This document shows positions 1 to 64,000 of a stretch of DNA of 64,000 nt, in pieces. The notes beneath the pieces are model-generated. The model did no database searches. It was not told the DNA's origin and saw only the letters and a program-made list of their open reading frames with translations. Both the position numbers and the translations under genes were made by a program. Origin of the DNA: Sphaerodactylus townsendi (lineage: Eukaryota); contig NC_059426.1 of assembly GCF_021028975.2 (NCBI RefSeq), positions 72,788,001-72,852,000 on the forward strand. The letters run 5' to 3'. The first letter of the stretch is position 1, and each line of letters starts with the position of its first letter.

Positions 1-2132
1 TGTACAAACACAATTTCCCTGTTTTAGCCTCCTAATATTTTTCCTGTTTCCACACATAATTGTCCTCTGCTCATGTGCAAACTGAGCCCTGGCCAATTTC
101 TCCTGAAAACTCTACTTGTCTTTAAACCTATTATTTCTTGCCGTTGTGCATTTGGATCAATGTTTTCTATGGCCTGGAGAGAAAAATGCTGCTTTCATCC
201 CTGTGCCTGCTGAAGAGATGAAGGGCACTGTTCTCCTTGCTAAGCAGCAGAGGTACTTGGTTCATTTGAAATGTAGATGGCTGTGCTGCAGTCTCTGGCA
301 ATAATTGGCATTACCAAACAGAATCCCCCGCATTTACAGTGCTGATGGAGCTAAATAGATTTTGTTAGTATTCCTGAGTAGCATGTGCAAAAAAAAAACC
401 AAAAAAGGGGATACCACAATGAGATTCATGCACAATGAGATTCATGATGGCAGCAAAGCAGTGATTCGTGTTGTGTAACAGGCAATGTAGCTATCATGAT
501 GAGAAACCACCTTAGATTATGCCATGCATAATCCCTATCACCAATGCAAGCCAATAACTATCACACTGACCACTTGGCCACTATGGAAAATACCCTGTGC
601 ATGGAATCACCTCTTCTTGGAAAACTGGGCTGGCAGTGCATTGACTAAGGTTCACAAGTTTCGGTGAAACCGTGCACAATCCATGTACAGAATAGACTTG
701 ATTTCCTTGATTTTTCTTTAGACTTTATTCTTTAGACTTGCATTGAGCAATTCTCACACTGCATTCAGTGCATGTACAGCCGAATGTGTGATTTGAACTC
801 CACATTTATCCAGGTACTGGTCCCTGGTTTCATTTGTCAAGCGAACACATGTTGGTTATTTCTTACAAACAAACATGTGAATGTCCATGCATGCATTCAC
901 TGTAAGGCGAAAAGACACTGAAGTACTTCCTCCTGTTCCCTCTTCTGCTTCAAGTCTACTTTTGTTCTGTTACAATCTGTGTGACAATTTTTTTAAATCA
1001 TAGGTTTCTGCACAACAAGATGGAATAATGGTAGTCATGGGTTCTTTGATAATAGTACAATTTACAAATAAGATTTGTGTGGTCATAGATTGAAAGCCAT
1101 ATGTTGAACATTGATATTGCTTCATGCCAAGCTATACTTCAGGTTATTTCAAACATTCTGCTGCAGTTGTCAGGTGTTAAATAAGTTGATATGGACTTGG
1201 GTTTCAAACTTCCCTGTAACAAAGTAGCAGCTGTTTGGATAGAGTTTGGGTAGAGTTTACCCTCTTATGCAGAACAATAAAGAAGATCTGTGAAGATGCA
1301 GAGACTTCTCCCCAGCTTTGCAATGCAGGAGAGGTGCCAGCAGGGTATGAATCTGAGGAGCCTGTTGTGTGAAAAAATACAACTGTAGCAAGTAGGAACC
1401 TGCAAGTGGGGAGTCAAGAGGACATTACATCCACTATTTTTCTTCTGTTCTTCCCCTTCTTCTCTGCTTCTCACTCTCTATCCTGCTACTTTCTCTATTT
1501 CCTCCCAACCCAATTCTCAGCAGCTTGCCTGCTCTGGTTGGATATGGAGAGGCCTCTCCCCCTACAGCCCTGCTCTCACTGCCTCAGCCGGAACCATTCC
1601 AGGTGCAGCAAGACCTCCCTCCCCGCTAAACTGTCTGTGGCAGGATGGCCTGGCTGCTGGTTCTGAGCTCGCTTTTGACTTATTCGAGAGTTGACTGAGG
1701 CAAGGAATAGAACAGCTGTGCAAGGATCCCTAATGGAGAGTTGGCTCATACAAGGAATAGGACAGCCCTGCAAGGACCCCAAAGCTTCAAGAAGTGTTAC
1801 TGGCTGAGTGAGAAGGAGTCTGGAAGTTGTAGTTTCATCAGCCCCACTGTACATGAGAAATGGCACCCTCTGGACTACATCTCCCAGAATCCTTCGTTTG
1901 GGGGTTCATCTTTGGGAACACACTGCTGAATTGCATGGCAGAACCAGTAAACTCCATTAGGCAACACATGATGCACACTTGCATCTCTCAGAATCCTTCA
2001 CTTTTCTGGTTCGTCGTCAGGAACATGCTGCTCAATTATGTAGTAAGATTGCATGGCACAACCAGTAGTTTGCTCCATGAAGCAACACTTATGATTTCAA
2101 TACCTAAGTAAATCTTTTATAATGTCCTTTAG

Positions 2133-5100
2133 TGCCAGCCTCCCCACAGATGAGACTAGTTCTGGATACAGTATGCAGTACTCTGCTGAACTTACAGGAC
2201 AAACTCAACGAACTGGATCGTTCTGCAGGTGACGGAGATTGTGGCAGCACCCATGCCCGCGCTGCCAGAGGTTAGTGCTGTTCTGTTAGTGCCCTAGAAT
2301 TCCTTAGACACTTGGTTAGTTTATGCTTCATTGTAAGATTGAGAGTTATTTTAGCACATTAATATATTTTCATAATTCATTTGTTCTTTCATAAGTTTGG
2401 ATTTACTATACCCAATAGCTTTTCTGAAGTAAGAAATCTGAAGGTCTGAGTATCTCTTCAGAATGCCTCTCTGTAGAAGGATTATAATGATACATTCTCC
2501 TAATGATGCATTGCAAATATATTTGGTCTTAACAAATTTAACAGAATTTCTTTGTAAAGCAGGATCCCTGTCTTTCCCTGTCCAATCCTGTAGCATTTCT
2601 TGGGACTTATGTTGGTGAAACATAATTTGTAACCATTAGTGAGTTGCAGCTAGAATGCAGTCATTTCTAACTGGCAAGTGTTATTTCCTCAGCAATCCAG
2701 GAGTGGCTGAGTATAACACCTCTACCAGAGCATCCATCTCAACTGCTCTCTACCTTGGCAAAGTTGCTGCTGGAGAAGATGGGAGGCTCCTCAGGGGCGG
2801 TGAGTACTTATCAAGTGGATTTGCCGCTCGCTGCATGTATTGTCCTTCAGTGACTATTGCAATGAAGGCCTGCACTATTGTAGGCAGAGGAATGTAACAA
2901 GCTGTGAAGAGACAGTGAATGAGCCATTTTATTGCTGGTGTATATTTACTGTTTTTGGAAGTATGTGTGCATAAACTTGTGATAACTAAATATTTTAAAA
3001 ACTGGTTCCTGTTTAGTTAAGAGATGCAGGGTGCTTTCGGTTTAAGTTAAACCAGTTGAAAAACAGCATACACTTGCAAGTGAAGGAATAGGGAACTTAC
3101 TAGCTGAAGCCAAAACTAAACCAATGTTCAGCTCTTTGACCCTCTGGAGAAAATGTGGGATACACTGTAATGGGACAATTACTGGCCGATTATGCACAGT
3201 GAGGTTCCCTCAACTTCAAAGAGAACTGACCAGGGAGTCTTTGTTTGGGAGCATGTTTGGCGTTATTACCCACTGCCCTGACGTTTTGCCTGCGTCTGAG
3301 GGTGGCAATGTTTTGCGGGTTTTCTATTGCAATGCATGCTTTAATTTTTAATATAATCTTTAATTTTAATCTTTAATCTTATCAATAGATCAATCTATTG
3401 ATAGATCAATAGATCAATCTATTGATAGATCGATAAATGGAAATAAAAAGGTGAACTAAAAAGACTTTTAAAAAGTCTTGAATATGCCATCTGTACTTTT
3501 TTCCCCCAAGCAGATTGTCTGTTATGCTGGGAAGCGAGGGGGGAGTAATGGCAGCATGCAGACTGTACAACCACAAAAGGACAGTGTGAACTGCCGTTCA
3601 CGAAGTTCCCCAGGTTCATCATCATCCATCTCCCAAAGTCCTGTAAACCCAACCAACGGGTGTTTCCTGATGTGGTCTGGAATCACTGATTGCTTGTGTA
3701 TAAAACTATGAGGCTGAAAACATCCCAGTTTGTTGACCAAATGCAGGGCAAATTGGGTGTTTGGACTGATCAGCTAGTCTTATTATTTTTACATTTTTTA
3801 GTGTTAGTATATATATTTTTTAATCTAAAAATCTAAAGATATGCAGGAGCAGGGAGGACATGGGCAATAGAAATGATAGGCAGGACAAGAAGGGGGAATT
3901 AGTTAGCAACAGGGAGGAGGGCGAGGAAAAAGCATGCAAAGCAACCCGAGGAAGTGGGGAGGTAAGACTAGGCAGGCTGGCTACGGGCGGAGAGAAGAGG
4001 TCCAGGGCAAAGCTATGCCCATTGGCAAATCTGTCCTGCTCTGGCAACAAAGCAAAACTAAACTCGTGCTATAAGTAGATTTGTTTGCTATGGGGAAAGT
4101 GCAGAGTGAAAGCAGGGCTAGAGGAAATGCATCCATACAAGATATCTTGCATGGGTGGACATTCGCCTCCACGTAGCAAACACCTTGTGCGTAATTGACC
4201 ACTGTGTTTATGCAACAGGAAAATAACCTTGAATATAAGTCAACCCCCTTAAAAATGTTATACATAAAAATAATATTCAGTGTAACTAACTTATATGCAA
4301 TTGTAAGATGTACTGCTCCTTTTTTTAATGGCATACCTGTGAAAAAAACTAGTTTGCAGTCGAGTAAATACTGTACATTACAATGTTATAATCTGATACC
4401 TATCAGGGAAAGATTATTTTTAGATAGGTAAATCTATGGAAATACACTTAAAATATTTTTGAAAAATTTGCCAATTAAGAATTATTTCTGGTCTCTCAGT
4501 TTACAGGGTTAGATTTCTTGAATTTCCATCCCATTTGTATCCCAGTGTATCTGTATAATCAAAGCAGCTTGTAGCCCCCTTATTCAGGTATTATATTATG
4601 CTTGAACAATTGTGCCATAAAATTGGTGAAACAGAACATTTAACCAGCTATACTTTGTTCTTAGACCAGTGTGATTTTTTTTACAGCTCTATGGGCTGTT
4701 TTTGACAGCTGCTGCTCAGCCCCTACGAATGGACAGTGACCTATCAACTTGGTCTGTGGCCATGGATGCTGGTATCGAAGCCATGATGCGGTGAGTGCCA
4801 CTGATGTGTTTGCAGCACAGTCTTTCTGGTGTGCAGTGGGTTAGCGTCTGCCCTTGCTGTTTGGGAGAGAAACTGCAAGGGAGAGCTGGGCACTGGTTCT
4901 ACATGCAGGACTGTTTTTCTCTGACAGATATGGTGGAGCTGCCCCCGGAGACAGAACCATGGTAAGTGATGCTCTCTACTGCTGTTGCTTGGGTAATTTC
5001 CCCTGCTAATACCATGATCTCATCTTGAGGCAAAACAGACTGTGCTCCTTGCTTGCTATAGATAGATTCATGTCTTGCAGACCTTGTCATTGTTGCCTCA

Positions 5101-8100
5101 GAATGCTCAACTTACAGCCCCACACAACTGCATCTATCAGGGATGGCCAAACTTGCTTAACATAAGAGCCCCGCAGAATAAACTTCAGATGTTTGAGAGC
5201 CACAAGACATGAACAGATATCACACACTCCTTTTTATCGTGGCATGCACAGCTTGTTACAAACCTTTTATATAAAAATTAAGAAGTATATGTATGTAATA
5301 ATCATTATTTGTATATGTAATTTTATTAACATGAAATGAGACTGCCAAAAATAAAAACCAAAGAGGTAAAAACAGATATTGCTAATGATAGTTTTTTGTT
5401 TAAAACTAAATATCTGGTCAGAGCATGGAGAAAAATATATAAATTCAAATGCTGCATTGCAAGAAAGGTGAGAGATTCCCCCCTTCCAGATTTTGAAGGG
5501 AAAAAAACCTCTAATCCTTTTACTCTAGATTAATTAAAGTCATCTACGTTAGGTAGCATTTTACTATTTTGTTTAAAGGAATGGGGCAAGAGTGGCTACT
5601 TCTGCGGCAGAATCCTCCCCCTCGCCAAATATCCCATGTCTTCAAAACCTGCTTTAAATATCTGACACAGTTCAAAGATGATCTGAATGTTCTTCTACCT
5701 TCATCCCATATATTTGAACAAGTTGCAATTATTTGGCAATGAAATTAGATTTGTATATGTTTAAGGGCCTCTTGTTCTACAAATCCCACATTGTGCTTAG
5801 ATCCGAACTCAGACCTGCATCATCTCTCCATCCTCACATAACCCACATGATCTACCTCGTGCAAAAACAGAATTTTCAGGAAGGTCTCTCAAGACCTTCA
5901 GCTTCAGAGCCTTTTTTCCTTAGCTAGGACAAGTACCCAAGGTTGCTATTGCAAGAAGGGAACAGCCACTTCCAAAGGGCACTCACCACTCCTCATCACC
6001 ACCATCAGAAAGGAAATCTGGTGAACTGTGCCAGGAGAAAAGAGGAGGAAGAGGTTGAGGGTTACTTTGATTAAATTTAAGAGGTTGAAAACTGAACGTG
6101 GGACTCAGCAACATGAGGAACACACACCCCTCCCCACTTTCATATATTGCAAGGATTCTGCAACCAGTTCAAAGCCTGGGGAAAGAGCCAAGGGAGACTT
6201 CTTTTCCAAGCCAAAACAGGCCTGAAGAGGGAAGCAGCAAGAGCAGAGAGCAAAACAACAACCCGGGCTGCCCCTCTCAGTCCACTCTCAAGAACACTGC
6301 TGGAAAGTTCCTTTCAACTCCCTCAGAAAATCCATTAATGCTGTCCCACTCTGCTGCTGAGAGATGACTAAGGGGTCATCTCCTGTGCCCTTGCAGACTA
6401 AAATGGTAACATTGAGCACAGTTAATCCTGATTTGCCACCCAGCCAGTCCCTCAGCTGGGGATGCCCCACCACCTTTCCTTGGAAGCATTTGTCAGGGAG
6501 GTGAGGCACAAACATCAGTTTTCTGTGCAGCCTGGCTTGGTCATAACTCCCCATCAAGTCACCTTCCTGTCTTTCTACTGTTCCCTTCTCCCTATCCTTG
6601 CTTTCTTCCTGCTCTAGAGCCTGCTGCGCTCTTCAAGAAACATCGCCATGTCCCTGGAAGAGGTAGACACAGTGATGGGATTCAGCCGGTTTGCACCACT
6701 TCGGCCGAACCGGTTGTTAAAACGGTGCTTGTAAACAACCAGTTGTTAAATTATTTGAATCCCACCACTGGGTGGACATGTCACATAATGTAGCACACAG
6801 GCTTAGAAGTAAGCTAGGAGAGGGAGAGACCTGCATCTCCAGCTGCGAGCCACACATTTTATTGCATTAGAAAACTACACGCAACTCATAAGCCACAGTT
6901 NNNNNNNNNNNNNNNNNNNNNNNNNNNNNNNNNNNNNNNNNNNNNNNNNNNNNNNNNNNNNNNNNNNNNNNNNNNNNNNNNNNNNNNNNNNNNNNNNNNN
7001 NNNNNNNNNNNNNNNNNNNNNNNNNNNNNNNNNNNNNNNNNNNNNNNNNNNNNNNNNNNNNNNNNNNNNNNNNCCCCGTCCCCGAAGGGGACGAGTCTGT
7101 AATGCATCAAGTTTGCACTGTTTTTCAAGACTTACACATTAATATGGAGTTCAATATTGTGATTTATTAGTTAGTACGGTGTTCAATATTGGCATATATT
7201 ACAGGAGCAGCAGTGGCGTAGGAGGTTAAGAGCTCGTGTATCTAATCTGGAGGAACCGGGTTTGATTCCCAGCTCTGCCACCTGAGCTGTGGAGGCTTAT
7301 CTGGGGAATTCAGATTAGCCTGTGCACTCCCACACACGCCAGCTGGGTGACCTTGGGCTAGTCACAGCTTCTCGGAGCTCTCTCAGCCCCACCTACCTCA
7401 CAGGGTGCTTGTTGTGAGGGGGAAGGGCAAGGAGATTGTAAGCCCCTTTGAGTCTCCTACAGGAGAGAAGGGGGGGATATAAATCCAAACTCTTCTTCTT
7501 CTTCTATATGGTGACAAACTATTACAAGGTGTCATTAATATGAAGGATGTGACTGACATTCTTGACTTCAAAGTCTTATAAAATAGTAGGAAAGATGGAT
7601 ACTGTGCACAATATGTAGCCTATATTAGTGCAGCTGGCCTCAGAGCTTTAAACTTCTCATGTTTGCTGCTCTGAGTTTCTGGAGGAAGAGTTGGATAAAA
7701 ATGAGAGAGATGCAACAGATCTTTCACATTCTATATCTGTTCAAGGAAACTTCTGTGAAGACTCCATATTATCTCACTATGTTCTTTATATCTTGGCCCC
7801 CACGCAAATTGAAAATCCATACAATGGGATTAACCATGGCTACAAGGTTCAGTTCTGCAAACACAAGGAAAGCTCAAGTTGCATAAAAATCAGTTTTGTA
7901 TTTAAAAAGTGGTGATAACCTAATAAGAGCCCCCAGTCATTCAAAACTGGCATTGTGGCATCATCCAGTGCTGAGGAGAGTGCAGGGGTGGGGGAGAAGA
8001 GTGGAGCTGGACCCTGGGCAGGTTGCTGATAGGGAAATGGAACCCCTCAACCCTACCCTTAAGAGTCTTCACAATTTCATTTTCAAATTATATAGCAATG

Positions 8101-9188
8101 GATATTATGTTGTAGATCATCTATTTGTAGTAAATATATCCTTGTTTCTTCCTTGCTTTCCCCTACTGTAAATCAATTCAGCTCTGCATCCCTCCAAGCC
8201 ATTTGTCTCATCTGTAGCAGTAAAGTTTGGGAGGTTTTAGATGAGAAGATAAAAGACTGTCCATTACTCATGCTGGTGGAGTTGCTTCTGTTTAATCCTT
8301 CTTGTCTTTTGGCCAGCTGGATTCACTCTGTGCTGCTGCTGAAGAGCTCAGAGCTCTGAAGAGCCCTAAGGCTGATCTGATGCAGGTTCTGGCCAAAGCT
8401 GTACAGGCAAGTTTATCAACTTTCATGCAGGTGAACTTTCAAGGGCTAGGGGGACAAGAGGTGGGCTTGTAAACAGATTTTTGTTCAAGATTTGTGCAAG
8501 CACCCCACTGTCTCTATTTCTATTGGTACATTGTCAAGTCATCTTAAATCTTTGTACTGGATCCCCAAGTTAAAAATACAGCCAGTAATTCATGTGTAAT
8601 GCTGTTTGAGAGTTTTGCTGTGGCAATCTGAAAAAACCCCAAGAATTTAATCATTACATGTAAGCCTTCAGTCATTCATTTGCTGAGTCAGGGCCAAATC
8701 TGAAGAGTAATGTTGGCTCAGTTTCAGATTGAAAAGCACACTACTACAGGTATTGTCTTCCTATATATGCTTACATTGGGGACATGGGACAAGTATACAT
8801 TCTTATCAGAGGCGTAGCAAGGGGGAAAAGCTCCCAGTGCACTGGTGCGTCCGCCCCCGTCCCATCCCAGAACGCCCCCGCCACACCCCCACAGATGCGC
8901 GCACCTGGTGCATCCGCCCCCACCCCTGCTCCTATGGAGCTACGCCTCTGATTCTTACACTCTTTTCAGTTGCTGGTGGAGAGGTAAAGTTCATATTCTA
9001 AACTGATTTCTTCCTCTCTTCTGCAGCAGGCCGAGTATGCTGCTGAATCTACCAGGAATATGGAAGCAGCTGCTGGGAGGGCCAGTTACATCGGCTCAGC
9101 CCACTTAGATGAGCCAGACCCTGGTGCTGTAGCAGTTGCGGCTATTCTTAAGGCAGTCCTGGAAGGACTGCAAGCTCAACCAATATGA
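2133..9188 (+). CDS. TKFC: Triokinase/FMN cyclase (dihydroxyacetone kinase), last six coding exons (DhaL domain); 5' part lies upstream of the window
   Basis: Exons 2133-2270 ([40 protein letters not shown]), 2693-2799 (IQEWL...[11 protein letters not shown]), 4687-4790 ([13 protein letters not shown]...MDAGIEAMM), 4928-4961 ([11 protein letters not shown]), 8317-8406 ([11 protein letters not shown]...AKAVQ, GC donor) and 9027-9188 ([48 protein letters not shown]). Phases are consistent; GDGDCG, MGGSSG, GDRTM and GRASY...DPGA are DhaL hallmarks. AATAAA at 9435. Confidence 0.96.
6901..7073. other. Assembly gap (173 N)
   Basis: Run of N in a TKFC intron. Confidence 1.
7203..7505 (+). mobile_element. 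Full-length tRNA-derived SINE (Squam3-like squamate/gecko SINE) with (TTC)n tail
   Basis: A-box TGGCGTAGGAGG, B-box GTTTGATTCCC, core gctgggtgaccttgggctagtcac, (tct)n tail; highly similar inverted copy at 34465-34754. Confidence 0.88.
8807..8950. mobile_element. Non-autonomous hAT MITE
   Basis: TIR CAGAGGCGTAGC/GCTACGCCTCTG; 8-bp TSD attcttat/attcttac. Confidence 0.85.
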
Positions 9189-10204
9189 CATATTTCAGAC
9201 TGTGGTTCACCAGTTAACGAAATATTGCATGACCGTCCTTCCTTTCCTGTGCTTGAATCAAAGGATCTTCATAGTGACAGTGTTGCTCCTGCTGTGCTGA
9301 ATCTGTAACCATAGTTGCCTGAGACTAGAGCATTCTTAAATTGATTTTTTTTTAATTTCTGCAACCTCATACAAATGGATGGAACTCTTCTTTAGCTTGG
9401 GACCAATACTTGTGCTTTTCTAATTCAGGCTATAAATAAAATATCTTATCTTCTGGAAGTGTTTGTAGAGTACTGTTGGAAAGAGTCTATCATATTCTAA
9501 GCTGTATCATCACTCTCCTATTTGCAGGAGCTGCACTTCAATTAAAGCCATGTATTGATGCACTTAATAGCATCACACTGAAGATTGCTACTGTTTTTGA
9601 AGTGAATAAGGTTCCTGATAGGTCAGTCAGAGAAGAGAGATGGCTTCCACACAGGTTATCTGCCCAGAGTCCCATGCTTTTGGGAAGCAGGGTTTTTTTC
9701 TTGCTATCCCCATTGCACTGAATTTGTACACCTCTGGAGAAAAGCTAGGGGAAACCTCAATCTTAAACTTACCTTGTTCCAAAGTTTTGGGAAAGAATGC
9801 AGTAAAGCCTGGGTGGTGGCTCGCTCCTGTGGGTGGGAAATTTTTGGACTCTCCCTGTCCCAGCAGCAGGCATTTCCACCCCCTGCCACAATAGGGCTTT
9901 TTATTTAAAAAGAAATTGGCACTAGAATATTCTTGCAACAATATACTGTTGTAAATACAGGTTCTTTTTGGCACATAGAACATCATATGGATATATACCA
10001 TTGTGACAATAGGTGTGGGAAATTCTGTAAATTCTCAGCTTTCAATAAAATCCAAGCAAGTCTTCAGCACCTTTCCTTGTAGAAATATAAGGAAAAAACC
10101 ATACCCTTTGCTAGGGAAGAGACTGCTAAAAATTCAGAGAATCCACTACATCTACTGTTACAATGATATATTGGTATAATGATACTCTAGGACTGTTTGT
10201 TTTT

Positions 10205-10815
10205 TTGCAAAAGCCCTAATGGTATTAGTTTCCCCCTTCTAATTTGGTATCATCTGCAGATTTGATTAACATGCCCTCTATTTTATTATCCAAGTCACTG
10301 ATAAAAATATTGAATAGCACTGGGCCTAGGACAGAACTGTGTGGCACTCCACTACTCACTTCTTTCCACGATGAAAATAAGCCATTGATGAGCACTTTTT
10401 GTGTTCTGCCAGTTAACCAATTACAAATCCATCTTACAGTTTCATTGTCTAGTCCACGTTTTTCCAGCTTACTTGCAAGAATATCATGGGACACCTTGAT
10501 AAAGGCCTTACTAAAATCAGGGTATGCTACGTCCACAGCATTCCCTTCATCTACCAAGTTTGTCACTCTATCAAAAAAAGAGATAATATTAGTCTGGCAT
10601 TACTTGTTTTTTAAAAACTCATGTTGGTTTTCAGTGATCACATTACTCCCTTCCAAGTGCTTACAGATGGTCTGTTTAATGATCTGTTCTAGAATCTTTC
10701 CAGTATTTATGTCAGGCTGACTGGGCATGGTAGTTGTTTGGGTCCTCTTTTTCCCCCTTTTTGAAGATGGGGACAACATTAGCTCTCCTCCTGTCTGCTG
10801 GGACTTCTCTTTAGA
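10205..10815 (-). mobile_element. CR1 LINE ORF2 reverse transcriptase fragment, degraded
   Basis: ORF 10225-10566 reads [12 protein letters not shown]...[21 protein letters not shown]...IKSADDTKL, the CR1 RT motifs, with decay. Confidence 0.93.
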
Positions 10816-13800
10816 TACCAATGCCTGGTTCCATATAGATTGAAAGTCATCATTCATAATCAATGGGGTATGGCCAAGTGGGAGAAAAAGCAGTCTGAGC
10901 CAATAATTAAGTATGGCCATCCACACTCTTGTCCCCACTCTCATGAGGCCTGTCTCTGAAAAGTGGCATTAGAGACACATTTTGGAACATGAAGGGCTGA
11001 TTTTAAAATTTTATATTGTACCACTTCAAGAGGTGCAAAACTGGGGAAGGGACCTACCTGGGTACCATTCAGGAGCTGTATAAGTGACTTGGCTTTACAG
11101 AATCTAAGTGCTGCAGGAATATGTCTTAAGGAATTTAAGGATGGCAGTTGAACTCCACTGTGCATTTCCACTAACATAGTCCCCATGAGCTCTTCTACTA
11201 CTGGCAGCGTGGAGGACTACCCTCACATATTTGAAGCAGGAAATGCCATGATTTTAGTTTTCTGATAATTAAAGTTCTAATTTGTCATCTTTACAATACA
11301 ATGCTAATGCTTTCAGTGCTCTTTTAAGGACAATAAGCATTCTTGAAAGAATTACTACATCATCTGCATAAAGCAGAACTCATAGATGTCTTCCAACAAT
11401 TTGGGTGTGTATGTGTGTGAAAATTCATGTTATGAGAATGGCCCACCGTATCATTAATATAGAAGTTAAATATAGAAGTTAAAAAGTGGTGCCAGTCATA
11501 TATCCTTTCCCAGTTTTAATATCACTTGAAAGATAACGCTGAAGGTTACATCAAACTTTGAGTAAGGTCCCTTCATGCAACATACATATTAGGTAGAGCA
11601 GACACTGACCAAGTGAGAAGGCTTCCAGTTTGCCCCACAGTTAACTCCAGATATGTAATCAAAGGCTGCTTTAAAATCCATAAAAGCAGCATAAAGACAG
11701 ATCGTGTTGTAAGAGTAGAATTTTTCAACGAAACGATGGAGTACTAGGCATTGATCAAAGGTGGATTGATCTTTTCTAAAACAAGCTTGCTCTGCTTAAA
11801 GTATGTTTTCTTGTTCCAGCCAATCCTGGAATTTCCATTGTAAATGTCTTGTATAAACTATACTGATTGTTTCGAGAAGGCTAATTGACCAATAATTAGC
11901 AGGGTCATCCTTTCTTATACACAGGGACAATGATTGCAAGCCCAAAATCATTGGGAATGTGACCATGGGTCTCAATAAAGAATGAAGCCAGAATGGGACC
12001 CAGAAGTCCTTATTGTGCTGTAGTTAATTATATATCAAAGTTATTAAAACATTTGGAATAGCTGCTTTTTAAGTGGACAAAATAGCATAGAATTTGGCCA
12101 CTTTAGAGATGACCTCATTGGAGTAGTCTGCAAGGAAGAGATAACTGTAGAATTTTCCAGATCTTCCAGGGAATTTGGAGTAGGGGTGAGATATATGGAA
12201 CAGATGTCCTTATAAAATGGACACTACAATAAAACATATTTCACTGTTTTGACTGCATTCAACTGGCAGGAACACAGGTGCTGAGAACAGGGGATATGCA
12301 AGTATCTTCCCCCACAGCAGTGATGAGGGCTGGTATGTTTTTTTTTTATAATTTGGCAAGAATGTCCATTTTCATCAGAGGTCTCTACATAGTGTTCCTG
12401 AAACTATATCCCCCACAATCTATGCAATCCACAATAATTGGATCATTGCTATAAGAGCATGATATAATATGCCAAAATAAAGCTGAGTCACTAGAACTGA
12501 CAGCTTGAATAGTTGTGACCTATTGTTTTTCTTGGTTTCCTTTTTCTTGCATGCTTACAGCTGTTTATAAAGACTCTTCGAAACTGCATCTCCCTGTATT
12601 GCTGACGAAGGACACTTTGGCCCCAAGTACATCCAGTTGGCCGTGACCAGAGGCAGGGCTTACTCAGCCCTAGCTCCAGCTTGGTGAAACATTCTGTCTG
12701 CTGACATCAGGGCCCTGTGGGACTTTACTCAGTTCTGTACAGCCTGCAAGACAGAAATGTTCCACTGGGCAGCGGCATAGCGGGGTATAAAAATTGTCTA
12801 TCGAACTAATTCCTGTGAACTAAAGGGTAGTAACTTACTAAATTTCTTGTTTAAATTATGACAGCTGAGAATGGTAATTAGCAGCTAAGTCTGGCCTGGT
12901 CTTCCTGGGCATTAGGAAAAAATCTTAAGAACAGCTGGGAAAGGGGAGATGAGGAAAAAGGGAGGGTACATTTAAGTGAGCCTGTATTTTCCTTGCTTAG
13001 TTGGTGCCTTCTTTAAGGCATGGTTTGATTCTATTATCATTTTCTTTTGGCATGTTCTTTTTAATTGTCATCCTCTTACTGGATGAGGAGGTTTGATCTG
13101 TCTCCTTGAATAAACTTTTGGGTTAGTTGAAAAATGTAGTATTTGGAGTTGGTGCTTGTGTGTGCATTCTTCCAGAAAGTGGACCCAAGAAGGAAGCGGT
13201 GAGCCATTTCCCTGCAACAAAGTGAACTGTCTTTTTCTGTCCGAGCCTCCCAAGGGCTGAGAGTGAGCAGGGACAGATGCAATCGGGAGCAGCAGCCGAT
13301 TCATACAGGGGGCTCTTGCCCTGGACACCAGGAGCCTGGGGGGTGCACTGGCCTCTGATCCCCCCCCCCAAAAGCCCTATAATGCCTCTAAAATCACAGA
13401 ACTTCTATGCGAGGTGCACTGAGGCTGGCAAGACACTGGGAGCGAAGACAAGGCCAGGGAGGGTGCACTCCTCCTCTGGCCTTGTCTCTGCCCCCAGCGG
13501 GGAGTAGGGGGAAAAATGCCACCTGGGCGCTGCCCTGTCCCTCCATTTACCTTTTTCTGTGGCTGAAAACAGGCCAGGCTGGTGGGGCGGGGCCAGGAAA
13601 GGGGTGGGCGCAATTTTCCACCCACACAGACGCGCATCTGGTGCTCGGTGCACCACCCTGCCCCCTAACAGCTACACGTCTGGCCCCCAGTGTTTTGCAA
13701 GCCTCATTGCTTTGACATATCTTGGACGAAGGAAAGTTAGCTGCTTTTAAAAAGCATAATTTATTTAAAATACAGCTAACTTTCCTCTGTCCAAGGCACA

Positions 13801-14411
13801 GCAAGGCAGGGGAGCTGAAACAAGGTCAGAGAAGGAGCACACCCTCCCTGGCCTTGTCCCCGCCCCCAGTGTCTCGCCAGCCTTGGCACACATTGGATAG
13901 AAATTAGGTGCATTTTAAAGGCACCAGAGGGGTTGTTTTTGCAAGGGAAATCAGCTGGGAGGGGGTACAGCTGTTGGGAGGGGGTGCCATTTTTTAAAGC
14001 TGTGCCTCTGCCACCGGAGTATGGGGAAGCCACCCAAAAGTCCGGTTAATCAAACTGATAAGCTGGTCTCTCCTACCTTGCACATGTCCAACCTGCACAC
14101 TCCATCCCCTTTCCCCCACAAATAGAGAACGATTCAGGTTAGGATGAGGGGCTAGATTAAATTTTTAGGCTAGGTTCTTTTATTAGACAGTGTGCCAACA
14201 TAAATATTTCATTTTAGTATCAAATTTACCTTATATTTTGATTCTGTATTTTTTAACTTTACTGTAATCCAATCTGGGCCCAGCCTTGGCTGGGAATGGG
14301 CCGAGTATAAACATAAATGTAATAAATGTTGACATCCTGATTGCTGAGTCTAACTTTTCTTCCCACCCAATGTCCTGTCTCTCCCTGATAGTATTAGCCT
14401 AAAAAGCTAAC

Positions 14412-14802
14412 TGTTGGGGTGAGCCTGTGAACAGACAGTGCACAGGAATGCCTGCGCCATCTGTAGCCCTCTGGGCAAGCACCCTGACCGGTCACAAGAC
14501 CCCCGTGACTCACAGGTCACAAGATGTCCTGGACAAAGGAACAAAAGGTGCATACCCCCAGGTATGGATTAGGCCCAGACAGGAACGTTTCCTCTCGCAC
14601 GTCCGCAGCCCCTATGAGTCATGTATTGTGCAACATTCTCCCGCTCTCCCGCCTTCCCGAAAACCCTAATAAAAGGTGCCAGGAACCGCCAGCTCAGCAG
14701 AGTAGCCAGATCCACGGATCACGCTATATCGCCACTGGCTTCTCTCCACCAGATGATATCGCTGCGTCTTGCCTATTCCTTGCGTCGCCCGTAACGACTT
14801 CA
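14412..14802 (+). mobile_element. Solo LTR of an endogenous retrovirus (391 bp)
   Basis: Begins TG (tgttgggg), ends CA, exact 6-bp TSD GCTAAC (14406-14411 and 14803-14808), AATAAA near 14668, CpG-rich. Confidence 0.85.
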
Positions 14803-15397
14803 GCTAACCATTATGTCCATGTCACAGGTTACTAAAATAATGCTTGTAGAAAGAACTGTTCTTAAAAAGCAAAGCATGTACAATTCAACACAAGTTATCA
14901 TGACCCAGCAAAGCAATATGTCCAGATTTGAACAGGTAGAAAGGTAATTGGTTACACATGAACAGTTAGACTGTTCATACATGGTCTTTTGCTACAGTAA
15001 GTGTTAGGAACCATATACCATTGTGCAAGGACAGCCAACACCAGAAGAGTTGCAATTGCTTATTTTAGTTGATAATTTTGATTTTAAGTGAGCTGCAAAA
15101 ATAAAAAATGTACATAATTGTAGAACATCACATACAATGGCACAACAGCAAGTAAGGAACAGGTAGTTCAGAGAAGACAATGTCCAGCAGCCAATGGCAA
15201 GAACACTTCAAGCCTGCAAAGAAGCCAAATTACCAAAGAGACCCAGGAGCACTGACAAGATGACTTCTTGCCGGAAAAAAAACTTTTTTTACTGCACCAG
15301 TTCCAGTAACGACACAGTGAAGAGAGAGGCAACAGGGATCCAAATCTCATTGGAAAATCACACGAATATGAGTCACTGTGCTTGAAGTAGCTTCACT

Positions 15398-18300
15398 TCA
15401 TCTGCCTTCCTGAAGCAAGGGCTGTAGAGGAAACAGATCATGAGCAATTCTTTAAAACTTAGCTCCATCCCTTACCTTGATATATTAGTTTCTCCATGGC
15501 TAAATATTCATTATGGGCAAGGTTGCCCAATTTTGTCTTTCTGCTGGTGGGGAGGGGCTCAGACAAGGGGTCTATCCCCTCCAAATTCAGTTTGTCCTTC
15601 TTCCTTGGGCTATGATGTACAGGTAAACAATTATTTTAGTTTTATATGTGAGTGGGAAGGGCAAACATGATAACACTCACAATATTTAATATCAGCAAGT
15701 TGTTCTGGAAATATCAGAACAATACTCCCAATATTCAATAAGACAAATGCCCTGCCCCACACACAATAGTAAGGGAAAAGAGACTACAAGGAAGTACCCA
15801 CATGATGCTTGTATTGGGCCTTGACCCTATACATTTAAAAGGTATAGACCTGGCCTTTGTACTGGGGAAACCACATCTTGCTTATATAGAAAGCAATGGC
15901 CTTCAAATTCTCATAGGGCCAAGCTCTGACTCAGCACTCGGTGATCTCTAGCTGCTACTGTGTCCCTGACACAACTCCCAATTCTAGAGTTATTAGGAGT
16001 GAAATCAGAAATTGAACTCATGTTGAAGACACAGAAGAAGTCTGATATTGCCACCATAACACCCTAAACATCAGGTATCTTATTGAGTCGGCATTATCTA
16101 ACTGCACACAAGCAGTAAGAATTAGCAAATCACCACTATTCCTATTGTCAGAGCTGAACTCGAAGCCCAGTCCTCATCATTTCATTCGTAATATACTTTT
16201 CCATCAACTGCCTGTTTCTTCAAAAGGCAATTCCTAGAAAAGATGTGTGTGGGGAGAACTTTTGAGATCTCATTCCAATGAAACAAAGATCTAGCTTGGA
16301 AACATAGAAATGAATAGTTTGTGTGTGTATATAAGTGTTATTTGGTAAAAATGGTAAAAGCAATTATATGAGATTAAAAATGATATTAAAACCAGTACTA
16401 AAACAAGCAAAAAGCCCACTAAAACATTAAAAGTAATACATCATGGTAGCAGGAAATAATATTAAATATGGCCCTAACTCCCCCCCCCCCAAAAAAAAAA
16501 AAAGGCAGAAGCTTTGCTGAAAAGCCTAGGTAAAAAAATCTTTGACCCTGAAGTGATCCTCAAGGCAAGGTACCACCACTGGAAAAGCTCCATGTCTGGT
16601 TGCCACTGACTTTCCTGTAGGTACAGTACAAAAAGCTGGACCTAGAAGGATGATCTTAACTAGTGAATGGGAGAGTATGGAAGAAAGTAGTGCTTCAAGT
16701 GCTCCAGTCCTAAGGCATTTACAGTGTTTAATGGTAATGGTAAGAACCACCACTTCAGATTGCGCCTGGGAACAGCTCTTCAGCTTGTGAATTTTTAAGG
16801 GCCCTTTTAAAATTCACAAGGACAAGTTGCACATGGTGGTACTGGCCACAGAATTCAGCTTCCATGGAATCTCAGAAGTAGGTTCCAAGTACATAGGAAA
16901 GACAGGCTTGAAAATTATGTAGGCAACATCTGGCAAAATCATATAGAAGAAAAGAATGGTCAAATAGGCAATACATTTCATTGGAATTTCAAGCCCTTGG
17001 AATAACACTGTCTCCTTAGCATGAGCAGATTGTTATGCAACATAACACGCAAATCATGGTCACAGTTTGCCAGAGGCGTATTGGGGAGAAATGACGCCCG
17101 GGGATAAATTGCCTGGGGGCGTGGCCATGCCTCCCCAGATCCTGCCCCCAGTCTCAGTGCTTATAAAAGCAGCTCTCAGAGGCCAAGAGACAGACAAGGG
17201 AGGCAGCAGCCATGCCCCCTCGACTCTGCCCATGTCGATGACAACATGGGCGGGGTGGGGGGCAGGGCCCGATCTGACGCCCCACACTTGACCAAATAAT
17301 TTGCGCCCCATGTCGCCATTACCGGTACGCCTCTGCAGTTTGCAGAATTCAGCTACTTCATGCCTTTTAAAAAAAAAATTAACAGAGCATACATAGAGGC
17401 CTGCCTGTGACGGCTGCCAATGAATCACTGGGACAAATTGAATTTGTTTTGCCTGCAGTTCGAAGCATGCTATGTTTATTCCCTAAGAGACTTATACTTA
17501 TCTAATCTGAATTCCTTTCAATTGGCTGGATTTTTTTTACCTCTTGTATGTCTTGTGAATTTGCATCTGGACGCTTCCATGCAGACATAGCAAGAGCCCA
17601 TAACACCAAGAGCCCATAAATCAGGATAAGTAACCCCAAGATGTTAGCAAACCAGGCTTCTGCAGGGAGATTTGAGTATGGTGTTGTTGAATTTGTTCTG
17701 TGGAAAGAAACAAGAATCATAGCCAAAAGAGGTCTGAAGCTGGCCTTTTTGGATCACATGGAGCCTCTTGGGCAACACTTAGAATATGAATGAAAATTAA
17801 AATAATAAGGATACTCCAAGAAGAAGAAGAGTTTGGATTTATATCCCCCCTTTCTCTCCTGTAAGTATTGTGTAATACTACACAAAATGAGCCTGCACCA
17901 GATAGCTCACAAGAACCTCTGCTGTTATCTAACATGGAGCTCCTGCCAAAATCTTTGCTGTTACCCAACGATGAGCTTCTGTTCTTAGGAAATTTCATAA
18001 CAAGTTTAATGTTACTTGTGGACTACAAACCTTCAAAAGCAAGATTTTTGCAAGTTTACTATAATGCTGCTCTTGTGACTTCATTCTAGTTGAGTTGTCT
18101 GTAATAGTGGTTATCTTTATAAATGTTACCAACAAATATATAGACACTGATGATCTTGGTCATTATTGTTATAGTGGTTTGTTTGGATTTATGTTCTTTT
18201 ATTGTTTCACACATCCCAGCTCCCTGTCTTGGTTGCTACAGATAGGGTTGTGAAAGCTGAAAATGCAACAACAGCAGTCTGTATCATTAGTAATCTTACA

Positions 18301-20614
18301 TGCTATGAATCATGAGTCATATGAGGCCATTTCTGGCGGCATCCATATAGCTAACTGCCTGCTTTGATTCTCAATAGTACTAGCCAAACAAACCACAAAA
18401 AAGGTCCACAAAAATAATGTGAAGGAAAATAAATTCTGATGCAGAGATGCTCCTTTACAGGGGATGCCACTTCGTTTTCTTCAATTTTCTTTTTTAAAAA
18501 AAATATTTCTATTTTCTCAAATAAAAAGACAACATACAACACACACATGTATATAAAAGAAACAAAACACATCCTATTACACATCGTACAGTGACTTGCA
18601 GCTATCTCATCTTTGACTACAGGTAAACTCTAACTTTAATGCATATACTCAACATGCTGATTCAGTAATTCTTTCTTAAACATCTACTGATAGTTACAGT
18701 CTACTGTTTCAAACCCTGACACAACTTCTCTATTTTAATACTTTTTCAAAAGGTATTCTGTAAAGGATTTCCAGTCTTGGAAAAAATTGTCCAAACTGTG
18801 TTTTCTTTGATCTTTTCCAGAAACTGAAGTGGGAGAATACCTCCCTTCTTGATAATGTCTCATGATGAGTTACAAAAGGAGCGTTTCTGGTTCAAAATAC
18901 TTCTTGATAACTTTTTTTTATATTTCATTGAACAGCTTTGCATCTTGGTGGTTGCCACTTGTGTTGGTTTCATTGGTGCAGTCTTCCTGCCGTACAATTA
19001 TCTTTAGAGAGACTACCTGTTTGTATTTCTGAAAGTTAATTATTGCTTTCATAATTCAAAACAACTGATACCTATCTGGACCAGCACCTTTCATTTGGTC
19101 TTTTGATGCTGAAAAGCAAGCCTTTTTTTTAACTTCAGTGTCTCATTCACCACCCATTATTTGGGACCCAAGAAACATTTATTTTCTCCAGCTTACAATA
19201 TCTGCCCCCCCCCTTTTCTCTCTTGCTTCTTTTAACAACTGCTGCCTTCTCCCCCAGTACTCACAGTCTGAAGAACAGCTTCTCATTAATGCCAGAGATA
19301 CAGGCTGCCATAACTACAGAAAGGATGGCAGAGCCAAAGAAAACATGGATGGGCTTGTAGAGGGCTCGCAGCCAGATGGGGGCCCAAGGTAGCAGGAAAG
19401 ATGCAAATCCCATTAGCCACTAGGTGAAAAAAATAAGAATTGGGATTTTTATCAAACAACAATAATGGAGAAAGAACCACACATGGTATCGGTATGGGCA
19501 TCTAAGAGTTTTACAAGCAAGATTATTTTAATACTTCACATTTATTAACTGCTTGGTAGCCCAAAATCAGAAACTAGGTTTTGGAGAAATCTAAATTTAG
19601 ATTTGTTACTTGGCATGCTGCCTCAGATGCCATGATTTTGGAAGGGAGATTAGCTTAGGGAGTGGGGGGAAAAAGACAACCAAGAAGGAACATACAACTT
19701 TTGAAAAGGGTGTGTGAAAAATGTGTAGTATTCATTGTCTCAAAATATAAGGCCATGAGTGAAAGGTCAACCAATGTAATTGACAGGCAAACCAAAGGAT
19801 CTCATCACACAATGCATAACTAATTAATGGAATTTATGGCTGCAAGACACTGTAGAATCCTTTGGCATAAAAGGTTAATAAGTATTGAGGTAAGAGTACA
19901 GGTCTACCCAGTGATTATCTGCCTATTAGGAGAAATGTAACATGTTGAAAGTGCATATTTCTGACCATGAGATTCCAAGTACAAAATCAGCTTCCCCTAA
20001 GCACCTGGTTGCCACTGCCAGAGAAAGATCTGCGCTATCTGGACCATAGGGCTGATCTACTTAACTATTCATTGAGTTTTACTCACCTGGCAGGAGAAAA
20101 GCACTACAGCAGTTAGCCCCAGCCAGCTGTGCAGTGAGTACATGTTGGGGATCTTCTTTTTGTTGTGAAACTCAAAGACAGCAACCAGCCCCAATATGAC
20201 AAGGAGAAATGCTGTCAAGGTCAGTCCTGCATGGAGCAGCTTCCATGGAAGCTTGGGCCCCTCCCAGGAAAGGGGCACACGATATACCAGTGCCGCTGCA
20301 GGGAGGAAGAAAGAGTTGTTAGAATCAAGTTTATTGAGACACACTTCCTACCCATCCACCAAGTCATTTCCATTCAAATGCCAATGGAAAAGCAAATAGT
20401 AGGCTGGATTCAAAATGTCTTCCCCCTTACCTGAGCCATATAAGACCAACATGCCTGTTACCATAAAAACTGGATGCCAGTTGAACATTTCAGAAGAACC
20501 ATCCCAGGCAAAGCCACCAAGCCAGTGTTGGCTCCAGAATCCTGTCAGTCCCACACAGAGAATCCCCAGAATTCCAAGCAGGATAGAAAATGGCAGGAAC
20601 TGGATACCAGGCAT
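15398..20614 (-). CDS. CYB561A3: Lysosomal cytochrome b561 family member A3 (ferrireductase), 5 coding exons
   Basis: Exons 20614-20431 (MPGIQFLPF...FNWHPVFMVTGMLVLYGS), 20295-20087 (...KLLHAGL...NMYSLHSWLG...SCQ), 19419-19265 (WLMGF...KPIHVFFG...GINEKLFFR), 17697-17541 (TPYSNLPAEAWFAN...WKRPDANSQDIQE) and 15421-15398 (PLLQEGR*). Four heme-ligand His and the SLHSW motif are present; all GT-AG and in phase; synteny with TKFC and TMEM138. Confidence 0.96.
17071..17335. mobile_element. Non-autonomous hAT MITE in CYB561A3 last intron
   Basis: TIR CAGAGGCGTA/TACGCCTCTG; exact 8-bp TSD cagtttgc. Confidence 0.88.
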
Positions 20615-21741
20615 CTCACTACTAGAGGGAAGAACACCTGAGAAAAATAAGAGACCAGCTAGGTTTAGGGCTCTTTGTTAGATCACAGCATTCATCACTT
20701 TTACTTCCCACATGGCCCTGCTTGATCTTCTGGATCAGCTCTGCCTTCCTTCACTCTGCAGCACTGCTTTGTGTTCTACACACTTTATATTGGCAGTTTT
20801 ATAACCCAAAGAGGGAGGAGTTCCTGTGACTAGTTTAGGGAAGTAGCTTTAAAGTGCATAACTAAACAAGTGGAACATCAGGAGGAGAGCTTCCAGATCT
20901 CCCTGTGCTTATTCAAGTAGATCACAGTCTAACTAAAATGCTGTACTTTCAGAAGCCAAGATGAACAGCTAGTAGCCAGACTATCACACAAGGTATCCAT
21001 AACTTGCAGAGTGTGTCCTGATAAAATAGCTGGACATACACAGTGACACCTCCTTTCCACTAGGCAGAAGAGGCTTAATTGATTTCCTTAGATAAGGAAG
21101 AGGTTTTCCTGTCACTGATATGATTTTTATCCCTCCAAGAGTCAATTTGCACAGAAAATCAACAGGATTGTTAGCCGAATTCTCAATTTAGTATTCATCT
21201 TATTTTTTTTAAAAAAAAACTAACAGGGGTCATACACACAAAAGCACCTCCAGCTCTACAACAATCCATGAAGAACCAGAACCCACAATTGATCAAGAAG
21301 GAAAAAAACCCCACTTAAATAAGTCTGGTGAGCCAAAATCTAGGTGCCACAGCTACACAGAACTAACAAGTGTGCCATCCTAATACCAAGGCTACTCCAT
21401 CAGCCAAGGGAAACATTTATGTCAATCACACTGGGATCCAAAGAGAATAACTTGATCTAAGAGACAACAAAAATGAACTACTCTCAGTTACGGACCGCAA
21501 TTTTATCTGCACACCCAACAGTACTGCATAGAGGTTGCACCTGCAACTTTTACTTCCTGTAACAGTCCTGTAAGGTAAGTCATGAGATTCCCTCAATTTC
21601 TGCTTTCGTACCAAAGTTAAGAAGCTTATGCAAATAGTTTAGCAAGGGTGCAAGCTATTTTTTAGCAGTTGCATCCTGTGTGATATTTTGTGGCGGGGGG
21701 TGGGGGAAATCCACATTGTATGTTAGGCTATGATGCCTAAC

Positions 21742-21881
21742 TCCTGCTGTAAGGTGTCTGTAACTTGTGATTATCTGTATTTAGAGACAAACATGACAAA
21801 TCAGCCAAACTGATTTTGCCGATTTGTCATGTTTGTCTCTAAATACAGATAATCACAAGTTACAGACACCTTACAGTAGGA
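21742..21881. repeat. Near-perfect long inverted repeat (about 61-68 bp arms)
   Basis: tcctgctgtaaggtgtctgtaacttgtgattatctgtatttagagacaaacatgacaaatc is followed after a short spacer by its reverse complement (one mismatch over the core arm). Confidence 0.95.
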
Positions 21882-22649
21882 ATAAAGAATCTATTGCCCC
21901 ATCTATGCAAACAGTCTTACTTTTGATGCAGACCACAAAAGAAAGTCAGTTGAGAGTGGCTTGCCAAAAGCCCCCCACATCCTAAAACCAGCACTGTGCT
22001 CTGAAATCATGTCTAAGAGGACTGTTCACAAGGCTGAGTTAAGTGGACTGTATGATGGCACTGTCCACTCCATGTAATTTTTTGCTCCCTTCACTTTACA
22101 AATGCTAACTCTTCCCCACTTCCAAAGAGGTTTCTTCATACTGTATCACAGCCGTTTTGCAGACAGTTACTCTGTCATAAGCAGGAATTCAAGAGCCTGA
22201 TAGGACGACAACTGGAGGCTGTGGATACATTATGGACGTAGGGTTATAGGAATCAAGCTAGAGTTCACTCATTTGGGCTCAGTGGTCCATGCAAACCTTC
22301 GGCTTTTATTGTGTATAAGGCTGATTTTTCATGCCAAAATTGCTCCTCTGTTGGCATGGGGAATGCCCCGATGCAATCGGGAGTTTTGCACAGCCTCCAG
22401 TGCTGCAGCTATTTTACTCATTCAAAAATGGCCATTTATTACGGTGTCTATCCACCCCCTTCGTATACAATGACATCACGCTGGCGTCAATGGTCACATC
22501 ACTCCATTTCATCCTCACAACATCCTGGTGTTGTAGGTTAGGCCGAGTCACAGCAAAAAAATGACGACCATAAAGAGAGAAAGAAATACTGTAACACTTA
22601 TCCTTTCTTAACACTTATCCCCACAGCAACTAACATGCAGCCTTGTAAC

Positions 22650-23700
22650 TAAGAAAATGCATGCGACTTCACCTCGCTTCCGTCTTACGCGCAGGGGATG
22701 TCGGGAAAAGTAGTTCCAATGCGCTGTCGACCCTCGACTACAGCTCATCATCCGAAGCCGCAGAGACCCCCACCCCACGTCTTCGCAGTGTTATGAGCCG
22801 CCCAATCAACATATCCGGCATGGAGATCGATGGATTTCTGGGAAATGTAGTTTCCGTGTGAAACCCGAGACCTTCGCGTCATAAGGACTAGGGGACACGA
22901 TGAAATTCACTTTCAAGGGAAAAGTTACATGGCATTGAGCGAGGGAAGCTCTCTCAATCAAATTTCTGCTTGTCAAACTCAATCAGCCATTAAATGCATA
23001 GGCGAAGTCTCACGGGGGGGAGGGGGGGACACCTCGGACACTTACAATCTCCTAATAACTGTGTTACTACAGAATCGGGCTATTAGTACCTTGACCCTAT
23101 GCGATGACAGACGCCCTTGATTATTGAAATCAATGAGTTTAGGATCGGTCTGTAGAATACTATCGTCTGCAACCCTATTACTTAGAAATATTTAGAATCT
23201 CAATAAAAAAATAAATAAACAAACAAGGGTCCAGAGGCACAGACGATATTTATAGAACCCATCCGGCTTTGAATCTGAGTTCCGCCGTAAAGAGGGGAAA
23301 AGGAGCGGCGAGACAGGGAACATCTCTATAGTAACCACACGTGAGGGAACGTCCGATTAGGCGGTCTCCTGCGCCTCCTCAAGCGGCCGTTCTGTCTCTC
23401 TGTCTCTATGGCGCTGTCCCCATGGAGACCAAGACGGCGAGGTGAGTGTGGGGCGCGGCGGGCGGCGTCTGCCATGACTCGGGTGGCCGCTGCTGCTCTG
23501 TGGGGTCTCGTGGGGCTGCGGCCAGTTCAGCTTCCCGACTTGACCCGCGGAGGGGATGCTGAAACCTCACGAAAGGGAGCGTCGTGAAAGGAAGAAGTGA
23601 AATGTGGGAGGTAGGTAGAGAGGGAGGACGAGACAAGAGCAGATCCCCGACGCGGTGAGAATGCACACGTGACGGACAAGATCCGGATTCCGTTACTTTC
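22650..23700. promoter_or_regulatory. Bidirectional CpG-island promoter of CYB561A3 (-) and TMEM138 (+)
   Basis: CpG-dense; ZNF143/THAP11-type motif ACTACATTTCCCAG on minus strand at 22838-22851 with a variant near 22701-22716; E-box CACGTG near 23338; probable non-coding first-exon donors near 22672 (-) and at 23442 (+, AG|GTGAGT). Confidence 0.85.
23416..23429. promoter_or_regulatory. RFX X-box at the TMEM138 first exon
   Basis: GTCCCCATGGAGAC fits the palindromic X-box; a second X-box-like ATCTCTATAGTAAC lies near 23322. Confidence 0.7.
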
Positions 23701-24713
23701 CTGTGTGTTATAAGACCTGTGCTTCTTTCCCGGGTGTCTTCATTTTCTCCACCTCGTGGTTTGTTTTCCTCATTGTGGCAGTTCGAGAGAAATCACGAGT
23801 TGTGTTTGTTTTTTCTGTTTTAGCAATAGTAAAGTCCCTTGTGCTCTGAAAGGTGCAGGAGCAATGCTGGGTAAAGCCTACTTTCGATTCTGCTCCCATT
23901 TGAAAGCAAGGTGCCTTCATTCACTGACATTGTCATTGTTTGGCTGTTGACCTTCTCCTGGAGGTGCTTGGCTGTGTGACATAACCAAGATCTGTAATGC
24001 ACCCGGCAGTGGAAAATTAGCACTGATGTGCTCCTTGGGGCTGGCGTTGCAAATGTTGCTAATCTTGCTGGAAGCTCCCAGGCTACATAACATCATCCCA
24101 CTTGGTGGTTTTGCCTTCCCGCCCCCACCCGTTTGATATGTTGTGTAATGTTCTTGGGTCATTTGCAGCTTTCTCTTCAAAGTTCTGTTTGTGATTTTGT
24201 TTCATAAAGCATTACCTCTCTTTCACTGTCCGGCCTTTGATCTGTTTTGGCTCTGTGGGGAGGTCTCTTAATTAGTCGTGTGGTACTCTGTTCATGTTTA
24301 CAGTGAGAAGCTGCAGAAAAAGTATGTGTGTGAAATGATGGGATCCCTCCCTGTATAAGAAAAACCTTGCTCATGTCCCCTAAGTCTTCATACTGGAAGA
24401 GGCTTCTTTTCTTTGCTTGAAATTAGGCTAGCCATACCTTAATTTTACTTTGCATCCCAAATCTTGATCTAGATGCAGGTGCATGCTTAAACTGTTTAGC
24501 ATATTGAGCAGGCCAGTATTATCTGCAGTCTTATGAAGGAGCTGGTTCACTAGCTATTGTTAATTACATTTTCTTATATTCTTTTACAGGTTTGAAAACT
24601 AAGTCTTAGGGCGATGGTATAGTTTTGAAAAGTATATGACTTCCTGTTGAATATGAGCTGGCACCATTGTCTGGGATGCGAACCCTGAGGTCCCACAGTT
24701 CCAGGCAAGGAAG

Positions 24714-27700
24714 ATGCTCCAAACCAGTAGTTATAGCCTGGTGCTCACCTTGCAGTTCTTACTGCTGTTTTATGATCTCTTTGTCAACTCCTTCTCTGAA
24801 CTGTTGCGCACGGCCCCTGTCATCCAGCTTGTACTGTTCATGTGAGTATGGCAGGATAATATATGTTTGTGGTTATTTATTTACTGTTTCAATTTATGTA
24901 CAGGGTTTGGACAGGTTAGTTGCAGTTGCAAAACAGATCACAAGTGCAAATTGGGGGTGCTATTAGGTCTGGCCCACATCTAATAATTATTTACTAGTGC
25001 ATGGCACTAAGTGCACCTTTAAGAACCTTCAGTTGGTTCACTAGCTATGCCCTTTATAGAAAATGTGGCTTGCAGTGCAACCTTTAGTAGAGTTACACCC
25101 ATTCAAATAAATGTACTGTGGTATCATCCAGATTAGATTACTGAAATGTGGTCTGCATGGTGCTGCCTATGAATATAGCTCACACCTACAAGTGCAGCAA
25201 CCTAAATAAAATGGAACCTATTTTGCCAAAGAGCTCCATTAGGTGCCAGTTCAATTTAAGGCACGTTCAAAGCATTACCTCTTTTATAAGCCAGATAATG
25301 GTGATAAATCTTAATATGTGCATTTTTACACATTTTTTACATAAGAAAGAACACATTAAGTTTAGGCTTCTCATCTCATAAAATAGGAGGTATTGAAATT
25401 ATACCAAGGAACATTTGGATTACTACACATTCCTAAAAAAACTATGTAGCATCAAGAATAGCAGAAGCCCAGATCTTTTATGACTTTGGAATGTATGTGA
25501 ATGTAAATATGCCTGTTCCCACTTGAACTTGTTCATTACTGAGATCTTTACAAGTCTTCTGTACCTTCATGTTCAGAGACAAAGTAGCTGACAAGACAGT
25601 TTCTGTTTCGACTCCTTGTCTACAGAATTCTCTACCCACATCCATTCACCTGGTGTCTACAGTATTGAACTTAAGGCACCAGGTGAAATTATTTTTATTT
25701 ACTCAGACTGTTGTTTGGACATTGTTTTTGGCCTCTTGCTGGTATTAGCTGAAGTGTGATATGTTGGTGGGGGGTTTCAAAACTGGGAAGGTAGAGGAGG
25801 AACAAGATGAGGTGGGCGAGGAGGCTCTGGGAAGTAATGGTGAAGCTGGGTTTGCCTCTGTGTAATATGTGAAATGGCTATGAGTGCAGACTGTTGCTCA
25901 CTAATGGTGTGTGTTTATAAATATAAAACATTAAAAATGGAATATAAGCTTGTTTAGTGTTAACTGTGGTGAGATTTCTTGTGTCTCATGCTGGGGGTTC
26001 CTGAAAAGTACAGTAGTCCCATTTTTAAAAGTTTGAGGACTAATGGTAAACAGTTTAGTTTTTAAAGTACTTGTTTTAATTGTTTATTTTATTTTTGTTG
26101 ATATTGGATTTTTTTAGCTGTTTGTAAGCTGCCGTAAGAACTTTGTAGTCTAGCTGGCCCATTAGAAGTGTTTTGAGAGCTAAAAATCCATCTCTAAAAG
26201 GCAGAGAGTAATGGAGGAGCCAGATATGTGGTTTGTTTTCAATCCTTGGATAATGCTACAGACTAGTTTTTGAATAAGTGTCTGGGAACAAAGACCTTTA
26301 CAACATGGTTTTGTGTGTGATTACTCAGAAATTAATCCCAGTGAATCCTATTTGATTTACTGTGTCATAAATGTGCTTCAGAATCGTAACCTTAGTTCCA
26401 GTTCTCTTAAGGTGTCTCTCATACAAAATGAAAGAAGAGGGATCTCATAACCTGGTTCACACATTAACCCAGGGGCGAAGCAAGGGGAAACTGCACCTTG
26501 GGCATGTGCATGGTCTGCGCCCCTGCCGCGGTGCCTCCTGTCCCGGAACACCCCTGCTATAGCCAGGCCATACCCCCGCCATGGCTCTGCCTGAGGCGTC
26601 GCCCCCCCTTCCCATTGGTGCGACACCACTGCATTAACCGTATTATAATAATCACCAAGTATTTGGGGAAAGCAGACCAGAAGAAAACATGAAGCTTAAA
26701 TTGACTTATTTCAGCAGCATGGTTTTAGCATAGCCTTGGTATTTTATGCATAGGTGGTTGAGGAATAACATCCAAGTGAAAAGTTGTGCAGGAGAGATTT
26801 TTGTAGTTATTTTAATGTATTTATTGTTCTCCAATTATTAAAACACTGTCCAGGAATGTGTAAAGGCATTCATCAGGCTTTGTCTTTCTTTCCACAGTAT
26901 TCAGGATATTGCCATCCTCTTCAACGTTATCATTATCTTCCTCATGTTCTTCAATACTTTCGTCTTCCAGGCTGGCCTGGTTAATCTCCTGTTCCACAAA
27001 TTTAAAGGAGCCATTATCCTCTCAGCAGCATACCTTGCTTTGAGCATATTCTTCCACGTCTGGATTATGGTAAGGCAGGATAGCATTCCAGTTATGTCTG
27101 GCTCATAAATCAAGCTGTTTATATTCATTATCACGGAAGCCCAAATTCTGAACATGAGTAATGGAGAAAGCACATAAAGCATGTGCAAGCATGCTTCCCA
27201 GCTCCTTCAACTTGTGGTTTTGATTAATGTGGAAATCCAAAGGAAGGCACTAAACAAAAAGCTATATTCTGTAAGAGTAGAGATGAATAGGTTGCAAAGA
27301 CCTACTTCATTGTAGGCAGCGTCTACAAGACTCATCTCCAAACCAACTTCCATAATTATGGTATTTTCTTTAAACAACCTGATACTTCCAGGTTTCTACA
27401 CTTGCTGCCACCTTTAGTGCAATGTACAGATCAGTAACTTTGCCTGTAGGATGAATGGGAGAGCTTCCAGAAATACAAAGTTAGTGTGATTCCATTAATT
27501 ATTCTCTTTGTACATGAACAAAGACCAATAAGACATCAAATATGCTGTCTTTTTTTCTCTCTTATGCCTCAGAAGGTTCTTAGTCTAGTATCTATCTCTC
27601 TGGTCTGTTATAATCTTAATCATGGAAGTCTTGTGGGTGGTCAAGTGCAAGAAGTTAGATTAGATGACCCAAGTAAGTACTTTTGGCATTGCAATCTGAG

Positions 27701-30577
27701 TATCTGGAATAAGATACAACTGGAAAATGTCTAAATGATTACAAAGTTTACAGTGCAATGTATCAGAAACAACATTTTCTTTATGGTTTGGAACACTTTT
27801 TCTCATGTGAAACTATTTTTGTACCATTCTAATTTAATCAGTATATGACTGAAATTCCATGCTAGTGCAGTCAGTTAGTATCAAGATGTCTCTGAGGATT
27901 TTAGTTTTAAATATTCCAAACAGTCTGTCCAGCATCTAGTCTGTCCTCTTTTGACAGTTCAGTTTTTCATCTGCAATGTATTCTTCACCCAGAGACTCTT
28001 GTGTCAACTATTTCACATACATTGAACATTCTTCATCTATACTGGTCATGTATAGTATGGATGCATGTAATGTGTCTTCCAATAAGACCTTAGATATATT
28101 AGATATACAGACATGTGAGCTCCCAAAGGCACCTGGTGGGCCACTGCGAGTAGCAGAGAGCTGGACTAGATGGACTTTGGTCTGATCCAGCTGGCTTGTT
28201 CTTATGTTCTTATTTCTGGTGGACAAAGTTAGGGAGTTCGCCTGGCAGTATTGCCTTTCTGCTTTCCCTGAGTTTCTCATTTTAGTGATTTCTGTTTATC
28301 TTAATTGCTTATAATTATCATTGGAGATTCATAGAAAATAATTAGCTTTGCATTGACTACATACAGTTATAATTTAAGTCATCTATCATGGCTCACCAAT
28401 ATTGTGTTTGTATGTCACTTGATAGTTGAGCACACTAAAAACCCTTAGCTGTATTTCGTTGGTCATTGTCTGCTTTATGTATTATTTACAAATGAAGTCT
28501 TATTTGTACATGTGATTGTACATCTTCTTTCGAGCAAGTTAGATAATTGACTTTTGTTTAAATTTTGATATCTCGACTCTTATTTTCTTTGGAAGTGTAT
28601 TTTCCCGTCTTCCTAACTTTTCCGATAGTTTTGTGAACCAAGTACTTGAAAGGTTGGAAATTATATTTAGAGATTTTGATATATCAGGGAACTAGGAAGT
28701 GAAAAGACGTACAGAAGTTGAATTTCCTTATTATTACCTAAAGATCCATCATGTTTTCAGAACTTTTATCTAAAATAATGGCCTTTTACTCTCCCTTCTC
28801 CCAATAGGGGTTTTGTGTATATTAGGTATCTTTTTAAAAAACAATGACAAGTTCTATCCTCAGTATTTTCCATCTCCTTATTGGGGTTTTAAAACCCCAT
28901 GTCTGGAGAAGCTGGAGTCTGCAGTCCTTGTTGGAGCAATTCTGGGATATGAATACTTCCCTAGACAGTCAAGCAGGAGGATTTAAAAGGATTTTCTGGG
29001 ATCTGTTGTCAGGAGCTAGAATAGGTCTAAGTATTCTGTATAAATCAGCTAATCTGATTAGCCTTTCTGTACTTGCTGAGCTGTTCCCCAGTGCTCCCTC
29101 CCACTCCATGTGGTGTCTAGATGTTTAACCCTTAGGCCAGATTGATAGACTTCCGCTAGAAACATGAGTTTTTACAGGCCATTGGACAAAATGGGTTTGC
29201 TTTTTGAGAAACTATTTCATATAACTTTAAGGAAAGGGTCTTGTAAAAATGCTACATCTGATTTTAATATCAAGCAATTTATGACTTCTTACCTCGCCTG
29301 CACAAATATTATGTTTTAGAATGATAAAAGGAGCTCCAATTTTCGACCGGAAGATTGTGAAACTTACAAAATTTGTGGAAAGTGTTTCTTAACAGACCAG
29401 GTGATCAGGAGCAACAGCCGCAGAAGGCCATTGCGTTCACATCCTACATGTGAGCTCCCAAAGGCACCTGGTGGGCCACTGCGAGTAGCAGAGAGCTGGA
29501 CTAGATGGACTTTGGTCTGATCCAGCTGGCTTGTTCTTATGTTCTTAGGAAAGTAGTACATCAAGATACTGCAATCCCTGTGGATAGGCAGAACTCTTTT
29601 GAGCCTTCTGAAAATGTTGGTACTACCATAAGAATTGATAATGTGAAGATGAATATAATGCCAGGCAGTTGGAAAGTGGCTTTCAAAGTTCTCCAAGCAG
29701 GCTGAAAGCATGGAACTGGTGGGCCCTAATATTCAACTGTCATCTCCTTTTTGAGATGGAGTAGTCTGGATTATTCCCCTTTAAGATGCCATTGTCTTAA
29801 CCCCAGTTGGGCCAGTATATTCAGCTGAAATTGTCACCGAACCCTGTGCCCTTATTTGTTTTCTAGAATGCTGGAACAATTAATCATTACCCTTTCAAGA
29901 CAAGTGTTTGAACATCCAGCTGATTTCAAACTATAGAAGTAAATATTGAGAACAGAGAAATAGGAAGACCTTTGTTTCTGAAGGAGCAGAATTCTTAATA
30001 ACCCAAGAAAAATGACATTTTAAATACCTGGATAGCTGGCTTTGTTGTTTTTATGGTATCTTTTCCCAGTTGTTAAATGTTTCTTTTCTTTTTTTCCACA
30101 GAACATCCGCTGGAAAAACTCCAACTACTTTGTGTGGACAGATGGACTGCAGACTCTCTTTGTGTTCCAAAGACTGGGTAAGAATTAACGGGAATAATTT
30201 TTTTCATGTGCACAAAGTCTCTTGTCATCAGTGAGGATGGCTTCGTCCCCACCCCACTCCATCTGGCCAGACAGGGGATTTTTGCTGGGAGCAGGGAAAT
30301 ACTTTGCTTGCAGACTGCATTGGCATCATCCCAAAAGCTGGGATTCTCTACCTATTCCTCTGAGTAATATGTTTAAGCAAGGGCAAATTTCCCTGAATAT
30401 AGTGAAATCAGTAAGATGGATATGGATGGGAACCTTATTGACTGTTACTTTTCATTTGTTGCAGTGGCTGTGCTCTACTACTACTTTTATAAGAGGACTG
30501 CAGTACACTTGGGAGACCCACGTTTCTACCAGGACTCTCTTTGGCTACGAAAAGAGTTTGCTCAAGTCCATAGCTGA
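24714..30577 (+). CDS. TMEM138: Transmembrane protein 138 (ciliary transition zone), 162 aa, 4 coding exons
   Basis: Exons 24714-24841 ([42 protein letters not shown]), 26898-27069 (IQDIAILFN...[15 protein letters not shown]...HVWIM), 30102-30177 ([25 protein letters not shown]) and 30465-30577 ([36 protein letters not shown]); 489 nt in total; AATAAA at 31099. Confidence 0.97.
26470..26631. mobile_element. Non-autonomous hAT MITE
   Basis: CAG...CTG termini, exact 8-bp TSD cattaacc; related to the 8807-8950 family. Confidence 0.8.
28111..28212 (+). mobile_element. LINE (probably CR1) 3'-end fragment, copy 1
   Basis: Ends in ttcttatgttctta tail; identical to about 29447-29548. Confidence 0.7.
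29405..29548 (+). mobile_element. LINE (probably CR1) 3'-end fragment, copy 2
   Basis: Same tail; about 100 bp identical to copy 1 and extends further 5'. Confidence 0.7.
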
Positions 30578-31280
30578 TTGATGCTTCCTAGTTATCTCAA
30601 GGAGAGGTCAGCCTGCTATGATGTCTCAGAAACCTTATCAGTATCTTACAGCATATCTCTACTCGTCACAAACCCCTATAGTCCCATTCTAAATTTTGTA
30701 CTTCATCTCGTTCCTAAGTCCTATGCACACCAGTGTTTTTGGCTCTTCTGTGGACTCCTTGCTTGCTGTTACAGATTGCTCAGTTTCAAAGCACTCCACT
30801 TTCCTCCTTTCAGCTATGCAAACTGCAGTCTCTGCAGCCTTACTGAGGAATGATCTGCAGTGCCAAATGGTTTTGGCTGAGAACTCTCAACATGAAGAAG
30901 CAATGCTGCAGTTTCCTTCTGGGGACTGTTCCCTCATCCTCCATCCCCCTCCCTCTGACAAGAAGATACCCAGCCTTCATTAGAATCACTGGCTGTTACC
31001 ATCCTAAGCAAAATTACTTATGAAAGGACTGTGCTGTAGCTTGAGACAATTGACTTGGTAGATTCCCCTTTTGTATTGGTGTTTTTTAAATAATGAGAAA
31101 ATAAATCAGCACTTTTCCAGAAAAAAATGTTTTATTTTCTTGTTGGCAAGGGCTATTCTTGTGAGATAGCATTTCCCTATTAACCCCAAATTAGGGAAAT
31201 AGCTTATTTCATTATTAGGGGCTTGAAGATGACGGTATAGGTTAGCTAGCAGAGTCATAGCTGTATAGAAGTAAGGGTAT

Positions 31281-33740
31281 AAAGTGGTCCCAAACTTTTT
31301 CAGGCCACCATCCCCCTGGTTCCATAAACTCATCCTTGGTGCCTGTTAACCTACCCTATAAAAGCATTATTCAGAATAGCAGTTTGCACAACATATTGAG
31401 GAAGAATAGCAGTTTGCACAACATATTGAGGAAGATAATAAAATTCAAAACAGTAACAACTGCACATTTATTCAAAATCAATTAAAACTTTTAAGTTCAA
31501 TTTATTCAACAACACTGATTAACTTGATACCAAGTTTTCAAAATCTGATTTAGCAAGAATCTCAGATACCACATTTAGTAACTAGTTCACTGTTCAGTGA
31601 TGGATAGGCTTGATGAAGTGATATCAGTTTTCCAGTGTCTGGTTTAAAGTCACTAAGCAGGAGTATGAAATCACCATGTTCAGTAATATGGAGTTGGTTT
31701 CTTTGCTTGGTGTTAAATTGGATGACCACAGAAAAACCATTTTTCACCAAAGGTGGTGTTGGAAATGCAATAAGAAGCATCTTAACCACTCTCCATAAAG
31801 CTGGATAGTGATCACAAATGTCCTTGTAACCTAAATTATTATGTCTTAATCTCTAACTTTAGCTCAATGTCATAGTTCAACTAGTTGTTCCTTCACTACC
31901 CAATTTACTAAGTATCTGAAATGGATTGATCACCCAGTCTGGAATTTCGACTGAAAGAAGATCTCCAGATTTCTAAGACATATCTTTATGTAGCTCTGAG
32001 TCAGCTGGACAGATACAGGAGCAAGGGATAGAGCTGCTGGTGAGGAGAATGTTTGCATTGCCTTTTCAAATTGCTGGAGAATTAACTGAAGTACCAGTGT
32101 GAGAGGACAGTGTTGGACGGTGAGTGGGTACTTGCAGCCTACTGGAAAGGGGTTTCTGATTGGTTCTCTGCATTCTTTTGTCTACTTTGTTGCTGAAAGA
32201 GGAAGGTCTGTTTGCCTAGAGATTGCTGGCCCTACTTCTGTTGAGAGGTGGGGAGTTGTAAGCCTTTGAACTGTAATGTTCTCCCGCCAGAGGCACAAGC
32301 CTTTGGCACAAAACAAAAGGGCGAAAGCTAAGGGCGGGTTGGTCTGGGGATTGGGCCCAGAGACTCTATAAGTAGATAATAAGCTTTTATATTGTTGTGA
32401 TATCCTTTGTAGTTTAGGTACACATTTGGTAAGGTTTGTAAGTTTCAAGTTAGAACACAGCAAGGTAATTCTAGGATGAAGGAATTCATGTGAAGGGGAT
32501 TATGAGTGCTCATGGCCCATTTCTAGTTACCTGCAGGGAGTGCACTGTATTGGTTTTCCTTTCTGAGGACAAGATGGGCTTCACTTGTCAACCGTGTAAA
32601 TTGACAGCTTTTAGAGGAGAAGGTCCAGAGATTATTACTATCCATGAGATGAAAGGGAGAATTTCATTAACAGAGGCCCTGCATAAGGATGAGGAGACAG
32701 TCAAAGAGACAACAGCGTGGTTGACTGCTCTAATGAAATTTTTCAGAGTGCTACAGCACTACCCCAAAGGTGTTGAGCAAAATGGCATTCGGTACCATTG
32801 AAACTCAGAAATCAATTTCAGGCCCTTTCAATGGCGGCAGAGACGGAAACACTGCCAGAGGAAGAACCACAAACACAAGAAAGACTGAGGGAGGAGGGCA
32901 GAGGAATACGAAGAAAGGCACTGGAAGGGGAAAAAAGGTGTTTATAGTGCAAATAATTCTGATAACTAAGCAATGTCATGCCTAATCTCTTTGAATTGGT
33001 CACTGAGCAAACTATTTTTCTTTTTTTAAAAAAACCCTCTGCAACAGTGTCAAGACGGTCGTAAAAGCATCTCACACAAGTCACTTTTCAATAGCCAATG
33101 ACCTTCAGTATGAACCAGCATTCACAATTTTCATCATTCTCAACACAGAACTTCCAGAACAGTCGATCACTGACAGCATGGGCTTTAATTTTATTCACTA
33201 CAGTAATAACTGTTATAACTTGTGCAAGGTATCACTAAGGTTTTTCACAATCAGAAGTTGGCAATTAATGGCACAGTGAATGGAAAAGATATCTGGCACT
33301 GCATTTTTCAAGTAAGCAACACACCTGCGATAGCGACCAGTCATTAATAGTGCTCCATCAATACTTGCACAATAAAATGTTAGCAAATAGAATTTTCTTG
33401 TCTTTTTGAAGAACTGCTCAACACAAAATATTGACTCCTCTTTAGTAGCTATTCTAGTTGCATAACAAATAACCACACTTGAGCTAAATGTTTTTCTTTT
33501 ATAAAGCACACATAAGCGAGCAACAAATATTAATTGTATGGCAAAACTGACTCATCCAGCTGTAATGCAAATTCTGTTATCCTTAGTGTGCTGTATTGGT
33601 CACATTTTCAGCATTTCATGGCTGTCTGGTGGTGGATCAGCTGCTCATCAGGCTTTATATGTTACTGCAGCTCTCTGTTTTCTGCCCTTGGACCCAGATG
33701 GCTTGCCTCCTTTTTTTTCTCTTCATCACACCCTCTATGG
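31281..33740 (-). mobile_element. Decayed hAT (Charlie/Buster-type) transposon with transposase remnants, interrupted by a CR1 5' fragment
   Basis: ORF 33213-33509 CASIDGALLMTGRYRRCVAYLKNAVPDIFSIHCAINCQLLIVKNL matches the Buster/Charlie D-G-A and CxxH region; C-terminal remnants (LLIAFPT, VKNGFSVV) at 31562-31789; TIR-like aagtggtcccaaactttt at 31281. Confidence 0.8.
32000..32960 (+). mobile_element. Probable CR1 LINE 5' region (5'UTR plus ORF1 zinc-finger start), degraded
   Basis: VTCRECTVLVFLSEDKMGFTCQPCKL (CxxC...CxxC) resembles the CR1 ORF1 N-terminus; boundaries approximate. Confidence 0.6.
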
Positions 33741-33753
33741 CTCTCTCTCAGGA

Positions 33754-35206
33754 CATGCACGTAGGTGGGGGGGGGGGTCTCGGGTTTGAACCCCCCCATT
33801 CATGTCCGAAGCTCCGCCCACCCGTTTGTGGGTTTTTAAAACATTTTAGTGTTTTGTTTTTGGCCTGCAGGGGGCACATTGTTTGGGCTAGCAGCACCAA
33901 ACTTTCAGGGATTGTTTGGGGGACTCACCTAATGATACCACCCAGGTTTGGTGAGGTTTGGTTCAGGGGGTCCAAAGTTATGGACTCCCAAAGGGGGTGC
34001 CCCCATCCTCCATTGTTTCCAATGGGAGCTAATAGAAGATGGGGGCTACACTTTTGAGGGTCCATAACTTTGGGCCCCCTGAACCAAACTTCACCAAACC
34101 TGGGATATATTATCAGGAGAGTCTCTTACTGATACCACCCAGGTTTTGTGAAGTTTGGTCCAAGGAGTCCAAAGCTATGGATTCCCAAAGGAAGTGCCCC
34201 ATCCTCCATTGTTTTCAATGGGAGCTAATAGGAGATGGGGGCTACACCTTTGAGGGTCCATAACTTTGGACCCCCTGAACCAAACTTCACCAAACCTGGG
34301 TGGTATCATTAGGAGAGACTCCTAAAGATACCCTAAACGTTTGGTGCTTCTAGCTTAACCATTGCACCCCTGACAGCAGGCACCCCCCAAATTTCCCCAG
34401 ATTCTCCTTTTAAATCCACCCCCTTTGGTATGGATTTAAAGGGAGAATCTGAGGTCCTCAGTTTAGAAGAAGAAGAAGAGTTTGGATTTATATCCTCCCT
34501 TTCTCTCCTGTAGGAGACTGAAAGGGGCTTACGATGTCCTTGCCCTTGCTCCCTCACAAGAAACACCCTGTGAGGTGGGTGGGGCTGAGAGAGCTCCAAA
34601 AAGCTGTGACTAGCCCAAGGTCACCCAGCTGGCATGTGTGGGAGTGCACAGGCTAATCTGAATTCCCCAGATAAGTCTTCACAGTTCAAGTGGCAGAGCA
34701 GGGAAACCCGGTTCCTCCAGATTAGAATTCACCTGCTCTTAACCACTACGCCACATTAAAAGTGATGCTGTTTCAGGGTGTGGGATAATCCACCCCAAAA
34801 CAGCATCACTTTCAATGTTGTTTAACTAGGGGCCCCAGATTCTCCCTTTAAGGTGGATTTAAAAAGAGAATTTGGGCTCTCTAGTTTAAACACCATTGAA
34901 AGTGATGCTGTTTGGGGGTGGATTCCAGCATCACAGCAGCTGCGCGGGGGGGGGGGGGGGACGAGCGCAAAACTCAGATTTTGCACCAGGCTCCATTTTC
35001 CCTCTATGCCTCTGCCCAGAGGGGAGGGGCAGGGCAGGGCAGGGAGGGCAGGGCAGGGAAGTCTGCCATCCCCGACCTCGGAGAGCTGCTTTTATAAGCG
35101 CTAGGCCAGGGGCGGGGCTTGGGTAGGCATGGCCATGCCCTAGGAGCAGGTGGGGTGTGGCCCCCCCCGAACCCCCCCCCCTAAAAAATCTATACCTACG
35201 TCCCAG
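33754..35206. mobile_element. 1.45-kb non-autonomous hAT element with internal repeats and a nested SINE
   Basis: Exact 8-bp TSD tctcagga (33746-33753 and 35207-35214); acgtaggt/acctacgt termini; internal direct and inverted repeats (gaaccaaacttcaccaaacctggg); short relative at 50063-50350. Confidence 0.82.
34465..34754 (-). mobile_element. Squam3-like tRNA SINE nested in the hAT element
   Basis: Reverse complement of the 7203-7505 family including the (gaa)n tail. Confidence 0.87.
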
Positions 35207-35343
35207 TCTCAGGAACAAAAGATCTTTCCCCCACAAGTTACAATAGAGGGCTAAATTCATGGTTATACTGGTATAATCTAGAAATATTAATATTGGGTGG
35301 ACTGTAACAAACATAGCTAGTTCATTACCTGTTCACAACATAG

Positions 35344-35533
35344 TTCATAACCAACAGGTTAGATAACAAAAACACAGGAAAATAAATAATGCTCATGACT
35401 ATTATAGTTAGGGATGTACCAGCAAAATTGGCTCTGTTACTTTTCAAGTTTTTGCTGGTACATCCCTAACTATAATAGTCATGAGCATTATTTTTTTTCC
35501 TGTGTTTTTGTTATCTAACCTGTTGGTTATGAA
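35344..35533. repeat. 84-bp-arm inverted repeat (1 mismatch, 22-nt spacer)
   Basis: 35344-35427 is the reverse complement of 35450-35533. Confidence 0.97.
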
Positions 35534-35844
35534 GTATGCTTTTTAGCTATGCCGTGTTCTGGTATCAAACAGAAGCTGTTTTAACCGCCAGCAGGGTCGC
35601 GACTTTCAACAAAATGGGGTCTTGGGACACGTTGAAGAACAAGCGTCTGGGGGCTGGAACCCGTTTTTTTCTTTTTCTTTCAGATGAATGAATAATACAG
35701 CGACTCCACTATGGAATCCCTGTCACTTCAGCGATGGATTGCATATGACTCTAGCACGGATATTAGAGACTCTCTCTATGGTCTCTGGTCCCAGGCCTCC
35801 CTTCCCGGTTGAGCGTTTCCGGAAGAGACTGCACTGCGTGGCGG

Positions 35845-35858
35845 GTTTCCATGGAAAC
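35845..35858. promoter_or_regulatory. Perfect palindromic RFX X-box in the TMEM216 CpG-island promoter/first exon
   Basis: GTTTCCATGGAAAC 5 nt before the ATG; adjacent ETS-like (CGGAAG) and YY1-like (AAGATGGCG) motifs; CpG island at about 35580-36260. Confidence 0.85.
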
Positions 35859-35863
35859 GGAAG

Positions 35864-38800
35864 ATGGCGCCTCGGAGTGAGTAGGGGGGCTTGGAACCAT
35901 AAAGGACCGGTGCGGGGTGGGGAAGCCTGTTGGTGCTGGAAGGTCCTGCAACCGGAGGGTGGGGGGGTGGCCGAGGGCCTTTTAAGCCCGAGGGATGCCC
36001 ACCCCCCACGTCCTGGAGCAAGCTGACTGGGGCTTGGGGGAGGGGCCGTGGCGACTAGTGGCGCAGACTGGACCTAAAATGAACTGGGGAGTCACTGGCG
36101 ACGGAAGGAGCGGAGTAAGCCCAGCGGAGACCTCCTGCTGCCATGCATTTAACCACAGCGCCAGCTGCCTCTTTAGCACCCTTGCGGCAGTTTTGCTTCT
36201 TTTCACCCCCCATCAGCCGCTGTCCTGGAGTCAGAGCCGCGAAGTGTTCGGCCGGTGTGTTCCCTTTCCATAGCTTTGTAGTGATGGAGGAGGGTTTTTA
36301 ACTTTGCGTTAAGAATCGTGTGGTCTTTCAGCTGTGCTAAATTAGTTTGGAGCGTAGGTGAGTGGAGGTTGCCAGATCTGAGGTGTGCGTGGTTTGATGG
36401 ACCTGCTCACTGGTTGTCTGTGATTTTGTCCCCATTGTCCAAACCGATGAGCATATCATACAGCTGACTACCTCTGCGACGATATCTGTTACACAGGTTT
36501 TGCTGGGAAGGGGCTCAGAGAAGCTCATACTTCCCCTAACAATTGCTGTTAACTCCTTAGTGAGGCTTGGTTTCCACTTTGACAAACATAAACCACGTTT
36601 TATCACCTTTAAATGGGTCAGTTTTCTGATAACTGGGCTTTCAGTGCAATATAGCCAGCAAGTCTGTGTTGGGGGACCTGACCTTTTGGAGCCCGCAGAC
36701 TCATTTGGAATTCTGAAACTGCCCGGTGGGCTCAGCAACAAAACAGTTGACACAAAATGACTTCTGCAGGAGAACGACCCAGGCACAAAATGATGGCTGC
36801 CTGTTAACTTAGTACTACAGTGTAGATCAGGGGTGTTGAACTCATTTGTTATGAGGGCTGGATATGACATGTGACTTGCTTGAGCCAGGCCGGGGGTGGG
36901 TGGCACTGGTGGCCTAGACTGGCATCGGTGGGGAAGTGTCTACCTTCATCTGTCAAGCCTGCAATGGGCTCGCCAGCCCTGAATGGCACTGAGTGAAGTG
37001 GTTGATGCTGAGAGGGGCGGCTGCCTGAACTGGCGAGCCCACAGCAAGCTTGCCAGCCCAGATAAGCCCGGGGAGGAGGTTAGGGACAGGAGCACGGGGG
37101 GGGGGGGGCAGAATGGGGACAGAAGCACTTGGCAGCCACCAGAAAAGGTGTTGGTGGTTGCCATGTCCCCACAGGTACCCAAGCTGGGACTCTTGGTGGC
37201 ACAAAGAGAGTACATCCCATAAATGGTCTGGTTGTCTCCCCTAGATCGGCAGCTCTCTTCTACGCCTCTGGAGATTCTGCTGTTCCTCAATGGCTGGTAT
37301 TATGCCACGTATTTCTTGCTGGAGATCTTCATATTTGTCTATAAAGGTGAGTTTTTCTTGGCTGCAGCTGCAGACTGATGGAAAGGGGGCTTGGCGGGAA
37401 GATGTTTATCTTTTGTTTACCTTTTGACATTCTAAAGAAAGTAGAAATTAGTATTTTCTGTCTTATTCCATCCTTAGCTGCTGACTGTTTGAAGATTAAA
37501 GGGCTTTATAGAACTACTGAGTTTATTTAATACAGGACTCTTCTTTTTCAAGAAATGCAGTAGAGATGGACAGCTGCGTCTTTTAATCTTGATGCATGTT
37601 ACTATTTCTGTACACCCTAGGACTGCTGTTGCCGTATCCGTCTGCAAATCTGGCCTTGGACCTGGTTATGCTTTTCCTCTACCTTGGAATTGAAGTTGCT
37701 CGGATATTTTTTGGTGAATATCAAATTATCAGATGCCTCTGGGTGTGGTGTATTAAGCTGTTGGTGAACATCTGTGGTTGCATTTTAGCTGACACACATT
37801 TCCTGACATTCCTTATTCCATGTAGCTCACCAAGCAATCATCCCATACATTCTGCCCTCACCATTAATATATTCATGGGTGTCTTGGTGTTGTTGTTAAG
37901 CAGAGTAGAAATGTAATTGGTTCTTTTTCATTCTAGGTTCTGTTAGTCCTAAGTTTTTGAGTTGGGGAAGATGCCACAGATGAAATAGAGCTGAATGGGT
38001 AGCCATGCATCAGAAATACTTTTGTTGTAGTTTCTGATTTCTTTAGGCCTGATCTGAAGTTTAGCTATCTCTCCTGATCTGGGAAATGGTTAGAATTGCA
38101 GTATGAAAAGTTGCAAAATTCAGTTTCCTGCTCTTAATGGACAATAAATCCAAGCTGCTTCCAGAAAATCAGACTTCCCATCCTGTCTCCAAACAATGTG
38201 GCTTCTTTGCTTTGTATTTCTAAGGAAGGCCTAACGGCTTGACTGATTATGCTATTTGTGACAGGGTCAAAAGGGAACTTGTGTCAACGGAAAGTGCCAC
38301 TCTCCATCAGCTTGGCTCTAACCTTTCCAGCAGCTGTGATGGCAGCCTACTATCTTCTACTGCAGACCTACGCTCTACGCCTTGAGGCCATCCTCAACGC
38401 TATCCTGCTTCTTTTCTATGCGGTCGAGCTGTTTTTGGGAATTCTTACTCTGGCTTCTTTTTCCAGGTACCTTTTTTTTTTTGGTAGTTTAGGAAGTGAA
38501 TTTTCTGTTAATCATTTTTTTAAAAAAATATTACTATTGGCTTTCTGGTTTTCTAAACTGAAAAGCGTGAAAAATATTGGGTTTTTTCACACGCGTTCTG
38601 GGAGAGACCATGTATTGACAGAAGGGCTGAGGTACGTGTTTGAAAAGGATCAAAGAAGAAAATGGTGGAGGGATAGAGGTTTACTATGTGGAAAGGAGAA
38701 AATATCTCCATGGGCTAGGAAATTTAAAGGGGCTGAGACAGTGGAGGAGGAAGAAAGCACCGATATAATTGAAAATAGGGCTTAGGTACGTGTTTGACAA

Positions 38801-38985
38801 GGATACTGTTGAAGGTAATTCCACAAAATCACTGTGTACTAGTCTGCCATTATGTGACTTCTATCTGTGACTGTCGGAGTGTAAATGAGATCATACCTAC
38901 TTTGAGTAAAGAGAGTTGTTTTGTGGTGTAATTGCTTATATTCTTATTTATGTTCATTGTTTTCTGTAGTTTGGACTCCTACTGA
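35864..38985 (+). CDS. TMEM216: Transmembrane protein 216 (MKS-module transition-zone protein), 141 aa, 5 coding exons
   Basis: Exons 35864-35876 (MAPR), 37245-37346 (RQLSSTPLEILLFLNGWYYATYFLLEIFIFVYK), 37621-37713 (LLLPYPSANLALDLVML...RIFF), 38265-38466 (SKGNLCQRKVPL...LQTYALRLEAILN...ASFS) and 38970-38985 (LDSY*); 426 nt in frame; AATAAA at 39523. Confidence 0.97.
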
Positions 38986-39668
38986 ATATCCGGCTGGATG
39001 GTATTGCATGGAAACATGAACTGTCCATATAGATAAGAGGCTGCATGAACCCTCCATTGTCATGGCTGTCTGTGGCTCGATATCATTTCACTGAAAAGGT
39101 GGAAGGTACCATAGCCACTTTTTTGTTTCAGCTAGAGACCACCAGGCAGGCTTTCAAGAAAGAACTGGACCAAGTGCTCGTCACAGACTCAGTATTACCC
39201 TTGCATTCCAGCTAGAGGGTAACAAGTTCTGTTCAGACTTTAGAACTTGGAAATTTAACTCCTGAAAGTTTAGATTATAGCTGCAGCAACCTTGGACTAC
39301 TTTGGTATGATACAGTCTGATGTTGGGTCCAGTGTTTCTATCATGTGTGCAGTTGGGACATCTCTACCCAGTCTTTCCTGTGTGTAACCTCCTGTATCTA
39401 ATCCTTGTAAGGGGATGGGATGATGACAATGAGGGCAGTGAGTTTTATGCACCCTCCTATTCAGTATTATGACTGTGTGTATTAGTGATTTGTGGCACTT
39501 TGTTTTTCTACTGTATCCTTGGAATAAATATTTATTTTTCAACTGTTGTAGCCACCTAAAGTTTTTATGTAGCACAGGGATACTTTCAGAGGCTGAATTG
39601 TTGCGCTTGTATAATACAGGGAAGGGTTAGCATCTGTCACACTGACTGACCCTGTGCTATTTATCTAA

Positions 39669-40101
39669 GGCTGTTTCTGCACAGGCGGAAAACAGCACCC
39701 TAGGGATGGTAAAAACACTGTCCCTGGGGTGCTGTTCGCACAGCAGGGCTGTGCTGGGCCTGCCCAAGTGGCATGAAGATGCCGCTTCCAAACCATGCTC
39801 CCCGAGCAAGGTTTTTCGAAAATGCCATCTTCGCGCCGCCGTTGGCCCCTCCGGTGTGTGCGAGGGACTTACCTTGCCTGCCTGTACAGCTCCAGGGAGC
39901 TGGAAAGGCACGGCCCCGGCGGTCAGAAGGCAGCATGGGCATGTCTTTTCAGCCACCCGGAGCTGCATAGGAAGGCAAGGTAAGTCCCTTGCACACACCC
40001 TGGGCAGCTCTGTGTGGAGCCGCCCCTGCGGGCAGCAGCAGCGTCGGAACTGCCCGCACAGTCCTGATGCTCCTGCTGCCTCTGACCATGCAGAAATGGC
40101 C
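39669..40101. mobile_element. MITE, probably PIF/Harbinger, between the TMEM216 and fascin-like 3' ends
   Basis: TIR ggctgtttctgca/tgcagaaatggcc, 3-bp TAA TSD, internal inverted repeat (gtgtgcgagggacttaccttgcct / aggcaaggtaagtcccttgcacac). Confidence 0.75.
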
Positions 40102-40376
40102 TAACTGTATGAGACTTAAACAGAAGAGAGCCCTGGTTGAGGTCAGGCCCAGCAGTTTGAGTTCTTTCACCACAAATCAGGTTATTTGAGTTGACTGTAT
40201 TTTTGAAAGTTCAGCCATCCAGCCATATGATCAAACAGCAATTGAGAATAAGGAAAAAGCCAGGAAGTAAAAAAGATGTCATTGAAAATATCAGAAACTA
40301 GGCAAAGTGTAACACTAGGGAACATTAGCAAGTGATCTCACACAGAAGTTTATTGATGGAAACATCAGGATGGTGC

Positions 40377-43300
40377 TCAGTAATGGAACAGTGTTGCACC
40401 AGCTGCATCTGAAGCCCCAGCCCATAACCGGCCTCCCATATCAGCCACAAAAAACTTGTTATTAGATGCTTTGATGATAATACAAGTGGAAGATGCAAAC
40501 TGGATGGTAAAATTGCTTGGTTGGTCACTGGTTACCATAACTTGCCCATCTTTATCCAGAGCCCAGTAGTTGCTGCCTACAGGTCAAATATCAGAGTTAG
40601 AAAGATATGTGACAGGCATTGTATAGAAACGTATAAGTTTTCAAAACAATTGTCTACTTCACCATTATCATTATATTATGCTACAAATGGCATTTATTTG
40701 GGATAGGATATTCAGTAGGACTTATTTAAAGGGACAGGAGGAAGAATATTAGTTTATTCTTAGCTAGGTTCAGGCTGTGTAGGGCCAGTGACACTAGAAG
40801 AGAAGGAAATATTGGCTTAATTGTAGGGTTACACTCACTCCACGGGAAGGGCTATGTAATTTTTTTGTGTAATCTGTTGGTTCCAACTGAAGGCAGTTCC
40901 TCTGCCCAGAGTTTGAACAGGAAACTTAAAATATCAACTTTTAACATATTTATGGGATACATAGCAGAAAAGGAAGCAGAAGGGAAACCCTTTTGGGGGG
41001 TATTATTTTATTTAATCTGCTATCTGTACTAGACAGGCAGTGTGATATAGTGGTTAAAAGTGGCAGGCCCAAATCTGGAGAACCAGGTTTGATTCCTCAG
41101 TGCTCTACATGAAACTTGCTGGGTGACCTTGGGCCAGTCACAGTTCTCTCAGAACTCCCTCACCCATGTAGAGGCAGGCAAACCACCTATGAATGTCTCT
41201 TGTCTTGAAAACCCTACAGGGTCACATTCCCAACTCAATGTAATTGCTACAAGGTATATGCTTGCTATATGTTACCACTGCCATTCTGGGGCATTCTTCC
41301 CTTGATCTTTATTTTATGGCTTCACACACTGAGTAGATTACTTGGCGTTTTTCCCTGACACTTTGGTGTTATGAGAACCGAAATTGTTTCCATTATTTCG
41401 TAGGGTTAGGATACCAGGTGGGTCTCTATCTGTTGCTGATCTTGGGGCCCCTCAGTTCCACACTAACTATTTCTCACAGTTCTTGGGAAGATGGGAGGGG
41501 GGACTAACATCAAAATAAAAGGAATAGCAAACTCCAGGTTCAGCAGAACTGGCTTTAGCAAGCTGGGGGCTTCAATGCCTATCAATAAACACTGCTGACT
41601 AACAATACAGAGTCAGTTTATTGCTTCAAGGTCCAAGACCTAACACTGAAGCAGTAGATATGTGCCCCACTGAAACTGGCATTTATTGTGATTTCTAACC
41701 AGAGTGGGCTTGCTGCTCATCAGGTTGAAACCAGGATATTTTCAGTGGAAGGAGTGGTGAACTCCACGAAAGAGTGGGATTTGAACATTCTTCTGATGAA
41801 CTCTATGACAGACATGTCCAGAGATGGTTTCTGTATAGGACAGTGTGATGTTCTGGACCCTGGTCAAAAGCATTAGTTTTGCCAACTTTTTGATGCAAAA
41901 GGGATGTATGGCTTCTTGTAAATAAAAACAAAATAATTGTTGGCCTTGGCTGTTGCTGATCATTCTCACATGAATTACTGTCTGATAGAGACAGCTTTTC
42001 ATTGTTCTTCCCCCAAGAGAGATGGCCAGATTTTCCTGCTGATGGGATGGAAGATGGAGATTCAGGACGTCCAGGTAAGATATACAAAGGCAAATGTGGG
42101 CCACTCAAGCAACCATGAAGATTCTTAGGGTCCAGAAAAGTCCAGCAAAAAGAACCATTCATGAAAGTGCTGGGAACCTAAAGTATCTCCTGAATGAAAA
42201 CACAGCAGCAGGTTTCCATCACATCAACTGAGAAAAGGAATTCCCCTTGAAGGAAAACCTCTGTGATAGTCCTCAGGGCTTCTATGTGAATTTTCCTTTT
42301 CCTAATTAGCTTGTTAAGTAGATGTCTGAGTTCTTAGATCATTCTCAATAAAGAAAAGGGGGCACCTGAGAACTTCTGTTCAAATAGCTGGAAGATGGCT
42401 GATGGTTTGGAGAATCCTGATATATTTATCTGCATTTCTGGACTTTAATCTGTTGGCTGGTCTTTAAAGCAGCATTGGCAGCAATAGACCAGATGTAGAA
42501 TGCTGAGGCCTTATGTACACTATACAGAGTAAGATCAGCTGCAGAAGGTGACAAGTGGCAACGGCTGATAAAGAGATCTGAAGCATGTGAAAGCTCTGAA
42601 CGGATCCTTGCTATGGTGCAAGGCAAGGGTATATAGATTTTTGCAGCTTTCTGATTCTACCTGGAAGTGGTTCTCCAGTGCAAGTAGGAGGTGCAAGCTT
42701 TCACAAAGATATTCTCCTCCACTGATGGAGAAGAACTTATTGGGTGCTGTCTTCTCCTATTTCAGGCACTTTGGGATAGAGGATCACCAGCCCTTTCCTG
42801 ATTCCCTCCCAATTACCCGCTTGTTCTCAGCCTTACCTTGCTCTAGCGCAAAAGGTTGCACCAGAAGTGCCCTCGCTTCCCCCGCAGAAAGCGAGAGGCA
42901 TTCGTGGGGCAAGAGGAAGCACTTTGGACAGGAAATCTTGGCCTGGTGCGCCTCCTTTCTCAGCACGCTGCAAAAAGGAAGTGCATTGGGGCAAGATGTC
43001 ACACCACATGTCAGAATGCCGGTAGGTAATTGGCCCCTTTGATACCTCAATCTGAGAATTAGTTAAATGTAAAGGAAAAATGTTGGTTATTAGGTACTTG
43101 TTTCTATCTACAGCAACAATCTAAGTGTTCTGTTCTAACTATCCTCTACTAGTAGTTGCTACACAGTTTGTAAGGATAATATCTTTCTCTTCACACAGAT
43201 AGTTTGGGAACCCCTGCCTTTATAAAGAAATTTGGGTCAGTCGGGATTCTCTCTTTCCCCTCCCTCACCCGAGTATACCAACCAATTTGGAAGTTGTAGT

Positions 43301-46300
43301 AGCCTTCTTCCATGAGCGACAGGCTGCTGGCAACATAACTGACGCAGTTTGCTTCGAGGCGCTTCATGCCAGAACACAGGCCCACATACCCAGCATTAGT
43401 GTGTAGCACCAGTAGTGGCCGGTTTACCAGCACCATCAGGAAATCTTCAATCTTACCTGCAAGTGCAAGACAATGTACAACCTTGACAATGTTCATCTGC
43501 TGCAGAGAGCAGGGCAAAGCAGATCTGGAAGGCTTAAACATGGTTCAGTTACCCTCCCTTTTTGCAAGACAGAAATGTTTTTCTAAGGGAAGTGCCAGTT
43601 TTAATGTTGGAATTTGGGAAAAGGCTGTGATTGCCCTGCAGTGAGGAACTGAATGGGATAGGGGACAATGTGTGCATTACTCTAGCTAGCATTTACAATA
43701 GCTTCCTCTAGATTCTTACACAGTTGAAGGTGCTAGTTTTGATCAACTGTGACTGATATCCCAAGCAACAGGTAGGCACAGAAAACTAGAGAAGTGCCTA
43801 ATAGATATCCAGAATTATGAAATTCCTCTGACTGCCCCTCCAATCATAGGCCATAACAGGGGAGGAGCACTTTGCAGCAGGAGAACCCACCCAGAGCTCT
43901 CCGGGGGTGGACGGTATAAAAGTCAAATAAAATAAAGAAATAAATAAATATGCTAAGAAAGCAGCGGGGAAAACCCACTGCAAAGCATACAGCCTTGCAG
44001 AAAACTGGAAGTGCATAAAAGCCCACATAGAAGCAATTTTAACCCCATGTTGTAGGCTGGCTGGCTGGCTGTCTGTCAGTGGCCAGCGTTGTGTCTAGGG
44101 AAGGACAGAGCTTTTGTAAGTCTCCTTTGTGCTAGCAGAGCTCAATGAAGCATGAATATGTTATTGTTAGTCCCAGTTTAAGGGGGGTGTATGTTCAAGA
44201 AATGTAAATAATTCATCTTGTTTGATGGCAGGATTCTACAGCTGTCAGTACTCATTTTACTCACCTCGGAAGGATGGAAGGCTGAGTCAATCTTGAGTCA
44301 GCTACCTGAAACCGACTTCTGACAGGAACTAACTCAGGTCATGAGCAGAGCTTGGACTGCAGTACTGCAGCAAGTGCCAGCTTTAAATTGAGAGAAGCCC
44401 CTCCCCATCTCCCACCCTCAGAAATCAATACAGAAATCAATGTTAGTGATGAGCTATTGGCTTAAGACAGTATTACTTTGAAATGGAATGCAAGGAAAAT
44501 TACTGAAGGATTTTTAGAGACTACAGTGTATTATGACGGCATGTATAAGAATGGCCTATGGCAGTGTCAAAAATATTATACACCTTGGCTGGAGGCCCCT
44601 AAGATTTGAAGGGCTTAGGCTTCAGCCAACTGAGCCTATAGGTAAATCCGGCAGTGACTGCAGCTTACTACTCTGTGCCACGAGGCACCAGTTGCTGGCT
44701 GAAAACGAAACATCCAAACTCTTGGACCTCTGACCTAGCACACAGTCTAAAGACTGTTTAAATGTCATTAAGAAGGGATAGCAATTTCTGCCCTGTGCCC
44801 CCTTCTCATAGCCTTCAAAAAAGTTGTACCTGGGCACCACCAGACATTGAGAAAGAACAGTCGTGGGAAGGAGATATTAGGTAGACATCAAGAAAACGTG
44901 AGTGCTCTTGTCTTTAAAATGTGCTGTTGGCCATTTCTACCTATTATTAGATTTTAAAAATGTATTTGTGTATAACTCTTCCCCATTTAAAGCATTAAGC
45001 TACTGCAACCTAGGAAGTGAAGTTCACTGGCTTCCTTCAATTAAGGCCAACAGAAAGGAGAGAAGAGCCCTTGTATACCAATTCTATGCCCTCCAAACTA
45101 TCTAAAACCACCTTCACATGTAGCAGTATGCCATTACTCCTCACACTCTGTACTCCAAGAACTACCAAGAGAAGGGAGAACTAAAGGTACAAAATTCCAG
45201 CACCCATGTCCTTATGGAATCTTCAAAGGCAGGGAGCTAATTTGTTTTCCTATAGCATTTTGATTGGGACTATAACAACCCTGGTGGTATAACAACCCTG
45301 GGCGCCCATGACAGCTATTGGTACCGATTCATGCTTGCTTGTTTCAGCATGTCCTGTGCTCACAAGAGAATTTCTCTTCCACCTTGTACCTGCAGCTTTA
45401 GGAATTGCCATGAGCTGTCCATTGGGCCGCATAGACACGTATTTGTCACCTATAGTCAGCATCACCTTCTGGTCCTGATACTTGAGTTCAAACCAGACAT
45501 TCCTATCTTTTTGTTTGCTGCTAACAATACAGTCGTTGGGACCCTGCAAAGAGGAAAACAATGGGTGTAAAAGCCTCCCTTTGTTCTGTATCTCACCTTG
45601 TCTACTGTAAATTTCCTACATGGTTCCTCCAGTTCTGAGAACATTCTCATTTTTTACTGTAGAGTACTTGGTTCTGCATCAGGGTTACAAAAGAACCTGA
45701 CTGTGGTCAATTCAACACTCTCGTCTGCCCAAAGTTTAGGGACGGCTCTTGATTCTGAGTGGGCCAGGCTGGCCAGACACCTGTTTCACTTAAGACTGTG
45801 GAACTACATTGGACTCAGTCTTGTTAAAATAACAAGACAGTATTCTGTCCCTTGGCCTCTGGCTGTCTGGGTAGTTAAGGGGACTTGTGGCAACACTTCA
45901 CATCTTTTGTTTGTCTTGCTCAACACATCAATTTTAAACAGGGCCTTGGCCTTAAGGTCTTTTGACAGTGCCATTTATCAGATAGATTGCTTATGACAGC
46001 TTGTCCCTGACTGTCAACAGAACTTTGAGGCTACATAATGGTAGAAGATTGAAAAACATATTTTGAGAAGAATTCCACAGAGATCTAGTGGCATCTTATA
46101 TCTTTTTTAAAATGTGGTCTGTTTAATACAGGGCCCTCTTGTTGGGTATGTCTTATAATTTGAAATTCAAATATAAAAAGTTTAAAAAGACTAACAAAAT
46201 TTATTCCACTTATGGGTGCTGTGTGGTTTCCGGGCTGTATGGCCGTGTTCTAGCAGCATTCTCTCCTGACGTTTCGCCTGCATCTGTGGCTCTTTGTAAT

Positions 46301-49300
46301 GCTCCCAATACCCACTCATCTGTTAGTTGTAACTCTAAGTATTAATAACTGATCCTCCAACTCACAAAAGAAAAAAATGTTAAATTTTAAAGTAATCACT
46401 GGGCTCCTGTTTTATTATTCTTTGGAAAAAAAACCTGCCTACATGACCCTTCTCCACATCTCCAACCTCTTGTAGGAATAGTTTAAGAAGTCTCTCAATG
46501 AGGATCACCTGCTGGTCAAAGATTATCCATCAACAGGAATGTTCACATGAAACCATCATTCTCTTAACTTACAGGGCACAGAAACGCAATTATTAGTTTT
46601 ATGCCTGGTCAGGAAGAAAAAAGGACACCTGTTCCTTTGTCCTAATATGTGTAGGTGAGAGACAGTTTAGAGTAGCTGCTCTTGCCTAGTTCAAGTCATT
46701 CCTCACAACAAGCAGACTAACTCACCAAGGCCATATATGTGCCACAGTAGCCACGGAAGCAGACTCTCTTTGTATCATCATCAAACAGTACTTGGAAGAT
46801 CTCTGTGTTCCCGACAGCCATGGCATTGGCATACAGGTCAGCACCTGGAGGGTCAGCAGAACAAAAGGCTCAAAGAGGCAGCCCCAGATCGAAGTAGTTT
46901 CACATGTCATTGCTGCCCCTTGCTGGCCAAAGTCAGACTTACTGCAGTGCTCATAGTCATGTAGAATGGAATAGAAGTTTATATTTTACATGTTACTATT
47001 GTCAAGATCAGGGGTAGGGCCATGCAATTGGCCATGCTGGTAGGGGCTGATGGGAATTGTAGTTCCTGAACATCTGGAGAGCCGCAGGTTCCCTACCCCT
47101 GGTCAAGATATTTATGAGACCATCCATAGAGAGGTTTAAGTGAACACAGCAGATCTGACCTTGGATTTCAAATCCTTGTGGACTAAATGCCATTCCCACC
47201 AGTAATGAATGTGAATACTAGCAGAAAAGCCGACTGTGCTAAGTAATACAGTGGGCTCTAGACAGGGCAGGGGACTGGGTAGCCCCCCCTCCCCCGCCCC
47301 GGCCCTTGCTTCTTGGCAGGCTGGTGCCAGGCCAGGTTGGAGGGCAGTCTTTCCCACCCTGCCTGGCAGGAGTTGGAATGCAAGGAAGCAGAAGTGATCC
47401 TTGTGTGCAGAGCCGAACCAGCTAGGATCACGTTCTCTCCCTCCCCCGCAGGATCTCCCTCTCCCTCGCAGGATCATGTTCTCTCCCTCCCCCACTTGTT
47501 TCCCAATCGCGGCAGGAGTTGGGAAGCAAAGAAGGGAAAGCAATTCTATGTGCAGAACTGAACTAGCTAGCTAGCTAGGCTCTGTTCACAGGATCGCGTT
47601 TTCTCCCCTATCTCCTTGCTTCTCAGCCCCAACAGAAGTTGGGAAGAAAGGAAGGGGAAACGATTGGGATCTTCCCCCGCCTCTCCTGTCCCAGAGGTGT
47701 GTGGGGGTGGGGGGAGATAGAGTGGGTGTTTGGTAAGAATGGAATGTGTGGTGATTGGGTAGTATTCAGTGGTGAGATTCAAATAATTTAACAACCAGTC
47801 CCGGTGGTGGGATTTAAATTATTTAACAACTGTTTGTTAACAAGCACCATTTTAACAACCAGTTCTGCCGAAGTGGTGCAAACCTGCTGAATCCCACCAT
47901 GGGTAGTACTGAGTCATCGCCACATGTTCCATTCTTAACAAATCATATCTTATAATGACAAAAACTGGTCTATGGCTGTAAATAAATGATGATATTGTGA
48001 GTGGCTAGTTGATTTTCTCTTAGTCTCATTTTTCCATTGATGTATGAGGAATAAAAGCTCAATGAGAAGAAGTCTAAAACGTGTACAGCGCAATCCTGAT
48101 CTGGGAGGTAGCCAGGGACAACGCTGTGGCAAGTCAGAGGAAACAAAAATCCTCCCCAGCTACCTTAAGTCTGTCTTCCTTAAGCTTCCTTAAGTCTGTC
48201 TTCCCCATCGCCAGTGTTCTCAGGGCCAAAGCCCTTTGGAAGCCAACTAATCTCACCCCAGCCTCTGGGCACGCCCTAGGGCAGGGGTCTGCAACTTGTG
48301 GTTCTCCAGATGTTCATGGACTACAAATCCCATCAGCCCCTGCCAGCATGGCCTTTAGCTATTCTGCCCCCCACCCAATCCTTTAGCTATTCTGCCCCCC
48401 ACCAAATCTAGATTGGACTGCCTGTACACTTTCCCATCACATTAGGGCAGACTGGCTCCTAACTTACTGGGAAAGTTCCTGGTGGGATGCTGCCCTGGAA
48501 AGTCACTGGGGGACAGCAACAAGCAAAACCAACCCAAGTAGCCACATCAGTTAGATCCTTCATCAGCAACTGTGTTTGGTGTTAGCTCACCAGCAGTTTC
48601 TTTCTTTACCAGAACTGGCTGGCAGCAATGCAGCAACTAACACTGGTGGCCAGGTCTGCACTGAGTGGGATCTGCAGTTTTGGCATGCAACGCTGCCAGA
48701 GACACTGTGCCTGGAATTTTTTCTTAGGGTTTTCTGCCAATCCTTTTTACACTTCATTAACATAGCTACTAAAGCACAAAAAATGAAAGAAGTGTATACA
48801 GTATTAACACAAAGACAACCCTCTTAAAATATTATACTCATACACAAACACACTTATTAGAATCATAGAGTTGGAGGAGACCACAAGTCCAGCCCCCTGC
48901 CAAGCAGGAACACACAATCCAAGCACTCCCAACATATGTTCATCCAGCCTCTGTTTAAAAACTTCCAAAGAAGGAGACTCCACCACTCTCTGAGGCAGCG
49001 AATTCCACTGTAGAACAGCCTTGACAGTCAGAAAGTTCTTCTTAATGTTTAAGTGGAATCTCTTTTCCTGCACCTTGAACCCATTACTCCATATCCTAGT
49101 CTTTGAGGCAGCAGAAAAGTCATCGATAAAATATTGAATAGCACTGGGTCCAGGACAGAACCCTGTGGCACTCCACTACTCACTTCTCTCCTGGATGAAA
49201 ATGAGCCATTGATGAGCACTCTTTGCTTTCGGCCGGTCAACCAATTACAAATCCACCTAACTTGACATAACTGTAACTTGTATGTGAGTACACATTACTT

Positions 49301-52300
49301 GGCATAACTGTAACCTGTATGTGGATACACGACACACAACCCCTTTTTGATGACATACCTCAGAAAAAACTAGCGTCACATTTGAGATAATAGTGTATTT
49401 TGTTACAGAAAATGGAGATACAAATTCAACCAGAAGTTCAGGGACCACTGAGCTTGGCTTGCTCTGGACTATTAACTTCGCAGTCCACACCTGCATGGTA
49501 CCAGCTCAGCTGATACATGCCCCAAATCTTCACAAACACAATACAGCACAGGCAGTGTCGACTTTTTGATCTCACCTGGCCTACAGCAGATGAACTTGTT
49601 GGTAGAAGAGGAGCGCAGTGACACCTGGGCAGGGCTGGCTTCTATGCTGAAAAGTTCATCTCGTCCAGGCTTGTCCATCTTTGCTGTTTTCATGATACCC
49701 TCACGTGTAGACAAGTATCTTCCTCCTTCATCCCGCAGGGCCACCAAACCATTGTTCAGTTCCAGGGAATACAGAGTTTCTGGGGTGACATCTGGCACCA
49801 GTGAGCCATCAGGAGCCAACAGTTTGCCACTCCCAGTCCTCAATCCATACTTCTTCACTGAAGACAAAGGCAGGAGAGGCAATGTGAGAGAACAGGCACT
49901 TACTCCCAGAAAACAGTTTTCAAAGAAATGCCCACAAAGTAACATGATGCCCAATCGTCACTTCACTGTAGTTTTAAAGCAGAGATGCCCTGGAACTGCC
50001 CTATACCTAAACACTTCCTGGCACCCATACTGGTTCTTTTCTCCTGTAACCTTTCCTGTAGTCAGTGATGTAGCTATAGATTTTTTATGGGGTGGGTTCG
50101 GGAGCGTGGCCAACCCCCACCCACCCCTGGGACGTGGCCACACCTCCCCAAGCTCTGCCCCCCGCCTCAGTGCTTATAAAAGCAGCTCTCTGAGGCCGGG
50201 GACTGCAGTCTCTTCTCCCCGGAGGGGAGGGAAGAAGGGACTGCCAGCTGGGAGCCCAGCCGGCGGGGTAGGGGGCAGCAGAGCTTTGGACGTGTAATGG
50301 GCAGGGGGTTGAACCCAGGAAACTCCCCCCCCCCTTTACCTACATCATTACCTGTACTGTTCCTCTCATCCACTGTCTCTGGAATCCTTTCTAAGACAGT
50401 GCATTAGGTCTTAGTCTCTTGTTTTAATGCATTACTTGAAATTCCCTATTCTTCCAAATAATTCCAGAGGGATAGGCATGGTAGTCTGTTTTGTTTATGC
50501 AAAGAATCCTACCAGCCTTTCTGCTTACTGTTGCACAATTCCCTTCCTCACAGCAGTGTTCTATCCCTGATCTCTGTCTATGTGACTCCTATGCTATGAC
50601 CCCCCAGCATGGCCTTTTTGGTGGTCAAAATGTTACCCTTTCCGCTCACTTTTCTGACCTGAACAATCACAGTTCTTCAACAATCGAATTTCAAAGAAAG
50701 AGTCCAGTGCAAAACAGTTGAGTTGAGATTTTTTCCAAAGTTTTTTTACTACTTCTGCCCCTAAGGAGACCTAGGAGCCTTATCTCATTATACTATGACT
50801 ATTTCATGAAACCTGTGATCCTTAACAGATGTTACCTAGCTTACCAATACTGGTAGACTGCCTCTGTATTTTGTCCTGATCAGACTTCCGTTTTACGTCA
50901 TTGTGTTTTGCGGTGTACTTACTTAAAACATTAATTAGCTGTCATTCTACCTTGTTGCACTCAAGGTGGCTTACAATAGTAACAAAACAATGGTTATGAA
51001 ACACACAAAAGATAACAGTTTGAAATAGCAGTCAGGACTGCCAGTAAAAGGAAACTGAGAATCAGTCAAATGCAACCCTAAACGAAACTGACTTCAGCTG
51101 CCTCCTGAAGATCAAACATGAGGGGGTCAGGCTTTACTGCATTTCATGATTCTGTGATCCTGCTGCTTGTTTTCTCAAACCTATAAGAACTTAACAGAAA
51201 GTGAGGATTCAGTCAGAGAACCTGAAGAAGTAGGACTGCAGAAGCTTATGATTAATAAAATGTTTACTGTTTCCAGTGCCAAAAGACTCCTGTTGATATT
51301 AGGTACTTGTGAAATGGGAGTTCATCTTTGTTCTGTCCCACTGGGGTGCTAAACTTTGTATTAGTCTTCATAGAGCCTATTTTTTTGCTATTGATTTGGG
51401 GCAGATCATGACATAAAAGCTAGACATTCCATCCCCAGTCCAGATACAGCTGGGAACAACACAAATGCAGCAGTTGAGAACTCCCGTTAGTTCTGAATGT
51501 CGACACATTGCTTCATTGGTACTATAGCGGGAGACTGCAATGAATGCCTCACACTTGAATGTGCTTCAGAATACAGATGTGTGTTGACGTTCCATATCAT
51601 GCATTTGGTTCTACTCCAGGTTGGATCCTGTGCAAAAGATCATCATGTACAACTTAGTGTGTGTGTGTGAAATGACACAATAATTGCCAATCCCCCCGCC
51701 CCATGACATCCCCCTATATCAGGGGTGGCCAGCCTATGGCGCACCAGATGTTCATGGATTACAATTCCCATCAGCCCCTGCCAGCATGGTGCTGGTAGGG
51801 GCTGTTGGGAATTGTAGTACATGAACATCTGGAGTGCCATAGGTTGGTCACCGACCCCTGCCCTACATGCTGCTTTTGGGAGTCCTCTGTTCCCCAGAAA
51901 CAGCATTTGTGAGGGCAGTTTGGTCTGCTGTAGGATTACAGAAGTTGCTTTTCTATATATGGATCTTTTTGACAGGATCATGATTTGCAGTTAAACACTG
52001 ACTATCAAGTTACCCAGGCTACTTAGTGCTGTTGAATACACTGACATCTGTGCCATCCACAGAGATTCCTGGGTAAACAGAATTTGAATTCACCTGGTAT
52101 GGGGCAGAAAAATTTCCTTCTTTCACCATTGTTTGTCTCCGACTGAAGACCTATTGAGGAGATGCAAATGACTCAAGCTTAACTTATTTACATATCAAAA
52201 ACATGGACTGATGGCTTGAAATGTGCCCAGATACACTAGCAACAGGTCTTTAATAATTTGGTTTCATGTATACACTATTAAGTTATCTGCCCTCCTCCCA

Positions 52301-55214
52301 CCTTGATACTACCATGCTGCTTGCACACTGAATTCCTCATGCACAGCAATGTGTACAGCTCACTGGTATATGCCAGGATCTCTAGACTGGATGTTATTCC
52401 CACAGAGAAGAATCATTCGAGTAAAGCTAAAGGCGACCCTTGGGAAAAAAATAACAGATGTAGTGAGAAAGGCTCTGCCTAACACAAGGTCTTCTGTGTC
52501 TCTGGAATGTCAGCCTGCCACTTCTGGTTTTCATATTCTGACAGTCAGCCCCATAGTTTGAGAAAAATGGAACTAAGGGCTTATTCAGTCATTTCTGTGA
52601 GTAACAGAGGCAACAGTGAGTACTGCAGCCATAGCTCTAATCCTGTATGGGCAGTCAAATGAGGTGCACTTGCATTGGGCTTCAAAAATTCATTTTAACT
52701 TGGCTGTTTTATTTCAGAAAGGGTGAGATTAGCATTGTCCGGAAATAGTGGGAATATTGGTGCAACATGAGAGATGAAGGGAAGGCCTGAAAGATGGGGG
52801 GGAATTAGCAAAAATTGCCACCTCCAATCAATACTGCTCAAAAAAGCCAACACACCTCCTAAAAATGTGTGTCAATCATCTCGGAAATCACATCATTTGC
52901 AATAATATTGAAGGCTTTCTGTACAAGCAAAGCAAGTCCCAAAAGTATTTCAGCATTTATGTGAAACAATTGCAATGACAGAATTTTCCATTGCACTCAG
53001 ACTTTTTCTAAACAGCTGGAAACCATCGAGCCTAGGAGTCTGCAACCTGCGGCTCTCCAGATGTTCATGGACTACAATCCCCATCAGCCCCTGCCAGCAT
53101 GGCAAAGCCTCATTAAGAAGCTCTACCACAATCTCTCTCTCTCTCTCTCACACACACAAAATCCAAAGATCGCCTTTGACACATCTTTTCACATGTATTG
53201 CATTTGCTATCTACTTACCCGTTGCTGTAGAGATAAATATCACAGGTTGAGGCCTAGGAAAATGTGACTCCTTTGCAATTGAAGCACAATCTTGATGATG
53301 GTTGTGCGGACTACATGCAGCAAATAGTGAGAAATGCATATTTAATATGCAGCAAACCATTTGGGAAGAGCAGCAAAAAATGGAAACTACAAGCATGCCA
53401 GTTTGGCAGAATATAGCTAAAGATGCTACTACTAGATGTTAGCCGAAATCCATTTCAAATTGCAAGATACCTTGCTTTCAAATGTATGTAGCCCAATTTG
53501 TTTTAGATGGATTGGGGTCTTTCCATTTTGTTTTCAGAGTTTTATTGATTCTTTCAGAGTTAAAGGATGGGTATAACTCAGTTAAACGCAGCATGTTTTG
53601 CCTTGGGATTCTGTCAGCATTCAGTCAGGGTTGCTTATTATCTTAATTAAGCCATCTTTACCTGCTGAACATTTCTGAATTTCTACTCAACTGTTTTTCA
53701 GAATGGGATTTGACTGCATGAGCATGATTAACTAATCCTTGACATCCTACACAAAGGAAGAAAATTGGGAAAATTTCTCCACCCACCTCTGAAATCATAG
53801 TAGACGGTGATGACCGATTCAGCACCCCAGGGCATGTCACGGTCACAGCGCAGTGCCCCAGCTTTTTCATCACAGCGCACATAGCGCTTCCTGTTGGGGC
53901 TGTATATGGCGACATTGGGGTGCACTGCCAGGTGCAGCGTCCATTTTTCAGTTTCGGTGGCAGCCTGGGCAAAGCAGGTGACATTATCCTCTGCCCCACC
54001 CAGGTAGCGCTTAGACTGCTCATTCTGCAGAGACACCTGACAGGAAGGAGTGGTGTGTAGTCAGTCTTTTCACCCAAGATGGGAAGACCAGAAATATTCT
54101 CATTAAAAGTGAAGGTGAAACTGCCAGGTACCCGTTGGCTTTATAACCATCATATCACCCAACTACTTCCTTACACCTACTTAAGCTGCTATGATTGCAT
54201 CTTTCCTATCATGCCACATTTATCAGTTCCAAGACTACACAGAAAACAGTGAGTACAACACTAGCTTAGGAGACACCAGTGGGCTACGAGAGGAAGAAGC
54301 AGCTCTCAATCTTTCATATATCATGCCTCACCAATCACTCCATCAAAAAACATGGGTCCCATCATTTTAGAAAAAAGACGTTTTTCCCCACAGAGGACAC
54401 ATACATGTTTACAGGTATTCTGTCACTATTACTTTCAAGACAAAAAGTGATAGATGGAGTATAGGAAAATTCCCCGGCCACAACACCTAAAAGTCTAGTC
54501 ACTAGTACAGGGGAGTCATAGAAGATATTCCTGCCTGCCCCTTTACCCTCTAATAATTCTCAAACTCAGCGCTCTCCAGAAAGCAATAGAGGAAGATATA
54601 CTTACAGGGTATATATATATTTAGATAAGAGCCTAACAATGGGAGGAACATAAGAGGTGCCCTGCTGGATCAAACCTGTGGTCCAACATCCTGTTTCATA
54701 GACACTGACCAGTTCCCTGGATGTTCAAATAGGGCAAAGAGGGCCTTTCTGATGTTTCTTCCTAGTACTGACATTCAGAGGTTAAATGTCTACAAGTGGA
54801 ATGGCTAACAAATTCTACCTAAAGAACATTTTACCACCACCCTAATCCACCTTCTTTCTGAACTGCAACTATTGCTATTACTAGACATACAACAGTTGTG
54901 AATGACCACACCTTGCCATCTGGATACTGCTGTAGGAGGAAGACAGTCTGAGGTCCTGGACGTTCCTGATCACATGTGATTTTGCCATTAGCATCAGCTG
55001 CCAAATAGCGTTTCAGGGCACTGAGCAGGTGAAGTTTCTGGCCAGCCCCCTCTCCTGGGCCAGCTGCCCCAGCTCCTTGCGGGGCCAAAAATTGCAGTAT
55101 CCACACCTGGCGGGGCTTCAGCTGCAAGCCTGTGGCTGTCACCTGGAAACGAAAAGCTTCTGCGGTCAGGTATTTGTTGGCAGCATTAATAAGGCCAAAT
55201 TCCAGTGAAGCCAT
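40377..55214 (-). CDS. Fascin-family actin-bundling protein (four beta-trefoils), 493 aa, 7 coding exons; not assignable to FSCN1/2/3 by position
   Basis: Exons 55214-54912 (MASLEFGLINAANKYLTAEAFRFQV...YPDGK), 54036-53787 (VSLQNEQSKRYLGGAEDNVTCFAQ...HLAVHP...RKRY...DRDMPWG), 49857-49576 (KKYGLRT...VALRDEGGRYL...KPGRDELFSIEASPAQVSL), 46844-46726 (ADLYANA...EIFQV...KRVCFR...YMAL), 45543-45390 (GPND...FELKY...NGQLMA), 43456-43283 (EDFLMVLVNRPLLVL...LEAN...GYYNFQI) and 40576-40377 (SNYWALDKDG...IKASNNKFFVAD...ATLFHY*). All GT-AG, phases 0/1/1/0/1/1 match, 1482 nt with no internal stops; AATAAA 22 nt after the stop (40349-40354). Confidence 0.95.
41031..41225 (+). mobile_element. Older tRNA-derived SINE (Squam3-like)
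   Basis: A-box-like tgatatagtgg, B-box ggtttgattcc, gctgggtgaccttgggccagtca core. Confidence 0.7.
44246..44372 (-). mobile_element. Sauria SINE fragment
   Basis: gtactcattttactcacctcggaaggatggaaggctgagtcaa...gcagtactgcagc is the recognisable Sauria SINE body. Confidence 0.75.
46212..46290. mobile_element. Penelope-like element terminal fragment
   Basis: tgtgtggtttccgggctgtatggccgtgttctagcagcattctctcctgacgtttcgcctgcatctgtggc, typical of a squamate PLE end. Confidence 0.6.
47009..47101. mobile_element. Short hAT (Charlie-like) MITE
   Basis: TIR CAGGGGTAGGG/CCCTACCCCTG, exact 8-bp TSD gtcaagat; family members at 48282, 51720, 53033 and 59963. Confidence 0.85.
48857..49258 (-). mobile_element. 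CR1 LINE 3' end joined to an RT fragment (internally deleted)
   Basis: RFHLNIKKNFLTVKAVLQWNSLPQRVVESPSLEVFKQRLD and QRVLINGSFSS...GVPQGSVLDPVLFNI; tatgattct tail. Confidence 0.92.
50063..50350. mobile_element. Non-autonomous hAT MITE related to the 33754-35206 element
   Basis: TIR gtgatgtag/ctacatcat; TSD cctgtagt/cctgtact. Confidence 0.75.
51720..51860. mobile_element. Palindromic hAT MITE
   Basis: CAGGGG...CCCCTG termini, TSD ccctatat/ccctacat, hairpin body. Confidence 0.85.
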
Positions 55215-55259
55215 GATAGAAATAAGGAGCTTGAACAGCGGCAGCTATTCAGATCTGTC

Positions 55260-55400
55260 AGCTGGGCCCATTTAAGAACTACCATTTAAGAACTACAACT
55301 GCTATCCTCAAGATCACAATGGGTGCCTGGCAACCAAGTAGATCCACCATCTCAGCATTAAGCTCCACCCACAAGAACCAGTTATTGCCTAGGCAGCATT
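55260..55400 (-). promoter_or_regulatory. Putative non-CpG promoter of the fascin-like gene with X-box-like motifs
   Basis: GGTGCCTGGCAAC (55322-55334) and ATTGCCTAGGCAGC (55384-55397) resemble RFX X-boxes; duplicated TATA-like TTAAAT (minus strand) within a 14-bp tandem repeat at 55268-55295. Confidence 0.5.
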
Positions 55401-57539
55401 CTCAAACTACAGGTTTCACTTCACATGAGTGAAACCATTAAGACCTTCCCAACAGACTTTAGGTGGCCAAATAAACATGCATACAAAGCATGATGGACTG
55501 AATCCAGACTAAACTGGTAATTTCCACCCATTCCCACTGCAGACATGCCCACCTCCGTGACACTCATCAGGGTCCCCTGTCCCCCAGTGGGCTACAACAG
55601 GAGGAGGCAGAAAGGTACTGTTCTACTCATAGAAAATTTAATTTGGATCCAGCCTGTGATATCCAGAGATTTTCCCCACAAGGTCTTAGTAAATGGGGTT
55701 TAGATGTGTGTTTAAATAAGTATCTTCCCTGGACACTGGGACAGAATAATTCTACCGTTCATTAACCATCAAGGCCTTTAGTCATGTCTAGGCAAAGAGA
55801 ACTATCAGCAACTAAAGGTCAGATCATAGGTGCCAGCAGTAATCACAGCACTCTCCCTGCTGTGCTCCTCAAAATGTATGCACTGAGGCGGCCATGGAGC
55901 TTCAGGAATAATGTGTGGGGTCCACCACCACCTCTTGGTCATGGTCTACTAAATAAATATGCAGTAGCCACCACAGATGGATCCGTACTCACCTTCTCTG
56001 TTAAAGCCTGTTCTAGCCCATGAGAACTGATGCCAGGGCCTCAATAAATCCTTTTGTCTTTAACATGTCACTAGACTTTTCCATTTTCATCTTGATTTAG
56101 GACGTTCCATTACAAATAGGCATTCATGAGAAGGGTGTAAAGGAGTATAGTGAGTAATATAGCAAAGGTAAGTGACCACATTTGGAAGATCATGACTATA
56201 TATGATCATGAATACCCTACAAATATATGAAAGGCAAACAAAGGGGAAGGAAAACAAACATAACAAAATAGTTAAAGTAATTCATTCAGAAGGAATTTCC
56301 TTCCAAAACTTCTTCTATCTTCTTTTGACCATCAGTTTAAAGACATCAACCACTACAGTGGGAGAAAACAGAAGCAAAAACATGTATAGACTATTTAGGC
56401 AGATTAAATTCTAAAAGGTTGACGAGCAAAGCAGACAAGTTATTGAATATCAGTTTTTAACCTAGTTTGCAAAATATTATCCACAACAGTGCAATACTAA
56501 GCAATTATCCCAACCTAAATTCACTGAAATCAACTCTGCATGGGACTGCACTGCCAGTCTAGGACAACTCTTTCATGTGTTGCAGACTCTCATTGGAAGA
56601 GTTGATACCTATCACAAGAACAAGGGGATTTATCAGTACTGGCTCTGACAAAACTACTTCTTCACATCTAGGGGTGCAAACAAAACAGACATGGTATGAA
56701 TTAGGTGACAACTTCTGAAAATAAATACCTGACCTCAGCCAGAACTTGGACTGCACCAAACATTGTCCCATCTCTGCTCTAGTTTCCATTGGCGTTCTTG
56801 CTTCTGACACTCTAGACCACATTCAAGGCACTCAGTTTCCTTCAAGATGTGTGAAGTAGTTAGGTCTCATTATATGACACCTGCAATTTCCACTCCATTT
56901 AAGTTTCCGTGACAAGCATGTTAAAAGCTCCCTAAAGGCCCTGTTCAGTATTGCCTTCTAAATGATTGATGCCTCTTAGTGTGGCATCTTCTGAGCGCAT
57001 CTGAGATTCACTGGTTATAGCCAGGTACATAGCAATACAGAGTTATAGCTCCTCCCACTGCCATTGTAGCACCTGATTTTTCCCAAATCAATCCTAGTCC
57101 AAGTCCTAAAATAAGCATCTTCAAAGAGGGCCTTTTTTCAGGATGGAGGTACACTGGCAGCTAGTCCATGTTGCACCAGTCTTTGGGTAACTCTGCATTG
57201 AGGCATTATACTTTTGGAGATCACTAGATAATAACTTTCATGTATTTTGAGAATTTCAGAAACAATGCAATTCAGCAGTTCCTTTCCAAAGAACTGGGTC
57301 TACATGATGTAAAAGGCCAGGCTAATAAAGTCACAGCAAAGATAAGCCTCACGCCCAAACTCTTCAAGCACAAATCACCAACTCATCAAACCCACAACAG
57401 GGTTAACTAACTCTGCCTTTAAAAATAACCAAAGTCACTATGCTGGGACATACTACTTCTATGTCAGATTTCAGGCACATACGGTCTGAAATGTCACATG
57501 TAAAATACAAACATGAGATAGAAGTGTAAGCTTTTTAAA

Positions 57540-59792
57540 AGACATTTTAATTTGTGTACACAAAGAGGTTGTGAACTAGCATTACATAAAAGCCATGGTT
57601 GTACAAGGGCTATCAGCCAGCCAAAACTTAGAATCTGTGTTGTAGAAACATCTCCCTTATCTATCCATTCTTTGCCATTTTTGGGCTACATACCCCCCCC
57701 CCCAATCTTATTTAGTGGAGAAATTCTATAAAACAGCAACACCCCCCCTCCCCAATTGGTTTAAAATATTACAAAAGGAAAAAAAGAAACCATACAATGC
57801 AGTATAAAAGATTGACAATATCATCAAGTTTATTACACAATTTCCAACCTATCAGAAAAAGACAAACAAATCAAATCACGAAGAACAGGGTGGGCGAGTC
57901 AAGGGGAACCAATGTTGGGTTTCAGTCGTTGGTTTCTTTCTTTTCTCTTTTACTTCCATTATTTCAAAACAAACTAAAAATGTCCTATTATGTAAAAAAA
58001 AACCCCTCTTCCAATCAAATGTTTTATATCTGATACATTACAGTTGAAGCTGTTACCCCATTCTAGTTTACATAACTTTGCTTTCCTTTTATCAGAAACA
58101 TTTTTAGAGCTCAGCATCTCTCTGACCAACAGGGCCAAAGGAGGTGCAGCATCACAGGGTGACATTCTTGGCCAGACATCCTCCATCCTCTTTAGGCCAC
58201 ACAGCTGTTTAGTGGGACCAGGCAGGATCCTCCTCCAAGGGGGAGCTTCACCATGCAGTTGGTCAGTCACATTAAGTGTTCTTGAATGTAACAGACACTT
58301 GGCCTTACTATACAGATCCAGGTGCTGGAGACTACCTATCCCAAGATGAGGTGTGTTATCTTGATTTTAAGAAACTGGAGCACTCAGTCGGGGTTGGAGA
58401 ACCCAAACTTGTACTCCAAGAGCTACATCTCCAAAATAACACATTAATCTAGAGTTCTATAGCTACTCCTGTCCCATAATGTTCCTCAGCAGACTTTGAT
58501 GCAACTGGCCTGAAGGGATTGCCACCTTAAAGACTGAAAGCCTCCAGAAGCCTTACTCGTGGTGACATGACACAGTTATACATAGGGCGGACAGACAGAC
58601 AGAAGATTTCCACTGCCTCTAAGCATCTCCCCCTACAAGAGTATGCCCCAGATCAGTGAAGCGGAAACAAACTTATGAGCTTATCACTCTCAAGTGCTCT
58701 CTGTTCAGACTTAGACTGGGGGCAAGGGAACTCCTAAACCTTAAATCAACACATACATCACATGGAACTTAAAAATGCTCAGGGCATACTGCATTCTGTA
58801 ACTTCATACTAGCCTCGGTCTGACTTGCCCCTATTCCATGCCACTGCATCAGTCAGTTCTCTGCCTACAACACTTCCTCTACAACAAGGAAGGTAGCACT
58901 CTAGGAGGGTTGCCCTGGAAGCAAAGGTTTATGCAAGAAGTTACAGCTGAAGCAGGCATTTGCATGAAACAAAGCAAGAAAGCTGTAAGCAATATGCGTC
59001 ACCTGTGGAAAAAATACCTGGAATAGCCAGAGCCAGAATAGTTTCTATTGGGGTAAGATGACCAAATGATGGCCTCTCTAGAAAATGATAGGCAGAATGG
59101 AGATGGCAGCTTTCAGGAACTTAAGCTGGACTGGGAGTAAGGTAGAGAGAAGAGAACCAAACAGTGAGTAACTGGAAGCAATAGCTAACCTGCCCTCCCA
59201 TTAAAAAGAAAAAAATACTGTTTTCTAAGCTGTGTACAATGGTGCTAGAGAGGCAAAACTGAAGCTGCTTTGGAAAAGGATGAGACTTCAGGAGACTGGA
59301 TGCTTGAGAAGACAATGCAGTGTGGACTGTGGACACAAGCTCCAGTGAGACTACAGTCAGACATCTTGTGCTGTGCTGGAGCAACAGTTCTTTCTACAGG
59401 AGACAAGCTGGATGGGTTCCTCCCCAGGTGCTCCTAGAAAGCCATGGAAAAGAAAAGAGGTGGGGAGACCTCTGCGGAAAGCACCATTCTCTTTGGGTCC
59501 AAGAATCCATGGATTGAAGTGGCCCCTAGTCACAGTGGCTCAGACAACCCCTCCCAAACTCCAAGTCATTCAGTGTTTCTCCATGAAGCAGCAGCACTTG
59601 ACTCACACTGGCAGAACTCAGGTCCCTGTGCCACAGCGCACCAGATGGAGCTCTGCAGGCAAAGTCTTTTTCCAAGAGGTCCAGAAAGGTCAATGGAAAG
59701 TGGGAAGGAGAGGGCAGAGAAGCAGCCACCCTTTAGTCTTGATTAAGGACAGGAGAGACGAGTCCATAAAACACTGAATTCCTCCCACGCTC
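57540..59792 (-). other. CPSF7: CPSF7 non-coding terminal exon (3'UTR) with two candidate poly(A) signals
   Basis: Acceptor ttgttctgttttctgcag at 59793; AATAAA (minus) at 57829-57834 and ATTAAA (minus) at about 57546-57551. Confidence 0.65.
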
Positions 59793-61220
59793 CTGCAGAA
59801 AACAGAACAAAGTGAGCTGCATTATCCAGAGCGTCAAAAGCATTTCAATGCAATGGACTAAAAAAGAATTTTGCACACTAATTCCTGACAATATTCTTGA
59901 CAGTGAGGAAGTCACTATTTCCGTGCAGAAAACAGAGTCAAGTCTAGTGGTTTGCCCTAGGTCAGTGGTGGCAAACCTATGGCACTCCAGATGTTCATGG
60001 ACTACAATTCCCATCAGCCCCTGCCAGCATGGCCATTTATTCATTTTTGAAATTTCTGTTCTATTTGCAGTCAAGTCAACTTAACAATGAAATAAAAAGA
60101 ACGGTACATTTTCAGTCAGAAAAGATCTTATATCAATCGACTGGATGGTGCCCTGGTAGTATTACTCCACGATGCTCCTTGCAGATCCAGTCAGGGATTC
60201 AAAAGGGCTACAAATCAGCTACATCTGTGGTTCATATATTGAACTAGAAAATAGCCTACTTCAAATCTAAGATGATGGAGAGGCCTCCCAAGAGAGTATG
60301 GATTTGGCAAGTCACAGTTAGGCAATGTAGCTGAACTACACTGTGCCAAACACACTATTCACAGATGATTTCACCTCAATTCGGTGTTGACAAAGCTGCT
60401 GACTTGGAAACACAAGTTTCACCTAGGAAGGATTAAACCAACTTCTGCACGAATATCTTTTTAAACATGTGTTGACAGAATTTGAACTGGTAATGTCAGC
60501 AAACATAACATATCTGGATGTCCAGAAACAAAAACAGGGCAAGATTAGATGAACTAAAAAAATGGAATATATTCACACTGCAGTTTCTAGCTCCAGATAA
60601 GTACATATGACAATCTTCAGATGAGGTGGATAACGTGTAATGACAGTAGAGCAGTGAATTGAGTGCAACATAAACATAGAACATTAAAAGGCTGAGCTAG
60701 TGAAATATTCTAATAATACAATCACATGGGGTGGAAGAACTGCTACAAACAAAGCCTTATGCAAGGAAGGAAGCAAGAACAAAATGGCCCATAACTACAT
60801 ATTATAGCAGCTTTACTTTGCTACTGCAGGTTAATACAACAGGATCCAGTGATACTTTAGTTCAGAGACTGTGTGCAGCGCCATCAAGTCACAAATGACT
60901 TATGGCAACCCAGTAGGTTTTCAAAACAAGGAACTGACAAAGGTGGTTTGCCAGTGTCGTCTTTAGAAAGTGGCAGTTTACAAAAGTTGATGCCACAATA
61001 AATTAGTTTCCAGTATGCCACCAGACTCATGTTTTATTAGGCAAGATGATCCATTGAGGAGTTATTAAATTCTGTGACTGCAACTAAGTTCTGCCCACTG
61101 AGCAGATCATTATGTTTTCATATTTTTTGTTCCTGAAAAAATAGTCCAATTTGACAGGAGCAGAGAGGAAGACTGGTCTTCCAGTAACCAAACACATACC
61201 CTGGAAAGATTTCCCATCTC

Positions 61221-62801
61221 TCAGTGATGTCGATCCCTTTCTCTGTCCCTGTCTCTGTGTCTCTCATGTTCCCGGCTCCTTTCCTGAAAATAGTCCTCAT
61301 GCCGATCTTCATTATGGATTGCATCTCGGTGCCGCCTGCTGCTCTCACGGGATCGACTGGGTGACCTATCCCGAGACCGGTGTCTTTTTCTGGAAGATAA
61401 ACCAGATATCTAGATTTCTGAAAAAATACACTTTGTGTACACACATGTCTTCCTTTGAACAAGAACATATTTCTATCTGGCTGGATGTAAACCAGGAAGG
61501 GAACCAGAGTGTTCTTTGATGCTGGAAAATTACCAGCTAGATTCCTTCAAGGATCCTACCTAGTAAAGCTTTACCTGGAGGAACTGCTGCTGCTGCCACC
61601 GCCCATACTGTAGGATTTGGCTCTGATGCCATGGAGACAATCCTTAAGTGAAGAGACAAGGACTCTGCAGCGCTCATCATTCGCTACACGGGACTGCTTG
61701 ATCACAACGATGGCTGTAAGCAGAGTCTCAATGGCATCATTAAAATCCCCTGTGACATCAAAGAGAAAGGCAGAATGATCAGGCTAAAGCAACAGGCTAA
61801 AAGCAGAAGAAAGTGGCAGAAGCCAGCTGTGGTTTACCTGCACTGGCACCAGACACAGCTTTGGAAATGGCACTGCTGGAAATTGCTCGGTTCCGGTTCA
61901 TGATTTCTTCAAACTCAGCTTCACTGACAGGGGGTGGCAATGGGCCTAGTTCTCGGCTGAAGAACACACATACATGTTCACAACTCAAAGGCAGAGAACA
62001 AATCACTTCAAGCAGCATTATAATATTCTTGTTCACATGTGTAGCAATTAAGGTATTTAGAAAAAAATATCCACCATTCAGCTAACCAAATTATCTTCCT
62101 GCCCAATGTAGGTGTCAACCAGTTTATTAAGGGCCATGTCTGAAGCTGACAGACTATATTCTAGCTAGAAAGGTCCTTGGTGCTATGCAGGGCATCAGTA
62201 GCACAATTAACAAGTGGTCATTCTTTTAATTCCCAGCCAGCAAAACACAAAACTTGGTACACATTCAAGTAGACAAAGCCCCATTGTAAATTAGGCCTAA
62301 AGCCTCACAAATCAACAGATATAAATAGGATTCACACTGCCCCCTCTTCAAGTAGTTCTTCTCAAATCCCCAAACATAAGACTTATGCTCACCTGCTATG
62401 GTTATATGGGGCTGAAGCCTTACTGTAGGCATCTGGTGGAGGGCCCATTGCTGCATTTGGTGGGGGGAAGAAGGCTGGGTTGAGGTGCAAAGCAGGTGGC
62501 ACTGCCCCTGGAGGTGGCACCGTTAGGTGTGGGGGGAGTCGAGGAGGAGGGGGCATTAGGTGCTGGTAGTGGATGCCTGGTGGGGGAGGTGGGACTCCAA
62601 AACTTGAAGAAATTTGTGGAGGTGGAGGCATGGGTGGAGGTGGTAGTCCCATGAGAGGGAGAGCAGAAGGAGGGCGGTTGAAGAAAGGCAAAACAGAAGG
62701 AGGCTTCTCAATCCGTGGTGGTGGTACCGCATTCTCTGTTGGAGTGGCTCGGCCATCTACTGAGTCTGAGGAATCCCTTGAGTGAGCCCTCGGAGGCACA
62801 C
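61221..62801 (-). CDS. CPSF7: Cleavage and polyadenylation specificity factor 7 (CFIm59), last four coding exons; 5' part lies beyond the window
   Basis: Exons 62801-62393 ([12 protein letters not shown]...proline-rich...[11 protein letters not shown]), 61956-61838 ([30 protein letters not shown]), 61749-61575 ([41 protein letters not shown]) and 61389-61221 (RS/RD domain ...RDRERDRHH*). Confidence 0.97.
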
Positions 62802-64000
62802 CTGTCAGACATCATAGAAGAGGAAAAGCACTGAACACTGAAGAGGTAGGGAAGGCACGGGAGAACCAGCCTGTTTCCTGACACTACATCCCCCCCCGCC
62901 CCTCTCTTTCCAGGCTCACACATAACCTCAACTTTTGCCCAAAGAAACTCCCATCTCTTGCAGTGTTAACAAAGGGTGGATTTTGCTGGCACATGAACAG
63001 AGGTCTTGGGCCTGACTTGGGTAAGTGTCAAGAAAGATCAGGTTATCTTCCTGCTATCATGGGAAATCAGTGTGGCATTATAACTGGTAGAGGTATTTAC
63101 AGTGATCTTGTGAGGTAGATCAACATGATTTCCATTTTGCAGACAGGAATTGAGAGCTTTTACCTCATCTAGAGTCACTTAGTGAATTCTTAGCTGAGGC
63201 AAAGTTTATTTACAGGATAACAGGATCAACAATATAAATAAGAATGTAATATTCTTTTTTATGTAAAAAACTTAACCAAAAAGAACTTCCACCCTTACTC
63301 ACAAAACCAATTACTGAGCATTGACTTTAAGATAAAATACTTCAAAAATGTATTTCATATGCTATTTTAGACCATGTCCCATTCTTGGGGGCTCAATAAA
63401 AATCACCCAAAAAGGTTCAAACCAGAAAGATCAAATCCTGTCACAGGTAATGTGCTGAACTCAGTTTAAGGAACAGTCAAAGAACCTCAAGAGGAATCAG
63501 AAAAGTTTCCTGACTGATGATAGGCAGTAGAAAGGAAGACAGGCAGTAGAAAGATCAGGAGAATACTGAACAACTCACTCCTAGATACAATGGCAACAAA
63601 AATAGAGATTTTCAATAAGTGAAGCCAGCATGCATCCTCAAAAAGGATACAAAGACAATTGGTCACACTGTGGTAGACAACAAGAAAAAATGTTTTTGGT
63701 TCTATTATAACACTAAATGGCATACCTGGCCAGAAAAACCCCGTTCCTGTGTACAGTTACATACAATAACTTTCAGCACTGCCTATTAGGGAATAACAGA
63801 ATCAAAAAGGATTGGTCTAGGATGGTTGAAAGCCAGAAAGACAGACATGAATCAAAATCTCATAGTTTTGACCTCCATCTTACCAAAGCTAATGAGAGTG
63901 AAACCTATGGAACAAATTCAACTAATTTGTGCCACAACGTATGTGAACTGAACTGGGCACATTTAAAATTATGTATGTCTATGAACTAATATTAAAGGTT

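Follow-up and report, generated by a model that had tools for sequence, protein, structure and literature searches.

A fascin gene between CPSF7 and TMEM216 in the gecko Sphaerodactylus townsendi that probably represents an ancient jawed-vertebrate lineage

The vertebrate fascins are counted as three in reviews (PMC7698196, PMC8616296). FSCN1 has five exons, and roles have been described in its product for the lysine-rich loop K241-K250 and for Ser39, the protein kinase C site that switches fascin-1 off (PMC8616296). Human FSCN3 lies at ARF5-PAX4 (PMC3759438), whereas the fascin gene described here, in a 64,000-nt stretch of the Sphaerodactylus townsendi genome (the window), lies between CPSF7 and TMEM216. 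It shares with FSCN1 the same four β-trefoils, the same length of 493 aa, the lysine-rich loop and the core motifs. However, the identity between the two is about 31-37%, the gecko gene has two extra introns and one placed differently from its counterpart in FSCN2 and amphioxus, and its locus is not that of ACTB. Fold and length are also those of FSCN2, and both genes are tissue-restricted, but the protein is 35% identical to turtle FSCN2 and its gene has seven exons where FSCN2 has five. FSCN3, which was compared by description only, resembles it in being a divergent, tissue-restricted fascin outside the FSCN1/FSCN2 pair; presumably FSCN3 has lost motifs that the gecko protein keeps. The genes labeled 'fascin-like' under LOC symbols in other species are the same orthologous gene, with the same exon plan and the same neighbours. 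Taken as a whole, the locus is best explained as a working fascin-family gene of an ancient jawed-vertebrate lineage whose product probably bundles actin, an explanation in which we have considerable confidence.

Seven exons on the minus strand, running from 55214 to 40377, join in phase to give a fascin of 493 aa with four trefoils. The exons, together with a candidate cassette exon, are as follows.

Exon 1, 55214-54912, minus strand: ATG at 55214, 101 codons, β-trefoil 1; Pfam Fascin E=5.7e-9.
Exon 2, 54036-53787, minus strand: 250 nt, ending in phase 1.
Candidate cassette exon, 52094-52150, minus strand: 57 nt, AG/GT flanks, in phase; would add 19 aa between exons 2 and 3.
Exon 3, 49857-49576, minus strand: 282 nt, a length kept in all mapped orthologues; Pfam Fascin E=8e-9.
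Exon 4, 46844-46726, minus strand: 119 nt, placed from the DNA and from RNA read ends.
Exon 5, 45543-45390, minus strand: 154 nt, placed from the DNA and from coverage in RNA run X5, ∼50-100 per orientation in the bins that contain it.
Exon 6, 43456-43283, minus strand: 174 nt, placed from X5 coverage and an exact joint to exon 7.
Exon 7, 40576-40337, minus strand: coding 40576-40380, TGA at 40379-40377, AATAAA at 40354-40349, transcript end near 40337.

The coding parts total 1482 nt, equal to 493 codons plus the TGA, and contain no internal stop. All six introns are of the GT..AG type with pyrimidine-rich acceptors, and an in-frame stop precedes the ATG by 11 codons. The Pfam Fascin family (PF06268) matched five of the six exon ORFs tested, and the HMMER matches of exon 1 to orthologues showed 62-88% identity. 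The 250-nt exon 2 was also found in alligator, frog, sturgeon and leopard gecko. A sequence-only reading of the locus had proposed a seven-exon, in-phase fascin of 493 aa, and both the DNA and the Pfam matches confirm it; the coordinates that it gave for two hidden exons (46726-46844 and 40377-40576) are exact, and every fascin motif that it quoted is present in the model translation. Since the gene has introns it is not a retrocopy, and the earlier argument against a simple retrocopy holds. The joined 493-aa model served to check the frames and was used in local alignment, in trees and in the dN/dS estimate, while database searches were carried out with exon 1 or with orthologous proteins.

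At the border of exons 1 and 2, an alternative donor/acceptor pair would add three residues; the orthologue proteins follow the reading of our model. Of the 18 residues compared in the candidate cassette, 17 agree with an extra exon of the Eublepharis model. NCBI lists isoforms with the insert for Python, Erythrolamprus, Lacerta and Euleptes as well.

In order to examine transcription, three RNA runs labeled with the species (X5, X6 and X7) were placed on positions 39900-45650; the support for exons 1-3 comes from orthologue proteins. Only 6% of X5 was read, and 19-24% of X6 and X7. In X5 the depth was ∼45-100 reads per orientation in bins with exons 5, 6 and 7 and roughly 0.1-5 in unique intron sequence, the exons being ∼20-100 times deeper. 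The joint between exons 7 and 6 (40575/43282; CT..AC, corresponding to minus-strand GT..AG) was crossed by 227 X5 reads with 51 start positions. At 45544, 172 X5 reads run on beyond the exon, and their consensus matches plus-strand sequence that starts at 46727, where exon 4 ends. X5 therefore confirms the joining of exons 6/7 and 4/5, as a check of RNA-seq junctions suggested by the sequence-only reading had called for. Both starts and ends of X5 reads pile up at 40337, 12 nt beyond the AATAAA, which places the length of the 3′ UTR at ∼40 nt. No reads of X6 or X7 fell on exons 5-7 in the 19-24% of each run that was covered. Expression is strong but restricted; since X5 is positive and X6 and X7 are blank, the restriction is by tissue. 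Among the differences between X5 and the window that were listed, two are in exon 7 and both are synonymous, and there are 66 further differences besides those listed. X5 shows fixed differences from the window despite the same species label, and it may derive from another population.

Selection on the gene was estimated from orthologue coding sequences cut from the fetched loci by exact protein-to-DNA matching. Against Eublepharis (leopard gecko), dN was 0.048 and dS 0.22-0.27, giving a dN/dS of 0.18-0.22, far from the value near 1 that would have spoken against the purifying selection suggested earlier. Deeper pairs of orthologues gave 0.11-0.35, with dS saturated. By these ratios the gene is under purifying selection, though less tightly than a housekeeping fascin would be expected to be. 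The annotation deposited with this genome ends the gene after exon 5, as might be expected of a decaying or silent relic with frames left open by chance. We consider such a relic extremely improbable: seven phased exons run without a stop, both of the exon 7 variants listed are synonymous, and strong spliced expression together with a dN/dS of ∼0.2 rules it out.

The genes on either side in the window were identified by their Pfam matches and ORFs.

TMEM216-type gene, ORF with the last coding exon, 38249-38785, plus strand: Pfam Transmemb_17 E=6.5e-14; downstream of the fascin gene and convergent with it.
CPSF6/7-type gene, 3′ coding exons, 61224-62811, minus strand: upstream of the fascin gene and on the same strand.

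The RSLD exons of the latter (61574-62081, minus strand) matched Pfam RSLD_CPSF6 with E=1.4e-22 and 1.5e-11, and are flanked by Pro-rich and Arg/Ser-rich ORFs. We take this gene to be CPSF7 because of its synteny with TMEM216 and TMEM138, and with that assignment the placement of the fascin between TMEM216 and CPSF7, as first proposed, stands. The introns of the fascin gene hold high-copy repeats, with a DNA word depth of thousands to millions at 41052-41627 and 44124-44699. They also contain LINE-like ORFs; a similar ORF elsewhere in the window matched RVT_1.

The same arrangement was found in distant species. In Alligator, TMEM216 lies just downstream and convergent, and TMEM138 and a cytochrome b561 gene come after it; in Eublepharis it is likewise just downstream and convergent, followed by TMEM138; in the frog Ascaphus it is downstream and convergent, past one unnamed gene. 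In Pristis, a sawfish, a CPSF6/7-type gene of the same strand lies upstream, as in this gecko, and ends 8 kb away. A locus shared by Pristis and bony vertebrates indicates that the position predates the divergence of cartilaginous and bony vertebrates. No neighbour was present within 10 kb of the orthologue in Heterodontus, and in sturgeon the contig ends close to the gene.

When exon 1 was compared by HMMER with a set of 1.8 billion cluster representatives, 128 matches were obtained, six close fragments first and then full-length proteins, with no FSCN3 among the 128. A deposited protein of the species itself (UniProt A0ACB8G1X5, 415 aa) is 100% identical to residues 1-370 of our model; beyond residue 370 it is wrong, reading into intron 5 and stopping there. 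Orthologues carry the NCBI label 'fascin-like' in more than 30 species and the UniProt label 'Fascin-like domain-containing protein'. Examples are Anolis XP_016851051.1, 'fascin-like isoform X2' of Heteronotia, 'fascin' of Alligator and J3SI32 of Callorhinchus, the last named 'fascin-3' by its depositors. The gene is thus already predicted in many genomes, without a gene symbol, and our literature search yielded no publication on a fourth fascin or on one linked to TMEM216. In the protein atlas, the 'fascin-3' cluster scores 0.96 compared with 0.97 for 'Fascin' clusters.

Identity to the model was 87-91% for geckos, 75-83% for other squamates, 52-60% for turtles and Alligator, 48% (BLASTP) for the frog Ascaphus and 41-46% for sturgeon, sharks and rays. 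The members of the lineage come from squamates, turtles, alligator, the basal frogs Ascaphus and Discoglossus, coelacanth, sturgeon, sharks, rays and Callorhinchus. Of the two origins offered by the sequence-only reading, the ancient one is borne out by the orthologues in sharks, chimaera, sturgeon, coelacanth and frogs, and the reptile-specific one is contradicted by orthologues that occupy the same locus in groups ranging from sharks to frogs. Database searches returned no orthologue from birds, mammals or teleosts, although these searches were word-limited and absence is not proven. A profile search with 14 clade members matched no mammal, and a region search with the Anolis orthologue matched squamates only. 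An intronless copy of the gene was seen in skate.

We also compared the lineage with other fascins in a maximum-likelihood tree of 39 rows (LG+C20+F+G4), in which FSCN1-type proteins came from frogs and teleosts and FSCN2 from bird, crocodile and turtles. Support was 100/100 for the lineage, whose stem measures ∼0.9-1.0 substitutions per site, 100/100 for FSCN2 and 99/98 for the FSCN1-type group. In this tree, built without mammalian FSCN3, the lineage lies outside both the FSCN1 and the FSCN2 clades, in agreement with its proposed divergence from these two recognised fascins; the grouping inside either of them that would have counted against the sequence-only reading does not occur. Within the lineage, sauropsids are basal, contrary to the species tree. 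Because the locus is common to sauropsids, frog and sawfish, we read this position as a probable artefact of rate; it is a warning for any placement of FSCN3, which evolves even faster. Two metagenome 'hypothetical proteins' (P0018 and P0207), which had served as 'mammalian FSCN1' in earlier trees and alignment, contain frameshifts beyond residue ∼280. They resemble contamination of mammalian, possibly human, origin and were left out of the final tree.

Intron positions were compared in a common alignment. The lineage has introns at 191.0, 293.1, 389.1, 436.0, 490.1 and 548.1, turtle FSCN2 at 389.1, 449.2, 490.1 and 547.1, and amphioxus fascin at 389.1, 448.2, 502.2 and 547.1. The two extra introns of the lineage thus divide a region that FSCN2 and amphioxus fascin encode in one first exon; the sawfish orthologue lacks the intron at 191.0. 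From sturgeon to gecko, the exons of 250, 282 and 174 nt do not vary in length. Turtle FSCN2 adjoins a FANCAA-domain gene, which we take to be FAAP100. It therefore sits at a locus of its own, and reptiles carry FSCN2 as well.

On these comparisons the gecko gene is not a member of the FSCN1 group, since it belongs to a separate 100/100 clade and has CPSF6/7-type and TMEM216-type neighbours rather than ACTB, nor of FSCN2, from which it is set apart by clade, exon number and neighbourhood. Its location is not ARF5-PAX4 either, the CPSF7-TMEM216 locus being found in gecko, alligator, frog and sawfish. Clade, introns (293.1, 436.0 and, in bony vertebrates, 191.0) and neighbours all assign it to the TMEM216-linked 'fascin-like' lineage. 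That the gene is a recent duplicate of FSCN1 or FSCN2 confined to reptiles, for which nothing speaks but its presence in a reptile, has next to no probability and is refuted by the orthologues outside reptiles, the tree, the synteny and the 35% identity to turtle FSCN2. The lineage would instead have branched off from the FSCN1/FSCN2 stock before the separation of sharks and bony vertebrates, and would have remained beside CPSF7 and TMEM216 since.

The quality of the protein as a fascin was judged from its fold and motifs. A profile of the clade aligned with solved fascin-1 chains over positions 4-496 (E=5e-139), and its matches in solved structures were to fascin-1 only. Pfam finds four Fascin stretches in each of the orthologues P0153 and P0163. 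With four tandem trefoils in ∼490 aa, the protein belongs to the fascin family. Most fascin core motifs are kept, and the lysine-rich loop reads K, K, K, R at positions equivalent to FSCN1 K241/K244/K247/K250. At the equivalent of FSCN1 Ser39, squamates have Gln, turtles and alligator have Val, and frog and sturgeon have Ser, with Ile also occurring in the lineage; the equivalent of Ser274 is Cys. The segment of actin-binding site 1 (ABS-1) is partly basic, with Ser39 replaced in squamates. From these features the protein is predicted to bundle actin filaments like other fascins, and to do so without the Ser39 protein-kinase-C switch. The changed equivalents of Ser39 and Ser274 count against this reading.

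A candidate regulatory element was found upstream of the coding region.

X-box-like (RFX-type) candidate block, 55316-55336, minus strand: conserved 21-mer ∼110-120 nt 5′ of the ATG.

This 21-mer is identical in Alligator and has one change in Eublepharis. The X-box consensus GTNRCC-N-RGYAAC is matched perfectly in Ascaphus, with one mismatch in Acipenser and also one in squamates and alligator, and all of the X-box-like matches lie 84-120 nt 5′ of the conserved Met. By chance, ∼0.2 such matches would be expected per 600 nt on both strands, so the argument rests on the shared position. RFX factors drive ciliary and spermiogenic genes (PMC4498915). Mouse Fscn3 is down about two-fold in Rfx2 knockout testis at P30 and is absent from the listed ChIP targets, and the link between Rfx2 and Fscn3 is a weak one. 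The gene may thus be switched on in a restricted cell type through the conserved RFX-type motif. The X-box-like motif, the short 3′ UTR and the restricted expression lead us to guess that the expressing cells are spermatids or ciliated cells.

The relation of the lineage to FSCN3 can be read in two ways. It may be the orthologue of mammalian FSCN3, with CPSF7-TMEM216 as the ancestral locus, from which the gene moved to ARF5/PAX4 in the mammalian stem and then evolved fast; we give this close to an even chance. Of the major jawed-vertebrate groups searched, all but mammals, birds and teleosts yielded the lineage, and the published descriptions of FSCN3 that were consulted concern mammals (PMC7698196, PMC8616296), so that the two distributions are complementary. 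The name 'fascin-3' chosen for the Callorhinchus member points the same way, as do the restricted expression and the very short 3′ UTR, which are typical of testis genes, and a single relocation is the more parsimonious history, the alternative being that FSCN3 was lost independently five or more times. The two introns that split the first exon of FSCN2 and amphioxus also favour orthology; FSCN3 presumably has seven exons. However, neither the NCBI nor the Ensembl pipeline gives these genes an FSCN3 name, and all members of the clade are derived at the Trp of trefoil 1 and at the 'RG' after the NRP motif. We take FSCN3 to keep the ancestral residues at both sites, in which case it would fall outside the crown of the clade. 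A GCC1-ARF5-FSCN3-PAX4 block has moreover been reported in 'other vertebrate genomes', the species being unspecified (PMC3759438), which speaks against this reading.

Alternatively, the gene may be a true fourth paralogue, the main proposal of the sequence-only reading. It would then be a sister of FSCN3 that arose in the early genome duplications of vertebrates and has disappeared from mammals, birds, teleosts and most frogs. We regard this as a serious possibility of somewhat less than even probability. It would account for a clade with 100/100 support and a long stem that persists among cartilaginous fishes, sturgeon, coelacanth, basal frogs and non-avian reptiles, at an ancient and stable locus different from those of FSCN1, FSCN2 and FSCN3. 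The clade also keeps the canonical fascin motifs much better than FSCN3, which is described as 29% identical to fascin-1 (PMC7698196); the gecko model shows 31-35% identity to proteins of the FSCN1/FSCN2 type. On the other hand, this requires separate losses of FSCN3 in five or more lineages, no species has been shown here with both genes, and the gaps in the distribution come from the word-limited search. Tentatively, one can picture four ancestral jawed-vertebrate fascins, with this gene as an RFX-controlled, tissue-restricted actin bundler beside the ciliary genes TMEM216/TMEM138 that was independently lost in mammals, birds and teleosts and gave rise to the skate retrogene. On balance, we lean slightly toward a non-mammalian counterpart of FSCN3 over a separate fourth gene.

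The result concerns the history of a family and adds no new mechanism. It corrects the truncated gene model of Sphaerodactylus, and it makes available for comparison a natural fascin without the Ser39 switch. Either an entire fascin lineage has gone unnoticed owing to the lack of the gene in mammals, birds, zebrafish and Xenopus, or FSCN3 is far older than thought. If the lineage is the counterpart of FSCN3, then outside mammals FSCN3 exists in a well-conserved form of canonical appearance. In both cases, the way in which the evolution of the fascins and the sequence of FSCN3 are to be read is altered.

The deposited Sphaerodactylus townsendi model of the fascin gene (UniProt A0ACB8G1X5, P0166; 415 aa) runs past the exon 5 donor and terminates inside intron 5 (window 45250-45389, minus strand). 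It lacks exons 6 and 7, which are backed by RNA reads. The following further features were located in the gene and in its surroundings:

6901-7073, run of 173 N
41052-41627 and 44124-44699, repeats of high copy number within introns 5 and 6 of the fascin gene; their word depth in the DNA run is huge
52094-52150, minus strand, candidate cassette exon of 57 nt in intron 2, in phase and flanked by AG/GT
55316-55336, minus strand, conserved block of the promoter, about 110-120 nt 5′ of the fascin ATG, which contains an X-box-like (RFX) motif
55384-55396, minus strand, second and weaker X-box-like site, about 180 nt upstream of the ATG

The 57-nt exon codes for 19 aa. Compared with an additional exon of the leopard gecko model, 17 of 18 residues are the same. 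For python, Erythrolamprus, Lacerta and Euleptes, NCBI lists longer isoforms that contain it as well. This segment looks like an alternative exon that has been conserved. Reads from all three RNA runs were also found on the repeats of introns 5 and 6, where they continue into dissimilar sequence; these reads come from transcribed copies located elsewhere and are not a product of the fascin gene.

A 21-mer identical to the promoter block is present in Alligator, and the tailed frog Ascaphus has a perfect X-box consensus at the same distance from the start as in the gecko gene. The Alligator ‘fascin’ model (582 aa) carries an 84-aa N-terminal extension (L001:10001-10252, in the fetched Alligator locus) that overlaps the conserved promoter block, and the conserved Met lies at L001:10253. 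The extension is probably an annotation artefact.

In alignment A1 the sauropsid members show an insert of 11 residues, rich in Gly and Ala, within beta-trefoil 1 (model residues 47-57; window 55042-55074, minus strand), which the frog, sturgeon and shark members do not have. In Alligator and Eublepharis, TMEM216 is followed directly by TMEM138. In Ascaphus no TMEM138 was found after TMEM216 within the fetched locus (L002), and a 275-aa gene with no Pfam match lies between the fascin gene and TMEM216 (L002:16357-20057).

The metagenome ‘hypothetical proteins’ P0018 and P0207 resemble mammalian FSCN1 over their first ∼280 residues and are out of frame in the remainder. They are probably host contamination, perhaps human, and their row is left out of the final tree.

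Sharks and rays possess a second copy of the fascin of this TMEM216-linked lineage, with both copies found in Carcharodon and in Pristiophorus. The second-copy clade sits on a long stem (0.37) in the tree. In the skate Amblyraja radiata this copy is without introns, 1464 nt (L005:10001-11464) translating directly to a 487-aa protein, and it has the look of an old retrogene, apparently an expressed one.
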